Assembly: GCA_965242965.1 (NCBI GenBank)
Contig: OZ251518.1
Coordinates: forward strand, 768,001 to 832,000
DNA length: 64,000 bases
Source: Candidatus Poribacteria bacterium
Lineage (GTDB): Bacteria > Poribacteria > WGA-4E > WGA-3G
Direction: 5' to 3'
In this document: positions 1 through 64,000 of the stretch, piece by piece
Numbering within the stretch: the stretch's first letter is position 1
Layout of the letters: each line of letters starts with the position of its first letter
The notes under the pieces: model-generated
The model's input: the letters and a program-made list of their open reading frames with translations, nothing else
What the model was told of the DNA's origin: nothing
Database searches by the model: none
Translations under genes and position numbers: made by a program

Positions 1-1
1 C

Positions 2-1735
2 GGCGATAGTGCGTCGCTCATCCTCATGTCCGATGTTGCGCAGCCTGTCTTTCGGCGGCTCACCCCTGATATTGAAAGCGTTATCACCGCTGTTGACGCA
101 GCGGCAGTCTCTTATCGCGCGACAAACGTGCAACCGAGTTTGGAATTCGCGCACGAGATGTTTAACGGTGAAGACGGTGAAGGAGGACAACCAACCGCAA
201 GCAGCGCGTTAAATCGGGAAATCTACCTGATCTCGGATTTCGCTGAGAACGGATGGGAAAACTGGGGACGCGTGCCGAATCTCTCCGGTGCGCGTATTTT
301 CCTGCTGCCTGTCACCGAACAAAATCCACACAACACGAATATTGAAGAAATTGCCGCCTCGAATCAACTAATTGGCATGAATCTATCGTTCCAAATGTCT
401 ACGACAGCGACGAATCATGCGGCGGCACCGTTAGAACAAAGCACGTTGACACTATTTATCGGCGGGCAAAAACGGCGCGCCATAACTTTTTCCGCGGCAG
501 CAGGTGAATCGCTGACGACACCTTTAACGCACCGTTTCTCTACACCCGGCACGCATACCGGCTATTTCACGCTGACACCAGACCGGCTGAACGTGGATAA
601 TCGACGCTATTTTGCTTTTGAGGCACTCGGAGAAGTGCGCGTCTTGTGCATCGGTGAACAAACACAAACGCTCACGTTAGCACTCAATCCCGACAACGGC
701 ACGATGCTGCTGCCAACGGCATGCACGCCTGCTGAATTTGAGACATTGCCGCTTGAGGATTATGACGTTATCATCCTCGCGGATGTCCCGGAGGTAACTG
801 CATCGATGCGCGCGCAACTCCAAACGGGCATCCGACTCGGAAAAAGTATCATCGCGTTTATCGGTGGCGGCTACGCGCAACTCCGCGATATTTTACCGGC
901 GCAACTCGGCACACCGCTCACGTGGACACCGCCGCAACAGATTGCGACATACCAAACGACGCACCCGATCTTTGACATATTTCCTCGCGAGGGGTTTCCG
1001 GAACAATATGCCCCACAATTTCACGACGGTATTGAACTTATCCCGACAACTGGGGCGAACGTCATTGCCCGCTTCGGCGATGGAACTCCGTTTCTGATTG
1101 AAAAAGGACAGGTGTTACTCTATAATTGCAGGCTTCAAACGCAACTCCTCAACCCCTATTTTCTCCCGCTCCTCCAACAAAGTGTGCTTTACGCGCGGGT
1201 GATGACTGGACAGGGACGCGCTTCTCTTCAATCCGATGTTCAGGTAGGTGAACCTTGGATGGCGCGCTATCCGCGCAGTGCCGGCGCAACAGCCACGATA
1301 AAACGGACAGAGGCATCGGAAGTAGACGTGGACAATAGCGAACCTACGCCTGCTGTCGTGCCGATTGCAGAAGACGGCACCCTCCGGTTTGAGGGGACAG
1401 AACACCCTGGCATCTATCAGGTGGAAGTCCGAACGCAAGGACAACTCCAGCGAGACTTCTTCGCCGTTAACGTCAACACCGTCGAATCCGATTTAGCACC
1501 TATTGACATGGCGAGGGCCGCCGCACGAATCGGCGCGCAAACACCGGCAGCCGATGAAACCGCTGAAACAGACGCAGATGCCTACGATATCCAACGACAC
1601 GGCAGAGAAATCTGGGGCGAATTGCTGATACTTGCTGTCAGTCTGCTGTTCATTGAAAGTTTCGTCTCAAACCGCGGCAGCGCGTCTGCGACAGGTAACG
1701 GAGGGAGTTTCATAAATCGTTCAACGTCGCGGTGA
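2..1735 (+). CDS. BatA/vWA-type membrane-anchored protein, 5' truncated by the window edge
   Basis: Frame is open from the window start (GDSASLILMSD...). It has a vWA-like IYLISD motif, an Ig-like segment with DRLNVDNRRY, FAVN..ESDL and a C-terminal EIW...LLFIES transmembrane segment. The last codons and the stop come from the downstream repeat element. Confidence 0.7.
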   Translation, partial: GDSASLILMSDVAQPVFRRLTPDIESVITAVDAAAVSYRATNVQPSLEFAHEMFNGEDGEGGQPTASSALNREIYLISDFAENGWENWGRVPNLSGARIFLLPVTEQNPHNTNIEEIAASNQLIGMNLSFQMSTTATNHAAAPLEQSTLTLFIGGQKRRAITFSAAAGESLTTPLTHRFSTPGTHTGYFTLTPDRLNVDNRRYFAFEALGEVRVLCIGEQTQTLTLALNPDNGTMLLPTACTPAEFETLPLEDYDVIILADVPEVTASMRAQLQTGIRLGKSIIAFIGGGYAQLRDILPAQLGTPLTWTPPQQIATYQTTHPIFDIFPREGFPEQYAPQFHDGIELIPTTGANVIARFGDGTPFLIEKGQVLLYNCRLQTQLLNPYFLPLLQQSVLYARVMTGQGRASLQSDVQVGEPWMARYPRSAGATATIKRTEASEVDVDNSEPTPAVVPIAEDGTLRFEGTEHPGIYQVEVRTQGQLQRDFFAVNVNTVESDLAPIDMARAAARIGAQTPAADETAETDADAYDIQRHGREIWGELLILAVSLLFIESFVSNRGSASATGNGGSFINRSTSR

Positions 1736-1932
1736 CATGCACCCGCGCTACGGTAAAAAAACGCCTTCCCTTCACGTAGGGCGAGGGCCTGTCCCTCGCC
1801 ATCGCTGGCGCGCCAGGCCCTGTAGGTCAGGATCGCCTGATCCTGACCCGTTCGGGAGCGGGCGCTCCCGAACTACAGAGCTGGGCCCAATGCGCCCTCC
1901 CCTCAAGGGGGATAAATTTATGAAACACTTTC
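1701..1932. mobile_element. MITE-like REP mosaic with GAGGG(T/A)GTTTCATAAA ... TTTATGAAACAC inverted ends
   Basis: Inverted termini at 1701 and about 1917-1932 enclose GTAG hairpin modules. Close relative of the 34350-34636 and 37636-37874 copies. Confidence 0.7.
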
Positions 1933-1944
1933 AGGTAACAACTA

Positions 1945-3954
1945 ATGTTTTTCGTATTTCCTAGCGGTATTTCAACTGCGAGTCGCCAAAAGCGGTTGAC
2001 GCATCAAGCCGTCTTGACATTGCCAAGACTTGCAACGCTTTTTTTTCTGAGCGTTGTTTTTACTGTGCAGTTTGCCTTCGGAGAGGAAGTGCCTCTGCAA
2101 ACCGCGCGAAATCAGAATGCCGCGAGTGTTGTCCGCAGTCTTGTCATTTCCGGTAACGAGTCCTTTCCGGAAGCCCAACTCCGCTCCTTGATGCAGACAG
2201 ATGTCTGGGGGACTTATGACGAAGCGGTGCTGAAGCAGGATTTTGATGCCATCGTCCGTTTCTATCACGCCGAAGGGTTTCTCTTCGCCCGCGTGCCAAT
2301 GGAGAAACTCGCTGTCAAACAATTCGGAGACGGCGTTTATATCCGGTTTGAGATAGACGAAGGCATCATCGGCAAAATCACCCTCGATGGGAATACGAAA
2401 ACTAGAGATGCCGTTATCCTCCGAGAACTGCTGTTTGCAGTCGGCGATGTCTACACCGAAGCAGACAAGGAGGAAAGCGAGCAAATTCTGCGCAGAAAAC
2501 GATACATCGGCGACCCGAGTATTGAAGCGCACTGGGATGAATTTTCGCAAACGGTGTCCGTCCACGTTACCGTCAAAGATCTTTGGACGCTCCTCGGTGC
2601 CTTAGAACCGAATTTCAACAGCCAACGTGGATATTTCCTTGCGCGCGTCCGAGAATCGAACCTCTCCGGGACAGGACATGCGACACAAGTGAGTTATGAG
2701 CGCATCAGCGAAGTTGACGAAAAAACGCGGAGTCTTTTTCGTGGGCAATATGAATTGCCGCGCCTTTTCAATTCGCATTGGAATTTTGACGGTGAATATA
2801 CACAGGAACGCATCGGGGATTCGTGGCGGGTGCTACTTGAACGTCCGCAATACAGCCTCAAAAGTCGATGGAGCGCGCGGTTTCAATTATTGGAGGCGAT
2901 TGATACCCTCTCGTGGTTTGAAGGCGCGACGCGGACCGATACTTTTGAACGGCATCACCGCGGGGCATCCGGCCACATCCGCCGCTACTTCGGTGACCGG
3001 CAGAAGCAAACCTACATCGGGCTTTGGGCAACCGCGCGCCGCTCAACTTATGAATTAGTAGAGAAAAACGGCATTTCCGCAGCCGCACTACGGAACCGCG
3101 ACATCAAACGCTTCGGCATCACCGTCGGAAGGCAGCACGTCGCATATCACAAGACTCGGTTCCTCAGACGAATGGGACAGACAGAAAACTTTTTCATCGG
3201 CTCTCAATACGGACTCTCCCTCGGACATGCATCGCCGCTCTACGGTTCAGACAGAGAGGAATCTTACGCAGAGCTGGCTCTTGGCAACGGATGGATGCGC
3301 GGACAACGCCTCTTCGGCACAACGACGGTAGCCGTCAATGCTAACTTCACTAGCCGAATTGAACGTTCGATTATTGAAGCGCGGACCACGCTGTTTTACA
3401 CGGATGTCTTCAACGCGGGGGATATTTATACGCTTGAAGATGGCTTTCGAGAGGATGGGCTTTTTGATTTCCATCAAACCTTCGTCGCGCAATTCAAAAC
3501 GGCGATGCAATTTGGATGGCACGGCGAAAGCCAAGTTATCCTCGGGGCTGCCACTGGGTTGCGCGGCTATGCCTACCGCGAATTTAACGGCGAAAAAATG
3601 ATGCTCCTCCGACTGGAATCTAGGACTGTCTTCGGCGGCACGGTCTTCCGCAAAATTGACGAGGCACTCGCCGCGGTTGCAACGTTCTGCGCGCAGCCCT
3701 TTACTGACAGCCCGGTAAGCCTTGGGCTTGTCTTAAGCGGCACCGCCTTCGCCGATATCGGGTATATCTGGAATGGACAGCAGACGTTCAACATCGGTGA
3801 ACCCAAACGCAGCCTTGGCTTTGGCATCCGGGGCAGTTTCTCACAAGTCGGCGGCACCGGCATTATTCGCGTTGAGTGTGCCTTTCCGCTTGATTCGTCA
3901 ACATCGAATGGATTCAGTCCCACGCTTTTTTACGGCTTGGAACGCGCTTTTTAG
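1945..3954 (+). CDS. BamA/TamA (Omp85) family outer-membrane protein with POTRA domains
   Basis: POTRA-like motifs (ISGNESF, GNTKTRDAVILREL), LRGY, FADIG and a C-terminal Phe. The true start may be TTG near 2020, ahead of a signal peptide. Confidence 0.85.
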   Translation: MFFVFPSGISTASRQKRLTHQAVLTLPRLATLFFLSVVFTVQFAFGEEVPLQTARNQNAASVVRSLVISGNESFPEAQLRSLMQTDVWGTYDEAVLKQDFDAIVRFYHAEGFLFARVPMEKLAVKQFGDGVYIRFEIDEGIIGKITLDGNTKTRDAVILRELLFAVGDVYTEADKEESEQILRRKRYIGDPSIEAHWDEFSQTVSVHVTVKDLWTLLGALEPNFNSQRGYFLARVRESNLSGTGHATQVSYERISEVDEKTRSLFRGQYELPRLFNSHWNFDGEYTQERIGDSWRVLLERPQYSLKSRWSARFQLLEAIDTLSWFEGATRTDTFERHHRGASGHIRRYFGDRQKQTYIGLWATARRSTYELVEKNGISAAALRNRDIKRFGITVGRQHVAYHKTRFLRRMGQTENFFIGSQYGLSLGHASPLYGSDREESYAELALGNGWMRGQRLFGTTTVAVNANFTSRIERSIIEARTTLFYTDVFNAGDIYTLEDGFREDGLFDFHQTFVAQFKTAMQFGWHGESQVILGAATGLRGYAYREFNGEKMMLLRLESRTVFGGTVFRKIDEALAAVATFCAQPFTDSPVSLGLVLSGTAFADIGYIWNGQQTFNIGEPKRSLGFGIRGSFSQVGGTGIIRVECAFPLDSSTSNGFSPTLFYGLERAF

Positions 3955-3974
3955 TCATAAGTTGTCATCGCATC

Positions 3975-4570
3975 CTTCCCGGTCTCGATGCGTCACCCAA
4001 TACCGTAGCGCGAGGGCCTGTCCCTCGCGATCGTTCGATAACCCAATCACCTTCCCCATACCGTAGCGCGAGGGCCTGTCCCTCGCGAGGTTTCGGGAGA
4101 CCGCAGCATGGCGGGGGACAGGCCCCCGCCCTACGATAAAACGGAAAATGCTTGTCCTCGCGCCCAAACCCCGTCCGTATACCGTAGCGCGAGGGCCTGT
4201 CCCTCGCGATCGTTCGGTAGACCGCAGCATGGCGGGGGACAGGCCCCCGCCCTACGATAAAAAAAACGGTTCTTAGGTCCGTAGGACCTTAATGTCTATA
4301 GCACGCGCAAACGCGAAGAATCCTAAGGTCCTTTAGGTCCTTAATGTATTTTGCCAGGGCCGCGCGTGTTTTTATTAAGGACCTAAAGGCCCTTGAAAAC
4401 GTAACAACACGTTTTTCTATAGACATGTAGGTCCTACGGACCTAAAAACGCCATTCTTGCCGATGGCGATCGCGGGGGACAGGCCCCGCCCTACGATGAA
4501 ACGAAAAATCTTCTACCCCGTAGCGCGCGAACTTATCCTTTCCCGTAGGAGAGCCCTCCCGGTCTCGATG
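3975..4570. repeat. REP/BIME-like cluster (CCGTAGCGCGAGGGCCTGTCCCTCGCG hairpins plus AGGTCC-TAGGACCT module)
   Basis: Multiple direct and inverted copies are visible. The AGGTCC/CTATAG module spans about 4272-4447. Confidence 0.9.
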
Positions 4571-4588
4571 CATCACTCTTGATTTTCC

Positions 4589-4617
4589 TTGACATTTCAA
4601 TTTTTAGAGGGTAAAAT
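4589..4617 (+). promoter_or_regulatory. sigma70-type promoter TTGACA-17-TAAAAT
   Basis: Near-consensus boxes ending 7 nt before ATG 4625, with no SD sequence. Confidence 0.7.
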
Positions 4618-4624
4618 AATAAGT

Positions 4625-5107
4625 ATGAAAAGACAACTACGCATTTACATTGAAACATCGATTCCGAGTTTCTACTATACGTTGCGTACCGATACCGCAT
4701 CGCTTGCCATGCAGCATTGGACTCGGAAATGGTGGGCCGAATACAGTCAGGAATTCAGCCTTGTTGCGAGTCCCGTAGTGATTGCGGAACTTAGTGCCGG
4801 CACGGGAAAAATGACGCAGGCTCGGATTGAATTAGTTGAAACGCTTGAAATGTTGTCGATTCATCCGGATATTCGTCACATCGCGCAAACCTATATTGAT
4901 AGGCTAATCATGCCGCAGAATGCATCCGGTGACGCGCTTCACTTGGCAATTGCTTCGTTTCATCAGGTAGATATCCTCTTAACGTGGAATTGCCGACATC
5001 TTGCGAATGCTAACAAGTTTGGTATCATCCGGCGGATAAATCGAGAATTGGCGTTACCAACGCCGGAATTGGTGACACCGCTGAACTTTTTAGGAATGGA
5101 GGACTGA
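4625..5107 (+). CDS. PIN-domain (VapC-like) toxin
   Basis: IYIETSIPS N-terminus; DALHLAIA and LLTWNCRHLAN motifs. Confidence 0.85.
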   Translation: MKRQLRIYIETSIPSFYYTLRTDTASLAMQHWTRKWWAEYSQEFSLVASPVVIAELSAGTGKMTQARIELVETLEMLSIHPDIRHIAQTYIDRLIMPQNASGDALHLAIASFHQVDILLTWNCRHLANANKFGIIRRINRELALPTPELVTPLNFLGMED

Positions 5108-5110
5108 AAA

Positions 5111-5311
5111 ATGGAACGCAGTGAACTTGCCGAAATTCGCAGAATCCGACACGAAATTTCTGCCCAGTTTAACCACGATGTAGGGAAATTAGTTGCGCAT
5201 TACCAAGCATTTGAGCAGGAAATGCGGAAGTCTCAGAAATACAAATTCGCAGAGCCGCCATCGGAAACGCACAAACGCGTTGAAACAGAGAAAACCGAGG
5301 CGGCTGGTTAA
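5111..5311 (+). CDS. Small putative antitoxin downstream of the PIN toxin
   Basis: 66 aa with EIRRIRHEISAQFNHD, a pattern typical of partners of this PIN subfamily. GGAGG SD; starts 3 nt after the toxin stop. Confidence 0.65.
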   Translation: MERSELAEIRRIRHEISAQFNHDVGKLVAHYQAFEQEMRKSQKYKFAEPPSETHKRVETEKTEAAG

Positions 5312-5344
5312 TCGTTTCATAAGCGCACGGACCGCGGAAAAATT

Positions 5345-5480
5345 CGTAGCGCGAGGGCCTGTCCCTCGCGAGCGTTGGATGGCCCAAACCCCTTCCCCAT
5401 ACCGTAGCGCGAGGGCCTGTCCCTCGCGAGGTTTCGGTAGACCGGAGCATGGCGGGGGACAGGCCCCCGCCCTACGATGA
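5345..5480. repeat. GTAG-REP hairpin cluster
   Basis: Two forward copies and one inverted copy of the GGGCCTGTCCC hairpin. Confidence 0.9.
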
Positions 5481-5530
5481 AATGGATTTTTTCCTTGCAA
5501 TACGAATAAAACTATGCTAAACTTACCATC

Positions 5531-8500
5531 ATGCCAACACTCAACATCAAACCCACACATAAAGCGATAACCGCCTATTACGCCGCCCTCGACAGGTATC
5601 GTCAACACGGCATTTCGCACGAAACCGCTGTCCGCGCCGCCTTTCAAGCACTCCTCGAAGTTGGCGCGCGACAATTGAATTGGACGCTCGTTTGTGAATA
5701 TACGCTAAACATCGGTAGGCGAGACCTCCCGGTCTCGATGCAATCGCGGGGGACAGGCCCCCGCGCTACGGTGCGTCCGGGAACGATTCGTCTTGACGGT
5801 GCCCTACTTGATGCCTACAGTCTCCCGCGCGGCACCTGGGAGGCAAAAGGCGTTCACGGAAACCTCCGCGCCGAAATCGAGAAGAAATTTGACGCGGGCT
5901 ATCCCCAGGACAACATCCTTTTCCAAACTCCCGAACGCGCGATTTTGTATCAAAACGGCCGCGAAGTAATGGACGCGGACATCACCGAACCGGCTCCCCT
6001 CGTCGCTGTCCTCAAGGCGTTCTTCGGCTATGAGCGCGCACACGCCGCCGAGTGGGAAGCCGCTGTCACCGCCTTCAGAGCCCTCGTCCCCGAACTGAAA
6101 CGGGAAGCCAAGGCACTCATTCAGACGCGCCACCGCGAGAGTGCGCGCTTCCGCAACGCCTTCGCCGACTTCCATCAACTCTGCCAAAACGCGATTCACC
6201 CCGCGCTCGCCGAATCCGCCGTGGAAGAGATGCTGCTCCAACACCTCTTGACAGAACGAACGTTTCGCACCGTCTTTGACAATCCTGACTTCGCACAGCG
6301 GAACATCATCGCACGCGAAATAGAGAAGGTTATCAACGCGCTCATTGAGAACGCATATAGCCGCGACGCATTCCTCGAAAACCTGAAGCCGTTCTATCGG
6401 GAAATCGAACGCGAAGCGGCAACTCTCGTCGATTTCTCGCAGAAACAGCATTTTCTGAATACCGTCTACGAACAGTTTTTTCAGGGAGATTCCGCCGACG
6501 TTGCCGATACGCACGGTATCGTTTATACACCGCAACCTATCGTCGATTTCATGGTGCAGAGCGTAAATCATCTCCTCAAAACCGAATTCGACAGGTCTCT
6601 TTCCGATGAAGGCGTTCACATCATCGATGCGTTTGTCGGCACCGGCAACTTCATCGTCCGCCTGATGCGCGAGATAGAACCCCTCAAACTCAACGCCAAA
6701 TACCGTTCAGAATTGTGGTGCAACGAAGTGCTGTTATTGCCCTACTACATCGCCAGTCTCAACATCGAACACGAATTTTACGAGGCCACCGGCGAATACC
6801 TCCCCTTTGAAGGCATTTCCCTCGTGGATACCTTCGATCTGGCGGAAGACCGGCAGTTGTCCCTTTTAACGCAGGAGAACACCGCTCGCGTCGAAAAGCA
6901 GAAGGCATCGCCGATGTTCGTCGTCATCGGCAATCCGCCTTACAACGTCGGGCAGGCGAATGAGCATGATCAGAATCAAAACCGAAAGTATGCGGCGTTG
7001 GATAAACTCATCCAAGAGACATACGCGAAGGATTCGTTAGCGACAAACAAAAAATCGCTCTACGATCTCTACGTGAAGGCACTCAAATGGGCATCCGAAC
7101 GCATCGGCGAGGAAGGCATCGTCGCGCTCGTCACGAACAACAGCTTCCTCGATGCAAAGGCATTTGACGGCATGCGCAAACATCTCGCCCAAGATTTCGA
7201 CCGGCTCTATATCGTCGACCTTGGCGGCAACGCGCGAAAAGACACCCTCGTCTCCGATGCCAGCGTCTTCGGCATCCAAGTCGGCGTGAGTATCAATTTC
7301 TTCGTCAAAGGGCCGTCCTCCACCGTAGCGCGGGGGCCTGTCCCCCGCGATCGTTCCGCAGAAGAACCGTCCTCCACCGTAGCGCGGGGGCCTGTCCCCC
7401 GCGATCGTTCCATCGACGATAACGCCCACATCTTCTACTTCCGCACCGACGACACCTGGAACAAAAACCAAAAATTCGACTTCCTCGCGCAAACCGAACA
7501 CATCGGCAACGTCCCCTGGCAAACGCTGCAACCCGACGCGCGACACACATGGCTCACCGAAGGACTCAACACCGAATTTTTGACCTTCATCCCGATGGGC
7601 ACCAAAACCGCCAGACGCGCCAAAGGCGACGTTGAAAATGTCATTTTCCAACTCTACAGCAACGGCGTGAACACCACTCGCGATGCATGGACTTGCAACT
7701 TTAACCGAAACACCCTCGCTGAAAACATGCAAGTGATGTATGATTTCTACAATTCGCAGTTGCGCGAATGGAACGGCACCGAAGACAAATCCGGGCTCAC
7801 GGTTGATGATTTTGTCACCTATGCCGATACGAAAATCAAATGGACAATGGATTTGAGGGCAAAGTTGAGGCGCGGGCGCGTCGCTGAATACGATGACAGC
7901 AAAATTCGGCACTCGCTTTACCGTCCCTTCACCAAAACGCATCTCTACTTTGACAGGCACTTCAATGACAGGGTGTATCGGTTCCCCTTTATTTTTCCGA
8001 CGCGAGAGACAGAAGCGGAAAATCGGGTGATTTGCGTGAGTCAATCCAATAGGCAAGATTTCGCGGTGCTAGCATCCAAATTCATCCCGAACAGTGCACT
8101 TTACATAGAGCCGCTGCAGGCTTTTCCCTTCTATGCCTACGATGAAGACGGCACGAACCGCCGAGAAAACATCACCGATTGGGCATTGCGAAACTTCCGC
8201 GCGCATTACGGCGACGATACCATCACCAAATGGGAGATTTTCCATTATACTTATGGGCTTCTGCATCATCCTGATTATCGCGAACGTTACGCCGCCGATC
8301 TCAAGCGCGACTTGCCGCACATCCCCTTCGTCAAGGATTTCTGGGCATTTGCGGATGCTGGCGCGCAACTTGCAGAACTCCACGTCAATTATGAATCGCA
8401 GCCGCAATATGAATTGACATCTATCACGAAGGAACGCGCGCTCGATTTGCGTGTGGAACGGATGAAGTTGTCGAAAGACAAGACATCGCTCATCTACAAC

Positions 8501-8743
8501 GATTCCCTCACTTTGGACGGCATTCCGCCAGAGGTTTTTGAGTATCGGTTGGGTAAACGTTCGGCATTAGAGTGGGTGCTGGATCAGTATCGGGTCAAGA
8601 CAGACGATCGAAGTCAAATCACCAACTCCCCGAACGATGCTGAGTCCCCGCAGGGAATTGTAGATCTCATCGGTTCGGTAATTACGGTAAGTTTGAAGAC
8701 GGTGGAGATTGTGTCGGGGTTGCCGCCCTTCCCGTTCCCGTAG
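5531..8743 (+). CDS. Single-polypeptide restriction-modification enzyme (N6-adenine MTase plus Type ISP-like specificity domain, no helicase)
   Basis: N-terminal D...EAK nuclease-like motif, YTPQPIVDF, motif I DAFVGTGNF, motif IV GNPPY, and C-terminal YRPF and SALEWVLDQY. Contains in-frame REP insertions. Confidence 0.85.
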   Translation: MPTLNIKPTHKAITAYYAALDRYRQHGISHETAVRAAFQALLEVGARQLNWTLVCEYTLNIGRRDLPVSMQSRGTGPRATVRPGTIRLDGALLDAYSLPRGTWEAKGVHGNLRAEIEKKFDAGYPQDNILFQTPERAILYQNGREVMDADITEPAPLVAVLKAFFGYERAHAAEWEAAVTAFRALVPELKREAKALIQTRHRESARFRNAFADFHQLCQNAIHPALAESAVEEMLLQHLLTERTFRTVFDNPDFAQRNIIAREIEKVINALIENAYSRDAFLENLKPFYREIEREAATLVDFSQKQHFLNTVYEQFFQGDSADVADTHGIVYTPQPIVDFMVQSVNHLLKTEFDRSLSDEGVHIIDAFVGTGNFIVRLMREIEPLKLNAKYRSELWCNEVLLLPYYIASLNIEHEFYEATGEYLPFEGISLVDTFDLAEDRQLSLLTQENTARVEKQKASPMFVVIGNPPYNVGQANEHDQNQNRKYAALDKLIQETYAKDSLATNKKSLYDLYVKALKWASERIGEEGIVALVTNNSFLDAKAFDGMRKHLAQDFDRLYIVDLGGNARKDTLVSDASVFGIQVGVSINFFVKGPSSTVARGPVPRDRSAEEPSSTVARGPVPRDRSIDDNAHIFYFRTDDTWNKNQKFDFLAQTEHIGNVPWQTLQPDARHTWLTEGLNTEFLTFIPMGTKTARRAKGDVENVIFQLYSNGVNTTRDAWTCNFNRNTLAENMQVMYDFYNSQLREWNGTEDKSGLTVDDFVTYADTKIKWTMDLRAKLRRGRVAEYDDSKIRHSLYRPFTKTHLYFDRHFNDRVYRFPFIFPTRETEAENRVICVSQSNRQDFAVLASKFIPNSALYIEPLQAFPFYAYDEDGTNRRENITDWALRNFRAHYGDDTITKWEIFHYTYGLLHHPDYRERYAADLKRDLPHIPFVKDFWAFADAGAQLAELHVNYESQPQYELTSITKERALDLRVERMKLSKDKTSLIYNDSLTLDGIPPEVFEYRLGKRSALEWVLDQYRVKTDDRSQITNSPNDAESPQGIVDLIGSVITVSLKTVEIVSGLPPFPFP

Positions 8744-9062
8744 GAGAGACCTCCCGGTCTCGATTTCTGCCGCCCGCGTCTCGATGCGTCATCCTCTACC
8801 GTAGCGCGAGGGCCTGTCCCTCGCGAGGTTTCGGTAGACCGCAGCATGGCGGGGGACAGGCCCCCGCCCTACGGTGGCACGGAGACATCTTCTATACCGT
8901 AGCGCGAGGGCCTGTCCCTCGCGATCGTTCGAGGGCCAGATCGCCGTCCCCATACCGTAGCGCGAGGGCCTGTCCCTCGCGAGGTTTCGGTAGACCGGAG
9001 CATGGCGGGGGACAGGCCCCCGCCCTACGATGAAATGGAAACATCCTGTCCCTCGCGATCAT
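8738..9062. repeat. GTAG-REP cluster
   Basis: GTAGGAGAGACCTCCCGGTCTCGA followed by several GGGCCTGTCCC hairpins. Its GTAG supplies the TAG stop of the RM gene. Confidence 0.9.
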
Positions 9063-9112
9063 TCGATGGCCCCGGGCATAACCGAAAAAAAACATACTAA
9101 ACCCAAATTCCC

Positions 9113-11014
9113 ATGCGAACCCCTGCCTCCGCCGAAAACATCACATGGCGCGCCATCCTCATCGGACTCCTGACGCTCCCACTCAATATCTACCTCGTCG
9201 TTCAGACAGAGACGGTGTGGACAACGCAGTATCCGACGACGATGGCGATTTTCTTTAACGCCGTCTTCACGCTATTTCTCGTCGCAATGCTCAACCTCCT
9301 ATTCACGCGTTACCTTCCGAAATGGCAGCTAACGCAGGCGGAGATGCTCACCGTTTACCTGATGGGGACACTGGCATGCGTCGTTTGTGGACATGACCTT
9401 TTGCAAGCAACGATGTGCGTTTTGGGACACGCAACGTGGTTCGCCACACCCGAAAACGAATGGCAATCCCTCTTCTTCCGATACATTCCCGATTGGATTG
9501 CGGTACTGGATAGGCGCGCCTTGACCGGTTATTATGAAGGCACCTCAACGCTGTTTGAGATTGAGCATGTCCGCGCGTGGTTGACACCCGTGTTATGCTG
9601 GACACTTTTCTTTTCCGCGCTTGCATTCTCGATGCTGATGCTCAACGTCATTCTGCGCAAGCAGTGGATCGAACATGAAAAACTGAGTTATCCTATCATC
9701 CTGCTCCCTTATGAGATGACGAAAAGCCCCAGTTTTTACCAGAATCGGCTCCTCTGGCTCGGCTTCGCCATCGGGTGCGGACTTGATTTACTCAACGGCA
9801 TCAGTTTCCTTTACCCTTACGTGCCGAGCATTCCTATTCGCCACGACATCGGGAGGCTCTTCACGGAGAAACCGCTGAGTGCGATAGGTTCAACGCCTAT
9901 CCATCTTAACCCTTACGCGATCGGTATCGGGTTTTTGATGCCCTTGGATCTTTCGCTTTCTTGTTGGCTGTTCTATCTTTTTTGGAAGGCGCAGCTTGTC
10001 TTCGGCGCGATGTCCGGGATGAATCAAACCCCCGGCTATCCGCATATTGACATGCAGTCGCTCGGCGCGTATTTCGGGCTCTGTTTCTTCGCGCTTTGGA
10101 TAACGCACAAGCATTTGTGGCAGGTCTTCCGTAATATTCTGGGCATTAAAAGCCGTGTAGATCCTTCAAATGAACCGATGGGGTATCGCGCCGCGTTCAT
10201 CGGGTTTCTCGTCAGCATCGCAATTGTGTTTGGATTTTGCTTGCGCGCGGGGATGTCGTGGTGGGGTGTGCTTGGATTTTTCAGCGTCCACTTTATCCTC
10301 GTGTTAGCGTTCACGCGGATGCGCGCCGAGCTCGGGACACCTACGCAGGATTTCTATCGGGCGGGTCCCGGGTTTTTCCTCACCTCACTTGTTGGTTCAA
10401 GAAAGATTGGCGCGCCGACGCTCACCGGCTTCGCTTTCCTCTACGGCTTCACGCGCAACTACCGTTCGCAACCGATGCCGAATCAATTGGAAGGGTTTAA
10501 ATTGGCGGACCGGGGTGGCATCAACGCGCGTCAACTTTTGTGGGTGATGTGGGGCGCGACGGTCATCGGGCTGCTCATCGGGTTCACGGCGTTCTTGCAT
10601 GCAGGCTACAAGCACGGCAGTTTAGGCACGTGGCGCGGACAAGAAGCGTTCAGCGATTTACAGCGATGGCTCACCTTCCCAAGCGATACGGATTGGCGGC
10701 ACCTCGGCTTCTTCGGCTTTGGAATATCGCTGACCTTAGGCACGCTTTTCATGCGGTTGCGGTTTATCTGGTGGCAACTGCATCCGCTTGCGTATCCCCT
10801 TGCAGGAAATTGGAACTTTGGTCGGCTTTGGTTTCCGGTGTTTCTTGCTTGGGCGATCAAATCTATTCTGATTCGGCACGGCGGTCTGGGTGCGTATCGC
10901 CGGGCGTTGCCGTTCTTCTTGGGCACCATGCTCGGCGAATTTGTGATGGGCAGTCTCTGGGCGATCTTGGGGTTGTTTTTGGAGCAGCGGATGTATTCGT
11001 TCAAGCATTGGTGA
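9113..11014 (+). CDS. Polytopic membrane protein, DUF6785/DUF6784-like putative transporter
   Basis: Many TM helices; ATPENEW, LRKQWIEHEKLSYP, TRMRAELG, HPLAYP and PFFLG motifs. Paralog of 23626-25569. Confidence 0.8.
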   Translation: MRTPASAENITWRAILIGLLTLPLNIYLVVQTETVWTTQYPTTMAIFFNAVFTLFLVAMLNLLFTRYLPKWQLTQAEMLTVYLMGTLACVVCGHDLLQATMCVLGHATWFATPENEWQSLFFRYIPDWIAVLDRRALTGYYEGTSTLFEIEHVRAWLTPVLCWTLFFSALAFSMLMLNVILRKQWIEHEKLSYPIILLPYEMTKSPSFYQNRLLWLGFAIGCGLDLLNGISFLYPYVPSIPIRHDIGRLFTEKPLSAIGSTPIHLNPYAIGIGFLMPLDLSLSCWLFYLFWKAQLVFGAMSGMNQTPGYPHIDMQSLGAYFGLCFFALWITHKHLWQVFRNILGIKSRVDPSNEPMGYRAAFIGFLVSIAIVFGFCLRAGMSWWGVLGFFSVHFILVLAFTRMRAELGTPTQDFYRAGPGFFLTSLVGSRKIGAPTLTGFAFLYGFTRNYRSQPMPNQLEGFKLADRGGINARQLLWVMWGATVIGLLIGFTAFLHAGYKHGSLGTWRGQEAFSDLQRWLTFPSDTDWRHLGFFGFGISLTLGTLFMRLRFIWWQLHPLAYPLAGNWNFGRLWFPVFLAWAIKSILIRHGGLGAYRRALPFFLGTMLGEFVMGSLWAILGLFLEQRMYSFKHW

Positions 11015-11021
11015 CGTGCAG

Positions 11022-11250
11022 GATAGGAGCAGGATTATCACGATTTAGAGCAGGATTTACACGATTATCACGATTTAGAGCAGGATTATCACGATTATCA
11101 CGATTTCCAGGATTAGGTTTCTGAGGCACCGGCGTGGTTGTGGCCTGCCGCAGGCGGTTGGGTGCCGCGCCAAACGTAATCTTGCTAAATCTTGAAAAAT
11201 CGTGTAAATCCTGCTCCTATCTTGCTAAATCTTGTAAATCCTGCTCCTAC
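11022..11250. repeat. Inverted array of CAGGATT/CACGATT short tandem repeats
   Basis: Left arm gataggagcaggattatcacgattta..., right arm ...aaatcgtgtaaatcctgctcctatc (twice). Confidence 0.85.
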
Positions 11251-11267
11251 GGTTTGCTGGCCGGATA

Positions 11268-11545
11268 CCGTAACGCGAGGGCCTGTCCCTCGCGATCGTT
11301 CGATGGTCCCGAGCATGGCGGGGGACAGGCCCCCGCCCTACGATGGCGCGGAAACTTCTTCTATACCGTAGCGCGAGGGCCTGTCCCTCGCGATCGTTCG
11401 ATGGCACGGAAACATCTTCTACGCCGTAGCGCGAGGGCCTGTCCCTCGCGAGCGTCCGATGGTCCCAGGCACGGCGGGGGACAGGCCCCCGCCCTACGAT
11501 GGCGCGGAGACATCTTCTATTCCGTAGCGCGAGGGCCTGTCCCTC
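11268..11545. repeat. GTAG-REP cluster
   Basis: Alternating forward and inverted GGGCCTGTCCC hairpins. Confidence 0.9.
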
Positions 11546-11554
11546 TACCGCGTG

Positions 11555-12109
11555 CTACGCCTCATCATTCTCAACCTGTCGTGCACGAAGTTCTTGGAGA
11601 ATCTCCACCACGGTCTCCATCTGTCCCTCTAGTTTCTCGACGCGCTGCGCGACAGAGACGGCTTCTTCACCAGCCTCATCTTCGTCAGAGGTGACTTCGA
11701 CGGTTTCGTGCGGCGTTTCGTCAGCCGGGCCGCCCCAGACTTCTTTCAGGAACGATGGCATCGATTGCTTCACCGCTTCGCTGACATCTTTCAGTTCATC
11801 GCCGATAGTCTTTCTGACCTGGGCGAAGTCAAAATCGTCACAGACTCCCTCTTTGAGGTAGCCTGCAACCTGATGGCAGGCGAAGCCGATATCCCCCAAA
11901 GAAGTGCTGGACTCCACTGGCTCAAACAGGCCTTCCGGCACTGCCCCCAATTCGGTGAGTCGGCTGAGCGCGTTATTAAACTGCCGGGCGCACCGCGCCT
12001 CGCTTTCATCCGCATCCACGAGATGCGAAGTTTCGACAACGTGCGCTGTCGTCTCCAACAGCCGCACGACGCGCCGGATTTCTTTTTGCGTTTCATGTTC
12101 GGTAGACAT
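11555..12109 (-). CDS. Hypothetical protein with acidic coiled-coil C-terminus
   Basis: AAGGAG SD before the ATG; natural amino-acid composition. Confidence 0.7.
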   Translation of the reverse strand: MSTEHETQKEIRRVVRLLETTAHVVETSHLVDADESEARCARQFNNALSRLTELGAVPEGLFEPVESSTSLGDIGFACHQVAGYLKEGVCDDFDFAQVRKTIGDELKDVSEAVKQSMPSFLKEVWGGPADETPHETVEVTSDEDEAGEEAVSVAQRVEKLEGQMETVVEILQELRARQVENDEA

Positions 12110-12280
12110 GGTTATCTCCTTTTCCGTTTTCTACTGCAGGACTGACGCGGTAGGCATGCACCCGCCCCTGCGGGAAAATGTTGCATCGCGTCTGTCCTAT
12201 ATGGTTTGTTTATATAGAGTCCCTTAAGGCGAAAAAGGATAGTAAAAAAATACGATTTTTTTTGATACGCGCGATGTCGG

Positions 12281-12809
12281 GGTAGAAGAGACCTCCTGGT
12301 CTCGATTTTCCCATAGCGCGGGGGACAGGCCCCCGCGTTGGCCATCGGCAAGATGCTGTCTTAGGTCCTTTAGGACCTTAATGTCTATAGAAAAACGTAT
12401 CGTTCCGTTATCAAGGTCCGTAGGACCTTAATAAAACACGCGTGGCCCTGGCAGAAACTATTAAGGACCTAAAGGACCTTAGAGCCTTTTACTTTTCGGC
12501 TGCTATAGACATTCAGGTCCTACAGACCTGAAGAGAACAAGAGACGTTTTTTCCGTAGCGCGAACGGAGGCTTTTCTCCTACCGTAGCGCGGGGGCCTGT
12601 CCCCCGCGATCGTCGTCGGTAGGGGAGCCCTCCCGGTCTCAATTTTTTCGCGATGTCTCTGTGGAGATCGAACGATGGCGAGGGGAACCCGCTCGCATGC
12701 GCGTGTGGCATGCGAGGGCCCTCGCCCTACGGTGAAGGGGGAGCTTTCTGCCGCCCTATTGCATCGAGACCGGGAGGGCTCTCCTACGGGGATTTATGAA
12801 ACCCCCTCC
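12281..12809. repeat. REP mosaic ending in an inverted terminus that overlaps the aminotransferase stop
   Basis: GTAG hairpins, AGGTCC module at about 12360-12530, terminus tttatgaaaccccctc at about 12793-12808. Confidence 0.85.
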
Positions 12810-14011
12810 GTTAATTGACCAACGTTCCGGCGCACCTTGATTGCCGCCTTAATGATGTCCTCCATATCTTCTTCGCTACCCATTAAAACGTTTTGACTCA
12901 GGGAGAGCCCTGTCTGACACACTTTCTCCGTTTCCGGGCAATGCACTTCGGCATAGTCAACGTTTTGCCCGAAAAGGTCTGATGCCAAGAACGCCTCGCG
13001 ATACATCGGCGTGGTATACCAATAGCCCATCGGGATGCCCTCGGCGCGCATGGCTTTGAGGAACGTCTCACGTGAGATGCCTTCAAACTCCTCGGAGTCG
13101 AAAATCGCTTTGTAGCCGTGACACCCGCCGCGCGTCGCGCGAGGATCGAGAGGCGTTATTTTGATGCCCGGAATCTCGCCGAACCAGCCGTCTAGCCACC
13201 GCATGTTCATGTGCCGATAGTTCGTCTCTTCCTCAAGCCGTGTCAATCGGGAGAGCAGCAGCCCCGCCTGCCATTCTGTCATGCGGAAGTTGCCGCCGAA
13301 GGGTTCTATGTTACCGAACTCGGCATCGGGAGGCGTGCGGCCACAGTTGTGCAGTGCCCAGACGCGTTCATACGCCTCCCTGTCGTTCGTCAAAATGATG
13401 CCGCCTTCTCCAGCGCATAAGTTTTTAGAAGATTGGAAACTGAAGCATCCGAAATCTCCCCAACTTCCGACACCGCGCCCGCGCCACTCGGCACCGTGCG
13501 CCTGCGCGCAATCCTCAATTATTTTCAGATTGTGACGGCGCGCGACCGCGATAAGCGCGTCCATATCCGCCGGATAGCCCGCGATGTGGACAGGCAAGAT
13601 GGCCTTCGTCTTGTCCGTTATCGCCGCCGCCACTTTGGTAACATCTAACAGGAAAGTATCCGGCGCAGTGTCCACAAACACCGGCACGGCGTGCGTCATC
13701 AGAATGGCAACAACCGTGGCTTGGAAGGTGTAGGCGGTGGTGATGACTTCGTCGCCGGGACACACACCGGCGGCTTTCAAGGCGATGTAAAGTGCGGATG
13801 TGCCGCTATTGACGCAAACGCCGTTCTGCGCGCCCTGAAATTCAGCGAATTGCCTCGCAAATTCCGGTACCATTGGGCCGCCAATACCCCACTGGCCGCT
13901 CTCATAAATGCGCGTGAATGCTTCCATATCGGCTGCATCAAGCGTGGGCCAGGGGGGAAAGGGTTTGGTGCGGACAGGTTCGCCGCCGTTTATTGCTAGT
14001 TTGGTTGCCAT
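12794..14011 (-). CDS. DegT/DnrJ/EryC1/StrS family PLP-dependent aminotransferase
   Basis: NSGTSAL, IIEDCAQAHGA, FSFQSSKN (PLP lysine), GEGG and NFRMTE motifs. Confidence 0.95.
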   Translation of the reverse strand: MATKLAINGGEPVRTKPFPPWPTLDAADMEAFTRIYESGQWGIGGPMVPEFARQFAEFQGAQNGVCVNSGTSALYIALKAAGVCPGDEVITTAYTFQATVVAILMTHAVPVFVDTAPDTFLLDVTKVAAAITDKTKAILPVHIAGYPADMDALIAVARRHNLKIIEDCAQAHGAEWRGRGVGSWGDFGCFSFQSSKNLCAGEGGIILTNDREAYERVWALHNCGRTPPDAEFGNIEPFGGNFRMTEWQAGLLLSRLTRLEEETNYRHMNMRWLDGWFGEIPGIKITPLDPRATRGGCHGYKAIFDSEEFEGISRETFLKAMRAEGIPMGYWYTTPMYREAFLASDLFGQNVDYAEVHCPETEKVCQTGLSLSQNVLMGSEEDMEDIIKAAIKVRRNVGQLTEGVS

Positions 14012-14037
14012 TTTGAGGTATTCCTTAAATTGTTGCC

Positions 14038-14445
14038 TGGCGAGGGACAGGTTTCCTGCGCCCTACGGTGAAACCGCCATGTTACCGTAGCGCGGGGGCC
14101 TGTCCCCCGCGAGTTTTCAGTAGACCGAAGCATGGCGAGGGACAGGCCCTCGCCCTACGGTATATCGGGCCTGTCCCCCGCGATTGACGAGAAAACCGCC
14201 ATGTTACCGTAGCGCGGGGGCCTGTCCCCCGCGATCTTTCAGTGGACCGAAGCCTGGCGAGGGACAGGCCCTCGCCCTACGGTATATCGGGCCTGTCCCC
14301 CGCGCGTGACAAGAAAACCGCCGCGTTACCGTAGCGCGGGGGCCTGTCCCCCGCGATCGTTGGCCTGGCGAGGGACAGGCCCTCGCCCTACGGTATATCG
14401 GATGCCCTTCGGCATGGCGAGGGACAGGCCCTCGCCCTACGGTAT
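14038..14445. repeat. GTAG-REP tandem cluster
   Basis: Repeated accgccatgttaccgtagcgcgggggcctgtcccccgcga / ggcgagggacaggccctcgccctacggtat units. Confidence 0.9.
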
Positions 14446-14486
14446 GTCGGGGGCATTCTCGACATGCCAGACGATGCCCGCGCAAA

Positions 14487-17400
14487 TTACTCATTCCGGA
14501 TGGTAAGAAGACTCGTTTCCTGTTCGGCAGAGAGACGCACGCCTCGGATCATATTCAACGAGACACCTGCGAACCGCTTCAACATCCGTTCCTGCTGCAT
14601 GTTCGCCAACTCTGTCAGACTCCCATCCGTCCGGAACAAGTGATACGGTTCAAGCACCGCTATCACCTCGGCAGTTTTCTCAGCGGCGATCGGATCGTTC
14701 GCGCAATCGCGTCTATCGCAAATTTCGCCGAGGGCGTAAATGCCGTTCCGTTTGACATCCTTATGCACATCGCCGCGCAGCTGATCTATGAGGATGTGGA
14801 TAACCGGGTCGAGTTGCGTGATAGGTAACGGCTGTTCATGCTCCCGACTCCCCATCTTCCCGAACGCCCAGTTGATGGCAATCCGGTCTGCCGCTACGCC
14901 ATACTCGATCAGTTGCTTCAAGTGCTCAAGCGCGTTCACGCTGTGGCAGCACTTGCCGATGGAATAAACGGCGTTCGGACGGACGGCTACGGGGGTATCC
15001 CGCGTAATCAGGTTAATCAGGTGCGATTCGGCGATGGGGAGCCCCGTTTTCCCGATTGCTTCCACCGCATACCGGACCACCGTTTTGATAACCTGCGGGT
15101 GCTTGTGCCCGAGTTCATCCGGGTTGCTCAGCGCAATACCGGCATCGCAAATGTCATAAAGGAGATCCGTGTCCGACGTTTTGGATGCCAAGTCACCGAG
15201 AAGCACCATCACCCGCGCCTTCCCGTAGTTGTTCACATAGGGGATATTTTCGAGGAGCGGACCGATGAACTCCTCGGCGTTCGTGGCGTGGGCGATTTTT
15301 TGACGCTGCCGGATAACCTGATCCATAATCGTCTTCTTGCGGTTCATCTGATACGTGCGCATGTAATGGGAGAAGTTTTTCTTCATCTCCGCGATTTCAT
15401 ACTGCACATCAAGCGTGGCACCCTCGCTCGGGGCACCGGGCCGGAATGAAGACGCGCCTGCTCTCGGACGAGTGCTCACTACACTGGGAGAGCGCGGTGG
15501 GGACGTGGACAGAGACGGAGACCTGGGCGCGGACATGGAACCGCGCTCGGTAGGCGTGTAAGCAGGGGGCCTGAAACTCGGCTGCTGAACGTTGCTTGCT
15601 TCAACCGCCGGACGGCTTCTCTCCACAGGTTCTTGTTCTTGTTCTTCCCCGGCAGAGCGGGTTGAATCAACGCTGACCGCGAACCGCTCATTAGGATTCG
15701 CCCTGGGCCAGCCTTCAACATTCATGATGCCGCGTTCGTCCACCTGCACTTGGAGGTAGATAGGCTCATTTTTCAGGAGTGGCCGCCGAAACCGCACGTT
15801 CCGCTCAAGGATACGGCGATTCGGGGGTTTCGTATCGTGCCGGCTGCCGAGGTAAAACGGAAGCCGCAAGGAAGGTGCCCCATCGCTGACTTGCAAGCCT
15901 TCGATAGGCTGTGGTTCCGACAACGGCAGAATCGTCCCTGCTTCCACGAGAGGTTTGACTCTCCCCCCGGCGATTTCAATGCCGATAGTGTCGTTGAGGA
16001 TGCGTGCAGGCTTGATGCCCCTGTGCAAGTCATAGTGATACACAACGGCACCGCGCGCGACAGCTTTGTCCGCGTCACCTGCGGTAATAGGTGGGAAGCC
16101 GAAGAACGTCTCCAACCGTTTTTGGATGGGATGGAGTTTCGTCATCCCGCCGTTGAGGAGGACAGCATCTACCTGCGGCATCGTTCCGAGTTTCCGTTCC
16201 GCTTTTCTTAAGACATCGAGGATAGGATAGATGATGTTATCACAGGCGGGCAGCGAGTCCAGTTGCGCGACAGAATCCAGCGTGAGTTGATTCGCGAGGA
16301 GCGGTTCAACGATGTCTTCGTATTCAGACAGCGTCAAATCGTATTGAAACACCTGATTTTCAAACGGCGTTTGCATCACCATCGTCTCAACTGTTTCCGC
16401 ATCAAAGTGCCTCATTAACTTGCTCGTCTCAATCTCGCTGCTCAGATCGATTTTGGCTTGTTCAGCGTATTCGCGGAAGTTACTCTTGAGCAGGTTCATT
16501 TGGAACTCATCCAAGTTATTGGGGAGCCTGTTCTCGTAAGCCGCGAAGAAATGGTCGGCGAGTTTCTGGTCGAAGTCATCTCCACCAATTTGCGTATACC
16601 GTGAGACAGCCAGGTCTTCGATGTTCAGGCGGAATTCGCTGTGTTCATAAGAGACTCTGTGTAAAGAGACATCTAATGTGCCGCCGCCCAGGTCAAACAC
16701 GAGGATGAGTTTCGGTATGTGGAAATTGATGAGGGTTTCCGGAATTTCCCCTTTGTCCTGTCTATTGATGAAATCGTAGAGCGCGGCGCGCGGTTCATCA
16801 AGCAAAATGTTGCGTGGGGTTCCATCGTCTTCGTGCGTTCGGAATCCGGCGAGTCGCGCGGCTTCAACCGTAGCTGCCCGCATATCAGAGTCAAAGGAGG
16901 CAGGGACGGTGATGACAACATCTTGGGGCATGAAGCCGAACAACGTCTTGGCACTCGCGGCGAGATGTGTGAGAATCTGCGATGAGATATCCGCTGCGCT
17001 ATAAGTGTTATTATCAAACTCATACTGCTTCGGTGTGCCCATTTCGCTTTTAACAGATTTCACTACCCGGCTCGTCTGCCGTCCTATCATCGTCTTTGCG
17101 TATTCGCCGACAATCGGCGGGCTGCTTTCTTTGAAATAGACGCACGAGGGTAACAACTCCTTTTTGCCCATGCCGCCCCGCTCAATCATCATGTTAATCT
17201 CCACGACTTTGGGCTCTAACTTGTTTGTCTGTGGATTGAGCGTTCCCCATCCCATGACAGAATTGGTTGTGCCTAAATCAATGCCGATGTAATAGTTCGG
17301 ATGCGCGGGTTCAGTCGGCGCGCTCGGCGCACTTGGTGCACTTGAGGCAATCGTTGGCACCGTAGCACGAGGCCCTGTTCCGCGCGAACCTTGCGGTAAA

Positions 17401-18155
17401 ATCGCCCTCGGCCCCGTCGGACGGTTAAAGGCAGGTGCCTGCATCTGTGACGTTTCTGACGTTGACGTATCCTGCGGTTGTGCAGTAGGAGGAGGTGCCT
17501 CGCGCGGTGTTACAGCCGCGTGTGGCTGAATTGTCTCTGGCGTGTCAGCAGGTGCCGCTTCAAGGTTCAAACTTGCCAGCACTTCGTGAAATTGCTCGTC
17601 GCTGATTTCCTGAACACTGCGTCTCCATGCCAATTTGATAGGGAATTCACCGGTATGCTCCCAGTTGACTTCAATAAATCGCGGACGCACGTGAGGATAG
17701 ATTACATCAGCAATAGGCAGTGATGTGCCGAGTCGCGTTATCGCCTGCGTCCAGTCGTAATAAGCGGTTTTGGTAACGGTGCCGATGCCGAGAATCTTGC
17801 TTAATCCGTGCCGTGCGATAACCTTGTCCCCTACCTGAATTTCGCGATGGAATTCCCAAACGATCTTCGCTGCCCGCGGTCCCCAGTCAAGTTGACATTC
17901 TTCGTTAAAATCGTCAAAGTGCGTCTGGAAATCTTCAAACGTCTCGTAGGTGTCTAAATGCCCTAACTGTTCACTCGGTGACACCTGTCCTCGGACTGCA
18001 GGCGGGATGCCTGCAGGCGAGATGACGGTGCCGTGTTGCGTATGGACTGCCCACCCTACGGCGATTGTTCCATGTTCTCTGTCGTGCTGCCAAGCATTCT
18101 GGAACAACTCGTCCGGTATCGTGGATTCCATAGGTGCGATAACCCAATACTTCAT
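14487..18155 (-). CDS. Multidomain Hsp70-family protein: N-terminal EVE/PUA-like domain, Hsp70 ATPase, C-terminal HEAT-like repeats
   Basis: GIDLGTTNS, ITVPASF, DEPRAA, FDLGGGTLDVS, GGDDFD, AEQAKIDLS and AVARGA. N-terminus YWVIAP...IAVGW...IQVGDKVIA...GIGTV...VNW. C-terminus VRYAVEAIGK / NAVYSIGK / GIYALGEI. Confidence 0.9.
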   Translation of the reverse strand: MKYWVIAPMESTIPDELFQNAWQHDREHGTIAVGWAVHTQHGTVISPAGIPPAVRGQVSPSEQLGHLDTYETFEDFQTHFDDFNEECQLDWGPRAAKIVWEFHREIQVGDKVIARHGLSKILGIGTVTKTAYYDWTQAITRLGTSLPIADVIYPHVRPRFIEVNWEHTGEFPIKLAWRRSVQEISDEQFHEVLASLNLEAAPADTPETIQPHAAVTPREAPPPTAQPQDTSTSETSQMQAPAFNRPTGPRAILPQGSRGTGPRATVPTIASSAPSAPSAPTEPAHPNYYIGIDLGTTNSVMGWGTLNPQTNKLEPKVVEINMMIERGGMGKKELLPSCVYFKESSPPIVGEYAKTMIGRQTSRVVKSVKSEMGTPKQYEFDNNTYSAADISSQILTHLAASAKTLFGFMPQDVVITVPASFDSDMRAATVEAARLAGFRTHEDDGTPRNILLDEPRAALYDFINRQDKGEIPETLINFHIPKLILVFDLGGGTLDVSLHRVSYEHSEFRLNIEDLAVSRYTQIGGDDFDQKLADHFFAAYENRLPNNLDEFQMNLLKSNFREYAEQAKIDLSSEIETSKLMRHFDAETVETMVMQTPFENQVFQYDLTLSEYEDIVEPLLANQLTLDSVAQLDSLPACDNIIYPILDVLRKAERKLGTMPQVDAVLLNGGMTKLHPIQKRLETFFGFPPITAGDADKAVARGAVVYHYDLHRGIKPARILNDTIGIEIAGGRVKPLVEAGTILPLSEPQPIEGLQVSDGAPSLRLPFYLGSRHDTKPPNRRILERNVRFRRPLLKNEPIYLQVQVDERGIMNVEGWPRANPNERFAVSVDSTRSAGEEQEQEPVERSRPAVEASNVQQPSFRPPAYTPTERGSMSAPRSPSLSTSPPRSPSVVSTRPRAGASSFRPGAPSEGATLDVQYEIAEMKKNFSHYMRTYQMNRKKTIMDQVIRQRQKIAHATNAEEFIGPLLENIPYVNNYGKARVMVLLGDLASKTSDTDLLYDICDAGIALSNPDELGHKHPQVIKTVVRYAVEAIGKTGLPIAESHLINLITRDTPVAVRPNAVYSIGKCCHSVNALEHLKQLIEYGVAADRIAINWAFGKMGSREHEQPLPITQLDPVIHILIDQLRGDVHKDVKRNGIYALGEICDRRDCANDPIAAEKTAEVIAVLEPYHLFRTDGSLTELANMQQERMLKRFAGVSLNMIRGVRLSAEQETSLLTIRNE

Positions 18156-19408
18156 GAGAGAACCTCCTGAACTTTTGGTTTGTTAATAACGATAGGCTCA
18201 CTCTCATCGTCGAGGAGCGCGCCTTCGTAAATCCAACCGGCGGAGATTACCTCCACCGTCTTCGTTTCCCCCGGGTCTTCCCAGTCCGAACCGATGTAGT
18301 CGTATGCATCGGATTCGCTGAGGGTTATCTCTATTTTGGACCCGACGGCCGCTTGCGGGCGAACGCCTTGCGTCTTGAGGAAACGGGTAAACATGCGAAT
18401 GGTAATGGGAATGAGTTCAAGTTCCTGCGGAACCTCTATCTCGCTTTTCCTTAAACCCTTGGCGAGTTCCTCCGCCTTGAGAAACTGGTCTAACAGGTTG
18501 CTGTGCTTCCCTGAGTTCATCTCGTGGAAGAAGGCGACGGTTGCCTCGTGTTTCGCTTCCTCACGGACGCGCACCAGTTCTTCGTTGACAGCTTCGAGCT
18601 GCTGCAGCGCGCTTTCCGCGGAGGCGCGCAAGTCGGCGTTTTCGAGGAGTGCTTCTTCAGCCGCTATCATATTTTCGTCTTCAATGAGGTCAAACGGGAT
18701 GTCGTCCTCAGGCGGAGAAGGCGAGGTACTTGGGGCGGCGCGTGATTCGGTGCGCGGCGCACTCTCACGCTGCGTCAAGGATTTGAGGAGCCCCTGTGCG
18801 TCGGTGTCGCCGAGGGCGCGCTCTTGTGCGGACTTTTTAGGCCGGAGTCCGCGCTCTATCGCGACGAGTTCGACGAGTTCATCCAAGAGTGTCTTAGACT
18901 GCTTAAAGTTCGCCAATCTCGCGGTATCGTGAAGGATGCCTTTATAGCCCACTGAGTCGGGGAGTTCGATATAAAAGGCATAGAGAATCGCCTTGGGTTC
19001 AATCGGCCGCGTATCCTGCGGTGAGAGGTGCGCGTATTCCTCTAACGGGTATGCGGCGAGGTAATTTTTCGCCTGCGCATACAATGCCCCGTAGTCGCTG
19101 TCGCCCGGGTCACCGGTTACGAATTCGGAGAGGCATTCGCCGATTTCGCCAATCTGTATCGCCCACGAAACGCGTTTCCTGGGCCCGAGATGATACTTGT
19201 CCAGTTCGTCTACGACGCGAAAAGGCAGGCGGCTCACACCCATGTCCTTTTTGAGTCGCGAGACGAGTTCGTTGGGACGGCTTTCGGGTGAATGTAATAC
19301 GGCGCGCGCCAAGTAGTAGGCGTTGAGTTGCCGCTCAACGAGGTATTTCTCTTGACTTCTACCCTTATGCCGATATTTCTTTATCAGCTCGCTGATTTTC
19401 AATTCCAC
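18152..19408 (-). CDS. Coiled-coil protein with GrpE-like C-terminal domain
   Basis: GTG start with AGAGGT SD. Long coiled coil followed by VEVISAGWIYEG...VINKPKV. ATGA overlap with the Hsp70 gene. Confidence 0.65.
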   Translation of the reverse strand: MELKISELIKKYRHKGRSQEKYLVERQLNAYYLARAVLHSPESRPNELVSRLKKDMGVSRLPFRVVDELDKYHLGPRKRVSWAIQIGEIGECLSEFVTGDPGDSDYGALYAQAKNYLAAYPLEEYAHLSPQDTRPIEPKAILYAFYIELPDSVGYKGILHDTARLANFKQSKTLLDELVELVAIERGLRPKKSAQERALGDTDAQGLLKSLTQRESAPRTESRAAPSTSPSPPEDDIPFDLIEDENMIAAEEALLENADLRASAESALQQLEAVNEELVRVREEAKHEATVAFFHEMNSGKHSNLLDQFLKAEELAKGLRKSEIEVPQELELIPITIRMFTRFLKTQGVRPQAAVGSKIEITLSESDAYDYIGSDWEDPGETKTVEVISAGWIYEGALLDDESEPIVINKPKVQEVLS

Positions 19409-19557
19409 GTAAGGTTACCTCTGTTATCTATCGGTAATATTTTAGAACGTTGGTAATTCTTTTAGACTGGACGCAGCACTAAACCCGTAAGCGCGGTTGC
19501 AAACCGAAGAATTGTGACATCTGCGTCAAGCCTATTTTCTTCATTCCGAAGCTTTCG

Positions 19558-20928
19558 CTAGAAATAGATAGGTGTGCCGTTGGTGGCTTGATACACCTCT
19601 ATATCCTTGCCGAACCTTCGGAAGGTTTCGCTATAAACGTTCACCAGAGTTCGCTGTTGCGGGTATCCGTGAACGAAAACGACTTTCTTGGGATAGACTT
19701 TCTCAATAAGCGAAAGTATCCCCTCGCTGTCCGTGTGCGCGGAGAGGCGGTATGTGTCGACATTAGCGTGGACAGGGACGCTTCTGTCATTAAGTCTGAA
19801 CCGTTCTCCTTTGCTCCGATATAACCGTTCTAGTCGCCGCCCGGGGCTTTCTTCGTCAAGGTAGCCGCTAAAGAAAATGGCATTCCTTGCATCGGGAAGC
19901 AATTTTTCGGCATAGCGTGCCGAGGCACTTTTATCAAGTAACATGCCGGAGCTGGCGATGAGAACACCGTTGAAGGTGTCAAGGTTGTCGATGAGTCCCC
20001 GCGGTGCTTTACCTACCTGATACCCGAAAACCCGCACGCCGTTATTTTGATAAATCTCACAAGCGTTTTGAGCGAGTCCATCAATGTAAATGGTAAACGG
20101 TGCCAATCGCCCAGTGTGTATGAGATGCTGCAAGATGAGGGCGAGCTCTTGGCTTCTGCCTATCGCAAACGCGGGGATAAGCACACTGCCCCTGTTATTA
20201 AGGCATCGCTCGATTTTCCGCGCGAAAATTTCGCGTTCTTCAACGACTTTTCCGGCGTAAGCACCCTCCTGATACCCGTATGTTGATTCAGCAATGAGTA
20301 AGTCAACTTCCAAATTGTCTGGAATCTGATACTTGGGCACAGTCATCTGGTCAAACGGTGTAAAGTCGCCGCTGAACAGAATATTGCCGGCATCGGACTG
20401 CACGTAAATCATGCTTGCGCCGAGGATGTGCCCTGCCGGATAGAACGTGACTTGCACAGGGGGGTATAACGCGCTTCCCTGATGTTCTAGCAGAAAAGGG
20501 TTATTCCATTCAACGCATTGGATGTTTTCTAGTGCGTGTTCGACCCGAGTTGCGTTGAATTGCTGCACCTCTCGAAAATCCTGCAAAGTTGCATCAGGCG
20601 GCGCGTCGCCCCCGGCTTGGCTCAGTTGCATCTCCATGATATCGTGCGTCGCCTGCGTCGCGTAAATCGGAACATCCGGTGCCTCGGCGACGACAGTAGG
20701 AAGTGAACCAACGTGGTCCAAGTGTCCGTGAGAGAGTAGGATGCTTTCCAGCTCCCACAAGCCGTCAAGTAGGTTTTGGGCATAAAGCGAATCGAAGCGA
20801 GGAAACGTAGAATCAGCATGCAAGCGAATGCCGGAATCCAAGAGCAGTTTCGTGTCGTTTAACCGAATAAAATAGCAGCTTGCACCGATTTCATTTCCGC
20901 CTCCGATTGGGTAAAAGAGGTTCTTCGT
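19558..20928 (-). CDS. MBL-fold beta-CASP nuclease (CPSF/RNase J superfamily), probable ACG start
   Basis: GGGNEIGASCY, LLDSG, SHGHLDH, AGHILGA, SGD, ESTYG, PAFAIGRSQE, SSGML, SAH and VHG motifs. The frame extends 29 codons upstream of the called TTG to an ACG 7 nt after GGAGG. Confidence 0.9.
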   Translation of the reverse strand, partial: TKNLFYPIGGGNEIGASCYFIRLNDTKLLLDSGIRLHADSTFPRFDSLYAQNLLDGLWELESILLSHGHLDHVGSLPTVVAEAPDVPIYATQATHDIMEMQLSQAGGDAPPDATLQDFREVQQFNATRVEHALENIQCVEWNNPFLLEHQGSALYPPVQVTFYPAGHILGASMIYVQSDAGNILFSGDFTPFDQMTVPKYQIPDNLEVDLLIAESTYGYQEGAYAGKVVEEREIFARKIERCLNNRGSVLIPAFAIGRSQELALILQHLIHTGRLAPFTIYIDGLAQNACEIYQNNGVRVFGYQVGKAPRGLIDNLDTFNGVLIASSGMLLDKSASARYAEKLLPDARNAIFFSGYLDEESPGRRLERLYRSKGERFRLNDRSVPVHANVDTYRLSAHTDSEGILSLIEKVYPKKVVFVHGYPQQRTLVNVYSETFRRFGKDIEVYQATNGTPIYF

Positions 20929-21037
20929 CGTTCTGCCTCCGCGCTAAAGTTGTTTCCTAAATAGTGAGACAACGGGGTGTTCTGTTTCGTTGTATCTATT
21001 ATACGATTAATTGCAAATAAATAGCAACATGTTATTT

Positions 21038-21257
21038 AAGGATGTTTCATAACTCGTTGGCGCGCCCTCCTGGGGCGCGGCAGAAAGCCCGTTTCATCGT
21101 AGGGCGAGGGCCTGTCCCTCGCCATTGTCCGCGCAATCTGACGCTCGCGGGGGACAGGCCCCCGCGCTACGAAAAAAAACGGCACTTCACCGTAGGGCGA
21201 GGGCCTGTCCCTCGCCATCGTCATCCTACCGAACACTTTGAAATATAAAACACCCTC
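21038..21257. mobile_element. MITE-like REP mosaic
   Basis: aaggatgtttcataa ... tataaaacaccctc ends enclosing three REP hairpins. Confidence 0.7.
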
Positions 21258-21759
21258 ATCTTATTTTCCACTGTTCTCCACTAACTATTTTCGGTGGAAA
21301 TTCTCCCGATTCCACTTGCGCGATGAGAGCGTTAAGTGCCTCGCGCGCTTTTCGGGCCAAATCGGTGTCAATCGCCCCGGCCTGAATTGCCGCTTCAAAC
21401 TCGTCCTCATCCTGAATCTCATAACTGCCATCCGGATATACCCAAAGATCCAAGAACAAATCGGTTATTTCAAAACGGCTTGCTGTCCGTATCACCGGCA
21501 CAATAATATCACAATAATAGCCTGTCCACTCGTTATTAAGGTTGTAGATTTTCCCGATGTCATACCACTGCCCCCTAAATACGAACCAGACGGCGGTGAA
21601 GTTTTCTCCCAACACCGTTTCACCGTTATGCACAATCGGCGATGATGGGTTCACTCGCTGCGATGTGATGATGACGTTTTCGTCTTCATAGAGCAATCGC
21701 TGCTGAAAGTGCGAAACCCGTTCTGGCAGTCTTTTATATGTGAGTGTTACCGTTTCCAT
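21256..21759 (-). CDS. DUF402 (FomD-like) domain protein
   Basis: WYDIGKIY, GYYCDI and DLFLDLWVYPDG..IQDEDEF motifs. Confidence 0.85.
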   Translation of the reverse strand: METVTLTYKRLPERVSHFQQRLLYEDENVIITSQRVNPSSPIVHNGETVLGENFTAVWFVFRGQWYDIGKIYNLNNEWTGYYCDIIVPVIRTASRFEITDLFLDLWVYPDGSYEIQDEDEFEAAIQAGAIDTDLARKAREALNALIAQVESGEFPPKIVSGEQWKIR

Positions 21760-21773
21760 TTTTCGCGTTGCGC

Positions 21774-22754
21774 CTATTTATTATCGATGCGTTCGCGGAA
21801 GGCTTTGATATGCGCGGGCGTTGTCCCGCAGCATCCGCCGATGAGATATGCCCCTGCTTCAATAAGCGTTGGGACGTAACTCGCCATTTCTTCGGGTTTT
21901 TGTGCGTAAACGGTTTGCATGTTTTCGTCAAGTTGCGGCATTCCGGCATTCGGATACGCCATCACCCGTTTGTCACGGATGTGCCTTTCGGCGAGTGTTG
22001 CGCGGAGTTGCTGCGTACCGGTAATCGCATACGGCATACCGGTATGTTCAACACGCCGGGTTTCTGCGCCGCAGTTAATGCCGATGATGTCAACGGCATC
22101 CAACAGCGAGTCGTCTCCGAGGATGTCAAGCAAATCTCGCGGAGAATGCCCCCAGTCGGTTCGGTAAATCACTTCACCGGTGCGCCGATTTTTCGTCCAT
22201 TTGTATGTCATATTGACAGCAATCGGCAGTCCTGTTTCGCTAGCAATATTGACAGCGATGGCGGCTTCTTTGGCGGAAAACATCGTCTCTAGGCAGAGAA
22301 AATCGACACCTTCTTCGGCGAGCGTATGGATAACGAGTCGATGCGCTTCCCAAACTTCGGCGTTTGCGATGCCGAAGGTTGTATCGCCGCTGTCTGCTTC
22401 AATAGCACCGGGCGAAGGGCCGATTGAACCGGCGATGTATACCTGCTCAGATTCGGTTTGCTCAACGGCAGTTTTCGCGTGCTGCACGGCGAGCCGCGTC
22501 AGTCTTTGGGCACCCGATTTGTCCTGTCCTGCCATTTGCAGATGGAGTGGGGAGGCGACAAAGGTATTCGTGCCGATTGCCTCCGCGCCGGCGCGAATAT
22601 ACGCCGCGTGAATATCTGTGATAGCGGTAGGATGCAATTCGTTAGCAAGCGCGCTGTTGGCGAGCTCTATGCCGCGGTTGAACAGCTGCGTGCCGAACCC
22701 ACCGTCGTAGAGTATTGGTTCGTCAGAGGTTAATCGTTCCCGAAAAGTTTTCAC
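21774..22754 (-). CDS. Homocysteine S-methyltransferase family protein
   Basis: DGGFGTQL, TNTF, GSIGP, ETM, GINC, YPNAGMP and IGGCCGT (Zn ligands). Confidence 0.93.
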   Translation of the reverse strand: MKTFRERLTSDEPILYDGGFGTQLFNRGIELANSALANELHPTAITDIHAAYIRAGAEAIGTNTFVASPLHLQMAGQDKSGAQRLTRLAVQHAKTAVEQTESEQVYIAGSIGPSPGAIEADSGDTTFGIANAEVWEAHRLVIHTLAEEGVDFLCLETMFSAKEAAIAVNIASETGLPIAVNMTYKWTKNRRTGEVIYRTDWGHSPRDLLDILGDDSLLDAVDIIGINCGAETRRVEHTGMPYAITGTQQLRATLAERHIRDKRVMAYPNAGMPQLDENMQTVYAQKPEEMASYVPTLIEAGAYLIGGCCGTTPAHIKAFRERIDNK

Positions 22755-23011
22755 TGTTCCTTGCGTTCCCCGCTCAATTCTTCAATGAGTGCATCCAAAA
22801 CGGTTTGAGGTGCGCCGGGCATTTCTTGTTTCTCGCTCCAGTGCCACTGCTCCAAGTATGCGTCACTACCGACGATATTCTCCTGCATCGCAACTTTGTC
22901 GATGCGGTTCTGAAAGCGTTGCGGTAGTTGTTGCGAGATGCGCCGCTTCCCGTCATAAACCCTCACCTGCGCAGGAATATCTCTCCAATACAAAATTTGG
23001 TATGTTGCCAT
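22751..23011 (-). CDS. Virulence-factor (Virulence_fact-like) small domain protein
   Basis: ILYWRDIPAQV, RFQNRIDKVAM and DAYLEQW motifs. ATGA overlap with the methyltransferase gene. Confidence 0.85.
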   Translation of the reverse strand: MATYQILYWRDIPAQVRVYDGKRRISQQLPQRFQNRIDKVAMQENIVGSDAYLEQWHWSEKQEMPGAPQTVLDALIEELSGERKEQ

Positions 23012-23051
23012 TTGCGTTCTGATTTCTGCCGATGTTATGAGACTCTATTAT

Positions 23052-23121
23052 ATTATACCAAAATTTTCGTAAAAAGTCAAGTAAAAAATGACTTGCATCA
23101 AGAAACTGAATCAGGTATAAT
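23052..23121. promoter_or_regulatory. Divergent sigma70 promoters
   Basis: Minus strand: TTGACT-17-TATAAT (23080 to 23052). Plus strand: TTGCAT-17-TATAAT (23093-23121). Confidence 0.75.
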
Positions 23122-23128
23122 GTTAAGT

Positions 23129-23576
23129 GAGGGTGTTTCATATTTCGATGCGTTCGGTAGGAGAGCCCTCGGGTCTCAATGTCTTCCCGGTAGGAGAGTC
23201 TCGATGTGCCCGTAGCGCGGGGGCCTGTCCCCCGCGAGCGTTGGAGTGCACCGACGATGGCGAGGGACAGGCCCTCGCCCTACGGTGAAGTGGCGTTTTT
23301 TCCCCGTAGCGCGGGGGCCCTCGGATGCCACACGCGCATCCGAGCGGGTTTCCCCCGCGATGGCTCAAGAACCGTTGTTTTTATCGTAGCGCGGGGGCCT
23401 GTCCCCCGCGAGTGCCATTGTCACGATGTGTGTTTCCCCCACTGTAGTTTGTGATCGCCTGATCACAAACAGTTCAGGATCTGGCGATCCTGCCCTACAG
23501 AGCCTGGCGCACGAGGATTCCGCGGACGATATCAAAACCGGGAGGGCTCTTCTACACGGATTTATGAAACACCCTG
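23129..23576. mobile_element. MITE-like REP mosaic
   Basis: GAGGGTGTTTCATA ... TATGAAACACCCTG ends with several different GTAG hairpins inside. Confidence 0.8.
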
Positions 23577-23625
23577 AATTTTACGTGAACTTATTCTCTT
23601 CTTTTTTTCTTCTTTGACGAGGCTT

Positions 23626-25569
23626 ATGCAAAACAACACTGAGCTCCACGCGCAACATCCACAATCTCAAAAGCGTCACCCCGGTGTCACCTTTCGCGCC
23701 ATTCTCCTCGGGGTGCTCCTGATACCGCCGAACACCTATTTTATCATGGCAAACCATCTCCGTTATTGGAGCACTTTGCCGACTACCATGTCGCTGATTT
23801 ACAATGTGGTAGTGACGTTAACGGTGTTGACATGCCTCAATTTCCTGCTCAGATGGTTGCTGCCGCGGTTTGCCCTCCGGCAGGGCGAATTGCTCACTAT
23901 CTATGTTATTTTGTCCCTTTCGTCGGCGATTGCGGGGCACGACATGATGCAGACTGTCGTGCCCGTTATTCCGAACGGCTTCTGGTTCGCTACGCCTGAA
24001 AACGAATGGCAGCAACTCTTCTGGCGATACCTCCCCAATTGGATGACGCTCAGCGAGCTCTCCGTCTTGCAAGACTTTTACGATGGCGATACCACCTTTT
24101 ACACGAAAAGGTATCTGTCGGCGTGGTGGGAACCGATTTTATGGTGGACTATTTTTCTCTCAGTGCTGATGTGGGTGATGGTTTGCATCGATTTGCTCCT
24201 GCGCAAACAGTGGATTGAACGGGAACGGTTGACATACCCTATTGTCCGCCTGCCGATAGAGATGACGCACTCGGATGGGCGGCTCTTCAAAAACAAAATG
24301 TTGTGGATAGGGTTCGCGATTGCCGGCAGCATCGATTTGATTAACGGCATCCACGCCTTCTTTCCCGCGTTTCCCGAAATCCCGGTGCGCAAGGCAGACT
24401 TGGGTATCTATTTCACCGAAAAACCGTGGGATGCGATGGGGTGGACACCTGTCTATATCCTCTCATTCGGCGTGGGATTGGCATTCTTGATGCCGCTGGA
24501 GATGTCGTTTTCGTTGTGGTTTTTTTATCTCTTCTGGAAAGGCGAGCGTATCCTCGGTAGAGCGATGGGCTTACAAGTTTTGCCGGGGTTTCCTTACGAT
24601 GGGCCACAGGGAGTCGGCGCGTATCTCGCCATCGCCTGTTTTGGGCTTTATGGGGGCAGGAAGCATTTCTATGCCATGTTCAAAAGCCTCATCGGCAAAA
24701 AACAGCAAAATCTCTCGCCGGAGATGCAAGATACAACCGACTACCGGTGGCCGGTGGCAGGGTTAATCGGCGGCGTGCTTTTCCTCTTCATTTTCTCGCA
24801 TCAGGGCGGCATGGCAGTTTGGATGATAGCCCTCTATTTCGGCATCTATTATCTGCTTGCGCTCGGCATCACGCGCGTGCGCGCCGAAGTCGGCCCGCCA
24901 ACACATGAGATGTTTGTTGCGAACCCGCGGCAATTCATCATCGACTCGCTCGGCTCGCGTCCGATTCCGCCGCCGAGTTTGACGATGATGTCGCTCTATT
25001 TTGCGTTCAATCGCGGGTATCGCGCGCATCCGATGCCCCATACTTTAGAAGGCTTCAAACTGGTTGAGGTCGCGAATATGCGCGCCGGACGCATGGTAAT
25101 AGCGATGATGTGCGCCATCTTTTTCGGTATCCTCGCCTCGTTTTGGGCGTATCTCGTTGTCTCCTATAACATCGGCGCGAATCCGGGATTAGGCAGCGGC
25201 GGCTACAACATGCTCCGTTCGTGGCTCTATTATCCTACCGAGACAAATATCCCTGCCGTTACTTTCATGGGTGTCGGCTTTCTGTTTACCGGATTGCTTT
25301 GGTGGCTGCGCACCCGTTTCCCGATGTTCCCGTTTCATCCCACCGGCTATGCCGTTGCGAGTAGTATATGGACGTTCGGCTGGCTTTGGTTCTCTGTGCT
25401 TATCAGTTGGGCGATTAAGAACATCATTTTACGCTTTGGCGGCATCCGCTTGTATCATCGGGTGTTACCCCTTTTCTTGGGGTTGATTCTAGGACAATTT
25501 ATTGTCGGCGGCGGCTGGGTGCTGATTCGGTTAATTTGGGGTGTCTCGGTTTATTCGTTTTATCGATGA
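23626..25569 (+). CDS. Polytopic membrane protein, DUF6785/DUF6784-like
   Basis: ATPENEW, LRKQWIERERLTYP, TRVRAEVG and HPTGYA motifs. Paralog of 9113-11014. Confidence 0.8.
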   Translation: MQNNTELHAQHPQSQKRHPGVTFRAILLGVLLIPPNTYFIMANHLRYWSTLPTTMSLIYNVVVTLTVLTCLNFLLRWLLPRFALRQGELLTIYVILSLSSAIAGHDMMQTVVPVIPNGFWFATPENEWQQLFWRYLPNWMTLSELSVLQDFYDGDTTFYTKRYLSAWWEPILWWTIFLSVLMWVMVCIDLLLRKQWIERERLTYPIVRLPIEMTHSDGRLFKNKMLWIGFAIAGSIDLINGIHAFFPAFPEIPVRKADLGIYFTEKPWDAMGWTPVYILSFGVGLAFLMPLEMSFSLWFFYLFWKGERILGRAMGLQVLPGFPYDGPQGVGAYLAIACFGLYGGRKHFYAMFKSLIGKKQQNLSPEMQDTTDYRWPVAGLIGGVLFLFIFSHQGGMAVWMIALYFGIYYLLALGITRVRAEVGPPTHEMFVANPRQFIIDSLGSRPIPPPSLTMMSLYFAFNRGYRAHPMPHTLEGFKLVEVANMRAGRMVIAMMCAIFFGILASFWAYLVVSYNIGANPGLGSGGYNMLRSWLYYPTETNIPAVTFMGVGFLFTGLLWWLRTRFPMFPFHPTGYAVASSIWTFGWLWFSVLISWAIKNIILRFGGIRLYHRVLPLFLGLILGQFIVGGGWVLIRLIWGVSVYSFYR

Positions 25570-25577
25570 GATAAATT

Positions 25578-26159
25578 GAGGGTGTTTCATATCTCAATTT
25601 CTTCGGGTAGGAGAGACCTCCTGGTCTCGATGTTCCCGTAGCGCGTGGGCCCTCGGATGCCACACGCGCATCCGAGAGGGTTTCCCCCGCAATCGTTGGA
25701 TGACGCGTGCACGGCGAGGGACAGGCCCTCGCCCTACGGTGAGAGGAGCGTTTTTTATCGTAGCGCGGGGGCCTGTCCCCCGCGATCTCCATCGTCACGA
25801 TGCAGTCTTAGGTCCTTTAGGACCTACATGTCTATAGAAAAACGTGTCAGTCCCATGTCAAGGTCCTTTAGGTCCTTAATAGGAAACCACGCGGACCTGT
25901 CAAAGCATATTAAGGACCTAAAGGACCTTAGAGCCTTTTGCGTTTCGGCTGCTATAGACATTCAGGTCCTACAGACCTGAAGAGAACGAGAGACGTTTTT
26001 TCCGCAGCGGGAACGATGGCGAGGGCCTGTCCCTCGCCCTACGGTAAAACGGGCGGTTTTGGATACCGTAGCGCGGGGGCCTGTCCCCCGCGATCGTTGG
26101 AGTGCGCGGACGAGATCAAGACTGGGAGGGCTCTCCTAACAGATTTATGAAACACCCTC
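25578..26159. mobile_element. MITE-like REP mosaic between convergent genes
   Basis: Perfect GAGGGTGTTTCATA / TATGAAACACCCTC ends. Includes the AGGTCC module at about 25807-25980. Confidence 0.8.
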
Positions 26160-26957
26160 TTACAAATACGCAGCAAACTGCTCCTTGACGCGCGCCTTAT
26201 CGGCATCATCGCCGAAGCCGAGGCTGAACCACCCCGAATACCCGCGCGCCTGCAATTCTGTGAATAACGCCTCAAAATTAATCGTCCCCTCGCCGGGGAC
26301 GAGATGCACTTCGTAATCACCGCGGTTGTCATTGAGGCGAACCTGCCCGATATTCGCTACGCCGAATGCATCCAAGAAACCTTGCCATCCTTCCGGCACC
26401 AGATGCCCATGCGCAACGTTAAACGCCCACTTGAAATAAGGCGACTGAATCGCATCGAAAAACCATCGCGTTTCAGCAACGTTATGCGGAATATAGTGCA
26501 TTTCGGAAAGTTCCGGCTCCCGATTGTGGTTCTCGAAGAATATGGTAATTTCGGCTTGTGTCGCGCTGTCTACTAATCGCTGTAGCCGCGCAATCGCCGC
26601 TGCGCGCCGTTGCTGCACATCCCCGAAATGATAGCCACCATGTCCGATGAGCCAGCCGCACCCTAGCCGCGCCGCAAATTCCAAATTCGCATGGAGATAT
26701 TTATCCACCGCTTCCGACATTATCGGCACATACTCGGCGTTGTTAATTGCTGAAGAGGGATGGATGCCGAGTGCCACGTCGTGTTTTTCACACAGATTTC
26801 GCACGGTGCGGACGCGCGCTGCGTCAAAGGCGGCAATATCGTTCGGCGGGACATCGGCTTGGAAATCGATGTATCCAAACCCGTTATCCGCCGCCCATTG
26901 AATAGATGCTTCAATTGGTTTGTGTTTCGGCGCATCAAACCCAAATCGGTTTTTCAT
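26160..26957 (-). CDS. Sugar phosphate isomerase/epimerase (xylose isomerase-like TIM barrel)
   Basis: FENH, NVAHGH, LNDNRGDYEVHLVPGEGTINF. GGAG SD before MKNRFG. The longer called N-terminus is repeat-derived. Confidence 0.85.
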   Translation of the reverse strand: MKNRFGFDAPKHKPIEASIQWAADNGFGYIDFQADVPPNDIAAFDAARVRTVRNLCEKHDVALGIHPSSAINNAEYVPIMSEAVDKYLHANLEFAARLGCGWLIGHGGYHFGDVQQRRAAAIARLQRLVDSATQAEITIFFENHNREPELSEMHYIPHNVAETRWFFDAIQSPYFKWAFNVAHGHLVPEGWQGFLDAFGVANIGQVRLNDNRGDYEVHLVPGEGTINFEALFTELQARGYSGWFSLGFGDDADKARVKEQFAAYL

Positions 26958-27017
26958 GTTATTCTCCACTCGTTGTTGTAAAAATGGTTTCGTGATCCCT
27001 TGAACGCTTCCGTTTTC

Positions 27018-27411
27018 CCGGTAGGAGAGACCTCCTGGTCTCGATGTTCCCGTAGCGCGGGGGCCCTCGGATGCCATACGCGCATCCGAGCGGGTTTCCC
27101 CCGCGAGCGTTGGATTGCGCGTGCCTGAACGATGGCGAGGGACAGGCCCTCGCCCTACGGTAACGGACACCGTTTTTTAGGATGCATCGTTTTAGGTCCT
27201 TTAGGACCTAAGAGACGTTTTTTCATCGTAGCGCGGGGGCCCTCGGATGCCATACGCGCATCCGAGCGGGTTTCCCCCGCGAGCGTCGGGGTGCGCGTGC
27301 ATGAACGATGGCGAGGGACAGGCCCTCGCCCTACGGTGAGGGGCGGCGTTTTTTTCACCGTAGCGCGGGGGCCTGTCCCCCGCGATGTTGAGCGATATAT
27401 GAAACACTCTC
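27018..27411. repeat. REP mosaic with one recognisable inverted terminus
   Basis: Hairpins carrying a cggatgccatacgcgcatccg insert; end tatgaaacactctc. Confidence 0.85.
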
Positions 27412-27417
27412 ATTAGA

Positions 27418-29271
27418 CTATAGCACGACGCGAGACTTCTTTGCGCCGTGAATACTCGGCTCGGCGCACAGACGTTCACGCAACAGACGCAGCCCTTCAT
27501 GCACCTCCGGATGCGTATCTTCGCCGAAACCGAGCACTTCCGCTAACAGCCGCCGATCCAACTTCTGGCGCACCGCGTCCTCGTCCATCTGATGAAACCG
27601 CAGCATCACTTCATCTTTCATCGCCTCAAAGATGTTCTTGGCGTTTTCCAGCGCGGTTTGGTCTAGTTCGCGGACATCTAGGGTTGGCATTGAGCGAAAA
27701 GCTGTCAGCCGAATCCACCCGCGCCCAGTCTGCCGTTTCGCAGCGTGCACCCAATAGCATAGCAAACCCAGTGTTGAATTGCCCCACAGCGTCCAGACAT
27801 AATCATACAACGGGTTGTCAAATGTGACACTGGGCAGCAGATTGACACCGAGTGTCGGCTGCTCCGTGAAAAGAACAGCTAAGGAATTCGTGTTGAAGTG
27901 TAAGGCTACGTTGTGGTGCACCCGGCTCCTTTTGTCTAAGATTTCCTGGGCCCTGTCCCAAGAACCGGAACGAATAATACCGTGGCAGTCTGGGGCGACT
28001 TCCATGGTTCGTTGGTTCTCGGATTTGACATGCCATAGGCCAGGATATAAGTCTTCGTCGGATGCCCCTTCTTCTATATCAAAGGGGCCCCTTGAATTCC
28101 TGCGATGATCATAGGAATGGATTGTCGCAATTTTCCCCGCTAAAGTCATCGGAATTTCAACTTTATCCCGCTGAGTGGGCAACCAGAGATGTCCATCCAT
28201 GAGCCGGTAGGCACTTTGGAGTAGCGAAAAATTCCTCATACGCGATGCCGCCCAAACTTCTCGTAGTGGGCAATTTAAAGCGGAGCCGCTTTCTGCATCG
28301 CCGACTTTGATGAGATTTCCCCCTATCGGCGCATCTTCAAAACGTCTGACATTTTCAAGCCGCTGGATGCTTTTCGCTATCTCCATACCTTCTAGGTAAC
28401 TCCCAGGTCTTCGGTGTAGACAGGCAAATGTGCCGCGGCCCGTGTTTTCCGCTGCGCCTTTGGTAGCTACGACGAGACATTCTCCCATATTCGTATCGGC
28501 GGAGAAGGCACAGTTTGCAATGTCTGCAGCCGCGATGGTAATAACCAACACATCGTGATATTCCTGAGACAGCAGTTCTCGCACTTGCTGCCATAGAGGA
28601 GAAGTCAAGGCGATGATAGGAAGCACAAATCCCATAACCCCACCCGGCTTTAGCATCCTATCCGCTAAGTCAACGAAGTAGGAACCGAGGCCGGCATTGG
28701 TATTCCCGATGGAACTAATTTCTCCAAGGCCTCTTTGCATCTCCTCAGCGACATCCGGCTCTCTATCCCCAAATACTGTTGTAGGAACATCAGGCGCGCG
28801 GGAACTATTATCTGCTCCGACGCGCGTAAACGGCGGATTATCCACAACAATATCCATCTCGCCGTGCCGAAATTCCGGGATTTCATCGGTATCACCGGTG
28901 CCATCCCCCTGCACCCTCTCCGTATTGATTAAGCCCAACGGCAAAGTCGCTTGCGGATTTTCCAGCAAATCCAACGCGCCTAACGCATACTGCCCATCCG
29001 AACGTTGCGAACCGTATGCCATCGTGTGAATGCGCGTTTTTCCAATCTTGATGTCGGGGTTAGCACTCGCAATAATGGCGGCTGTCAGATGACTCGCATT
29101 CGGCATAATGTCGCACCCGACGAGATTATTTTCTACCATGTGCCGATGGATGTCGCGTCCATTGCCACCTGCCTGTTCGTGCTGTGCCAAGATGCGTTGG
29201 TAAACGCCATTCAGCAACGCGCCTGTCCCGCAGGCGAAGTCTGCCACCTTAATGTCGGATAAGCGCGACAC
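27418..29271 (-). CDS. C-terminal part of a Type IIG-like RM enzyme (N6-adenine MTase plus specificity region)
   Basis: Motif I DFACGTG at residue 10 and motif IV NPPF. Lacks the preceding YT-P motif, which lies in the upstream ORF. Confidence 0.8.
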   Translation of the reverse strand: MSRLSDIKVADFACGTGALLNGVYQRILAQHEQAGGNGRDIHRHMVENNLVGCDIMPNASHLTAAIIASANPDIKIGKTRIHTMAYGSQRSDGQYALGALDLLENPQATLPLGLINTERVQGDGTGDTDEIPEFRHGEMDIVVDNPPFTRVGADNSSRAPDVPTTVFGDREPDVAEEMQRGLGEISSIGNTNAGLGSYFVDLADRMLKPGGVMGFVLPIIALTSPLWQQVRELLSQEYHDVLVITIAAADIANCAFSADTNMGECLVVATKGAAENTGRGTFACLHRRPGSYLEGMEIAKSIQRLENVRRFEDAPIGGNLIKVGDAESGSALNCPLREVWAASRMRNFSLLQSAYRLMDGHLWLPTQRDKVEIPMTLAGKIATIHSYDHRRNSRGPFDIEEGASDEDLYPGLWHVKSENQRTMEVAPDCHGIIRSGSWDRAQEILDKRSRVHHNVALHFNTNSLAVLFTEQPTLGVNLLPSVTFDNPLYDYVWTLWGNSTLGLLCYWVHAAKRQTGRGWIRLTAFRSMPTLDVRELDQTALENAKNIFEAMKDEVMLRFHQMDEDAVRQKLDRRLLAEVLGFGEDTHPEVHEGLRLLRERLCAEPSIHGAKKSRVVL

Positions 29272-30358
29272 GCCGTGACTCGCCGACCCCCCCCTTCTTA
29301 ACGCGCGTTAATTGATTAGTGGGGGTTGCCAGATGGCGTTGGACGACAAGCGTGGAGAGCAACGCCACCGATTCCGGGCGCGTGTAGTAAGTCTTGATAA
29401 ACTTCCTATCCACAATTAGCCGTTGGAAGACAATGCCTGCCAATTCGTGGACTTGCGCTAAGCCTCTATCCACCAATTTTTGCGCGGTGTTCCGCAGCAG
29501 ATACAACACTCTACCGACGAGGCTATCGTCTGTCGCTAAGGCGAGGATGAGTTCATACGCGACATCGAAGATGGGACGGTAGTTCACTTTGCGAATGGTG
29601 TCCCATGCGACAAGGATGTCATCGGAGTTGAGTCGTTCTTCCACTGTCCGAAGTTGTCGGAGGGAAGGCACACGTTCCATTTCGGCGGTGCCGGCGAGTG
29701 TGCTTTGAAAGACAAAAGCGTTCGTGATAATCAGCATCGCCATCCGATACGTTTGTTCGCCTGCTTCTTGGTAGAGGATGCGCTGCACATTTTCGGCGAG
29801 GCCGGGGCGCGTCGCCGCAGCGGCGGCGAGGAGTGTGGCGGCTTCGTTCACGCCGTGCTCTAAATCGTAAGCGGCTTGGGCAACTCTGGCGTTCGGAATA
29901 GCACCGATGCGGATGGCTGTCGCGACATCGGTGAGCCCGCCTTTTGCCCAGCCTATCTTTGGAAAACGGTGGACATTCGCGTGTTCATCATCAAGGCTGA
30001 GGAGCACATAATGGAGTGCATCGGTTTGGCGGAGGCGCGCTTCCAATTCGCGATGCGATGTGAGCCGCAGTTCATGCGGCAAGCGCAACGCCATCGCGGT
30101 TGTCACCTGTTCATAAGAGGAGAGTTGTCTGCCCAAATGCGCCCGTGCCTGTGGTTCGCCGCTGAGGTTGTCGGCGTTCGGTTCGTCAATCTTCACCTCA
30201 ATGACGACAGGGTTTCTGCCGTCCTCTTTGACGGTAATATCCGGTCGTTGGCTTTCGCGCAGGAAGGTCTGCGTATCCTGCGGTTCTACATTCCATGCGC
30301 TGTGCATCTGTTCAAGGATGTCCACCAGTTTGCTGGTGATGGTATCTTCGTGTCGCAT
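29249..30358 (-). CDS. N-terminal part of the same RM enzyme (PD-(D/E)xK nuclease plus helical region), frameshifted
   Basis: RPDITV...IEVK nuclease motif, and HELAGIVFQRLIVDRKFIKTYYTRPES just before a G8 tract. Confidence 0.8.
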   Translation of the reverse strand: MRHEDTITSKLVDILEQMHSAWNVEPQDTQTFLRESQRPDITVKEDGRNPVVIEVKIDEPNADNLSGEPQARAHLGRQLSSYEQVTTAMALRLPHELRLTSHRELEARLRQTDALHYVLLSLDDEHANVHRFPKIGWAKGGLTDVATAIRIGAIPNARVAQAAYDLEHGVNEAATLLAAAAATRPGLAENVQRILYQEAGEQTYRMAMLIITNAFVFQSTLAGTAEMERVPSLRQLRTVEERLNSDDILVAWDTIRKVNYRPIFDVAYELILALATDDSLVGRVLYLLRNTAQKLVDRGLAQVHELAGIVFQRLIVDRKFIKTYYTRPESVALLSTLVVQRHLATPTNQLTRVKKGGVGESRRVALIRH

Positions 30359-30399
30359 GTAAGTTCTCCTATCTGTTTCAAATCATCTCCTTCCCTTGA

Positions 30400-30887
30400 C
30401 GTAGGGCGAGGGCCTGTCCCTCGTCGTGCGTTTTGCCGGCAGACTTCCTCACCCCTGTAGGTCAGGATCGCCTGATCCTGACCTGTTTGTGATCAGGCGA
30501 TCACAAACTACAGAAGGGGAAACACACATCGGGACGATGGAGATCGCGGGGGAAACCCGCTCGGATGCGCGTGGGGCATCCGAGGGCCCACGCGCTACGA
30601 TAAAAAACGCCCCCCCCTCACCGTAGGGCGAGGGCCTGTCCCTCGCCAGTGCTCGTGCACTCCAACGATCGCGGGGGACAGGCCCCCGCGCTACGATAAA
30701 AAAAACGCCGCCCCTCACCGTAGGGCGAGGGCCTGTCCCTCGCCATCGTTCACGCGCCAGGCCCTGTAGTTCAGGATCCCCTGATCCTGACCCGTTCGGG
30801 AGCGGGCGCTCCCGAACTACAGAGGTGGGGACGATGCGCCCCATCAAGGGGGGGATAACTACCGAAACGGATTTATGAAATACCCTC
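30400..30887. mobile_element. REP mosaic in the 5' region of the RM gene
   Basis: Multiple GTAG hairpins; terminus tttatgaaataccctc at about 30872-30887. Confidence 0.8.
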
Positions 30888-31021
30888 ATATAAATAGAAT
30901 ACCTTATCGCAGCGAATTTTGTCAAGAATTTTTGTAAAGATGCAGCATTTTTCCCTTGCACATTTACCACGCAATATGTTATGATAATTTCATCACAACT
31001 ACTGACAAGGAGAGAATGCAG

Positions 31022-31822
31022 ATGCAAAACGAACTCACCTCCGAACAAATCGCGTCTTATCGGGAAAACGGGTTTCTCGTCATCGAAAACTTTCTCGATG
31101 CAGACGAACTCGCCGAATGGCGACGATGCACCGATGAAGCTGTCACCGAACGACTCGGCAATTCTGTCGAGTTTATGACGAACCAGATGGATGCGAAGCA
31201 GTTTTATGCGCGCGTCTTTACGCAATGCCTCCGTCTCGCAGATACGCACGCCGGCATGCGCACCCTAGTCTATGATTCAAAACTTGGCCGCATGGCGACG
31301 CAACTCGCTGGCGTTGACGGGATGCGGATATGGCACGATCAGGCGTTGATTAAACCGCCGCACGGTAACCCCACCGCTTGGCACCTCGATGTCCCTTACT
31401 GGTCCTTCGACTCGCGGGACACGCTCTCGTTTTGGATGGCGTTAGACGATGCGACGCTGGCGAACGGCTGTATGTGGTATCTCCCCGGCACGCACAAAAC
31501 GGCGCGGTTTGATAACGTCGGCATCGGTGTGAACATCGGCGAACTGTTTACAGTCTATCCGGAATGGAAGCAGATCGAACCGCAGGCGGCACCTTGCCCG
31601 GCCGGGTCACTTGTGTGGCATAACGGTTTAACGGCACACGGCGCGGGCGCGAACATGACGCTCGCGCACCGCAGAGCGATGACCTGCGGCTTCATGCCCG
31701 ATGGATGCACTTTCAACGGGAAGAAGAACATCCTCCCCGAAGACTACTTTAACTCGCTTGAAATCGGAGACGTGCTTGACAATGATACGCAGAATCCGCT
31801 TGTCTGGCACAACAATTGGTAG
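31022..31822 (+). CDS. Phytanoyl-CoA dioxygenase family (PhyH) protein
   Basis: YRENGFLV, WHLD (HxD), WMALDDA..NGCM..PGTH and HGAGAN motifs. AAGGAG SD. Confidence 0.92.
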   Translation: MQNELTSEQIASYRENGFLVIENFLDADELAEWRRCTDEAVTERLGNSVEFMTNQMDAKQFYARVFTQCLRLADTHAGMRTLVYDSKLGRMATQLAGVDGMRIWHDQALIKPPHGNPTAWHLDVPYWSFDSRDTLSFWMALDDATLANGCMWYLPGTHKTARFDNVGIGVNIGELFTVYPEWKQIEPQAAPCPAGSLVWHNGLTAHGAGANMTLAHRRAMTCGFMPDGCTFNGKKNILPEDYFNSLEIGDVLDNDTQNPLVWHNNW

Positions 31823-31903
31823 GCGCAATCACTCCTACCGAAGCATCTGTTGCGCGGGATACCCAGTCTCGCCAACTACGAACGATTGGAGAATTCATAG
31901 ATT

Positions 31904-33301
31904 ATGGGAACAAAACATCCGAATATTGTCTTGATGGGCGTTGACTCGCTGCTCGCCACGCACATGAGCTGCTACGGGTATCACCGCCTGACGACACCGC
32001 ACATCGATAGATTCGCGCAAGGCGGAACGCTTTTTGAGCGAACCTACAGCCCCCACATCCCGACGACAAGTGCTTATGCCTCGATGCTGACAGGCATGGA
32101 TACTTTTGGCACGCAGGTTGTCGCATTACGGCACCAAGGGCCCCTCCGCGCAGATGTGAAAACGTTGGCGGAGATGCTGAAGGAAGCGGGTTACAATACC
32201 AGTTGCATCGGTTTCGGCGGACCGAGTTCGCGCGGGTTTGATACGTATCTCAACTACGCAGGTTGGGGTGGTGACGACACAGGCCGCAGTCCGAAAGCGC
32301 AGAACCTCAACAACGTCGCTGTGCCGGAACTGAATCGGCTGGTTGCTGAGAACGATGAGAAACCGTTTTTCTTGTTTCTGCGGCACATGGATCCGCACTC
32401 TCCCTATTTGCCGCCCGCGCCTTATGAACGGATGTTCTACCACGGCGACGAGCTCGACCCGAGCAATAAATCGATGGAACCGGTGATGTCCTTCAAGCCA
32501 TTTTGCGATTACTTCGCTTCGTGGATGCCGGTGGGCATTACGGATAAGGACTACGTCATCGCGCAGTATGACGGCGCGATTGCCTATATGGATGCCTGCA
32601 TTCAGACGCTTTTCAACGCACTGGAAGCGCACGGTATCATGGACGAGACTATCGTTGTTATCAACGGGGACCACGGTGAAACCCTGTATGACCACGAATG
32701 TTGGTTTGACCATCACGGGCTCTACGATGTCACGTTACACGTCCCACTGATCATCCGCTATCCGGGGCGCGTGCCTGCCGGCCAGAGGGTCGCGGGCTAT
32801 AACCAACACAAGGACTTGGTGCCGACGCTCCTTGAATTGGCAGACGTTGAAACCGACATCGCGTTTGATGGCGATAACCTCATGGCGATGGTAAATGGAG
32901 AAGTCGCTTCGTTTGACAGCGAGTTTTACATCACGGAATGCACATGGATGCGGAAGCACGGCTGGCGCACGCCCGAATGGAAACTCATCGTCGCGCTGGA
33001 GCCGGATTTCCATTTCAAACCGCCGGTGGAACTCTATAATTTAATCCAAGATCCGGATGAGAACAATAACGTCGTTGAGGCGCATCCGGATATCGTCAAC
33101 CTGCTAGAGACGCGGATGAAAAATTGGATCCTCCGGCGCGAACGGGAGACCGGTTTAACCAACCCGATTATGACGCAGGGCGATTGGCATGGACATAAAG
33201 GTGTCGGCCCGTTTAAGTCTTCGGAGCAGGCTTACAATACGATGCACATCGGGAATCCGGGCGAGGCGGCAAAATTGCAAGCCAAATCCCGCGACGAGTG
33301 A
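31904..33301 (+). CDS. Sulfatase-like hydrolase (alkaline phosphatase superfamily)
   Basis: PNIVLMGVDS, TPHID, DPHSPY, YDGAI, GDHGE, HVPLII and ELYNL..DPDE. The active-site signature is atypical. Confidence 0.9.
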   Translation: MGTKHPNIVLMGVDSLLATHMSCYGYHRLTTPHIDRFAQGGTLFERTYSPHIPTTSAYASMLTGMDTFGTQVVALRHQGPLRADVKTLAEMLKEAGYNTSCIGFGGPSSRGFDTYLNYAGWGGDDTGRSPKAQNLNNVAVPELNRLVAENDEKPFFLFLRHMDPHSPYLPPAPYERMFYHGDELDPSNKSMEPVMSFKPFCDYFASWMPVGITDKDYVIAQYDGAIAYMDACIQTLFNALEAHGIMDETIVVINGDHGETLYDHECWFDHHGLYDVTLHVPLIIRYPGRVPAGQRVAGYNQHKDLVPTLLELADVETDIAFDGDNLMAMVNGEVASFDSEFYITECTWMRKHGWRTPEWKLIVALEPDFHFKPPVELYNLIQDPDENNNVVEAHPDIVNLLETRMKNWILRRERETGLTNPIMTQGDWHGHKGVGPFKSSEQAYNTMHIGNPGEAAKLQAKSRDE

Positions 33302-33368
33302 TGAGAGAACGGACGCGGTAGGCACTGTTTGCAAGCGCGCCTACCGGTGGAGAATATGGAGATACACT

Positions 33369-34190
33369 ATGCCAGATTATACCAGAACCCGGGTTTTATC
33401 CCGTCTTCGGCGGGAGTTAGGCAAGGGGAAATCGCTCCTCGCTGTCGGTGCGGGGACAGGGATTACCGCCAAATTCGCTGAACAAGGCGGCGCAGACCTC
33501 ATCGTGATTTACAATTCCGGCCGGTATCGGATGTCCGGCTTCGGTTCATGCGCCGGGCTGTTGGCATACGGCGATGCCAACGCCATCGTCATGGAGATGG
33601 GCGAACGCGAGGTGCTGCCTGTCGTCAAAGAGACCCCGGTTATCGCCGGTGTCAACGGGACAGACCCGACGCGTCGGATGAGCAACTTCCTCAAGCAGGT
33701 GCGCGATGTCGGTTTTGATGGAGTCAACAACTTTCCGACTGTCGGTGTGATTGACGGCACGTTCCGGCAGACGCTTGAAGAAACCGGCATGGGCTTCTAC
33801 AAAGAGGTTGAGATGATTGGCACGGCGCACGAGATGGATATGTTCACCATTGTCTACGTCTTCAACCCGACAGAGGCAGAGAACATGGCGGCGGCTGGCG
33901 CGGATGTCGTCATCGCGCACATGGGCACGACGGTGGGCGGCACCATCGGTGCGGAGACGGCGTTCACGCTGGAGGATGCGGCGGTGCGCGTGCAAGAAAT
34001 CTGTGACGCGGCGAAGGCACAGAATCCTGATGTCTTATGTATGTCGCACGGCGGTCCTATTTCAACGGCACCGGAAGCGGCGTTTATCAATGAGAAGACA
34101 GATACGGTAGGTTTCGTCGGTGCTTCCAGCATCGAGCGGTTCGCGTGCGAGGAGAGTATCCCGCGGGTGACTGCTTCGTTTAAGGCGTAG
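33369..34190 (+). CDS. Phosphoenolpyruvate hydrolase-like TIM-barrel protein
   Basis: GAGTGITAK, YNSGRYRM, NFPTVG, HGGPI and GASSIER motifs. Confidence 0.9.
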   Translation: MPDYTRTRVLSRLRRELGKGKSLLAVGAGTGITAKFAEQGGADLIVIYNSGRYRMSGFGSCAGLLAYGDANAIVMEMGEREVLPVVKETPVIAGVNGTDPTRRMSNFLKQVRDVGFDGVNNFPTVGVIDGTFRQTLEETGMGFYKEVEMIGTAHEMDMFTIVYVFNPTEAENMAAAGADVVIAHMGTTVGGTIGAETAFTLEDAAVRVQEICDAAKAQNPDVLCMSHGGPISTAPEAAFINEKTDTVGFVGASSIERFACEESIPRVTASFKA

Positions 34191-34349
34191 GATGTCGGAC
34201 ATCCCTACGTCAGCGGGAGCTCCTTTTACCGTAGGGCGAGGGCCTGTCCCTCACCAGAGCGTGCCGTCTATGACGTAGGGCGAGGGCCTGTCCCTCGCCA
34301 GAGCGTTCTGATTTTTGCATTTCCGCCGAGGATATGTTATACTAAAAAT

Positions 34350-34636
34350 GAGGATGTTTCATAACTCGCTCAACGTCGCGGTGGCAGGTTGCGACGCGAG
34401 GGACAGGCCCTCGCGCTACGGTGAAAAAAACGCCGCCCCCTCACGTAGGGCGGGGGCCTGTCCCCCGCCATCGCTCGCGCGCCAGGTTCTGTAGGTCAGG
34501 ATCGCCTGATCCTGACCCGTTCGGGAGCGGGCGCTCCCGAACTACAGAGGTGGGCCCGATGCGCCGCCCCGAGGGGGATAAATTACAGAGGTGGGCCCGA
34601 TGCGCCCCCAAGGGGGATAAATTTATGAAACACCCT
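34350..34636. mobile_element. MITE-like REP mosaic directly after a promoter (TTGCAT-17-TATACT, 34315-34343)
   Basis: gaggatgtttcataa ... ttatgaaacaccctt ends; near-copy at 37636-37874. Confidence 0.8.
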
Positions 34637-34673
34637 TCATTTAAAATAACAACCTTGAAAGATTCGGAAAAAG

Positions 34674-35000
34674 ATGATTATTGAGATACTTTTGGCGGTA
34701 ATTTTTCAAATTTACGCCTGCGTTACTCTTTTCGGCATGCTCGGGTTCTTTTGGCTGCTATTTCACGTATTGAGAGGTAATGGCGAGGCATATCTTGCGC
34801 GCAGTCCGAAAACGCGCTTCGTCGTTCGCAACTGGAAGCCTTGTCTCTTCGGCTACATGGCCGTTGGCGTAGCCATCGGTCCCGTGCAACGGTGGCACGT
34901 TTACGTCCTTATTGGCACGCTCGTCTTTTGGGCAATGCTTATCGTTCATCGGTGGGTAATAGACACTCACTCCGACGATGACGATGAACTATCCGGTTAA
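34674..35000 (+). CDS. Small hypothetical membrane protein (about 3 TM, acidic tail)
   Basis: Hydrophobic segments; layout resembles 37169-37486. Confidence 0.6.
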   Translation: MIIEILLAVIFQIYACVTLFGMLGFFWLLFHVLRGNGEAYLARSPKTRFVVRNWKPCLFGYMAVGVAIGPVQRWHVYVLIGTLVFWAMLIVHRWVIDTHSDDDDELSG

Positions 35001-35024
35001 CGAAGTTAACCAAGGATAACTGGA

Positions 35025-36680
35025 ATGCTCATAATTCCTGAACTGAATAGCCTCCACTACGGAGACAATCTGAGCGTCATGCGCCAATGGAAAAGCGGCT
35101 TTGTCCAAGCGGTATACGCCGATCCGCCGTTCAACTCCAAGCGGCAATACAATCAACTTTACGAAATTGATGTGGCAAACAAAAGCACCCGTTCCGCATC
35201 ACTCAAAGCGTTTGACGATACCTGGTCCTGGGGGCCTGATGCGCAAGAGCGCGTTGAGAGACTGACTGCCGATAAAGATTCGCCTTACTATCAGGTGTTC
35301 AATGGACTTTGGACGCTTCTCGGCGGCTGCAATATGATGGCGTATCTCAGCTACATGGGTGAACGGCTGATTGAGGTGAAACGCCTCCTCACACCGACCG
35401 GCAGTGTTTATTTGCACTGCGATCAGTCTGCTAGCCATGGGCTGAGGTTCCTCATGGACGGTATCTTTGGCGCGAAAAACTTCCGCGCCGAGATTATCTG
35501 GAAGCGGCACGGCGCGCATAACGATAAACTCTACGGGACTATTCACGACACGATTCTCTATTACAGTTATGGAGATAGGACTATCCGTGACGAGGTTCTT
35601 CTCCCTTTAAGTCCTGAAAGAATCAAAACCGGATACCGTTATTCAGACGAACATGGGAAATATGCCCGCGACGGGTTAACTGCGCCTGGTGCCACCGAAG
35701 GTGAATCGGGACAGCCGTGGCGCGGCATTAGCCCTGGGTATCGCCACTGGTCTCCACCACGAACGGGGAAATATGCTGTCTACATTGAGGAGGTGTTCAT
35801 CCCGAATTACCGTAGCATTAAGGGTGTCCATGCGCGGTTAGATGCATTAGATGAGGCAGGGCTCATTTACTGGCCGCCGAACGGCGGAAAACCACAACTC
35901 AAGCGGTATCTTCTCCCGAATGCAGGGCAACCGCCGCAAAGCATCTGGGACGATATTTCGCAGGTGAAAGGGAAGGAGTCACTCGGCTATAACACGCAGA
36001 AACCGCTGGCACTCTTGGATCGGATTATCAAGGCATCGACTGAACCGGGTGACGTGGTGCTGGATCCCTTCTGTGGATGTGGCACGACTGTCGCGGCAGC
36101 GGATGCGCTTGGCAGAAAGTGGCTCGGCATTGACATTAATCCGAGTGCGTTGGATGTCATCATGACGAACCGCTTCCCCGGTCAGGATATTCCGACTTAC
36201 GGTATCCCCGAAGATTTGGCGAGTGCGAAGCGGCTTGCGCGTTCAAACCGTCGGCACTTCGAGATTTGGGCGATTCAGCGCATCCCGGGCATCGCGCCGA
36301 ACGAAAAAGGCGGCGCGGATAGGGGAATTGACGGGAGAGGCAGAACGGTAGAAACGCCAGATGAAGACTACTCCAACGTGGTCCTCGCGCAGGTGAAAAG
36401 TGGGAAGTTCTCGCTCAGTCAGTTACGTGACTTCCTTTATGTGATGCAGCGCGAAAACGCCTCGATGGGTGTCTATTTGACGCTGGAAGATGTCACCTCT
36501 AAAGAGGCACAAAACGAGGTGATGGAATTTGGCAGGGTGACTATCGGGACAGATGTCTATCCGCGGGTGCAACTCTATTCGATCTCGGCGTTTTTCCACG
36601 GCAAGCATCTGGCGATGCCGGCGATGATTAATCCGTATACCGGCAAACCGCTCACGCGCGTGTTGTCGTTCGATTTTTAA
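35025..36680 (+). CDS. Site-specific DNA methyltransferase (beta class) fused to a C-terminal Mrr-like endonuclease domain
   Basis: GDNL, DPPF, YLHCD, TQKP..LL.RII and DPFCGCGT. C-terminal DRGIDG...QVKSG. Confidence 0.9.
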   Translation: MLIIPELNSLHYGDNLSVMRQWKSGFVQAVYADPPFNSKRQYNQLYEIDVANKSTRSASLKAFDDTWSWGPDAQERVERLTADKDSPYYQVFNGLWTLLGGCNMMAYLSYMGERLIEVKRLLTPTGSVYLHCDQSASHGLRFLMDGIFGAKNFRAEIIWKRHGAHNDKLYGTIHDTILYYSYGDRTIRDEVLLPLSPERIKTGYRYSDEHGKYARDGLTAPGATEGESGQPWRGISPGYRHWSPPRTGKYAVYIEEVFIPNYRSIKGVHARLDALDEAGLIYWPPNGGKPQLKRYLLPNAGQPPQSIWDDISQVKGKESLGYNTQKPLALLDRIIKASTEPGDVVLDPFCGCGTTVAAADALGRKWLGIDINPSALDVIMTNRFPGQDIPTYGIPEDLASAKRLARSNRRHFEIWAIQRIPGIAPNEKGGADRGIDGRGRTVETPDEDYSNVVLAQVKSGKFSLSQLRDFLYVMQRENASMGVYLTLEDVTSKEAQNEVMEFGRVTIGTDVYPRVQLYSISAFFHGKHLAMPAMINPYTGKPLTRVLSFDF

Positions 36681-36744
36681 ATTCTCTAGTTACGCCGACA
36701 GAAAACGTGCATGCGTCGCCACGCGCCAGCACACTCTAAACACT

Positions 36745-37146
36745 ATGGAAACGAAACTCTATTTCGCATACGGCATGAATCTCAACCATGCTCACATGGC
36801 AACCGCTTGTCCAACGGCGGTACCTATCGGTGCCCGAAAGATTCAGGGATATCGCCTCGTTTTTCGGCGGTATGCCGACATCGTTGAATCTGAGGAGGAC
36901 TGCGTCTTGGGCGGCTGTTGGGAGATAGATGCCGCCGCCGAATACGTGTTAGATGGCATTGAAGGTTATCCGTTTCTTTACCGCAAATTGGTAATCGACG
37001 GGATGATGGTTTATCAAATGAATGAGTCAGGCCACCCTGAGATGGAACCCGCGCCGCACTATTTAGCGATGATCCGGGAGGGGTTAGCCGACTTCGATTT
37101 ACCGACGGAGACGTTGGAGCAAAACTTAGGCAAAGGGCGCGCTTAA
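36745..37146 (+). CDS. Gamma-glutamylcyclotransferase family protein
   Basis: YFAYGMNL and LDGIEGYP.LY motifs. Confidence 0.85.
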   Translation: METKLYFAYGMNLNHAHMATACPTAVPIGARKIQGYRLVFRRYADIVESEEDCVLGGCWEIDAAAEYVLDGIEGYPFLYRKLVIDGMMVYQMNESGHPEMEPAPHYLAMIREGLADFDLPTETLEQNLGKGRA

Positions 37147-37168
37147 GAAGCGCGTCTAAAGGAGCGCA

Positions 37169-37486
37169 ATGTTTTTCACTATCCTTTCCTACATTTGCAT
37201 GGGCTATGCCACGCTCGTTATCCTATGCCTTCTTTATCTCGGAGTCAACTTCTACTTCGGGAGTGAGGAAAAAATCCGCCGGAGTTGGCTGTTCCGGTTC
37301 TTCGCGCGCTATTTCAAATTGATCCTCGGTATCAATCTGGTTCTTGCCGCCGTGACAGGGAGGTTTGGGTGGTTCGAGGTATTTCTCCTCTTATTTGCCG
37401 TCGTTTTTTACGGGTTGTGCATCTTGGGAGATGGGTATCTGGAACGGCTGGAAAAGAAGAACGACCCGGGTAATGATGATTATTGA
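37169..37486 (+). CDS. Small hypothetical membrane protein (about 3 TM, acidic tail)
   Basis: AAGGAG SD and hydrophobic segments. Confidence 0.65.
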   Translation: MFFTILSYICMGYATLVILCLLYLGVNFYFGSEEKIRRSWLFRFFARYFKLILGINLVLAAVTGRFGWFEVFLLLFAVVFYGLCILGDGYLERLEKKNDPGNDDY

Positions 37487-37635
37487 CAAGCATCGAGACC
37501 GGTAGGCGGGACATCCTTGTCCCGATAGGTGCATCAACAAAACGCATCGAGACCAGGAGGGCTCTCTTACGGGGAGGGCTCTGTAAACGGTGGCTTTTTG
37601 GTTGCATCTTCTCGGCGGAGATGTTATACTTATAT

Positions 37636-37874
37636 GAGGGTATTTCATAAATGGCTCAACGTCGCGGAGGACAGGCCCCCGCGCTACGGTAAAAAAACGC
37701 CGCCCCTCACCGTAGGGCGAGGGCCTGTCCCTCGCCATGCGTTTTGGTGTCAGACCGCATCACTCCTGTAGGTCAGGATCGCCTGATCCTGACCCGTTCG
37801 GGAGCGGGCGCTCCCGAACTACAGAGGTGAGCCCGATGCGCCCCCCAAGGGGGATAAATTTATGAAACACCCTC
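37636..37874. mobile_element. MITE-like REP mosaic in the purL leader, after a promoter (TTGCAT-17-TATACT, 37602-37630)
   Basis: GAGGGTATTTCATAAAT ... ATTTATGAAACACCCTC ends. Confidence 0.8.
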
Positions 37875-37910
37875 AACGTTAATTCCTCTCGTTAAAAAGC
37901 GGAGAAGCCG

Positions 37911-40316
37911 ATGTCCAGTAACGTGCAAGAAATTGAAATTCTCACTGCAGACGATGCCGAACTGATGCGCATCAGCCGCGAAGGCACGCTGTCACTAAAC
38001 CTTACCGAAATGCAGGCGATTCAGTCTCACTTTCGCGCATTGGAACGCAAACCCACCGATGTCGAGATAGAGACGCTCGCGCAAACCTGGTCAGAACATT
38101 GCGTTCACAAAACCTTCAAAAGCATCATTCATTATACCGAACCCGGTAAAGCACCGGAACGAATCGATGGCTTGTTCCCGACGTTCATCCAACGCGCGAC
38201 GGAAGAAATAGACAAGCCGTGGTGTGTCTCTGTCTTTTCGGACAACGCCGGCATCATCGAATTTGATGACACCTATAACCTCGTCTTTAAGGTAGAAACG
38301 CATAACCACCCTTCTGCAATTGAGCCGTATGGCGGCGCGGGCACCGGTATCGGGGGTGTGATTCGCGATTCACTCGGCACTGGCCTGGGCGCGAAGCCGA
38401 TTTTGAACACCGATGTCTTCTGCTTCGGATTGCCGGATACGCCGGACGATGAATTGCCGAAAGGCACGCTCCATCCGAAACGTGTCTTTAAAGGAGTCGT
38501 CGCTGGCGTGCGCGATTACGGCAACCGGATGGGGATTCCCACGGCGAACGGCGCGATTTTATTTGACGAAGGCTACACGGCGAACCCCCTTGTCTTCTGC
38601 GGCAACGTCGGATTAATTCCCAAAAATAGATGCGAGAAATCGGTTGAACCGGGGGATCTCGTCGTCGCTATCGGTGGGCAAACCGGGCGCGACGGCATCC
38701 ACGGCGCGACGTTCTCCTCCGCCGAATTGGACGATACTTCTGAAAGCCTCGGCAGCGTCGTCCAAATCGGCAATCCTATCATGGAGAAGAAAATCGTTGA
38801 CGCGTTGTTACAGGCGCGCGACCGGAATCTCTATCGTTCCATCACCGATTGCGGCGCGGGAGGTTTTTCTTCTGCTGTCGGTGAGATGGGGCAAGATACC
38901 GGGGCGGAGGTGCATTTAGAACGAGTCTCCCTCAAATACGCAGGGCTCGCGCCGTGGGAGATCTGGTTATCCGAAGCGCAGGAACGAATGGTAGTCGCTG
39001 TGCCGCCGGAAAACCTTGAAGAATTGATGCAAATTTGCGAGGCAGAAGTCGTTGAGGCGACAGTCCTCGGCACGTTCACCGATACGCACAAACTCCAAGT
39101 TTTCTATGAAGGCGCGCTCGTCGCGGATTTGGACATGGAATTCCTGCACAACGGTATTCCGCAGCCTATCAAAGAAGCGGTGTGGGAACCCAAGTCCCCC
39201 GCATCCTCTGTCGATCCGATTTGTAACAGCGCGATGGCGAGTTCGACAGAAACCCTCTGTCGCCTCCTCGCGAGTCCAAACATCGCCAGCAAGGAGAGCG
39301 TTATCCGACAGTATGACCACGAGGTGCAGGGCAGCATCGTGCTGAAACCGCTTGTCGGCGTGGAAAACGATGGCCCGAGCGACGCGTGTATCGCCACTCC
39401 TGTCCTAGGCAGTCGGCAAGGCGTTATCGTTGCCAACGGTATCAACCCGAAATATAGCGCGATCGATCCCTATCATAGTGCCGCCGCTGCTATTGACGAG
39501 GCACTGCGTAATGTCATCGCTGTCGGGGGAACGCTTGAGAAAACGGCGTTACTAGACAATTTCTGTTGGGGTAATCCTGATAAACCAGACCGGCTCGGCG
39601 AATTAGTCCGCGCGGCGAGAGCGTGTTACGACATCGCCACCGCCTACGGCACGCCTTTCATCTCCGGCAAGGACAGTCTCTACAACGAATACCGCGACAC
39701 GACAACGGGGGAGCAACGCGCTATTCCTGCAACCTTGCTCATCTCCGCTATTTGTGTTATTGAGGATGTCAACCGTGCCATCACGATGGATGTGAAATCT
39801 CCCGGCAACGCCATCTACATCGTCGGTAACACCTATCCGGAACTCGGCGGTTCACATTACAGCGCGTTATTGGGGACGGCGGTTCTGCAGGACGCGCCCA
39901 TCGTCAGGCCAGACGAAGGTAAGTTAACGATGGAGACGCTCAGCACCGTCATTGATGATGGCTTGGTGCGTTCCTGCCACGACTGTTCCGAAGGCGGCAT
40001 CGGCGTTGCGGCGGCTGAGATGGCGTTCGCCGGCGGATACGGCATGCACCTCAACCTTACCCACATCCCCGTAAGAGAGCTCCCGGGTCTCGACAACGAT
40101 GTCCGCCTATTTTCAGAATCACAGAGCCGCTTTCTCGTGGAAATTGAACCGCAACACCGGGAAGTTTTTGAAACTCGCATGGCAAGCGTGCCGATAGGAT
40201 GCCTCGGTTCCGTTACAGAAGGCGAGGCATTTATTGTCAATGGTGTAAAAGGGGAGCGTATTATTGAAACCGCGCTCAGCGTCCTCAAATCCGCGTGGCA
40301 GGGGACACTGCGCTAG
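37911..40316 (+). CDS. purL: Phosphoribosylformylglycinamidine synthase subunit PurL
   Basis: WSEHCVHK, KVETHNHPSAIEP, TGRDGIHGA, DCGAGG, SEAQERM, SGKDS and HDCSEGG. Confidence 0.97.
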   Translation: MSSNVQEIEILTADDAELMRISREGTLSLNLTEMQAIQSHFRALERKPTDVEIETLAQTWSEHCVHKTFKSIIHYTEPGKAPERIDGLFPTFIQRATEEIDKPWCVSVFSDNAGIIEFDDTYNLVFKVETHNHPSAIEPYGGAGTGIGGVIRDSLGTGLGAKPILNTDVFCFGLPDTPDDELPKGTLHPKRVFKGVVAGVRDYGNRMGIPTANGAILFDEGYTANPLVFCGNVGLIPKNRCEKSVEPGDLVVAIGGQTGRDGIHGATFSSAELDDTSESLGSVVQIGNPIMEKKIVDALLQARDRNLYRSITDCGAGGFSSAVGEMGQDTGAEVHLERVSLKYAGLAPWEIWLSEAQERMVVAVPPENLEELMQICEAEVVEATVLGTFTDTHKLQVFYEGALVADLDMEFLHNGIPQPIKEAVWEPKSPASSVDPICNSAMASSTETLCRLLASPNIASKESVIRQYDHEVQGSIVLKPLVGVENDGPSDACIATPVLGSRQGVIVANGINPKYSAIDPYHSAAAAIDEALRNVIAVGGTLEKTALLDNFCWGNPDKPDRLGELVRAARACYDIATAYGTPFISGKDSLYNEYRDTTTGEQRAIPATLLISAICVIEDVNRAITMDVKSPGNAIYIVGNTYPELGGSHYSALLGTAVLQDAPIVRPDEGKLTMETLSTVIDDGLVRSCHDCSEGGIGVAAAEMAFAGGYGMHLNLTHIPVRELPGLDNDVRLFSESQSRFLVEIEPQHREVFETRMASVPIGCLGSVTEGEAFIVNGVKGERIIETALSVLKSAWQGTLR

Positions 40317-40334
40317 GTAGACAAGGAAACGAAA

Positions 40335-41171
40335 ATGAAAAAACCGAAAGTGCTTATCTTACGCACGGCGGGGACGAACTGCGATGCCGAAACCGATGCC
40401 GCTTTCCGACTTGCCGGTGCAGAAACTGCCTTAGTCCACATCCAACACCTTATTGATTCTGTAGGCGGAACCTCCCCGTCGCGAGTTCTTTTGTCGGATT
40501 ATCAAATCTTGGCGATTCCCGGCGGTTTCTCCTATGGAGACGATATTTCCGCCGGTATTCTCCTCGCGACAGAGATGAAGCACAAACTCACGGATACCCT
40601 CACGCAATTCATCGCCGATGGCAAACTCATCATCGGGATATGCAACGGGTTTCAGGTGCTGGTAAAAGCGGGACTGCTCCCGAAAGCCGCCCCGGTAGGC
40701 GCGGTTTCCAAACTTAAGGGTAAGGACGAATGTGCATATCCTCCCGAAATGTCACAACAAGCCACCTTGGCAATGAATACCTCCGCCAGATTCGAGTGCC
40801 GCTGGGTAACACTGGAGACGCAGCAGAGCCCGTGCGTCTTTACGAGAGGTATCAAACAGCGTATCTATCTCCCGGTTGCGCACGCCGAGGGCAGATTCAC
40901 TGCGCCGCCGGGGGTGATGGCGCAAATGGAAGCGAATCGGCAGGTTGTCTTCCGCTATGCGTCTGCCGAGTATCCGTGCAACCCCAACGGTTCCGATGCG
41001 AATATTGCCGGCATTTGCGATGCGACGGGGCGCATTTTCGGCATGATGCCGCATCCCGAACGGTTCCTCACCAAATGGAACCATCCTCGCTGGACGCGCG
41101 AAAATCTCCCGGAAGAAGGCGATGGCGTGGCGATTTTCAAAAACGCTGTCAATTACGCACGAACTTCGTAG
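40335..41171 (+). CDS. purQ: Phosphoribosylformylglycinamidine synthase subunit PurQ
   Basis: GTNCD, PGGFSYGD, GICNGFQ, AHAEG, NPNGS and MMPHPER. Confidence 0.97.
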   Translation: MKKPKVLILRTAGTNCDAETDAAFRLAGAETALVHIQHLIDSVGGTSPSRVLLSDYQILAIPGGFSYGDDISAGILLATEMKHKLTDTLTQFIADGKLIIGICNGFQVLVKAGLLPKAAPVGAVSKLKGKDECAYPPEMSQQATLAMNTSARFECRWVTLETQQSPCVFTRGIKQRIYLPVAHAEGRFTAPPGVMAQMEANRQVVFRYASAEYPCNPNGSDANIAGICDATGRIFGMMPHPERFLTKWNHPRWTRENLPEEGDGVAIFKNAVNYARTS

Positions 41172-41177
41172 TCAATT

Positions 41178-41640
41178 GAGAGGGTTTCATAACTCAAGAA
41201 ACCGTCCGGTTACCGTAGCGCGGGGGCCCTCGGATGCCACACGCGCATCCGAGCGGGTTTCCCCCGCGAGCGTCCCGTAGGAGAGCTCTCCCGGTCTCGA
41301 TGCAATAGACTCGTTCGGGTGCAGGCGCACCCGAACTACGGTCTTTTCCAAGGTCTGGGCACGGCGAGGGACAGGCCCTCGCCCTACGGTAAAGCGTGGC
41401 GTTTTTTTACCGTAGCGCGGGGGCCCTCGGATGCCACACGCGCATCCGAGCGGGTTTCCCCCGCGAGCGTCCCGTAGGGGAGCTCTCCCGGTCTTGATGC
41501 AATAGACTCGTTCGGGTGCAGGCGCACCCGAACTACGGTCTTTTCCAAAGTCCAGGCACGGCGAGGGACAGGCCCTCGCCCTACGGTAAAGCGTGGCGTT
41601 TTTTTACCGTAGCGCGGGGGCCTGTCCCCCGCGAGCGTCC
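41178..41640. repeat. REP mosaic with a 197-bp tandem duplication
   Basis: Units start at 41212, 41409 and 41606 (partial); left end gagagggtttcataa. Confidence 0.9.
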
Positions 41641-41656
41641 CGAGAATATAAAAAAC

Positions 41657-42091
41657 ATGAGCCACAAATTAACCCGCAGTCTCCTCCCTTTCTATATGAA
41701 ACTCCCTGTCTTTTGGGCGTTCATCGTTGTGTCGCTGCTGGGGCAGTTGCTCTGGATAGCCATCGTCTCGCAAGACCCGAGGATCGATCTGCGGTGGGCG
41801 ATTTTTGGGTATGCCCTAGGCGTAATCCTCGGCTTTATGCAGGGAGAGTGGAACGCGCGGCTGTGGCAACGTTCCTATCTACAAGTTTTGAAACGGCAGT
41901 TAACCTTCTGGGAAGCGAGAGGCGCGAAAGGCTTAACATGTTATACCTGCCTCGCGCTCGGGCTGCCGATTGTGGCGAGTGTCTTTATCCGTTCGACCGA
42001 GGCGTTGGTGGGCATCCAATCCTACGTTTTCGGCTTCGTCGGCGCGATGAATGTGGCGTTGCTGTTGTGGGTGCGGCAAATTCCGAAGTAG
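41657..42091 (+). CDS. Hypothetical membrane protein (about 4 TM)
   Basis: Hydrophobic ORF. The upstream extension in the ORF track is repeat-derived. Confidence 0.7.
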   Translation: MSHKLTRSLLPFYMKLPVFWAFIVVSLLGQLLWIAIVSQDPRIDLRWAIFGYALGVILGFMQGEWNARLWQRSYLQVLKRQLTFWEARGAKGLTCYTCLALGLPIVASVFIRSTEALVGIQSYVFGFVGAMNVALLLWVRQIPK

Positions 42092-42098
42092 TGGACAA

Positions 42099-43820
42099 AT
42101 GAACCTTGATAAAAACCAGCGAAAAGCCGTGAACCACCTCGCAGGCCCCGCCATCGTCGTCGCTGGGCCTGGGAGTGGGAAAACCACGGTCATCACCGAA
42201 CGTATCCTGAAACTCATCCACGCGCGCGATGTGCCGTCATCGGACATCCTCGCCATCGCCTTTAATAAGCAAGCGGTTGAAGAGATGGAGAACCGCGTCT
42301 CGGCGAGAAGTGCCGTTCCGGTTACCATCCGCACGCTGCACGCGTTTGGCAAAGATATTGTGATGGCGCACTACAAACGCGCCGGATTTGAAAGCCGCCC
42401 AGAAATTTGGGCTTCGCAGATCGACCAGGTTATTCTGGAAGAGCGGCGACAACTAGCGCGCGAAGCCGCTAATGCCAGCGTTGCTATCTATAAAATCGAA
42501 TGCAAGGCTACTGGGAAGTGTTACATCGGGCAATCGATGAACCCGAAACGCCGGAGAATTGAACACTTCAGTCACTCCTCAAACGATAGGCTTCGGCAAG
42601 CCATCCGTGCTAGGGGGACGAATAGTTTCGATTTTGAGGTGCTGGAGTGGGTTGCCGGGCGCGCTGCAAACCGCCGCGAGGCGCATTGGATTTCGGTTTA
42701 CAGAAACCGTTCCGGTGTATTCAATCGCGCCGATCCGTTGCGCGAACGATATAGCAATCAACTCATGCTGGAGATGTTCTGCCAGCATTTCGGCATCGTT
42801 TATACCGCACATCTTGATAAAGAGCCCGATTTTGAGGATCTTCGCGCCCAGTTTGACACGATAAAAGAGAAGGTAATGCTCGCCAAACGGCAGGTTGAAA
42901 CCGGGCTGTTCGACCCGAGTTCTCTCGCTGACCGGGTCGCCCGCGTCTTCGCCGAAAAATACGAGAACGTCAAAACAGAAGCGAACGCCATTGACTTTGA
43001 GGACATGCTTATCTACGCTGCGAACCTCCTTGAAACTTGCCCTGATTTACGCGAGATTTACGTGGATAAATATCCGTATGTGTTGGTGGATGAGTTTCAG
43101 GATATCGCGCCCACCGATTTCCGTATTATTTCGCTGTTATCTGAGAATCTGTTTGCAGTCGGTGACGATGACCAGGCGATTTACGGCTTCCGCGGCGGCG
43201 ATTCGACGATTATGCAAGCGTTCGCGAACCGCCGCGATGTGAAAAAATATGAAATCACGCGCAATTACCGTTCCACGTCTACCATCGTTGAGCATGCCCG
43301 GGGCTTAATTGAGAGAAACGTGCCGCGCATCAGGAAAAACCTCCGTGCCCAAAATCCGAGACAATTCCAGATAAAATCCGTGGAGACGACACCTGAAACG
43401 CTCGCCGAAGTCCTATTAGCAGAATTGGCAGTGCCGCGGGAGACAGCCATCCTTGCGCGCACCAACTACGAAGTCGGTGAAATCAAACAGATTCTCCGCC
43501 GCTCGGGCATCCAAAGCGCGCACACCGACTTGATCGAGATAACCACTATCCACAAAGCGAAAGGACGTGAATACGAGCGAGTGATTCTCGTCCAAAACAC
43601 GCTTGGGCGGTATTTCCCGCGTCGTGACGATGATATTGAAGAGGAACGGCGCGAACGGCGCGTCTTCTACGTCGCGACGACACGCGCGAAGCGAGAATTA
43701 GTTGTGCTTGGCGGGAATTACCTGTTCATATCGGAGTTTACGGATATCCGTAAAAATGTGGGATATTACCTGCGGCAGTTTGCGTATTGGCGCGCGAGGC
43801 GGAAATTGGAGAAGGGTTAG
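42099..43820 (+). CDS. UvrD/Rep-family helicase with an internal GIY-YIG nuclease domain
   Basis: AGPGSGKT, TLHAF, DEFQD, VGDDDQAIYGFRG, NYRS, TIHKAKGREY and YVATTRAK. Insert AIYKI...CYIGQS..KRR..H...REAHWI. Confidence 0.9.
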   Translation: MNLDKNQRKAVNHLAGPAIVVAGPGSGKTTVITERILKLIHARDVPSSDILAIAFNKQAVEEMENRVSARSAVPVTIRTLHAFGKDIVMAHYKRAGFESRPEIWASQIDQVILEERRQLAREAANASVAIYKIECKATGKCYIGQSMNPKRRRIEHFSHSSNDRLRQAIRARGTNSFDFEVLEWVAGRAANRREAHWISVYRNRSGVFNRADPLRERYSNQLMLEMFCQHFGIVYTAHLDKEPDFEDLRAQFDTIKEKVMLAKRQVETGLFDPSSLADRVARVFAEKYENVKTEANAIDFEDMLIYAANLLETCPDLREIYVDKYPYVLVDEFQDIAPTDFRIISLLSENLFAVGDDDQAIYGFRGGDSTIMQAFANRRDVKKYEITRNYRSTSTIVEHARGLIERNVPRIRKNLRAQNPRQFQIKSVETTPETLAEVLLAELAVPRETAILARTNYEVGEIKQILRRSGIQSAHTDLIEITTIHKAKGREYERVILVQNTLGRYFPRRDDDIEEERRERRVFYVATTRAKRELVVLGGNYLFISEFTDIRKNVGYYLRQFAYWRARRKLEKG

Positions 43821-43825
43821 GTTAG

Positions 43826-44150
43826 TCGCGGGGGACAGGCCCCCGCGCTACGGTAAAAATAACGCCGCCCTTTCACCGTAGGGCGAGGGCCTGTCCCTCG
43901 CCATCGTTCGCGCTACGGAAAAAACGTCTCTCCTTTCTCTTCAGGTCCTAAAGGACCTAAGAACGATGTCCGAAAAAACGGCGCGCGCGGTACCGTAGGG
44001 CGAGGGCCTGTCCCTCGCCATCGTTCATGTACGCGCACTCCAACGATCGCGGGGGACAGGCCCCCGCGCTACGGGCGAAGAAAAGCCCTACGGAAAAATC
44101 AAGACCAGGAGGTCTCTCCTACCGAACGCATCAAAATATGAAACACCCTC
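43826..44150. repeat. REP mosaic with one inverted terminus
   Basis: GTAG hairpins; end tatgaaacaccctc. Confidence 0.85.
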
Positions 44151-44360
44151 GGTTAAGTATCACACGCTGCGAAAAAAGATTTGACATTTTGGCAATTTTG
44201 TGGTATACTATATATTATTGAGAATCAGAGAGTAACGCGCAGTTTTTGCTCGCGTCCAAACCCGTAACTTGATGATGGAGATAGTCAATTTGTAGACAGG
44301 ATGTTTTTCCTGACATTCGGTGCTGCAACTCCGGAGAGTTCATTCGCAGGAGATAAAACG

Positions 44361-45671
44361 ATGAAGATTACGCAATTTACAATGGAAGAGGTCCGCTGTT
44401 TTAGCGAACGCCAGACGCTGGAAATTCGGCCCCTCACGTTCCTAGTCGGCGAGAACAGCACCGGCAAGACGACAGCACTCGCGTGTTTCCACGTGTTGGC
44501 AAACTATTTGCGGCGTGAGGGAGTGGATTTTAATTCGCATCCCTATTCGATGGGCACCTTCAAGGACATCGTCAGGAACAGCCGGAAAAAAGAGAAGGCG
44601 TTTAAGTTGGGTATTGCTTATGAACATGCCAACGAAACTGTTGAGTGGACAGTCGAATTTGTCCAAAAAAATGAACGCATTGAACCTGTAGTGAATTCAA
44701 TCGCGATAAAATTCACTGATGGCGAAATCGTTTTTGAAATCGAAGATAAGCACGAAATGCATTCGTGTTTGACTACCTTTGATGAAAAACGAAATCAGTA
44801 CCGAATAGTTTGTAGCCCTGATTTTTCCACACTGCTGGGATTGGGTGTCTTTTTACGTTTTTTAGAAGCACCCGCTGAGGGTAAAATTGCCCTAGAAAAG
44901 TATTTGGCAGCGCGTGAAGGGGCTACAAGCACCCTATACGGGCCGTGGACAATTTGGGAACCCCTCGGTGTATTTAGCACCGCCCCGATTCGCTCTAAAC
45001 CCGAACGCACCTATGATCCGACACGCGAATTCAGCAATCCCGGAGGTAGCGATGTTCCGATGCAGTTGATGCGAATAGCAGCAACTGAAAAAGACGATTG
45101 GCCGGTACTGAAAGAGTTGTTAGTCGAATTTGGCAAGATTTCTGGCTTGTTTCAGAACATAGAGGTAAAGAATCTTGGAGGTTCCTTGGCTAACCCGTTC
45201 CAATTGAAATTCAAAGTCAGGGGCCCTAACGCAAATCTCATTGATGTCGGCTACGGTGTCAGTCAAATTTTGCCGGTTTTGGTGCATATTTTAAATCCTG
45301 AGGTGCTAAGTAGAGTTCGTCCCATTTATAGCACCTACCCGTTTTTCTTGTTACAGCAACCCGAAGTCCACTTGCATCCCCGAGCGCAGGCGGAGTTCAC
45401 CTCGTTACTCGTTCAGTTGGCAAGCACGAGTAACCGGTCGTTCATCATTGAGACGCACAGCGACTATATGATCGATCGGGCGCGCATCGACATCCGAAAG
45501 GGGCACATTCGGCACGAAGACGTGTCCCTCATCTATTTTGAACCGAAACGGAATACCGTCAAGGTGCATAACATCAGTTTTGATGAGATGGGCAACCTAG
45601 TCGGTGTCCCAGCGCATTATCGGGATTTTTTCCTGAAAGAGAGCGACCGGCTCATGGGTTTTGAGGATTAA
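44361..45671 (+). CDS. ABC-like AAA ATPase (AAA_15/AAA_21 type, DUF3696-like C-terminus)
   Basis: GENSTGKT, DVGYGVSQILP, QQPEVHLHP and IETHS. CAGGAG SD. Upstream promoter TTGACA-17-TATACT near 44181-44209. Confidence 0.88.
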   Translation: MKITQFTMEEVRCFSERQTLEIRPLTFLVGENSTGKTTALACFHVLANYLRREGVDFNSHPYSMGTFKDIVRNSRKKEKAFKLGIAYEHANETVEWTVEFVQKNERIEPVVNSIAIKFTDGEIVFEIEDKHEMHSCLTTFDEKRNQYRIVCSPDFSTLLGLGVFLRFLEAPAEGKIALEKYLAAREGATSTLYGPWTIWEPLGVFSTAPIRSKPERTYDPTREFSNPGGSDVPMQLMRIAATEKDDWPVLKELLVEFGKISGLFQNIEVKNLGGSLANPFQLKFKVRGPNANLIDVGYGVSQILPVLVHILNPEVLSRVRPIYSTYPFFLLQQPEVHLHPRAQAEFTSLLVQLASTSNRSFIIETHSDYMIDRARIDIRKGHIRHEDVSLIYFEPKRNTVKVHNISFDEMGNLVGVPAHYRDFFLKESDRLMGFED

Positions 45672-45674
45672 ACG

Positions 45675-46040
45675 ATGGACATTATTTTAGATGCCGACAC
45701 TTTTCAGCAATTCATGGATGCGGACAACGCTGAGATGAAGTTGATTATGCGGAAGTGGTTATTTAAACGGAACGGCAAGATCGCTTATTATCCTACGGGG
45801 AAATTGGAACCGGGGAGAAAAAGAGGCGGTCCGGAAGATCTGTGGATGAAGGAGCAAATCCGGGCGGGTAGAGTCCGACAAGCCACACGTGATGAGGTGG
45901 AAAAGGCAGAGAAGGAGGCTTGGGAGGCAACGCGCGAATTGGAAAACTCGCCGGAAATCGTGGCGAGTTTAGCTCGGGCAGAGGCAGATATCAAAGCGGG
46001 GCGGCTCAAGAGCTGGAACGATGTTAAACGCGACGTTTGA
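45675..46040 (+). CDS. Putative antitoxin with a PIN-like N-terminal fragment
   Basis: N-terminus MDIILDA; C-terminus WEATREL...SLARAEADIKAGRLKSW, typical of RelE-binding tails. Overlaps relE. Confidence 0.6.
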   Translation: MDIILDADTFQQFMDADNAEMKLIMRKWLFKRNGKIAYYPTGKLEPGRKRGGPEDLWMKEQIRAGRVRQATRDEVEKAEKEAWEATRELENSPEIVASLARAEADIKAGRLKSWNDVKRDV

Positions 46041-46293
46041 AATTCAACTCACGAACGAAGCCGGCACCCATTACGACAGGCTAGATGACAAGATGAAGCG
46101 GCGCGTCAACAAAGCGTTTGATATGTTAATGGAGGATCCTTTTTTCGGAAATAATATCAAGAAGCTTAAGGGAAAGCATACGGGACAATACCGTTACCGT
46201 GTCGGTAGTTATCGGATTATTTATAGCATAGACACCGAACGGCGTAAGTGCACTGTCAGCGGCATCCATCGGCGTAAAAGGGCATACCGCTAG
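46021..46293 (+). CDS. RelE/ParE family toxin
   Basis: IKKLKG...YRYRVGSYRIIY...IHRRKRAY. Confidence 0.9.
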   Translation: MLNATFEIQLTNEAGTHYDRLDDKMKRRVNKAFDMLMEDPFFGNNIKKLKGKHTGQYRYRVGSYRIIYSIDTERRKCTVSGIHRRKRAYR

Positions 46294-46364
46294 GTGCAAC
46301 ATGTTTCTCGTTGGCATGTCTGCGGAAGATTTTCCGTTTTTTGGGAATTTCCAGAGAAAAAACT

Positions 46365-46393
46365 TTGACATGTATCCACATTTAGTGTATAAT
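46365..46393 (+). promoter_or_regulatory. Consensus sigma70 promoter TTGACA-17-TATAAT (copy 1)
   Basis: Perfect boxes, embedded in a duplicated block. Confidence 0.85.
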
Positions 46394-46485
46394 TAACATC
46401 AACATCATTCGGTTTCCGGTCGCCCCAACACGCGGTTCAAAAGGGGTTTGCACACCTGTCGCATCCCCAACCGATTGAAGAGGAG

Positions 46486-46782
46486 GTGCATGTTGTGAGA
46501 TTATCAGAAGACAAACAGGTCGTCGGGGCTCTCAATCAAATTCTGGAGGAGTATCCTTATCTAGAATATGATGAACAGCGGCCTCAACGCGATAGCAGTT
46601 TTGGCGGCCTCCATATTAAGGTCCGTCCAAAAGCGGAACGTAATGTTCAGGTTATCTGGGACATTCGTGAAAAATTAAAGCGCGCCACTCACCGGGACTA
46701 TTTTTTCACCTACGGCGGCAGCTATTCGGGCGCGGATAATCTTGATGCGGCCTGGACATATTTCACCTTGCGGGAATTCTAG
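46486..46782 (+). CDS. Hypothetical protein
   Basis: GAGGAGG SD (start GTG at 46486 or 46495), downstream of a consensus promoter. Confidence 0.65.
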   Translation: MHVVRLSEDKQVVGALNQILEEYPYLEYDEQRPQRDSSFGGLHIKVRPKAERNVQVIWDIREKLKRATHRDYFFTYGGSYSGADNLDAAWTYFTLREF

Positions 46783-46796
46783 GACTCGGTGATACA

Positions 46797-46850
46797 AAAT
46801 TAACCCTCAGAGAACTGAAGAAGTCACTCTCGGTCGCTGAGGGTTAATTT
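46797..46850. terminator. Inverted repeat between convergent genes, probable bidirectional terminator
   Basis: aaattaaccctcag ... ctgagggttaattt. Confidence 0.65.
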
Positions 46851-46940
46851 CGCGGCAGATATACCCGTATGTGCAGCCATTATCCGAGTAAATCTGCAAT
46901 TTCGGAAATGTCAAAATTGACGAGGCTACGGAAAAGATGC

Positions 46941-47180
46941 TCAACAATTTTTCAGACTGACGATGAGCGCGATGAGTCCGCTGATAGCCCCAACGAGACT
47001 AAGGACAAGCGTCCAAAGGGAGCGATTCTTTGAAGACGCTTCAGAATGTCCTTCCAATTTCCCTTTATTTTCGATCAACTTTTTCACGTCTTGCTCAATC
47101 ACAGCGAGACGATTTTCAATGCGGTCCATCCACCGAAAAATTATATCCCAAAATTTATTGTCCCCAGAATTATTGTCCAT
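46941..47180 (-). CDS. Small coiled-coil protein with a C-terminal TM helix (79 aa)
   Basis: AAGGAGG SD; own promoter TTGACA-17-TATCCT (47257 to 47229); MDRIENRLAVIEQDVKKL...TM. Confidence 0.7.
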   Translation of the reverse strand: MDNNSGDNKFWDIIFRWMDRIENRLAVIEQDVKKLIENKGKLEGHSEASSKNRSLWTLVLSLVGAISGLIALIVSLKNC

Positions 47181-47318
47181 TATCCCCTCCTTACCAAATA
47201 GCATGCAACTGATGCATGCCTTGGAAAGAGGATACCTTATTCCAGTCCGTTTGTCAAGGCAATTCTGGGGCACGTCTGCGGAAGGATTCCCGTTTTTAGA
47301 GATTTCCAAAGAAAAAAC

Positions 47319-47347
47319 TTGACAATTCATCACGTTTTGCGTATAAT
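47319..47347 (+). promoter_or_regulatory. Consensus sigma70 promoter TTGACA-17-TATAAT (copy 2)
   Basis: Perfect boxes, in the second copy of the duplicated block. Confidence 0.85.
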
Positions 47348-47549
47348 CTACAACATCATTCGGTTTTCGGTTCCCCGCACGCGGCTCAAAAAGGGAACCG
47401 CGCAACCGCCGCACCCACCGGATAACGAAATCATTGTAATAACTCAAGATAGCAAACAGCTATCTCGTCTTTCACTTCCGAGGCAGATGCCTGGGAGGCA
47501 CCCTATACCCGGCAGAGCACCACAGTTTTGCTCCGCCACATTTACAAAT

Positions 47550-48704
47550 ATGAATGTGATAAAATATCCGAACCAACACTTGCTTTACAAAGCCATCTAC
47601 CAGATTTACTTCCCTGCCATCCGGCCGTTTATGGCCCGGGTCTTAGTGGCACTTCCGAATCGGGAAGGAGAAGTCTCAATCCAAAACGAGGCTGATATAG
47701 ATATTAAGGATGTCCCTCATCTTTTCCGAAAGTTCTGGGCTCCGCCTGAGCATGTCCTGCTCCGCAACCCCGGGGTAGTCTACTTCGAGTCCCTTTTCGA
47801 CCGGAATAAGGACGTTCGGAGCACGATAGGGATAATAGGAGAAGCACGAAATCTCGTCGCGCATCCTGATACCCAAGACATCGATCCGGAATATGCGAGA
47901 GCGCGGCTGTATGACATCGCCGAGGTGCTCGGGTTCATCCACGCCGCCGAAGAAAAACTCGTCGTCCTCACTCTCCGCGATGAACTTATCCGTAACACCA
48001 GCGGACTGCCATTATCGCCAAGCGAGCCGCCACAAATAAGCGTTACGCCTTTTGCTGTGGCTCCGCCGGAGGAATCCCCGGCACCTATCTCTTTGCCTCA
48101 CGTCGCGGAGAGTCGTCAGGACATTGTGCCGATGCACAACGCGAATGAACATTTAGAGTTGGCCCCCGAACTCCCGTTGATTTGGGACACAATTGCCGAT
48201 GCTTATAACAACCTGACACCTGTCCGAGGTGTCGTGAAAAGACTTCGCCCTTTTGGCGCGTTTGTGAACCTCGGTGGGGTTGAGGGGTTGGTTCCCAAGT
48301 CTGAATTGACGTGGAATTGGAAGCGCATTGAGCATCCGTCGAAAGTCGTCTCTGTCGGCGATGAAGTTGAAGCCCTGGTTATCCGGGTTGATCGGGAGAA
48401 GCAGGAAATCTCGTTGAGTATGAAACAAATGACGCGAGATCCGTGGCTAGACGCTGAGGAGAAATACCCGGTCGGCGCAATAGTGCAAGGCACGGTTGTT
48501 AACGCAGTCAGTTATGGCGCGTTCCTTCAGTTAGAAGATGGCGTTGCGGGGCTCATTCACATCACCGAGATGGCTTGGGAACGCGTTAGACATCCTTCTG
48601 AAGTCGTTTCAGTTGGCGAACGGGTTGATGCTGTGGTGCTTGAAATCTCTAATCTAGATAGACGGATTTCGTTTGGACTAAGACAGTTGCAACCGAATCC
48701 CTAG
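47550..48704 (+). CDS. Swt1-like HEPN domain fused to two ribosomal-S1-type RNA-binding domains
   Basis: Rx4H motif RNLVAH in a helical N-domain, a Pro-rich linker, then two S1 repeats (FGAFVNLGGVEGLV; YGAFLQLEDGVAGLIHITEM). Start approximate. Confidence 0.8.
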   Translation: MNVIKYPNQHLLYKAIYQIYFPAIRPFMARVLVALPNREGEVSIQNEADIDIKDVPHLFRKFWAPPEHVLLRNPGVVYFESLFDRNKDVRSTIGIIGEARNLVAHPDTQDIDPEYARARLYDIAEVLGFIHAAEEKLVVLTLRDELIRNTSGLPLSPSEPPQISVTPFAVAPPEESPAPISLPHVAESRQDIVPMHNANEHLELAPELPLIWDTIADAYNNLTPVRGVVKRLRPFGAFVNLGGVEGLVPKSELTWNWKRIEHPSKVVSVGDEVEALVIRVDREKQEISLSMKQMTRDPWLDAEEKYPVGAIVQGTVVNAVSYGAFLQLEDGVAGLIHITEMAWERVRHPSEVVSVGERVDAVVLEISNLDRRISFGLRQLQPNP

Positions 48705-48740
48705 GTGCTATGCCGCGCAAAGGTAGCGGGCGGCCTCAGT

Positions 48741-49937
48741 ATGCCAAACACCCCATCCACCCAGAAACAGTTTTACTTCCTCACCTTCACGCACACGGTG
48801 TTAGATTCCTACGCGACGCTATTATCGCATCTGCTGCCGCTCCTGTTGGCAAAACTCGTCACAACGGCGGCGCGGAATAGTTTCGCCGGCACGCTTGTCT
48901 CTGTCTACAGCGTCTTCAGTTCGTTAGGACAAATCCTCTTCGGATGGCTGTCCGACCGGGTGCGGACGCTCCATTTCTTGACGTTCGGCGTTTTACTCAC
49001 CGCAGTCTGTCTAAGTCTATTAGGACTCGCGCCTTCCAAGCTGAGCGTGTATCTACTACTCGCTGTCGGCGGCCTCGGAGTCGCCGCCTTTCATCCGCAG
49101 GCGACGACTTACGCTGGCGCGCTCGCGAAGGAAGGGAGAGGGTTAGGCATCTCCATTTTCCTCACCGGCGGGAATATCGGCCGCGCTCTCGGGCCGCTGG
49201 CACTGATGGCCATCCCGTATCGGTTCGGGTTGGAATCACTCGCCTGGGGGATGATACTTGGCGTTATCGTGGCATTGTTCGTGCCAAAAGTGTTGCGCGA
49301 TGCAAGTCATTTTAACGTTTCTGTTGATGACGACGATAGAGAAATCGGCGCGCCACTGCCACCGCTCCGACGCGGCATCCTTTTGCCGCTCACTGTGCTT
49401 TTCATTATCGCCGCGTTCCGAACGGTGACAGCCGTCGGGTTAGAGAGTTTCCTATCCATTTATCTCGATAACCAAAACTATCCAGACCAGGTTCGCTCGC
49501 TCATCATCGCGCTTTTTATCTTTGCCGGTTCAGTGGGTATCATGGGTGGCGGTTGGATTTCCAATCGGGTGAACACCTATGTGCTGTTGCTCTTGTCGCT
49601 ACTCGGCGCGCCGCCGCTGCTCTACGCGTCGCTTCATTCTGATGGTGTGCTATTCCTCGTTTTCCTATTTTTAGGCAACGTCATCCTCGCGAGTTCGATC
49701 ACGATTAACATCGTGCTTGCGCAGATGCTTTTGCGGGGACGTGAAAACATAGCGTCCAGTCTGATGATGGGCGCGGCTTGGGGTGTCGGCGGGGTGTTGA
49801 ATAAACTGGTGGGCGTGCTAGGGGACAGGTTTGGGTTGCCTATCGTGTTAGATGGGTTGGTAATGTTGCCGCTATTGATGGCACCGCTCCTGATTCTCCT
49901 CCGCGATGAACCGGATTTGTCAAAGCCCCCGAAATAG
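48741..49937 (+). CDS. MFS transporter (Fsr-like)
   Basis: About 12 TM; GWLSDR, AAFHP and GGNIGRALGP motifs. Confidence 0.9.
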   Translation: MPNTPSTQKQFYFLTFTHTVLDSYATLLSHLLPLLLAKLVTTAARNSFAGTLVSVYSVFSSLGQILFGWLSDRVRTLHFLTFGVLLTAVCLSLLGLAPSKLSVYLLLAVGGLGVAAFHPQATTYAGALAKEGRGLGISIFLTGGNIGRALGPLALMAIPYRFGLESLAWGMILGVIVALFVPKVLRDASHFNVSVDDDDREIGAPLPPLRRGILLPLTVLFIIAAFRTVTAVGLESFLSIYLDNQNYPDQVRSLIIALFIFAGSVGIMGGGWISNRVNTYVLLLLSLLGAPPLLYASLHSDGVLFLVFLFLGNVILASSITINIVLAQMLLRGRENIASSLMMGAAWGVGGVLNKLVGVLGDRFGLPIVLDGLVMLPLLMAPLLILLRDEPDLSKPPK

Positions 49938-49958
49938 GGGAGAACGTCGTGCTATCCC

Positions 49959-50130
49959 AGCGCGGGGGCCTGTCCCCCGCGAATATCGCTATCTCTACCG
50001 TAGCGCGGGGGCCTGTCCCCCGCGAACATCGTGCTACGAAGATCGCAGCGCGGGGGCCTGTCCCCCGCGAGTGTTCGCTATCTCTACCGTAACGCGGGGG
50101 CCTGTCCCCCGCGAACATCGCGCTACGAGA
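49959..50130. repeat. Tandem GTAG-REP hairpins
   Basis: Four gcgggggcctgtcccccgcga copies. Confidence 0.9.
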
Positions 50131-50151
50131 AACGCCGTTAAACGCGAACCA

Positions 50152-51264
50152 TCAAAAACGCCACAACAAACTCAGAAAATGCGTATTGATAATATCGCCG
50201 ATGAGGAGCGCGTAATCAAGGCGGAACTGACGCAACTGCACCCCCACGCCGCTCGTCAACCCACCGGAGCGATAACCCATCCGGAGTGCCAACGGCGCGC
50301 TGAGGTGATATTCCGCGCCGAGGTGCGTTTGCCCGCCATAGCGTCCCTGCCACTGATAGGAGACGATGAGTTCCCGGTTGAAAACGCGACGGTTAGAATA
50401 CGCCAGCCCGAGGTTCACATTCGCCGGAATCGACTCTTTGTAAGTTGCAAACGGCGTGTTCCACGTCAGCGTCGTCTGTGAGATGTCTTGCCAATTGATG
50501 CCGAATGCGAAACTGCCGACTTGCAAACCAAAAAGCGCGTTGAGATCTGGGATACGGATGAGCATCCCGGCATCAAATCCATAGCCGCTGCTGCCGTAAT
50601 TGTAGATTGCAGCAGATGCCTCGTCTAGACTGCCCCCATCGTTGATGCGCTGCGAAATCCACTTCGTGTTAAGCCCAATGAGGAACTCTGGCGGCAACGA
50701 CTCTCTCCCGAAATTATCCCACCACGATTGACTGACGACGAACCGCTTCGCGAGGGTAAGGACATACGCGTTTTCGCTATCGCTGAGGTAACCTGTCGGG
50801 ATAAAATCTTGCTCTTTCGGACGCAGTCGCTCAATGTTTTTCCGTGCATCTGCGCTGATATTTTCGTCAAACGCAGGAATAGTCGGGTAAATCGGAATAT
50901 CGTCAATCCCGGCGCGAATCCACGAAACCCCAACGGCGAGGTTCGGGACGATGTGCCGAACGCCGCTCACATAGTTAAACGCGCCTAACCCCGAACGCCG
51001 GGCGGCGTGCATCAAACAGACTTGATTGGCGGTGGCAGTGCCACCTTCCGCTGTCGTTGCTTGTTGACGTGCAACGCTTGCGATGCCTGCAGGATTCCAG
51101 TAGGTTGCCGTGGCATCGTCCGCGATGCTGACATAGGCACCGCCGAGCCCGAGGGCGCGGCCGCCAACGCCGTTCGTCAAAAAATCCCCGGTATAGTTTT
51201 CCGCTGATGCCGCTAAAACGGCGATGCAACTCCAGCCGATCAGCAGCAGAATTTTCTTAGCCAA
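50152..51264 (-). CDS. PorV/PorQ-like outer-membrane beta-barrel protein
   Basis: Signal peptide, GVGGRALGLGGAYVSIADDATATYWNPAG and C-terminal Phe. TTG start inferred from an AAGGA SD. Confidence 0.85.
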   Translation of the reverse strand: MAKKILLLIGWSCIAVLAASAENYTGDFLTNGVGGRALGLGGAYVSIADDATATYWNPAGIASVARQQATTAEGGTATANQVCLMHAARRSGLGAFNYVSGVRHIVPNLAVGVSWIRAGIDDIPIYPTIPAFDENISADARKNIERLRPKEQDFIPTGYLSDSENAYVLTLAKRFVVSQSWWDNFGRESLPPEFLIGLNTKWISQRINDGGSLDEASAAIYNYGSSGYGFDAGMLIRIPDLNALFGLQVGSFAFGINWQDISQTTLTWNTPFATYKESIPANVNLGLAYSNRRVFNRELIVSYQWQGRYGGQTHLGAEYHLSAPLALRMGYRSGGLTSGVGVQLRQFRLDYALLIGDIINTHFLSLLWRF

Positions 51265-51322
51265 TGCTTTCTGTTTCCTTCTCGTTTTTTGGATAAACCT
51301 AACGCTTAATCCCAGATTAACT

Positions 51323-51770
51323 GAGGGTGTTTCATCTATCAATGCCTTCCCAGTAGGAGAGACCTCCTGGTCTCGATGCAATACCGTAGGTGCTCCCTCC
51401 GGGTCTTGATTTTCCCGTAGCGCGGGGGCCCTCGGATGCCATCCGCGCATCCGAGCGGGTTTCCCCCGCGAGCGTTGGATTGCGCGAGCGATGGCGAGGG
51501 ACAGGCCCTCGCCCTACGGTGAGGGACAGGCGTTTTTTCCCGTAGCGCGGGGGCCCTCGGATGCCATCCGCGCATCCGAGCGGGTTTCCCCCGCGAGCGT
51601 TGGATTGCGCGAGCGATGGCGAGGGACAGGCCCTCGCCCTACGGTGAGGGACAGGCGTTTTTTCTCGTAGCGCGGGGGCCCTCGCCTTACGACGAAGGGG
51701 ACCTTCTGCCGCCGCGGTCCCGGTAGGCGCGCCTCCCTAATGCATCGAGACCAGGAGGTCTCTCCTACGG
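51323..51770. repeat. REP mosaic with a 125-bp tandem duplication
   Basis: Left end gagggtgtttcat; GTAG at 51417, 51542 and 51667. Confidence 0.9.
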
Positions 51771-51791
51771 GAAAATCACGACCTGGGGTGC

Positions 51792-52667
51792 CTACCGGGC
51801 GTGTTCCATCCGATTCAACTCAAAAGCGTTCCAATAGTATTGATACTTCGTGGAATGCCAATCGGCGTAAATCTCATCCCAACCCATCCGATTAAAATGC
51901 GGCAGTAACGAACCCTCCGTGACAGGCTTGGAGCCTCCCTGATACCGGTAATCCACCGAGAGGCGAATCCGTTCTGCTGTCTGATTCGGCAGTGCCTTAT
52001 GCACGGTGTGGCTATGAAAGAAGAGCGCGTCGCCGAGCGCGAAATCTCCCGCCACCCACTCAAGGCCGTCTGCCTCCAACGGCGCGGTATCAATGCCGAG
52101 TCCGCCTGCGCCGTGTGCCGGCTTCACCGGGAATATACCGAACCGATGTGAACCAGCAAGCACTGACAACCCACCTAACTCTTCCGGGCACGCGCCGAGC
52201 GGAATCCACCCCGTGTAGGTATCTTCCGTGCCGCGGATGTGGATGTAATCCTGATGCGCGGGGGTTGTATATTTAGTGTTTTCTGGGAACATAATTCTTC
52301 CAATATTCCGCGGATGCACGAGCGTCTTCTCGCCGAATAGCTTGTCGCATACGTCCAAAATCGCCGGGTGATGCGCGAAGGCGTGGAACGATTCAAGCCG
52401 TTGGAATTTGTCTAAAACGGGCCAATATCCGTCATCGCCTTCCATGAAAGGCGTGCTGGTGCGGATAGCGTCCATCAGGTTTTCGCCGCCTTCTACCCAT
52501 CCGTGGCGGTGGCAGATTTCTAGGAAATCTCGCCGCAGATTGAGGATAGACTCGGCATCAATGAGCCCGCGGAAGTAGAGGTAGCCGTCTTGTCTCGCCT
52601 GCTCTCGCAGTTTCTCGGCATCCTCTATCAGTGGATTTGAGACGGTAAAGGGTTTGATTTGTGTCAT
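51792..52667 (-). CDS. Phytanoyl-CoA dioxygenase family protein
   Basis: DGYLYFRG, TPAHQD, WIPLG, GSH, HSHTVH and RLSVDYRY. Confidence 0.92.
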   Translation of the reverse strand: MTQIKPFTVSNPLIEDAEKLREQARQDGYLYFRGLIDAESILNLRRDFLEICHRHGWVEGGENLMDAIRTSTPFMEGDDGYWPVLDKFQRLESFHAFAHHPAILDVCDKLFGEKTLVHPRNIGRIMFPENTKYTTPAHQDYIHIRGTEDTYTGWIPLGACPEELGGLSVLAGSHRFGIFPVKPAHGAGGLGIDTAPLEADGLEWVAGDFALGDALFFHSHTVHKALPNQTAERIRLSVDYRYQGGSKPVTEGSLLPHFNRMGWDEIYADWHSTKYQYYWNAFELNRMEHAR

Positions 52668-52813
52668 CGTGTTCTCCTTATCAAATTCTCTATCAATTAT
52701 ACCATCAAAACCGATGGTGTGTCAACAAAATTGTTGCCGCCGCAAAATTTCCTTGCGCTCTTCTCCGTTTTCAGGTAAACTATGATGAATTCCATTGACG
52801 AGGCACGCTCGCG

Positions 52814-53095
52814 ATGCTATTTATTTTTTTTGTCGTCCTCATCCCGATTGCGGTTTGGCTGGTTTTGCATTTCGTATCCCGGCGCGAGGCGGATGACGAA
52901 GCACTCCCGAAAGTCCCGATGGAGGTGTGCGCGCTCTGCCAAAACGAATTCCCGATGGAGCAGCTGCTTGAAAAAGAGGTGGGCGGCTACGGCAGAGTCT
53001 ACTGTTTCTGTGGGCAATGCATTGAGAATTTAAACCGCGAATATCAAGAGACGCGCGCTCACAGCACGCCTACCGAACACACCGAAACCGAATAG
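52814..53095 (+). CDS. Small membrane-anchored protein with a CxxC...CxxC putative zinc finger
   Basis: N-terminal TM; CALC and CGQC. Confidence 0.7.
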   Translation: MLFIFFVVLIPIAVWLVLHFVSRREADDEALPKVPMEVCALCQNEFPMEQLLEKEVGGYGRVYCFCGQCIENLNREYQETRAHSTPTEHTETE

Positions 53096-53107
53096 GATAG
53101 GATGCCG

Positions 53108-53236
53108 GTAGGAGGGACATCCCTGTCCCGATACGAACTAGTAGGAGGGACATCCTTGTCCCGATACGAACCAGTAGGAGGGACATCCCTGTCCCGATAC
53201 GAACCAGTAGGAGGGACATCCCTGTCCCGATACGAA
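53108..53236 (+). repeat. Four tandem 33-bp GTAG-REP units
   Basis: GTAGGAGGGACATCCCTGTCCCGATACGAACCA at 53108, 53141, 53174 and 53207. Confidence 0.95.
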
Positions 53237-53250
53237 GAGGAGATTTTTCT

Positions 53251-54294
53251 ATGTATGATTTGATAACCTTTGGCGAAGCGATGATTCGCCTGACAGCACC
53301 AGAGTTTATGCGGCTTGAGCAGACAGACACTCTCTCGATTACCGCTGGCGGCGCGGAGATGAATGTTGCCGTGAACGCCGCACAACTCGGCTTGAAAACC
53401 GCCTGGGTATCGAGGCTTGTTGACAATTGGAGTGGCCGCTATATCCGCAACAAAGGCCGCGAACTCGGCGTGGATATGTCCAACATCGTTTGGGTGGATT
53501 TTGACGGTGTTGGATTGGAACGCAACGGATTTTATCACTTGGAATTAGGCGCGGGACCGCGTGCCAGCAGCGTCACTTACGATAGAGCATATTCGGCGAT
53601 GTCCAACGTGCAACTCGGCGAGATTGACTGGGCATCCATTTTTAGTGGCGCGCGATGGTTTCACCTCAGCGGGATAACACCGGCGTTGTCGGAATCGGCG
53701 GCGGCTGTCGCGGCAGAGGCATTGCAGGCAGCGCGTGCAGCGGGAGTCAAAACCAGTTACGATCTGAACTTCCGCTCTAAATTGTGGAGCGCAGAACAGG
53801 CGCAAGCGGCGAACCGGCCGATGATGGAGCATGTCTCTGTCCTCATTGGTAACGAAGAGGATTTCGAGAAATCCCTCGGCTTCGCAGCCGAAGGCACGAC
53901 AGAAGCATACAGCAAGCTTGAACCCGACAGTTACAAAAACGTCGCGCAGCGTGTCAAGGACGCGTTCCCGAACATCGAGATAATCGGCACGACGCTACGC
54001 GATGCCAAAACCGGCTGGCTCAATGACTGGCGCACCTTGCTTTTCGATGGCGAGGAATTCTACCTCTCGCGCATCTACGAAGATTTAGAATTAGTAGACA
54101 GGGTTGGCGGCGGCGATAGTTTCTCGGCGGGATTAATTTACAGCCTGCTGAACGGAAAATCGCCGCAGGCTTCTGTCGATTTCGCGGGCGGCTATTCCGC
54201 CTTAGCGCACACTTTCCCCGGCGATTTCAATTGGGCAACCGCCGAGGAGGCAGAGAAAGCGATGCAGGCAGGCGGCGTTCGGATTAGCCGTTAA
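53251..54294 (+). CDS. PfkB-family sugar kinase (2-keto-3-deoxygluconate kinase-like)
   Basis: FGEAMIRL, GGAEMNVA, HLSGITPALS, DLNFRSKLW and DRVGGGDSF. Confidence 0.92.
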   Translation: MYDLITFGEAMIRLTAPEFMRLEQTDTLSITAGGAEMNVAVNAAQLGLKTAWVSRLVDNWSGRYIRNKGRELGVDMSNIVWVDFDGVGLERNGFYHLELGAGPRASSVTYDRAYSAMSNVQLGEIDWASIFSGARWFHLSGITPALSESAAAVAAEALQAARAAGVKTSYDLNFRSKLWSAEQAQAANRPMMEHVSVLIGNEEDFEKSLGFAAEGTTEAYSKLEPDSYKNVAQRVKDAFPNIEIIGTTLRDAKTGWLNDWRTLLFDGEEFYLSRIYEDLELVDRVGGGDSFSAGLIYSLLNGKSPQASVDFAGGYSALAHTFPGDFNWATAEEAEKAMQAGGVRISR

Positions 54295-54349
54295 GGCTTG
54301 TTATCCGCAGGCGGGAACGCGAGTTCCCGCCATGCCTTCTGCCTGCATT

Positions 54350-54583
54350 TCAAGCCGTTTGAACCTCGGTAAACGAAAGCATATTTGCCTTACCGCATCC
54401 TAAAATTGCATCTTGAACGAAAGTGGTTGCATTGAGAATCTCAATGCCGATGAGTTCACCCGCCTCGTTCAATTCCGCCGTGATGTCAGGGCTCAGTTCA
54501 AGACTGCCTCTTTCTGGTCCTTCCGAAATCACGAGGTGTAATATGTCTTCTTGTTCAAAATATCTCAACTTTGCCTTAGTCAA
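54350..54583 (-). CDS. DUF2283 domain protein (orphan)
   Basis: RYFEQEDILHL...GELIGIEILNA; TTG start with GGGAGG SD. Confidence 0.8.
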   Translation of the reverse strand: MTKAKLRYFEQEDILHLVISEGPERGSLELSPDITAELNEAGELIGIEILNATTFVQDAILGCGKANMLSFTEVQTA

Positions 54584-54599
54584 CGGTATACCTCCCCAT

Positions 54600-54955
54600 A
54601 GAAAAGCGAGGGGGGCGCATCGGGCCCACCTCTGTAGTTCGGGAGCACCCGCTCCCGAACGGTTCAGGATCGCTTGGCAGGTATGCCAGAGCTTCAGACG
54701 ATCCTGACCTACAGGGGTGAGTCTGTCAGCCAAACGCACGGCGAGGGCCTGTCCATCGCCCTACGCGGAAGGGGGCCGTTTTTCGACCAAGAAACCCTCC
54801 TGGTACCGTAGCGCGGGGGCCTGTCCCCCGCGAACATCCGGTAGACCGCAGCATGGCGAGGGCCTGTCCCTCGCCCTACGTGAAGCGGCGGCGTTTTTTT
54901 CACCGCATCGCGGGGGACTGTCGCCGCGACGTTGAGCGATTTATGAAACACCCTC
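54600..54955. mobile_element. REP mosaic, reverse-orientation relative of the 37636 element
   Basis: Same modules in reverse order; end tttatgaaacaccctc. Confidence 0.8.
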
Positions 54956-54988
54956 ATAGGAATGGAAGACTGCAACCGGAGAGTTCGG

Positions 54989-55969
54989 CTACGCATCGTC
55001 TTCCTGCACTTCGTCGCGCTCGGGGGCATACAAGCGGTAAATCCCACGTCTTACCCACCAATAATATTGGTAGGCCCCGGGATGATAAACGTATGACCGC
55101 ACATTGGGACATCCTGCATTAAGCTGCCCCTGCAATGTACGAGAATTGAAATTGGGATACTCCTGCCTGACATGTGCCAGGAGCTCTCTGGGCGTAAATT
55201 CAACGTTTGTGTCTCCATCTGTGAGTTCACGCGCTGCTTCCAACACCACATCTCTTACCAAGCGGTCATCCGACCACCGAACTGAAATGCTGGAGGCTAT
55301 GCTTCCACCTGTTGAGGGGTTGTCGCTTGACTGCGGCGGGGTTTGGGGAGTCGCCCGCAGCAGAACTTTGAGGGTGGCGTTTTCTTCTCCTCCAACCTTC
55401 GCTTCCGTAGTGACGAGCACATCTTCCAATTCGGTTTCAAAGGTTGAAACAACTATACAGTTAATGTCCATGTCATGCGAGTCCCGGAGAAATTGGCACA
55501 CCTTCAGGATCCTATCCGGAATTCTCTGCGCTATGATGAATAAGCGCAAACTCCGATTTAACGGCGGAACCTCGTCGGTGTCAAACTCTTCGCAAAAAGC
55601 GGCTTGAAATTTACCGCGTGTCTGGGAATAAGCATCCCCTAACTGGTGAATCTCCTCGTCGGTAAGCGTCTTTGCCCAAGCCGCATATTCCAGCAGCTGC
55701 GCTACGACTTCACGTGGAGCCTTGTCCTTCTTTAGCTCGACAATGACAAGATTTCCTTCAATGTCAACGCCGAGCAGGTCGGGAAAGACGGTGGTGCTTT
55801 CAACTGTCGCACTGGTTTGTCTGCCAATCCAGATGAGAGACTCGCCGGTAAGTGCCCACGGGCTATTTTCTAGCCAATTCTCCAGATGGCTTTCCAATTC
55901 AATAGCCTTTTCATTCGCGATGACGAGCCTCGCGTCGGCACCGTCACCTTCTAATCTAAACAGAGACAT
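54989..55969 (-). CDS. NucS/DUF91-like PD-(D/E)xK endonuclease with a C-terminal winged-helix-like domain
   Basis: LESHLENWL, IGRQ, PDLLGVD..GNLVIVELK and VAQLLEYAAW; GGAGG SD. Confidence 0.85.
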   Translation of the reverse strand: MSLFRLEGDGADARLVIANEKAIELESHLENWLENSPWALTGESLIWIGRQTSATVESTTVFPDLLGVDIEGNLVIVELKKDKAPREVVAQLLEYAAWAKTLTDEEIHQLGDAYSQTRGKFQAAFCEEFDTDEVPPLNRSLRLFIIAQRIPDRILKVCQFLRDSHDMDINCIVVSTFETELEDVLVTTEAKVGGEENATLKVLLRATPQTPPQSSDNPSTGGSIASSISVRWSDDRLVRDVVLEAARELTDGDTNVEFTPRELLAHVRQEYPNFNSRTLQGQLNAGCPNVRSYVYHPGAYQYYWWVRRGIYRLYAPERDEVQEDDA

Positions 55970-56121
55970 TGTTTCCTCCATAGGCGGAGTTCTTGGCACC
56001 TCGCGCGCAAGCGCGGCTTGCCAAAACCCCGCAATTTTCGTTTGTGAATTTCATAACGGCAAGTTAACAAGCAACCACATAATCCTGCTAATCTTACTAA
56101 TCTTGGCCATCCTGCTTCAGA

Positions 56122-57357
56122 TTACGTATGCCGCAGTGCGTCAATCGGTGCCATCTTCGCCGCTTGACTCGCAGGATAGTAACCGAAGAAAATGCCCACC
56201 GCCGCCGCCGCCCCAACCGCAGTCAGCACCGACTTTAAGGTAATGACGGATGGCCATTGAAAGCCGAAGAACTTCCCAACTACCCACGCGAAACCTTGTC
56301 CGGTAATCGCGCCTAGCACAATGCCTAGCAGACTGCCGACGAGGCACAGAATCACCGACTCTGTCAGGAATTGGATGCGAATGTCGAACGACTTCGCGCC
56401 GACTGCTTTCCGAAGCCCAATCTCCGGAATCCGTTCTGTCACCGAGACGAGCATGATGTTCAGGATACCGATGCCGGCGACAATCAAGGCGACGGAGGCG
56501 ATGATAACCAGCACCATTTCTATGACGAAAATCGTCTGTTTTGCGGACTTAATGCCCTGCTTCGCCGACCAGGTGCGGAAAAACGTGTCATCCCCGCTGT
56601 GGTTGCGCCGCAAAATGGTTTTCACCTCTTTGAGTGCCTGTTCGACTACCGCCGGGCTTTTCGCGCGCGCCATGATAGCGCCGACGTTTTTGCTACCCCA
56701 AAATCGGTTTTGGGCTGTGGTAATCGGAATGAATATCATGTTGTCGTCACTTCTACCCTCCTCTAACCCATCGCCGCGGCTCTCCATAACGCCGACGACG
56801 GTGAAGCGTCTGCCGTTAATCGCGACCTCCTTGCCGAGCGGGTCCGCGCCTTTAAACTGCTCCTCCCAAACTTTTGAGCCGATGACACAGACTTTCGTCC
56901 AGAAACTCATGTCTGAATCGGCGAGGAATCTACCGTATTGGGTTTTCCACTGGCGCACCTCTTGGTATTCGCGCGTCGTCGCACGCATATAGGTTTCCCG
57001 ATGTCGCCCATCAACTTTGAAATCAATGTAATAACTCGTCTCCACGGTGGCGAATTCCACGGAGGGGCATTCTTCCCGAATTGCGCGCAAGTCGCGCATT
57101 TCCAATTTATGCGGACTCGTATTGCGCCGCCAACGGCCGTTCACCTCAACCCAACCGGGCCGGTAAACGCCGAACATACTGGGTCCGCCGATTTTCTCGA
57201 TTTCCGACATGATGAGTCTTTCCGCGCCTGCGCCGATGGACATCATCGCAATCACGCCCGCGATGCCGATCATGATGCCTAAAAGCGTTAAGAGGGTGCG
57301 AAGTTTGCTTGCGCCCAGCACGGAAAACGCCGAGATAAAATTTTCAAGGAGTTTCAT
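56122..57357 (-). CDS. ABC transporter permease, MacB/FtsX family
   Basis: LRTLLTLLGIMIG, GILNIMLVSVTERIPEIGLRKAVGA and FFGYYPA...PIDALR. Confidence 0.95.
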   Translation of the reverse strand: MKLLENFISAFSVLGASKLRTLLTLLGIMIGIAGVIAMMSIGAGAERLIMSEIEKIGGPSMFGVYRPGWVEVNGRWRRNTSPHKLEMRDLRAIREECPSVEFATVETSYYIDFKVDGRHRETYMRATTREYQEVRQWKTQYGRFLADSDMSFWTKVCVIGSKVWEEQFKGADPLGKEVAINGRRFTVVGVMESRGDGLEEGRSDDNMIFIPITTAQNRFWGSKNVGAIMARAKSPAVVEQALKEVKTILRRNHSGDDTFFRTWSAKQGIKSAKQTIFVIEMVLVIIASVALIVAGIGILNIMLVSVTERIPEIGLRKAVGAKSFDIRIQFLTESVILCLVGSLLGIVLGAITGQGFAWVVGKFFGFQWPSVITLKSVLTAVGAAAAVGIFFGYYPASQAAKMAPIDALRHT

Positions 57358-57559
57358 GTTTCTCTATTTTCCTTGCATGAATTCCCGAAGGCTGCTAAAC
57401 TATGTATGAGACGCGCCCTCGCGAATTAACGTTTGATAGTAGTATACCATAAAAATTTTGACGATGCAAGTTTTTAATTTTTATCTCGGTAGACGCGGTT
57501 TGTAACCGCGCGTTTTGGAGATGCACGCTTGCAAAGCGAATTTTGAAGGCAGATGACTC

Positions 57560-59332
57560 GTGGACACAAATCGCTCACATATCCCTAGCGGCACCGTGCT
57601 TCAATGGCCCGGGGCGCAAAAACCGGCGGTGCCACGGGGCATGCGCGCATGGATACAACTGCCTTCCGCCTTGCTGCAGACACGCTATCGGTTAAAGGCG
57701 ATAGAACGAACCTTCGGAGAAGCCGAGGACGCGTGGATAATTCAGTCAGTGCTTCGACAGTGGGAAGCGCAGGAACATGAATTTCATGAGCACTATCTCA
57801 TCGCACAGCCGCATGCAGGCGAACCGTGCTATCAGATCAGCGAGTATGTGCAGCGATGCGTAGCAGGCGAACTTGCCATCGCGGAACGGTTGCGCGGGAG
57901 AACCGTGCTACACCTCTACCAAACCGAAGGACAAGGCACGCGAGATCTGTTGAGTGCAAACGGCGTTTCGGTATTCATAAAACAGGTGCTGATGCCTTAT
58001 CTCAACGCACACGGGAAAGCGTCCCTCATCGGTTTCGCGTGCGAATTGCCGCGGTTTCTATCCATCTTGGATTCAGAGGCCGATTCGGTGCCGTGGAGCC
58101 GGACGTTGGAAGACGCTGTTCAGGCATACTTGCCGCTCGTCTTTTATGAAACTTACGACTCCGCGGCGGTTCGGAACGCGTTTTGGCGCGCGGTGACGAA
58201 GCAATTCGCGAGTTGCTTCCTCGCGGGCGTGCGCGATTTTTGTCATCAAGAGGGATTACGGTTCGCTGTGAGTATCTCGGAAAGTGCTAGAACGTTAGAA
58301 TTTGAACTAGGCGCGATGCTGACGGCGGTGGACTGTCCGATACTCCATCTGTCTAATGAACGGAAAGCGCGCTTGCAACGCGCGACTGCAGGCGGCACGG
58401 CAAGGCGTTTTGTCGTCTCCCAGTGGGTTTCTGGGAACGCGCGCTACGCGGGGCTCTCGCGGAAAGGTTCAGGACAACTGCAGCAGACGCTGCAAGATGT
58501 TGCCCTCGGTTTTAACCTCTCGGTTTCCGAAAAACCGCCGCCAATGTGTGAGGACTTGTTGGCAATTGGGCATCCGAAGCGGCAGCTGTTGATGCTCGCA
58601 CCGACGCAGAGTCTCTGGACGAAACCTGATGAGAAGCAGTGGAATTATCTGACGAAAGCGTGGGGGTGGCTGTGCCAAACGGTATCGCAGTTGGGATACG
58701 ATTTTCGGATTGTCTCTGAAGGAGAACTGCGTTTGGCAACGGTAGATAAGAGATGTCGCGGGCTCTATTTTACCGATTCAGCTGCTGTTTATCGCATCGT
58801 CCTGCTGCCGAGTTGCATCTCGCTGCAGGAAGAGACGGTGGACTGCCTGCGCGCATTCACAAAAGCGAAGGGACAGTTGATAGCGAACGAACCGGTGCCG
58901 TATCTGCTCAACGGACGCATCGGGCTGAAGCCGTATCCGCTGGAACGACTTATTTATGGGCGGCGGACAACTATCCTCCGCGGTCCGCCCGATGAACGGG
59001 CGGCGGCACTCAAAAAGTATCTCCGAAAACGGGTAACCCGTGTTATTTCGGTGTATGCAAAACCGATGAACGAACCGACACTGGCACTCCGGTGTCAGCA
59101 CCGAGTGACTGAAACGTCAGATCTGTTCTATCTCTACAATGCGGCGCGTGAACCGATTGATGTCTTAATTGAGATGCGCGGTGCTTCGGAGAGTGTGCAG
59201 GAATGTTGTTTGCTGGCAGGCACGAAAACCGCCTCTGATTTTTGGCTTGCCGATGGAAAAACGTATCTGCATTGCGCATTCGCGCCTGAACAGGCGAGGT
59301 TTTTGGTGCGTAGAAAAAGGAGGGAACAATGA
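57560..59332 (+). CDS. Hypothetical protein, possibly a remote glycoside-hydrolase relative
   Basis: LGYDFRIVSE...YRIVLLP...F..AKG and LFYLYN resemble the C-terminal halves of GH106/GH42-like proteins. ATGA overlap with the next gene. Confidence 0.6.
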   Translation: MDTNRSHIPSGTVLQWPGAQKPAVPRGMRAWIQLPSALLQTRYRLKAIERTFGEAEDAWIIQSVLRQWEAQEHEFHEHYLIAQPHAGEPCYQISEYVQRCVAGELAIAERLRGRTVLHLYQTEGQGTRDLLSANGVSVFIKQVLMPYLNAHGKASLIGFACELPRFLSILDSEADSVPWSRTLEDAVQAYLPLVFYETYDSAAVRNAFWRAVTKQFASCFLAGVRDFCHQEGLRFAVSISESARTLEFELGAMLTAVDCPILHLSNERKARLQRATAGGTARRFVVSQWVSGNARYAGLSRKGSGQLQQTLQDVALGFNLSVSEKPPPMCEDLLAIGHPKRQLLMLAPTQSLWTKPDEKQWNYLTKAWGWLCQTVSQLGYDFRIVSEGELRLATVDKRCRGLYFTDSAAVYRIVLLPSCISLQEETVDCLRAFTKAKGQLIANEPVPYLLNGRIGLKPYPLERLIYGRRTTILRGPPDERAAALKKYLRKRVTRVISVYAKPMNEPTLALRCQHRVTETSDLFYLYNAAREPIDVLIEMRGASESVQECCLLAGTKTASDFWLADGKTYLHCAFAPEQARFLVRRKRREQ

Positions 59333-60888
59333 CTGGAGGCCATATCTTTGTTGAATGTTTGAAAGCACAAGGCGTTGAGGTAATCTTCGGATTGCCGGGA
59401 AACCACCTTGACACTGTCTATGAGGCGTTATATTACAACCAAGACAGCATCCGCCACTACGTCACGCGGCACGAGGGCGGCACGGCGTTCATGGCAGATG
59501 GCTATGCCCGCGCCACCGGCGATGTCGGTGTGTGCATGACTGTGCCTGGGCCCGGTTCTAACAACGCCTCTATCGGGATTTGCGAGGCGTATACGGCGTG
59601 TTCACCCGTGCTGTGGGTAACCGGGCAGAATCCATCTTCGCTGGCTCACAAAGACCCGAGGAAGAGTTTCCACGGCTTGGATCAGCGCGCCGCCTTCGCA
59701 TCGATGACGAAACACATTGAGATTGTGCATCAAGTGGAACAGATTCCAGCCGCTGTTAACCGCGCGTTCGGTGCGCTGCGCTCAGGCAGGCCCGGACCGG
59801 TGTTGATTGAATTGGCAACCGATGCATTGCAAGCAAAGGCGGATTTGCCCATCCCGCCGAGAAATAACGGCATCCGCACCGCGGCAAGCGACGCGGATAT
59901 TGAGGCGGCGGTGAAACTTTTATGCGCCGCGGAACGGCCGTTCATTCTCTCGGGTAGCGGCGTTAGCCACTCCCGCGCAACCGAAGAACTGCTTGCATTC
60001 GCGCGCCGCCTCAACGCGCCGATAGCGATGACGAGCATGGGCAAAGGTTCTGTCCCCGAAGATTCGCCTTACTCCATCGGCATCTTTCGGGACAGCGTTG
60101 CGCAAGCAGCGATGGCAGCGGCAGATCTGGTGATTGCCATCGGCACTCGATTTACTTATCGAGATACCGGCAATTGGACGCTGAAAATCGATAAACCGTT
60201 GTTGCACATCGAGGCTGACGTGGAAGAGATTCACAAGGAATACCCCGCAACCCTCGGCATCGGTGCGGATGCGAAGTGCGTTTTGCAACAACTAAACGCC
60301 GCGTTGCACGGCGAGAAACGGACAGATGGATGGGGGGAAGGAGTCCGGCAATTACGGAATCAATTCACAGCCATTGAACCGCCGCAAATCCTACGAGAGA
60401 TGCGCGATGTCTTGCCGCGCGATGCCATCTTATCGGTAGATGTCAACGTCACCGGTTACGGCGCGCTGCCGCATTTTCCTGTCTATTCTCCCGGAAGTTT
60501 CATCTTCTCCGGCATTTCTGTCGCCATGGGAATTGGTTTGACAGGTGCTATCGGTGCGCAAGTTGCGTATCCGGACAGGAAGGTTGTCGCCCTCAGCGGC
60601 GATGGCGGCTTCCTCATGACGAGCCCCGACTTGGCGACAGCGGTGATGTATAACCTCCCCATCGTCACGCTGGTGATGAACGATAATCAGTATACTTCCA
60701 TTGAGCGAGGACAACTGCGCCGTTTCGGCAAGCGCATCGGCGTTGAATTGGTGAACCCGGATTTCGTGCAGTTCGCCGAATCGTTCGGGGCAATCGGGCT
60801 GCGGGTTGAAGACCCGGGCGATTTCAAACCGGTGCTTGAGAAGGCACTCGCTTTGGATAAACCAGTCGTCGTTGAAGTGATGAAGTAG
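59329..60888 (+). CDS. Thiamine pyrophosphate-binding protein (acetolactate synthase-like)
   Basis: FGLPG, RHEGG..FMADGYAR, GRPGPV and GDGGFLM...ND. Confidence 0.93.
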   Translation: MTGGHIFVECLKAQGVEVIFGLPGNHLDTVYEALYYNQDSIRHYVTRHEGGTAFMADGYARATGDVGVCMTVPGPGSNNASIGICEAYTACSPVLWVTGQNPSSLAHKDPRKSFHGLDQRAAFASMTKHIEIVHQVEQIPAAVNRAFGALRSGRPGPVLIELATDALQAKADLPIPPRNNGIRTAASDADIEAAVKLLCAAERPFILSGSGVSHSRATEELLAFARRLNAPIAMTSMGKGSVPEDSPYSIGIFRDSVAQAAMAAADLVIAIGTRFTYRDTGNWTLKIDKPLLHIEADVEEIHKEYPATLGIGADAKCVLQQLNAALHGEKRTDGWGEGVRQLRNQFTAIEPPQILREMRDVLPRDAILSVDVNVTGYGALPHFPVYSPGSFIFSGISVAMGIGLTGAIGAQVAYPDRKVVALSGDGGFLMTSPDLATAVMYNLPIVTLVMNDNQYTSIERGQLRRFGKRIGVELVNPDFVQFAESFGAIGLRVEDPGDFKPVLEKALALDKPVVVEVMK

Positions 60889-61038
60889 GAGAGTCGCTTG
60901 CATCGAGACCGGGAGGTCTCTCCTACGGGGACAGGGAGGGCTCTCCTATGGAGAGTCGTCGTTGAAGTGATGAAGTAGGAGGAATCTCCAGGTCTCGAAC
61001 GTAGGCGGGATTTCCACATCCCGAAAGGAATTTTAACT

Positions 61039-62241
61039 ATGCCTAAAAAAATCGGAGTTTTAACAGGGGGCGGCGATACGAGCGCGCTTAACGCCACCCT
61101 CAAAGGAATCGCCTTGAAAGCCGAGGAACTCGGTTTTGAATTGGTGGGGTTCATGGAGGGGTGGAAAGGCGTGCTGAAAGGCGGACGCTATTTCACCCTC
61201 ACCCCGGACTTAATTGACGAAAATTATGGGGGCACGCTGCTGAAAAGTTCGCGCACCAACCTCATCGCGATGAACAAATTGGACGAGGCGATTCAGAACC
61301 TAAAAAAATTGGACATTAGCGGCCTCATCCCCATCGGCGGTGACGATACGCTGACAGTCGGTGCCGCGCTCTCCGAGCAGTTCACCACCGGGTTCGTCAC
61401 AAAAACAATTGACAACGATGTCGGCATCAATCCGCCGGAAGGCGATACCGTTGATTACTCGAAGATGGTGAACTATTTCTGCCCCGGGTTCCCGACAGCG
61501 GCGAGCCGCATCATCAGTGCTGTCCGCGACTTGCGCACCACAGCCTATTCGCACGACAGGGTTATCGTGGTGGAGGCGATGGGACGGGATGCAGGATGGT
61601 TGACACTCGCCGCTGCTTATGGCCACGCAGATCTCATCGTTGTGCCGGAGGTGCCGTATCAACCAGACCGGCTGGCGGAAGCGATTCGCGAGAAACACGC
61701 CGAACGCGGTGACGTGATTGTCGTCGTCTCGGAGGGTATCCGAAACGATAATGGCGAATTAATGATAACCTCGCAAGCAGAATTGGACGCGTTCGGGCAC
61801 ACAAAACCGGGCGGCTGTTCCGAGATTATCGTGGAGGCGATGAAGACGCGGCTCCCACATATTTCGGGTTCGGCGTTCCGGGCGTTGATACTCGGCTATC
61901 TCCAACGGTGTGGCAGCCCAACGCCTTTGGATAGAGACTCGGCGATTAAGGCGGGTGCCCTCGCCGTGCGCGCGCTTGCAGATGGCATGGTAAACGGTGT
62001 CGCGACGATTACGCGAACCGATACCGGCATTGAACCGACGTTATTGCCGTTAGAGCAGGTATTGAAACGCGATGATACGGGGCATGTCATCCGTCGCAGC
62101 CTCGATCTTCGGTTTTACGATGCCGAGCGGTATCAGATGTCGGCGGCGGGTGCGGGGTATTTCCGTCCCCTCTTCGGTGATCTGCCGCGGCGTTCACTGT
62201 CCTTGGATGAGCGCGGCATCTCGATCGGCGAGATTGCGTAA
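61039..62241 (+). CDS. 6-phosphofructokinase family protein, probably PPi-dependent
   Basis: LTGGGD, GGDDT, KTIDND, EAMGR, VPE, SEG and GYLQR. Confidence 0.92.
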   Translation: MPKKIGVLTGGGDTSALNATLKGIALKAEELGFELVGFMEGWKGVLKGGRYFTLTPDLIDENYGGTLLKSSRTNLIAMNKLDEAIQNLKKLDISGLIPIGGDDTLTVGAALSEQFTTGFVTKTIDNDVGINPPEGDTVDYSKMVNYFCPGFPTAASRIISAVRDLRTTAYSHDRVIVVEAMGRDAGWLTLAAAYGHADLIVVPEVPYQPDRLAEAIREKHAERGDVIVVVSEGIRNDNGELMITSQAELDAFGHTKPGGCSEIIVEAMKTRLPHISGSAFRALILGYLQRCGSPTPLDRDSAIKAGALAVRALADGMVNGVATITRTDTGIEPTLLPLEQVLKRDDTGHVIRRSLDLRFYDAERYQMSAAGAGYFRPLFGDLPRRSLSLDERGISIGEIA

Positions 62242-62348
62242 ATAGGAATGCTCTTCCGTAGGCGCGGTTTCAAACCGCGCCTACCGGGAGCGTTTCTGTG
62301 CAATTTGATTGACATTTGTCAACCGAATAGGGTATCATAATATCAGCT

Positions 62349-63119
62349 ATGAATACACACATTGAGATTTCGCGGTTGGAAGACTACATCAACCACATCG
62401 GCAATATCACTACATCGGAGAGGAGTCACCTCTATCGCGGGCAAGAAGACGCAGAGTGGGAAGTGACAAGCAGTGTCTATCGGCGTTTGTTAAGAGTCCA
62501 TAAGGGACAGAGGCAGTTACTCCCCTCGCTGTGCTGGGGTTATCTTCTCCAGCTCGTTGATGAAGTTCAACTTGAATATCCATCAATCTACCGAAGCCTG
62601 TCTCCGTTGGAGTGTCTGGCACACTTGCAACACAACGGTGTCGCGACAGGACTAATCGATTTTACGTTTAATCCGCTTGTTGCCCTGTGGTTTGCCTGCG
62701 CAGAGGAGGCAAAGAAGGCAAGCGGCAAAGTCACTGTTTTGGAAAACGACAGTGCTCAGATTTGTCCAATAAAGTCAATAAAGGAGCTTGAAAGTGGGTT
62801 AGAAAATTTCTTTGGCCCCGCTGGAAGCGAATGGCACCTTTGGGCACCGGCGTTGGATAGTCGAGTGGTAGACACCCAACGCATCACCCGGCAATATTCC
62901 GTGTTTCTCTTTGGTTTACCCGAAGTGGGCGACGAAATGATCTCCAACGAAATCGTGATTCCTCATGCTCACAAAGCGGTGTTGATAACCGAACTGGCAA
63001 CTGTGGGCATCTCGGAGGAGACGCTCTTTGCCGATCCGCCCGCTTTTTGGGAGAGGAACACGTCACAACACTATTACGACATGGAACTCATCAAACCTTA
63101 CTATGGAGAAATCCTATGA
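62349..63119 (+). CDS. FRG domain protein
   Basis: LYRGQ, LQHNG..T.LIDFTFNPLVALWFAC, RITRQYSVF and GISEETLF. Confidence 0.9.
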   Translation: MNTHIEISRLEDYINHIGNITTSERSHLYRGQEDAEWEVTSSVYRRLLRVHKGQRQLLPSLCWGYLLQLVDEVQLEYPSIYRSLSPLECLAHLQHNGVATGLIDFTFNPLVALWFACAEEAKKASGKVTVLENDSAQICPIKSIKELESGLENFFGPAGSEWHLWAPALDSRVVDTQRITRQYSVFLFGLPEVGDEMISNEIVIPHAHKAVLITELATVGISEETLFADPPAFWERNTSQHYYDMELIKPYYGEIL

Positions 63120-63892
63120 GCGAAAACAGAGTCATTAAAGGGGTTCACCTCCACTCGCACTATTTGATTCGTGGCAGTTTCAGGTTGGCTGCTGACGAAT
63201 ACGACCCGGCAATTGAGGACTTTAACAAGTCGCTTGAGTTAAAACCGGATCAGGTGCACGCACATAGTTATCGCGGCCTCGCTTATCTGGCTAAAGGCGA
63301 ATACGATTTAGCGGGTGAGGACTTCAACACCGTAAGGAAACTTGATCCGAAGTATCCTTACACCTATTACAATCTCGGCGAACTTTACCGTGCTCAAGGC
63401 GATGTGGCGCGAGCGATTGAGGAATATAACGCCGCCATAAAATGCCAGATTGATTTGGCAGAGGCATACAATCGGCTCGGCGAAATTTACTACGCTCAAG
63501 GCGACGTGGCGCGGGCGATTGAAGAATACTCCACTGCCATCAAATGGCGATACCATTTTGTGGATGCCTATATCAACCGCGGCACTGCCTATTACGAGAA
63601 AGGTGCCCTGATGCGTGCCATCAAAGACTTCAGCCGGGTGATAGAATTCAACCCTCAGTTTGCCGAGGCGTATTACTATCGTGGTAACGCCTATCGGGAC
63701 AAAGGCTACTACGAATTCGCTATTGAGAATTATAGCGAGGCAATCAGTCTCAAACCCGATTATGCCGAAGCGCAGGCGGAAATAATCGCCGAGTTTCGGA
63801 AGCATTATGAAAGCCTCGCGGCATTTGAGGAAGAAACCGGCGAGACTTTGCCGCAAGACATCGCCGCATTGGTAACGCAACCACAGTCGTGA
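63116..63892 (+). CDS. Tetratricopeptide repeat protein
   Basis: About six 34-aa TPR units; ATGA overlap with the FRG gene. Confidence 0.92.
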   Translation: MSENRVIKGVHLHSHYLIRGSFRLAADEYDPAIEDFNKSLELKPDQVHAHSYRGLAYLAKGEYDLAGEDFNTVRKLDPKYPYTYYNLGELYRAQGDVARAIEEYNAAIKCQIDLAEAYNRLGEIYYAQGDVARAIEEYSTAIKWRYHFVDAYINRGTAYYEKGALMRAIKDFSRVIEFNPQFAEAYYYRGNAYRDKGYYEFAIENYSEAISLKPDYAEAQAEIIAEFRKHYESLAAFEEETGETLPQDIAALVTQPQS

Positions 63893-64000
63893 AAACCGAT
63901 GAATCTGCCGCAAGAATATCTGGCAATGTGCCGACATCCCGAAATTCAGGCTCTGTGCCCCGAAAAAGTGCCTCAACCTGCATCGCGAGGGCCTGTCCCT

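What the first reader, a model, noticed from the sequence alone, without database searches (positions are those of the whole stretch)
17358..17390. REP-derived peptide SRGTGPRATV kept in the Hsp70 linker through synonymous changes only
Seen: intergenic REPs read tcg cga ggg aca ggc cct cgc gct acg gt (or cgg/ccc variants), which translates as SRGTGPRATV. The Hsp70 linker has tcg cgc gga aca ggg cct cgt gct acg gtg. All 4-5 differences are at third codon positions, the peptide is identical, and the hairpin stem is broken by mismatches. Inference: a domesticated repeat with selection to keep the peptide and/or remove the hairpin. It also implies the locus has resided in this REP-bearing lineage for some time.
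Basis: partly seen in the sequence, partly recalled or inferred. Interest (0 to 1): 0.7.

Follow-up and report, generated by a model that had tools for sequence, protein, structure and literature searches.

The report
Old REP repeat inside Hsp70-like linker
One copy of a very abundant small hairpin repeat became part of the floppy linker of a conserved Hsp70-like protein long ago and is slowly decaying there, which is a known kind of event with little sign that the encoded peptide has a job.

Summary
Window 17358-17387 (- strand, codons 257-266 of a 1222-aa EVE-like/Hsp70/HEAT protein) matches subfamily A of a GTAG-tagged REP at 26 of 30 bases. All 4 differences are third-position, synonymous and in the stem, and the REP hairpin no longer folds.

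The REP origin and its age are supported.
- The family has about 5000 copies here and was found only in this genus.
- The sister species G001 carries a decayed copy at the same site.
- Metagenome relatives show the 4 changes arriving one after another.

Special selection on the peptide is not supported.
- G001 changed 4 of 10 residues and another lineage 2 of 10.
- The peptide changes as fast as the rest of the disordered linker (0.6 versus 0.59 changes per column).
- 46 other diverged in-ORF REP copies are 32% synonymous, as random change predicts.

The 4:0 pattern is nominally unusual (p about 0.01) but fragile. There are weak hints of a raised synonymous rate in the stem.

One oddity is unexplained: the REP-coded TGPRA lies 13 codons from an older, non-REP TGPRA in a conserved linker motif.

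In-frame REPs are already described, and this scan had already found others in this genome.

The parts
14487..18155 (-). Gene for a 1222-aa protein. It has an EVE-like N-terminal domain, a disordered linker, an Hsp70-type ATPase, a second Ser/Pro-rich linker and a HEAT-like C-terminal part.
   Evidence: ORF and translation. Pfam HSP70 2.7e-45 over residues 290-845; HEAT_2 and EVE are only weak, below cut-off. Orthologs in 6 genomes. Whole-gene omega 0.13 against G001.
17292..17570 (-). First interdomain linker, about residues 196-288. It is Pro/Thr/Ala/Ser-rich, rich in indels and predicted to be disordered.
   Evidence: AlphaFold2 on residues 1-480 gives pLDDT 26-40 and no secondary structure over 203-288, while the N-domain scores 80-95. 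Indels among orthologs. Omega 0.48 against G001.
17358..17387 (-). REP-derived 30 bases, codons 257-266, peptide SRGTGPRATV.
   Evidence: 26 of 30 bases match the subfamily-A REP 30-mer, which has 83 identical copies in the genome. The coding variant itself is unique. Local alignment to REP scores 21, against a maximum of 15 in 300 shuffles.
17367..17382 (.). The four differences from the REP consensus, at + strand 17382, 17379, 17373 and 17367 (REP positions 6, 9, 15 and 21). All are third codon positions and all are in the stem.
   Evidence: Read. They appear stepwise in relatives: the X5 contig has REP states at 17379 and 17367, and one X1 allele has the REP state at 17367.
17362..17365 (+). 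GTAG tag of the REP, still intact. On the coding strand it reads CTAC, inside the codons GCT ACG.
   Evidence: Sequence. The tag definition is taken from passages of PMC3733652.
17394..17423 (-). Older linker motif RPTGPRAILP (residues 245-254), not REP-derived. It is the local form of a family-wide motif: TTPKAILP in other genera, KWIW..Q.PR in distant homologs.
   Evidence: Alignments. Its DNA differs from REP at 6 of the 15 bases coding TGPRA.
4002..4030 (-). Reference intergenic REP copy of subfamily A, used as the consensus.
Evidence: Hairpin of -16.3 kcal/mol.
14084..14443 (.). REP array of inverted pairs directly downstream of the gene's stop codon.
   Evidence: 8 REP hits in this span. 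Sequence.
18152..19408 (-). Upstream 418-aa gene of unknown family. Its stop overlaps the start of the Hsp70-like gene by 4 bases, and it is a conserved neighbour.
   Evidence: ORF list. No Pfam or PADLOC hit. tblastn finds it next to the ortholog in 6 of 6 loci.
12794..14011 (-). Downstream DegT/DnrJ/EryC1-type aminotransferase gene, a conserved neighbour.
   Evidence: Pfam 9e-99. Present next to the ortholog in 6 of 6 loci.

Best explanation
One unit of a GTAG-tagged REP (subfamily A) became part of the coding sequence of the disordered linker between the N-terminal domain and the Hsp70 ATPase. It reads in the stop-free frame that gives SRGTGPRATV.

This happened before G000 and its sister species G001 split. 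It was either after the split from G002, or earlier with later decay in G002. The copy was tolerated because the linker is floppy and evolves fast.

Since then it has decayed like the rest of the linker. In the G000 line four third-position changes arrived one after another and broke the hairpin. In sister lines the peptide itself changed.

The all-synonymous look in G000 comes from moderate linker-level constraint (omega about 0.4-0.5) and small numbers. Selection or mutation pressure against the hairpin may have helped. The peptide is not a domesticated functional module.

Shown: REP origin, age, loss of the hairpin, stepwise order of the changes, and no extra conservation. Inferred: neutrality of the peptide, and the way the unit got in.
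For: REP origin:
- 26 of 30 bases match, and the local score of 21 exceeds all 300 shuffles.

Age:
- G001 has a copy at the same codons matching 19 of 29 bases (score 12, reached by 5 of 300 shuffles) and shares the C at REP position 6.
- The REP family was found in 3 of 3 genus genomes and 0 of 38 other relatives.
- The flanking genes are the same in 6 of 6 loci.

Stepwise decay:
- The X5 contig (6681 nt) has 2 differences from REP.
- One X1 allele has 3.
- G000, the X8 contig and the other X1 allele have 4.

No special constraint:
- Amino-acid changes per column among 5 clade members are 0.6 for the REP peptide, 0.59 for linker 196-256 and 0.09 for Hsp70.
- G001 changed 4 of 10 residues and P0004 2 of 10.
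- At the linker's own dN, 1.85 non-synonymous changes are expected on the G000 branch, so P(0) = 0.16.

Genome-wide control:
- 46 other diverged in-ORF copies, 35 of them with a Pfam domain in the same frame, give 62 synonymous and 130 non-synonymous differences.
- This is 32%, against 31% expected at random.

Disorder:
- pLDDT is 26-40 over residues 203-288.
Against: - The 4:0 split differs from the other coding copies (62:130, Fisher p = 0.012), and none of those 46 is all-synonymous.
- In the recent slice G000 versus X5, both REP differences are third-position, while outside the REP 12 of 14 listed differences are first or second position. My hand hypergeometric for this is 0.05. Third-position differences are 2 of 10 in the REP against 2 of 157 elsewhere (p = 0.018).
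- pS in the REP codons against G001 is 0.59, versus 0.33 gene-wide.
- GPRA is kept in 4 of 5 clade proteins.
- The REP-coded TGPRA sits 13 codons from one of only 2 non-REP TGPRA in 1.6 million ORF residues.
- There is no clean empty site. G002 has an unrelated 33-base stretch in place of the 30 bases, so insertion as such is not shown.
Confidence: 0.55

Rival explanations
1. Selection, or hairpin-linked mutation, removes the hairpin while the protein reading is kept. A stable REP hairpin, or a site still recognised by a REP transposase, is harmful inside a translated gene. Stem-breaking changes are therefore favoured, and in this frame the cheapest ones are third positions, which pair with each other across the stem.
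For: - All 4 changes are in the stem. They hit 4 of the 6 stem third positions and 0 of the 4 non-stem third positions (read).
- The hairpin is lost.
- Third-position differences between G000 and X5 are 2 of 10 in the REP against 2 of 157 outside (p = 0.018).
- Fourfold sites differing from G001 are 4 of 6 in the REP against 142 of 506 gene-wide (p = 0.058).
- Only 1 of the 4 changes goes to a commoner codon, so codon-usage tuning does not explain them.
Against: - The numbers are tiny and the tests were chosen after seeing the data.
- Given third positions only, the chance that all 4 fall in the stem is 15/210 = 0.07 (hand calculation).
- One change (position 9) hit a pair that was already broken, and one only makes a G-U pair.
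- Genome-wide, in-ORF copies put 130 of 196 differences (66%) in the stem, against 1222 of 2048 (60%) for other copies and 61.5% at random.
- The GTAG tag is untouched.
Confidence: 0.25
2. The peptide is kept by selection because it duplicates a working linker motif. The REP frame gives R-x-TGPRA-x-x, followed by a Pro from the flank. This copies the conserved RPTGPRAILP 13 codons upstream, so this insertion added a second copy of a short linear motif and came under purifying selection.
For: - 4 synonymous and 0 non-synonymous changes on the G000 path.
- Fisher p = 0.012 against the other coding copies.
- TGPRA occurs 60 times in 1.6 million ORF residues, 58 times on REP-like DNA and 2 times on other DNA, one of which is this upstream motif.
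- Of 118 in-ORF REP copies, only this one has a match of 5 or more residues to a non-REP flank. The two other hits are truncated REP remnants.
- GPRA is kept in P0001-P0004.
- The upstream motif belongs to a family-wide conserved element.
Against: - G001 reads LGTEPRTTS, so the motif is lost there, and P0004 has 2 changes.
- The rate of change equals the rest of the linker, 0.6 against 0.59 per column.
- P(0 non-synonymous) on the G000 branch is 0.16 at the linker's own rate.
- P0006 and G002 do without a recognisable second motif.
- The whole region is predicted to be disordered with no contact to either domain.
- The adjacency was noticed after the fact.
Confidence: 0.15
3. Chance resemblance: the linker only happens to look like the REP.
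For: The linker is GC-rich and Pro/Gly/Arg/Ala-rich, as the REP frame is.
Against: - 26 of 30 bases match.
- 0 matches to the REP pattern in 100 shuffles of the window.
- Local score 21, against a maximum of 15 in 300 shuffles.
- Relatives are closer to the consensus in steps.
Confidence: 0.01

Closest known systems
Intragenic GTAG-tagged REPs (Di Nocera, De Gregorio and Rocco 2013, PMC3733652; passages read)
   Same: A short GTAG-tagged stem-loop repeat, very abundant and mostly intergenic, with some units lying in frame inside genes that encode known proteins. Those authors argue that such inserts are mostly neutral and sit in modular or tolerant parts of the protein.
   Different: This is a single unit, and it is old. 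It is shared in decayed form by a sister species. The hairpin is already lost, and the order of the four changes can be read from relatives. The host is a sponge-associated lineage not covered in that paper. I did not open their list of intragenic REPs (Additional file 3).
Rickettsia palindromic elements (RPE) inside ORFs, including the ancient RPE-7-like insert in PheT of all Rickettsia (Blanc et al. 2007, PMC1779305, passages read). Ogata 2000 and Claverie and Ogata 2003 were seen only as citations there.
   Same: A selfish palindromic repeat is inserted in frame, kept in working proteins, and retained over the divergence of species while it decays.
   Different: RPEs are 100-150 bp and of another family. 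Here the unit is 30 bases, carries a GTAG tag and sits in a disordered linker rather than on a folded domain surface.
REPIN/RAYT systems
   Same: The intergenic copies stand as inverted pairs in clusters. The genome has Y1-transposase (PF01797) matches.
   Different: I did not test whether those transposase genes are flanked by this REP. The coding copy is a singlet.

Membership tests
GTAG-tagged REP | Short GC-rich stem-loop | tested here: met
   An intergenic copy folds at -16.3 kcal/mol, z -3.0, and 0 of 200 shuffles fold as well. The coding copy itself no longer folds this way (-10.7 kcal/mol, z +0.65), so it is a decayed member.
GTAG-tagged REP | GTAG tetranucleotide directly at one end of the stem | tested here: met
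   Read. GTAG abuts the stem in intergenic copies and stands at + strand 17362-17365 in the coding copy.
GTAG-tagged REP | High copy number, mostly between genes, restricted to a lineage | tested here: met
   4977 to 5275 REP-like sites in 5.7 Mb. Only 154 pass my in-ORF filter. Found in 3 of 3 genomes of the genus and 0 of 38 other relatives.
GTAG-tagged REP | Cognate REP-associated tyrosine transposase (RAYT) flanked by the repeat | tested here: inconclusive
   Two PF01797 matches in the genome, one with two in-frame TGA. Their flanks were not examined.
In-frame coding palindromic repeat (intragenic REP / RPE kind) | The repeat lies in frame inside an intact, conserved gene | tested here: met
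   Open 1222-aa frame. Orthologs in 6 genomes with no internal stops. Omega 0.13.
In-frame coding palindromic repeat (intragenic REP / RPE kind) | Orthologs without the insert (empty site) | tested here: inconclusive
   P0008-P0010 lack about 22 residues here. The nearest outgroups have a stretch of similar length with no REP likeness: G002 has 33 bases scoring 7 against a null mean of 7.9.
In-frame coding palindromic repeat (intragenic REP / RPE kind) | Sits in a tolerant part of the protein (loop, surface or linker) | tested here: met
   Predicted disordered linker with pLDDT 26-40. This is a prediction only.
Domesticated (exapted) repeat-coded peptide | The peptide is more conserved than its surroundings | tested here: not met
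   0.6 changes per column against 0.59 for linker 196-256. REP codons against G001 have pN 0.27, versus 0.16 for the rest of the linker.
Domesticated (exapted) repeat-coded peptide | Kept across the lineages that carry it | tested here: not met
   Unchanged in P0001-P0003. 2 of 10 residues changed in P0004 and 4 of 10 in P0005/G001.
Domesticated (exapted) repeat-coded peptide | A function that depends on the peptide | not testable with these tools
   Needs expression and mutation of the protein.

The most novel reading that the evidence does not exclude
A selfish REP unit was kept in this linker because its stop-free frame happens to encode a second copy of the protein's own conserved linker motif (TGPRA followed by two aliphatic or hydroxyl residues and Pro). 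In the G000 line it is now held by purifying selection on the peptide, while selection erases the hairpin through the only silent route, the third positions that pair with each other. That would be repeat-to-motif exaptation caught in progress.
Probability: 0.12. Interest if true: 0.6.

Novelty: new member of a known kind. Interest (0 to 1): 0.3.

Why it matters
It is a clean, datable example of what happens to a REP after it lands in a coding region. The copy is shared by sister species. Its four changes can be ordered from natural variants. A genome-wide control of 46 other in-ORF copies shows that such peptides drift as if unconstrained.

This supports the view that in-frame REPs are mostly tolerated passengers in flexible protein parts. 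It also warns against reading selection from one all-synonymous copy.

The one point that could raise its value is the closeness to an identical, older motif. If that is causal, it would show repeats seeding short linear motifs.

Tried and rejected
- Codon-usage tuning as the cause of the four changes is rejected. Only CGA to CGC goes to a commoner codon; the other three go to rarer ones.
- A second REP in opposite orientation in the linker was not found (score 9, null mean 8.0).
- The upstream TGPRA is not an older REP copy. Genera without the REP family have the homologous TTPKAILP, and its Arg codon AGG is one step from their Lys AAG.
- REP likeness of the G002 and G004 stretches was not found (scores 7 and 8 against null means 7.9 and 7.5).
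- Known defence system: PADLOC gave only weak hits (best 2.1e-06 over 75 residues).
- Run X7 gave no cover when laid, so it says nothing.
- Unstratified hairpin test: coding copies have fewer Watson-Crick stem pairs (Mann-Whitney p = 0.004). This is confounded by mismatch number, and the stratified differences are small.
- Literature search with 'Rickettsia palindromic / in-frame / synonymous' returned mostly unrelated papers. Search one search gave nothing on synonymous decay of in-frame REPs. These two narrow searches do not show that the point is absent from print.
- DNA for P0004 and P0006 could not be obtained, because the look-up tool for encoding contigs is closed. Their REP codons are known only as protein.
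- My first in-ORF filter (88 copies) missed the Hsp70 copy itself. I replaced it with the looser filter.
Full report
**Observation**

The - strand of window 17358-17387 codes SRGTGPRATV. These are residues 257-266 of a 1222-aa ORF at 14487-18155 (-). It has 52 matches in the window at up to 3 mismatches, 8 of them exact, and none in 100 shuffles.

Against subfamily A the coding copy differs at 4 of 30 bases: + strand 17382, 17379, 17373 and 17367, which are REP positions 6, 9, 15 and 21. Against the cgg/ccc variant it differs at 5. All differences are third codon positions, all are synonymous and all lie in the 8-bp stem.

In this frame all ten codons are fourfold degenerate, and third positions pair with third positions across the stem (read). 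An intergenic copy folds at -16.3 kcal/mol (z -3.0; 0 of 200 shuffles fold as well). The coding copy does not form the hairpin (-10.7 kcal/mol, z +0.65). The GTAG tag is intact at 17362-17365.

The coding 30-mer is unique in the genome. The nearest copies are 1 at 3 mismatches and 84 at 4 mismatches, of which 83 are the same subfamily-A 30-mer.

**The repeat family**

The genome (5.70 Mb, 54% G+C, 2 contigs) holds 4977 sites within 8 mismatches of three 29-base consensus forms. It holds 5275 sites within 7 mismatches of 33 common 26-base cores. Intergenic copies stand as inverted pairs in clusters.

A 28-base pattern at up to 1 mismatch gave 1935 hits in G000, 264 in G001 and 266 in G002. It gave none in 38 other relatives of 12 genera. 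The genome has two PF01797 (Y1 transposase) matches, one of them with two in-frame TGA. I did not look at their flanks.

Earlier notes of this scan call the organism a sponge-associated Poribacteria lineage and the repeats GTAG-tagged REPs. They had already found in-frame copies in two other genes of this genome. The runs that hold this gene are mostly sponge metagenomes.

**The gene**

Pfam gives HSP70 (2.7e-45, residues 290-845). HEAT_2 and EVE hits are weak and below cut-off.

A model of residues 1-480, built on 24 aligned sequences (mean pLDDT 61.5), has a confident N-domain with pLDDT 80-95. Residues 203-288 have pLDDT 26-40 and no secondary structure. The ATPase part was cut in this model and is poorly modelled.

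The upstream 418-aa gene and the downstream DegT-type gene flank the ortholog in 6 of 6 loci, spanning four genera. This is a stable chromosomal locus. PADLOC gave only weak hits.

**Orthologs**

In the tree of 11 proteins, built on 1068 columns with the linkers left out, P0001-P0005 form a clade with support 100/99. The order is P0005 (the G001 type) first, then P0004, then P0003, then P0001 with P0002. P0006 and P0007 (the G002 type) lie outside, and P0008-P0010 further out.

At the REP codons the proteins read as follows:

| Protein | Reading at the REP codons |
|---|---|
| P0001, P0002, P0003 | SRGTGPRATV |
| P0004 | ARGAGPRATV |
| P0005 / G001 | SLGTEPRTTS |
| P0006 | a shorter R-QPSASVAT stretch |
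| P0007 / G002 | DRQHKPSVRA |
| P0008-P0010 | lack about 22 residues here |

G001's DNA matches REP at 19 of 29 bases, with 5 third-position and 5 other changes. It shares the C at position 6 with G000. Its local score is 12, reached by 5 of 300 shuffles.

G002 has 33 bases in place of the 30, with no likeness to REP (score 7, null mean 7.9). The flanks align well. So the copy is at least as old as the G000-G001 split, where gene-wide dS is 0.44. A clean empty site was not found. Insertion with a nearby deletion, replacement, or older insertion with full decay in G002 all remain possible.

**Stepwise series**

Contigs from public runs were laid on 17150-17650.
- The X8 contig (1184 nt, P0002-like) has the same four differences as G000.
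- X1 carries two alleles over 17295-17397. One is like G000 at 17367, and one has the REP state there.
- The X5 contig (6681 nt) shares P0003's Gly-to-Ser change before the REP. It has REP states at both 17379 and 17367, which leaves two differences.

Together with G001 this gives the order: position 6, then 15, then 9, then 21. The last is still polymorphic. This fits descent from a consensus-like REP. These are contigs, not reads, and polarity rests on parsimony.

**Tests of selection**

- Four of four random changes on fourfold sites has chance 0.008 (hand calculation).
- The 4:0 split differs from the other coding copies (62:130, Fisher p = 0.012).
- Between G000 and X5, third-position differences are 2 of 10 in the REP against 2 of 157 outside (p = 0.018). 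Outside the REP, 12 of the 14 listed differences are first or second position. 16 of the contig's 17 differences are listed.
- pS against G001 is 0.59 in the REP codons, against 0.33 gene-wide. Fourfold sites differ at 4 of 6 against 142 of 506 (p = 0.058).

- Of 154 in-ORF copies found with a hexamer coding-potential filter, 60 have 1-6 mismatches. Without the Hsp70 copy their differences fall 60, 76 and 69 on codon positions 1, 2 and 3. That is 67 synonymous and 138 non-synonymous, or 32.7%, with a random expectation of 30.6%.
- Of the 46 copies with 2-6 mismatches, 35 have a Pfam domain in the same frame at E up to 1e-5. Those 35 give 47 synonymous to 99 non-synonymous, and the 11 without a domain give 15 to 31. 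None is all-synonymous.
- The expected number of all-synonymous copies with 4 or more differences among the 46 is 0.13.
- Linker omega against G001 is 0.48. At that rate 1.85 non-synonymous changes are expected on the G000 branch, so P(0) is 0.16.
- Changes per column among the five clade proteins are 0.6 for the REP peptide, 0.59 for linker 196-256, 0.32 for 267-285, 0.24 for the N-domain and 0.09 for Hsp70.
- Stem share of differences is 66% in in-ORF copies (130 of 196) and 60% in others (1222 of 2048), with 61.5% expected at random.
- Only one of the four changes goes to a commoner codon. This removes codon tuning as a cause but does not point to any other force.

**Unexplained**

The REP-coded R-G-TGPRA-T-V, followed by Pro, lies 13 codons after RPTGPRAILP. 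That upstream motif is old. Other genera have TTPKAILP and distant homologs have KWIW..Q.PR at the same place. Its Arg codon is one step from their Lys codon.

In 1.6 million residues of long ORFs, TGPRA occurs 60 times, 58 of them on REP-like DNA. One of the 2 others is this motif. Of 118 in-ORF REP copies, only this one matches its non-REP flank over 5 or more residues. Two further hits are truncated REP remnants.

I noticed this after the fact. It is the basis of the most novel reading.

**Comparison with what is known**

In-frame GTAG REPs in genes for known proteins, argued to be mostly neutral, are described in PMC3733652 (passages read). In-frame RPEs, including an ancient insert kept in PheT of all Rickettsia, are described in PMC1779305 (passages read). 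This case is a new member of that kind, with a dated stepwise decay.

**Limits**

- Gene calling was my own crude filter.
- Ancestral states were taken as the nearest common REP variant.
- Several tests were chosen after seeing the data.
- The DNA of the P0004 and P0006 lineages was not available.
- I did not open the supplementary list of intragenic REPs in PMC3733652.

Noticed in passing
window 14487-20841 (-), with loci L002-L006: Conserved gene trio. It comprises a 418-aa protein with no Pfam or PADLOC hit, whose stop overlaps by 4 bases the start of the EVE-like/Hsp70/HEAT protein, with a beta-CASP metallo-beta-lactamase RNase-like gene upstream and a DegT aminotransferase downstream. Homologs of the Hsp70-like protein are many in metagenomes. 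One (P0016) carries a precomputed RAMP domain, PF03787. The function of the trio is unknown.
   Followed up: partly
window 17394-17423 (-): The linker motif RPTGPRAILP is the local form of a motif conserved across the whole protein family just before the ATPase: TTPKAILPQ..R in other genera and KWIW.Q.PR in distant homologs. It may be a functional element of the linker.
   Followed up: partly
window 17300-17345 (-): The Ala-Pro-Ser repeat after the REP codons (SSAPSAPSAP) varies in length among close relatives. There is a 9-base insertion in one X1 allele, 3 extra residues in P0002 and 6 fewer in G001 and P0004.
   Followed up: no
window 15440-15620 (-), residues 846-905: The second linker, between the Hsp70 and HEAT parts, changes even faster than the first. 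It shows 0.87 changes per column among five close proteins, and pN 0.30 against G001.
   Followed up: no
window 5744-5772 and 7322-7404; also G000:C1:613351-613704, 754100 and others: 58 REP copies with no mismatch lie inside long stop-free frames whose flanks have coding potential. Several sit in similar frames of about 1100 codons that recur around the genome, and one sits in a 7081-codon frame. I did not check whether these are true in-gene inserts or frames that run across REP arrays between genes.
   Followed up: no
G000:C1:3125391-3125627 and 3147583-3147918: Two Y1-transposase (PF01797) matches, one with two in-frame TGA. They are candidates for the transposase that moves the REPs.
   Followed up: no
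genome-wide: In-ORF REP copies favour two of the six frames. 64 of 154 read TVARGPVPRD-like (opposite orientation) and 35 of 154 read SRGTGPRATV-like. The other four frames hold 55.
   Followed up: no
window 17150-17650 against the X5 contig: Outside the REP codons, 12 of 14 listed differences between G000 and this close relative are at first or second codon positions, and there are three in-frame indels. The linker's recent change is therefore almost all at the protein level.
   Followed up: partly

Follow-up and report, generated by a model that had tools for sequence, protein, structure and literature searches.

Hsp70-like proteins in which a nucleotide-binding and a substrate-binding domain (NBD/SBD) are combined with HEAT-like repeats have been described as CnuD in the Type III CoCoNuTs, which are predicted RNA-targeting systems (Bell, Makarova, Wolf and Koonin, eLife 2024; PMC11090510). 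In the portions of that paper drawn on here the Walker A-like motifs of CnuD are described as degenerate, with little ATP hydrolysis predicted, and Hsp70 homologues are noted to associate with ribosomes and RNA. Its main text has no instance of 'GrpE', 'NYN', 'nucleotide exchange' or 'beta-CASP', and 'MBL' appears in it a single time, in the legend to a figure. HSP70 and GrpE are also found together in the GAP1-N2-type GTPase-centric conflict systems, according to the passages that deal with those systems (Kaur, Burroughs, Iyer and Aravind, eLife 2020; PMC7159879).

The locus considered here is one copy of an accessory operon that is conserved across several phyla, made up of a CPSF73-like beta-CASP ribonuclease, a GrpE-derived adaptor or exchange factor, and a lid-less Hsp70 with a HEAT-like domain. 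No model for this trio exists in PADLOC-DB 2.0.0 and searches of the literature turned up no account of it, which agrees with the preliminary description of this DNA, where it was not recognised as a named system. The nuclease and the middle protein of the window (the whole 64,000-nucleotide stretch that was analysed) match 0 PADLOC families, with the Hsp70 fusion giving short local matches only, to PDC-S02 in its N-domain (a weak 25.2 bits at residues 62-136) and to PDC-M61B (16.3 bits over ~85 residues), and the picture is alike for 15 diverse family members. The reading tentatively favoured is that of an RNase module under the control of a chaperone cycle, which probably serves as a conflict system. 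The program-made list of open reading frames (ORFs) places three co-oriented ORFs on the minus strand, in the order nuclease, middle protein and Hsp70 fusion. The features are:

19558..20946, minus strand: beta-CASP (CPSF73-like) metallo-nuclease gene, from the ORF list, Pfam and the N-terminus of relatives
18152..19408, minus strand: middle protein gene, 418 aa, its C-terminal half GrpE-like, from the ORF list
18839..19408, minus strand: N-terminal helical domain of the middle protein (~residues 1-190), from the structure model; proposed adaptor
18155..18700, minus strand: GrpE-like half of the middle protein, residues 237-418, built of a long helix, a pair of shorter ones and a beta domain
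14487..18155, minus strand: EVE-like/Hsp70/HEAT-like fusion gene, 1222 aa, from the ORF list
17571..18155, minus strand: EVE/PUA-like N-terminal domain of the fusion, residues 1-195, from the EVE profile; fold putative
15621..17303, minus strand: Hsp70 nucleotide-binding and beta substrate-binding domains, residues 285-845, from the HSP70 profile; without a helical lid
14490..15368, minus strand: C-terminal HEAT-like helical repeat domain, residues 930-1222, from HEAT_2
20998..21027, minus strand: promoter-like TTGCTA-18-TATAAT, ~50 nt upstream of the nuclease frame, 10/12 consensus positions
21076..21228, no strand: REP-like element cluster upstream of the nuclease gene, the same elements as in the next cluster (D1, D3)
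14018..14459, no strand: REP-like palindromic element cluster downstream of the Hsp70 gene, families D1-D5

The TGA of the middle gene and the ATG of the Hsp70 gene overlap as ATGA within CTCTCATGAAGTAT, with a GGAGG 8 nt upstream of this junction, and the coupling of the last two of three co-oriented genes, claimed from the outset, is therefore borne out by both the ORF list and the junction sequence. The promoter-like site is a consensus match only, as the scan that found it counted 7 such sites over the region, where shuffled sequence gave 4.4 +/- 1.8. The trio lies between genes for DUF402 and homocysteine S-methyltransferase on one side and a DegT aminotransferase on the other, and a Type ISP restriction-modification-like gene is found 5.7 kb away. 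The preliminary description had the unit bounded by metabolic genes and by repeat clusters; both are present, and inverted pairs (I2, I3, I24 and I25) join the upstream and downstream REP-like clusters, but the repeats were rejected as cassette ends as the palindromic element occurs genome-wide at ~2050 sites per strand (core GCGRGGGCCTGTCCCYCGC, 2052 forward and 2055 reverse sites; control 0).

The middle-protein family comprises 316 representative clusters, and the trio recurs across taxa (own phylum, Bacillota and metagenomes), a co-occurrence that the preliminary description had put forward for checking. In the own phylum the order nuclease-middle-Hsp70 is found in 8/8 of the other loci with enough contig to show it, and the middle protein and Hsp70 are together in 9/9 other loci, with the same three-gene order in 2/2 matched loci of Bacillota. 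The metagenome set is redundant, its 80 loci falling into 42 flank groups, and within it the nuclease is directly upstream of the middle gene in 52 of 54 evaluable loci, the Hsp70 follows it directly in 56 of 57 and the full trio is present in 44 of 46, the commonest spacing of middle gene to Hsp70 being the 4-nt overlap (19 loci). Cyanobacteria have a two-gene form with an NYN RNase domain fused to Hsp70 (8/8 loci by architecture, 5/5 of those scanned), the NYN domain lying at the position of the EVE-like domain. The EVE-like domain itself is present in the window and in 2/9 other loci of the phylum, the Hsp70 proteins of Bacillota and metagenomes being too short to hold it, and it is an optional add-on of the trio. 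As this reader is optional, and missing from most trio versions, the sensing of foreign nucleic acid that was first proposed cannot explain how the trio works in general. From lineage to lineage the effector and the N-terminal module are exchanged for others, and the parts of the trio also occur joined. P0252 (771 aa, a cluster of 9 members) has an MBL/RMMBL nuclease and then the whole middle protein in one chain, a 774-aa MBL cluster of the Atlas (54 members) matches the middle-protein model, and in P0169 (1295 aa) the N-domain of the middle protein is fused before EVE-Hsp70-HEAT. Such module swapping, taken with patchy presence, looks like accessory, conflict-like behaviour.

The nuclease has Pfam matches to Lactamase_B, Beta-Casp (49.1 bits) and RMMBL (34.2 bits, above cut-off). 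The MBL/beta-CASP metal motifs are retained as first stated, with D31, H67/H69/D71/H72, H167, D188, H398 and H420 invariant in an alignment of 36 sequences and E214 at least 90% conserved, and the protein has all that marks a CPSF73-like beta-CASP enzyme, MBL motifs 1-4, motifs A, B and C with His at C, and RMMBL. A His at motif C marks RNA enzymes. The best solved relatives of the nuclease profile are INTS11 (9e-78) and CPSF73 (2e-77), followed by Ysh1, aCPSF1/FttA, Cas14, TTHA0252 and RNase J, and the 43 solved relatives at E <= 1e-10 are all RNA enzymes or Cas14, with no DNA-repair beta-CASP enzyme among them. The nuclease is, going by its sequence, probably of the RNA-cleaving CPSF73/INTS11 kind, which makes RNA the likelier substrate and presumably what the enzyme cuts. 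It scores 166.5 bits with NCBIfam aCPSF1, below the cut-off of 580. Membership of Type VII CRISPR as a Cas14 was considered and rejected, the NCBIfam score being 152.8 bits against a cut-off of 800 (NF045584) and no CRISPR-associated matches being found among the three genes or the scanned neighbours.

The description of the middle protein as GrpE-like holds for residues 237-418 but not for residues 1-190, which form a separate helical domain of nine helices (block pLDDT mostly 76-93, in an AF2 model of mean pLDDT 74.5) that matches no Pfam family. In the VIA structure comparison every one of the top 6 rows is a GrpE chain (Z 7.8-8.9, rmsd 6.4-17.1), aligned over 138-168 residues and covering residues 237-418, with the next row at Z 5.8 over 48 residues; a Z near 8 is not decisive alone for helical models, and it is because all of the top 6 are GrpE, each spanning nearly the whole GrpE chain, that the fold is supported. 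The model has the long helix, the bundle segment and the C-terminal beta domain of GrpE, and the top Foldseek matches are also GrpE (prob 0.95, E 0.028). The sequence of the window protein has no match to Pfam GrpE (PF01025) at E <= 0.1 (cut-off 25.8 bits), its narrow profile has no similarity to GrpE by hhalign, and a profile search of the PDB with it matched no GrpE chain. Other members of the HMM-defined family do reach the Pfam model, the middle protein of locus L145 with 35.2 bits and P0258 with 31.0 bits, 4 further members score 19-25 bits, below the cut-off, and hhalign gives a link to GrpE through family members at E 1.3e-4 (prob 54%). The C-terminal half would thus, as modelled, be derived from GrpE.

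At the start of the Hsp70 fusion the PUA/EVE-like domain that had been suspected stands as a putative EVE-like domain. When isolated it reaches 24.5 bits with EVE (PF01878), where the cut-off is 23, at E 3.1e-5 and over positions 15-143 of the 145 in the profile, within the full-length protein it scores 19.8 bits, below that cut-off, and the match is seen in the N-domain of 8/15 family members. A PDB sequence search with this domain gave no meaningful match. EVE and PUA-like domains are readers of modified bases, and occur on McrB- and Mrr-type restriction proteins. HSP70 (PF00012) is matched by residues 290-845 with 155.1 bits against a cut-off of 20.6 (E 2.7e-45), the match running from profile position 2 and stopping at 512 of 599, so that the lid is absent. 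GIDLGTTNS, the K of KSVKSEMG, LDEPRAA, DLGGGTLD and NGGMTK align with the DnaK of the same genome, and the ATPase motif columns are invariant in 16 family members, so the claim of an intact ATPase core stands. The phosphate 1 and 2, catalytic K/E/D and adenosine motifs are all intact, their roles presumably being those given in the DnaK literature, and the Hsp70 is predicted to be active. In place of the lid are the HEAT-like repeats that had been noted; the window protein matches HEAT_2 weakly (E 1.7e-4), but the domain is found in 14/15 family members (best E 6.8e-6), 85 proteins share the domain at E <= 0.001, and the metagenome Hsp70 proteins align to the A2 profile out to positions 1047-1083. 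The trio Hsp70 thus lacks the C-terminal lid, and a J-domain partner was not identified either. There is no DnaJ Pfam match in the trio proteins, and the 4 J-domain matches of the genome all lie outside the window, in line with the earlier statement that the window holds no DnaJ.

The gene order, coupling, domain identities, catalytic motifs, GrpE-like fold, fusions and patchy distribution are all computed, and it is from these that we infer the binding steps and the trigger of a mechanism. The Hsp70 would be both sensor and switch, its substrate-binding domain capturing a client with the aid of the HEAT-like domain and, in versions that have one, of the EVE-like reader. The client may be a foreign or aberrant protein, a nascent chain or a marked nucleic acid, and would be locked on the Hsp70 by ATP hydrolysis, with a GrpE-like dimer then releasing ADP and resetting the cycle. 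The N-domain of the middle protein may tether the RNase to this cycle, such that the state of the chaperone licenses or restrains RNA cleavage. That the target is RNA is supported by the RNA-enzyme relatives, the RMMBL match and the use of NYN by cyanobacteria in place of a separate nuclease, and the most likely role of the trio would be as a conflict or defence system acting on RNA. In this genome the start codon of the nuclease reads as a stop, and little or none of the effector may be produced.

It is possible, though on the unlikely side, that the trio has no role in defence and is a stress or quality-control module, in which a specialised Hsp70 cycle recruits the CPSF73-like RNase to aberrant ribonucleoprotein. 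Example targets are stalled translation complexes and aggregated RNA-protein, with the cell surveying its own RNA and protein under particular conditions. The nearest solved relatives of the nuclease are RNA-processing enzymes and Hsp70 homologues associate with ribosomes and RNA, as the CoCoNuT paper mentions (PMC11090510), both of which fit this alternative. So do the flanking genes, which are mostly housekeeping in every phylum examined, with no recurrent defence partner among those inspected, and the enrichment near defence genes that the preliminary description would have looked for is not seen. No copy of the trio was found in IMG/VR viral contigs (alignment A7 as query) or PLSDB plasmids (P0302 as query). 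Descent in the own family also looks vertical. Flanks are 89-92% and the trio 76-91% identical when compared with genus g1, and for g3 the identities are 67-85% in the flanks, 66-69% in the nuclease and 73-79% in the Hsp70 core; the cassette has thus diverged in step with its flanks, which vertical descent and frequent loss would explain better than mobility. Against a quality-control role is the rarity of the unit, carried by 10/151 genomes of the own phylum, 9/401 cyanobacterial and 2/351 Bacillota genomes (0.6-7% of sampled genomes per phylum), and the clean empty sites of close relatives, DUF402 directly adjoining DegT in 12/12 genus-g3 genomes examined; two trio copies sit at other genomic sites. 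Vertical inheritance as a housekeeping locus had been named as grounds for giving up the defence reading; the low carriage and empty sites mean that the trio is not housekeeping. Exchange of the nuclease between beta-CASP and NYN and the addition of a modified-base reader are more typical of conflict systems, and an RNase module gated by a chaperone cycle is preferred.

A further alternative, unlikely, applies to this genome only and holds that the cassette has been disabled here or is in decay, irrespective of what it does in other genomes. The unit had been drawn to 20940, which is not a start, and the conserved N-terminus reaches codon 20944-20946, which is TAG here but a TTG start in relatives. 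The TTG form is read at 20945 in 4/4 runs from 3 studies, is present in the genus-mate L016 and begins P0365, which is 99% identical to the nuclease and opens with MRGGRTTKNLF. No ATG, GTG or TTG lies in frame between this TAG and the first canonical start, the TTG at 20841, from which the ORF (19558..20841, 427 aa) would be without the first 35 residues, including the conserved GGGNEIGASCYF strand. With the start lost the trio would no longer work as a unit here; in G113, the most diverged copy, the Hsp70 is split into two ORFs. Set against decay, the rest of the nuclease frame is open and keeps its near identity to P0365, and at the position of the ATG in genus-g3 and g5 homologues this frame has an ACG, with a GGAGG 7 nt ahead of it, so that weak non-canonical initiation is possible, as is a single-base assembly error.

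It is very improbable that the trio restricts or repairs DNA, its EVE-like domain reading modified bases and its beta-CASP enzyme cutting DNA as those of the Artemis/SNM1 type do, for whilst the isolated EVE match, the presence of such readers on restriction proteins, a sub-threshold NCBIfam match to a ligase-associated DNA-damage exonuclease (68 bits, cut-off 325) and the Type ISP-like gene 5.7 kb away fit this, the 43/43 RNA-enzyme or Cas14 relatives, the RMMBL above cut-off, the cyanobacterial NYN and the lack of the EVE-like domain in most versions do not.

The nuclease shares with CPSF73, INTS11, aCPSF1 (FttA) and Cas14 the same full-length MBL, beta-CASP and RMMBL architecture and the complete set of metal motifs (profile E-values between 9e-78 and 1e-56, with almost the entire length aligned), but has no KH domains and is partnered by the Hsp70/GrpE-like pair rather than by cleavage-factor, Integrator or CRISPR proteins. 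With the housekeeping DnaK-GrpE pair the trio has in common the Hsp70 ATPase, the beta substrate-binding domain and an adjoining partner of GrpE fold. The genome also encodes a canonical 638-aa DnaK, with its canonical GrpE and DnaJ elsewhere (C1:5245372-5246199), and a six-frame family search found 2 other GrpE genes but not the middle-protein gene. The trio Hsp70 is ~30% identical to the corresponding DnaK region, lacks the lid and adds the HEAT-like and EVE-like domains, whereas the GrpE-like protein differs from housekeeping GrpE in its extra 190-aa N-domain and in escaping the Pfam GrpE model.

The GAP1-N2-type systems, a predicted conflict system, share with the trio a dedicated HSP70 and GrpE exchange factor, but are, in the passages describing them, GTPase-based with a DnaJ- or TPR-fused FNIII protein (PMC7159879), where the trio is without GTPase or J-domain and has a beta-CASP or NYN nuclease. 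The CoCoNuTs are described as derived from McrBC, and their components include a McrB-like GTPase, a DUF2357 McrC N-domain, coiled coils and HEPN RNases (PMC11090510). No AAA_5/McrB or DUF2357 match is found in the trio or its neighbours, nor in the scanned Bacillota and cyanobacterial loci, and no coiled coils or HEPN RNases in or beside the trio. Membership of CoCoNuT Type III was accordingly rejected, there being no CnuB-type NxD GTPase and no CnuC-type DUF2357 protein. Likened to CnuD and CnuCD by their published description rather than by sequence, the trio has the same Hsp70-like NBD/SBD followed by HEAT-like repeats beside a nuclease, but differs from CnuD, as portrayed there, in having intact phosphate-binding motifs and a private GrpE-like factor (PMC11090510).

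The nuclease, the middle protein and the Hsp70 fusion are encoded head to tail in a tightly coupled operon, in which the stop of the second gene and the start of the third have an ATGA in common with a GGAGG 8 nt upstream, and the nuclease and middle-protein genes are spaced by 149 nt. On its upstream side the operon is bordered by genes for a DUF402 protein and a homocysteine S-methyltransferase, and on its downstream side by one for a DegT-type aminotransferase.

Features of the cassette and its surroundings
5531-8743, plus strand: Type ISP restriction-modification-like gene, 1070 aa, with Type ISP C-terminal specificity, ISP coupler, Eco57I and N6_Mtase domains
9113-11014, plus strand: large membrane protein (DUF6785 + DUF6784), paralogous to that at 23614-25569, the two bracketing the region
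11030-11119, intergenic, after the DUF6785 gene: short tandem array of 30-nt units, 3 copies
11189-11248, intergenic, after the DUF6785 gene: short tandem array of 30-nt units, 2 copies
14487..18155, minus strand: Hsp70 fusion, from the ORF listing
18152..19408, minus strand: middle protein, from the ORF listing
19558..20841, minus strand: beta-CASP nuclease, from the ORF listing
21027-20998, minus strand: promoter-like TTGCTA-18-TATAAT, the best match in the region, just 5' of the nuclease gene and a match to consensus only
23614-25569, plus strand: large membrane protein (DUF6785 + DUF6784)

The Type ISP-like gene lies 5.7 kb from the trio and its ORF is without an obvious helicase-nuclease part, and related genomes repeatedly have homologues of the DUF6785/DUF6784 proteins close to the cassette site. 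The lack of a DnaJ gene that had been noted for the window holds, with the four J-domain hits of the genome all found elsewhere. The flanking repeat clusters can be ruled out as ends of the cassette and are uninformative about it, since the palindromic element of both clusters occurs genome-wide, at ~2050 sites per strand in the 5.7-Mb genome (control 0). An Rfam scan of 13900-21400 found no family. A degenerate copy of this genome-wide REP-like palindrome (64% to the reference) is carried in frame within the Hsp70 gene at 17357-17398, the linker between the EVE-like and Hsp70 domains, where it reads ...SRGTGPRATV..., a peptide also given by the REP-like element in intergenic spurious ORFs; apparently a disordered linker has taken in a repeat of intergenic origin.

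The nuclease, which is of the RNase type, matches the Pfam families Lactamase_B, Beta-Casp and RMMBL, each above cut-off, and the residues D31, H67, H69, D71, H72, H167, D188, H398 and H420 are invariant in a 36-sequence alignment reaching into Bacillota. The solved structures matched by the profile of the nuclease alignment are only RNA-cleaving beta-CASP enzymes and Cas14, over nearly the full length, and include INTS11 (9e-78), CPSF73 (2e-77), Cas14 (1e-56) and TTHA0252 (1e-49), with further matches to Ysh1, archaeal aCPSF1/FttA and RNase J; the protein falls far under the NCBIfam cut-offs for aCPSF1 and Cas14. The first canonical start comes only after the conserved N-terminus of the nuclease (NLFYPIGGGNEIGASCYF), and the frame reaches back to 20944-20946, a codon that is TAG in the window and TTG in the genus-mate. 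As the genus-mate, the 99% identical homologue P0365 (which starts MRGGRTTKNLF) and the contigs of all four sequencing runs compared (4/4, from 3 studies) have the TTG form, the start codon of the nuclease has been lost in the window genome or in its assembly. None of the sequencing runs listed for the sequence was from RNA. Nuclease homologues from g3 and g5, two other genera of the phylum, have an ATG start two codons before NLFF, and at this position both genomes of g1, the genus of the window, carry an in-frame ACG 7 nt after a GGAGG (window 20926-20940; 7861-7878 in L016, the locus of the genus-mate), thus it is conceivable that this ACG acts as a weak non-canonical start.

The HSP70 profile matches residues 290-845 of the fusion protein (E 2.7e-45, profile positions 2-512 of 599), with the nucleotide-binding and beta substrate-binding domains present and the helical lid absent. 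Alignment to the genome's own DnaK matches up the phosphate-1, phosphate-2 and adenosine motifs as well as the catalytic K and E, all of them invariant in 16 family members, and this lid-less ATPase is apparently competent. HEAT_2 in the C-terminal 290 residues is weak in the window protein and is found in 14/15 members, with a best E of 6.8e-6. EVE narrowly exceeds its cut-off on the isolated N-terminal 200 residues (24.5 bits vs 23, E 3.1e-5) and is matched by 8/15 members; against PDB sequences this N-terminal domain found nothing meaningful, JBP3 appearing at E 1.6. The Pfam label PF28530.1 is found only on matches long enough for the N-terminal domain, namely P0087-P0092, P0096, P0144, P0165, P0166, P0168 and P0169, and is not on P0094 and P0095, which are likewise long; the domain may already have been defined in a recent Pfam release (PF28530). 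When genome contigs were searched with the full Hsp70 alignment, 80 ordinary DnaK loci of 26-32% identity were returned via the universal motifs GIDLGTTNS and FDLGGG, and served only as entry points into other phyla. Outside the window, at locus L003 of the same genome (G000:C1:327310-329165), a second GrpE (Pfam 47.9 bits) is directly followed by a short Hsp70-like gene, an open frame of 544 aa that is 36% identical to the Hsp70 of the trio over residues 332-540, and the two are likely to be another private Hsp70/GrpE pair.

The preliminary description had called the middle protein GrpE-like, and for residues 237-418 this is borne out by fold comparison and by Pfam GrpE matches in family members. 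The window protein has no family in Pfam, NCBIfam or PADLOC, and sequence evidence for GrpE arises only via the wider family. An AF2 model made from 26 homologues (mean pLDDT 74.5) is in three parts, a nine-helix N-domain (residues 1-190), a disordered linker, and a 59-residue helix followed by two shorter helices and a beta domain. The best Foldseek matches of the model are GrpE chains, with a probability of 0.95 but an E of only 0.028, and in the VIA re-alignment the top six rows are all GrpE (human GrpEL1, E. coli, Geobacillus and M. tuberculosis), with Z 7.8-8.9 and 138-168 residues aligned to model residues 237-418, the next row being a 48-residue helix at Z 5.8. With the narrow alignment A1, GrpE was not found among PDB sequences, where there was only a weak match to a hibernation factor (E 0.025), and hhalign against A3, the alignment of the phylum's own GrpE, gave a probability of 0.2%. 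The profile of the wider 38-sequence family alignment, A5, likewise found no GrpE among PDB sequences, only coiled-coil noise; compared with the phylum's own GrpE, it gives an in-register match to the beta domain at a modest E of 1.3e-4 (hhalign probability 54%). The Pfam GrpE model (cut-off 25.8 bits) gives 31.0 in P0258, 25.1 in P0252 and 24.3 in P0271, members found with the A1 profile at E <= 1e-20 in which it is covered nearly whole, and 35.2 in the cyanobacterial locus L145, and an Atlas search with a further homologue, P0013, pointed to GrpE-labelled clusters. On the fold rows, the family-member matches and the hhalign register together, the term GrpE-like is accepted for residues 237-418, which probably represent a divergent GrpE homologue with a predicted exchange activity. 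The middle protein is a GrpE-fold partner with an extra domain.

The only organism name attached by sources to close homologues is 'Candidatus Poribacteria', and in a six-frame search 10/151 genomes of this phylum have the middle protein, with 9/99 in the window's own family and 0/51 in the other eight families; by genus it is in 6/57 genomes of g3 and 1/38 of g2. The three genes also occur together elsewhere, with the Hsp70 gene adjoining the middle-protein gene in 9/9 other loci of the phylum and the nuclease present in all eight with sufficient contig (8/8). The EVE-like domain is in two of the nine other loci, with the Hsp70 proteins of g3 and g2 beginning at about residue 285. The cassette sits between DUF402 and DegT in 7/9 loci including the window and at other sites in 2/9, one of these two adjoining ParB-like, UvrD-like and RmuC genes, and DUF402 directly abuts DegT in 12/12 g3 genomes examined at the cassette site. 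As the divergence of the cassette follows that of its flanks, the simplest history would be an ancestral cassette that has been lost many times and rarely relocated. A seemingly decaying copy is that of genome G113, where the Hsp70 (L024 6597-9304) is split into two ORFs of 513 and 390 aa in different frames and each of the three genes has diverged further than in any other copy of the family. A different insert of ~5.9 kb occupies the neighbouring slot in G118, between homocysteine methyltransferase and DUF402 (L027 4363-9812), and carries genes for a 531-aa Hsp70 (E 2e-119), for two proteins that match no family and for an FGE-sulfatase-domain protein.

The family is far wider than its own phylum: a profile search of 1.84 billion representatives gave 316 middle proteins at E <= 0.001, of which 253 reach E <= 1e-10, and most are of 330-400 aa. 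Two fusions join parts of the trio in one chain: in P0252 (771 aa, a cluster of 9 members) an MBL/RMMBL nuclease precedes the entire middle protein, and in P0169 (1295 aa) the N-domain of the middle protein precedes EVE-Hsp70-HEAT. In the cyanobacteria, the phylum of a Thermosynechococcus record, 9/401 genomes match and the middle-protein gene is directly 5' of a ~1050-aa Hsp70-family gene in 8/8 loci fetched. These loci have no separate beta-CASP gene, and an NYN RNase domain opens the Hsp70-family protein in 5/5 scanned, above cut-off in four; its C-terminal domain is a possible homologue of the HEAT-like domain, at an hhalign probability of 19% (E 1.3e-3). Two of 351 Bacillota genomes match, and each of the two loci runs from MBL nuclease through middle protein to Hsp70. 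A metagenome scan with a distant subgroup returned 80 loci, which are redundant and form 42 flank groups, where the nuclease is directly upstream in 52/54 evaluable, the Hsp70 directly downstream in 56/57 and the full trio present in 44/46, and middle-protein and Hsp70 genes most often overlap by 4 nt. A Dethiosulfovibrio record, from the Synergistota, falls in the cluster of a distant Hsp70-HEAT relative. The nuclease modules are interchangeable (beta-CASP or NYN), as are the N-terminal modules (none, EVE-like or NYN).

The metagenome flanks (132 proteins, 24 distinct contexts) are mostly housekeeping, with RNA polymerase, tRNA synthetases, EF-G, transporters and biosynthesis, and a plain tally of them found no recurrent partner; the cyanobacterial loci and the single Bacillota locus having flanks are also in housekeeping surroundings. 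Scattered amongst the metagenome flanks are an orphan Cas6 (one lineage, 14 loci), a DUF3427-ResIII-PLD helicase, HNH, PIN, WYL, StiP/PELOTA and RmuC proteins, an integrase-like protein and NikA. The orphan Cas6 (PF10040, E 9e-18; L162 5814-6545 and 13 related loci, all of one gut-metagenome lineage) is directly upstream of the trio nuclease and beside a YhgA-like transposase, with no repeat array in the 17-kb L162 locus. Viral contigs searched with the query A7 gave 87 pattern matches, 0 confirmed, and plasmids searched with P0302 gave no match. A role in cellular RNA and protein quality control is suggested by these housekeeping flanks, by vertical descent and by absence from the mobile elements searched, and is a serious, if less likely, rival. 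The patchy distribution, repeated loss, module swapping and two published precedents favour a role in conflict or defence, which is the most likely single reading, tentatively held.

Mechanistically, the middle protein would dimerise, dock on the nucleotide-binding domain of Hsp70 as GrpE does and reset the cycle, with the nuclease held by its N-domain. Capture of a client by Hsp70 would then toggle RNA cleavage on or off, assisted by the HEAT-like domain and, where present, the EVE-like reader. In a more specific form of the conflict or defence role, possible but less likely than not, a complete private Hsp70 cycle would be the sensor and switch of an unrecognised cross-phylum family of RNA-targeting immunity. 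Here a CPSF73-like or NYN RNase would be licensed once the chaperone captures a client, for example a phage protein or nascent chain, and the cycle would be run by a lid-less Hsp70 carrying a HEAT-like domain together with a GrpE-derived exchange factor that doubles as nuclease adaptor. If true, nuclease immunity gated by a chaperone ATPase cycle would be seen here for the first time, as would the recruitment of a GrpE relative as an effector scaffold.

A ribonuclease tied to a dedicated Hsp70 and the exchange factor of that Hsp70 lies outside the textbook picture of Hsp70 systems as protein-folding machines. With three genes the unit is compact, its order and coupling are kept from sponge-associated bacteria to gut Bacillota, natural fusions point to which parts touch, and the Bacillota versions could be transferable to laboratory hosts. 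If it is an immune system, chaperone client capture would be a new sensing principle, with an experimental handle on the predicted Hsp70-HEAT proteins of CoCoNuT systems; as a quality-control device it would tie chaperone cycles directly to bacterial RNA decay. In both cases a family of at least 316 sequence clusters, labelled 'hypothetical protein' or unnamed in sources, gains a name and a testable hypothesis.

Amongst known systems, PADLOC-DB 2.0.0 has no model for any component of the trio beyond short local matches, and searches of the full-text literature within reach, which takes in few subscription journals, found no description of a unit of Hsp70, GrpE-like protein and beta-CASP or NYN nuclease. 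Membership of type VII CRISPR, of the GTPase-centric systems and of CoCoNuTs is rejected, as the defining partners are absent. CnuD of the CoCoNuTs (PMC11090510) is a precedent for a conflict role, and GTPase-centric systems with HSP70 and GrpE (PMC7159879) are a second. CnuD and the trio have the Hsp70-HEAT idea in common, although the trio is without the defining McrBC features of CoCoNuTs. As a class the trio falls among predicted conflict systems containing chaperone-type NTPases, with a genuine possibility of its being a new kind of immune switch.
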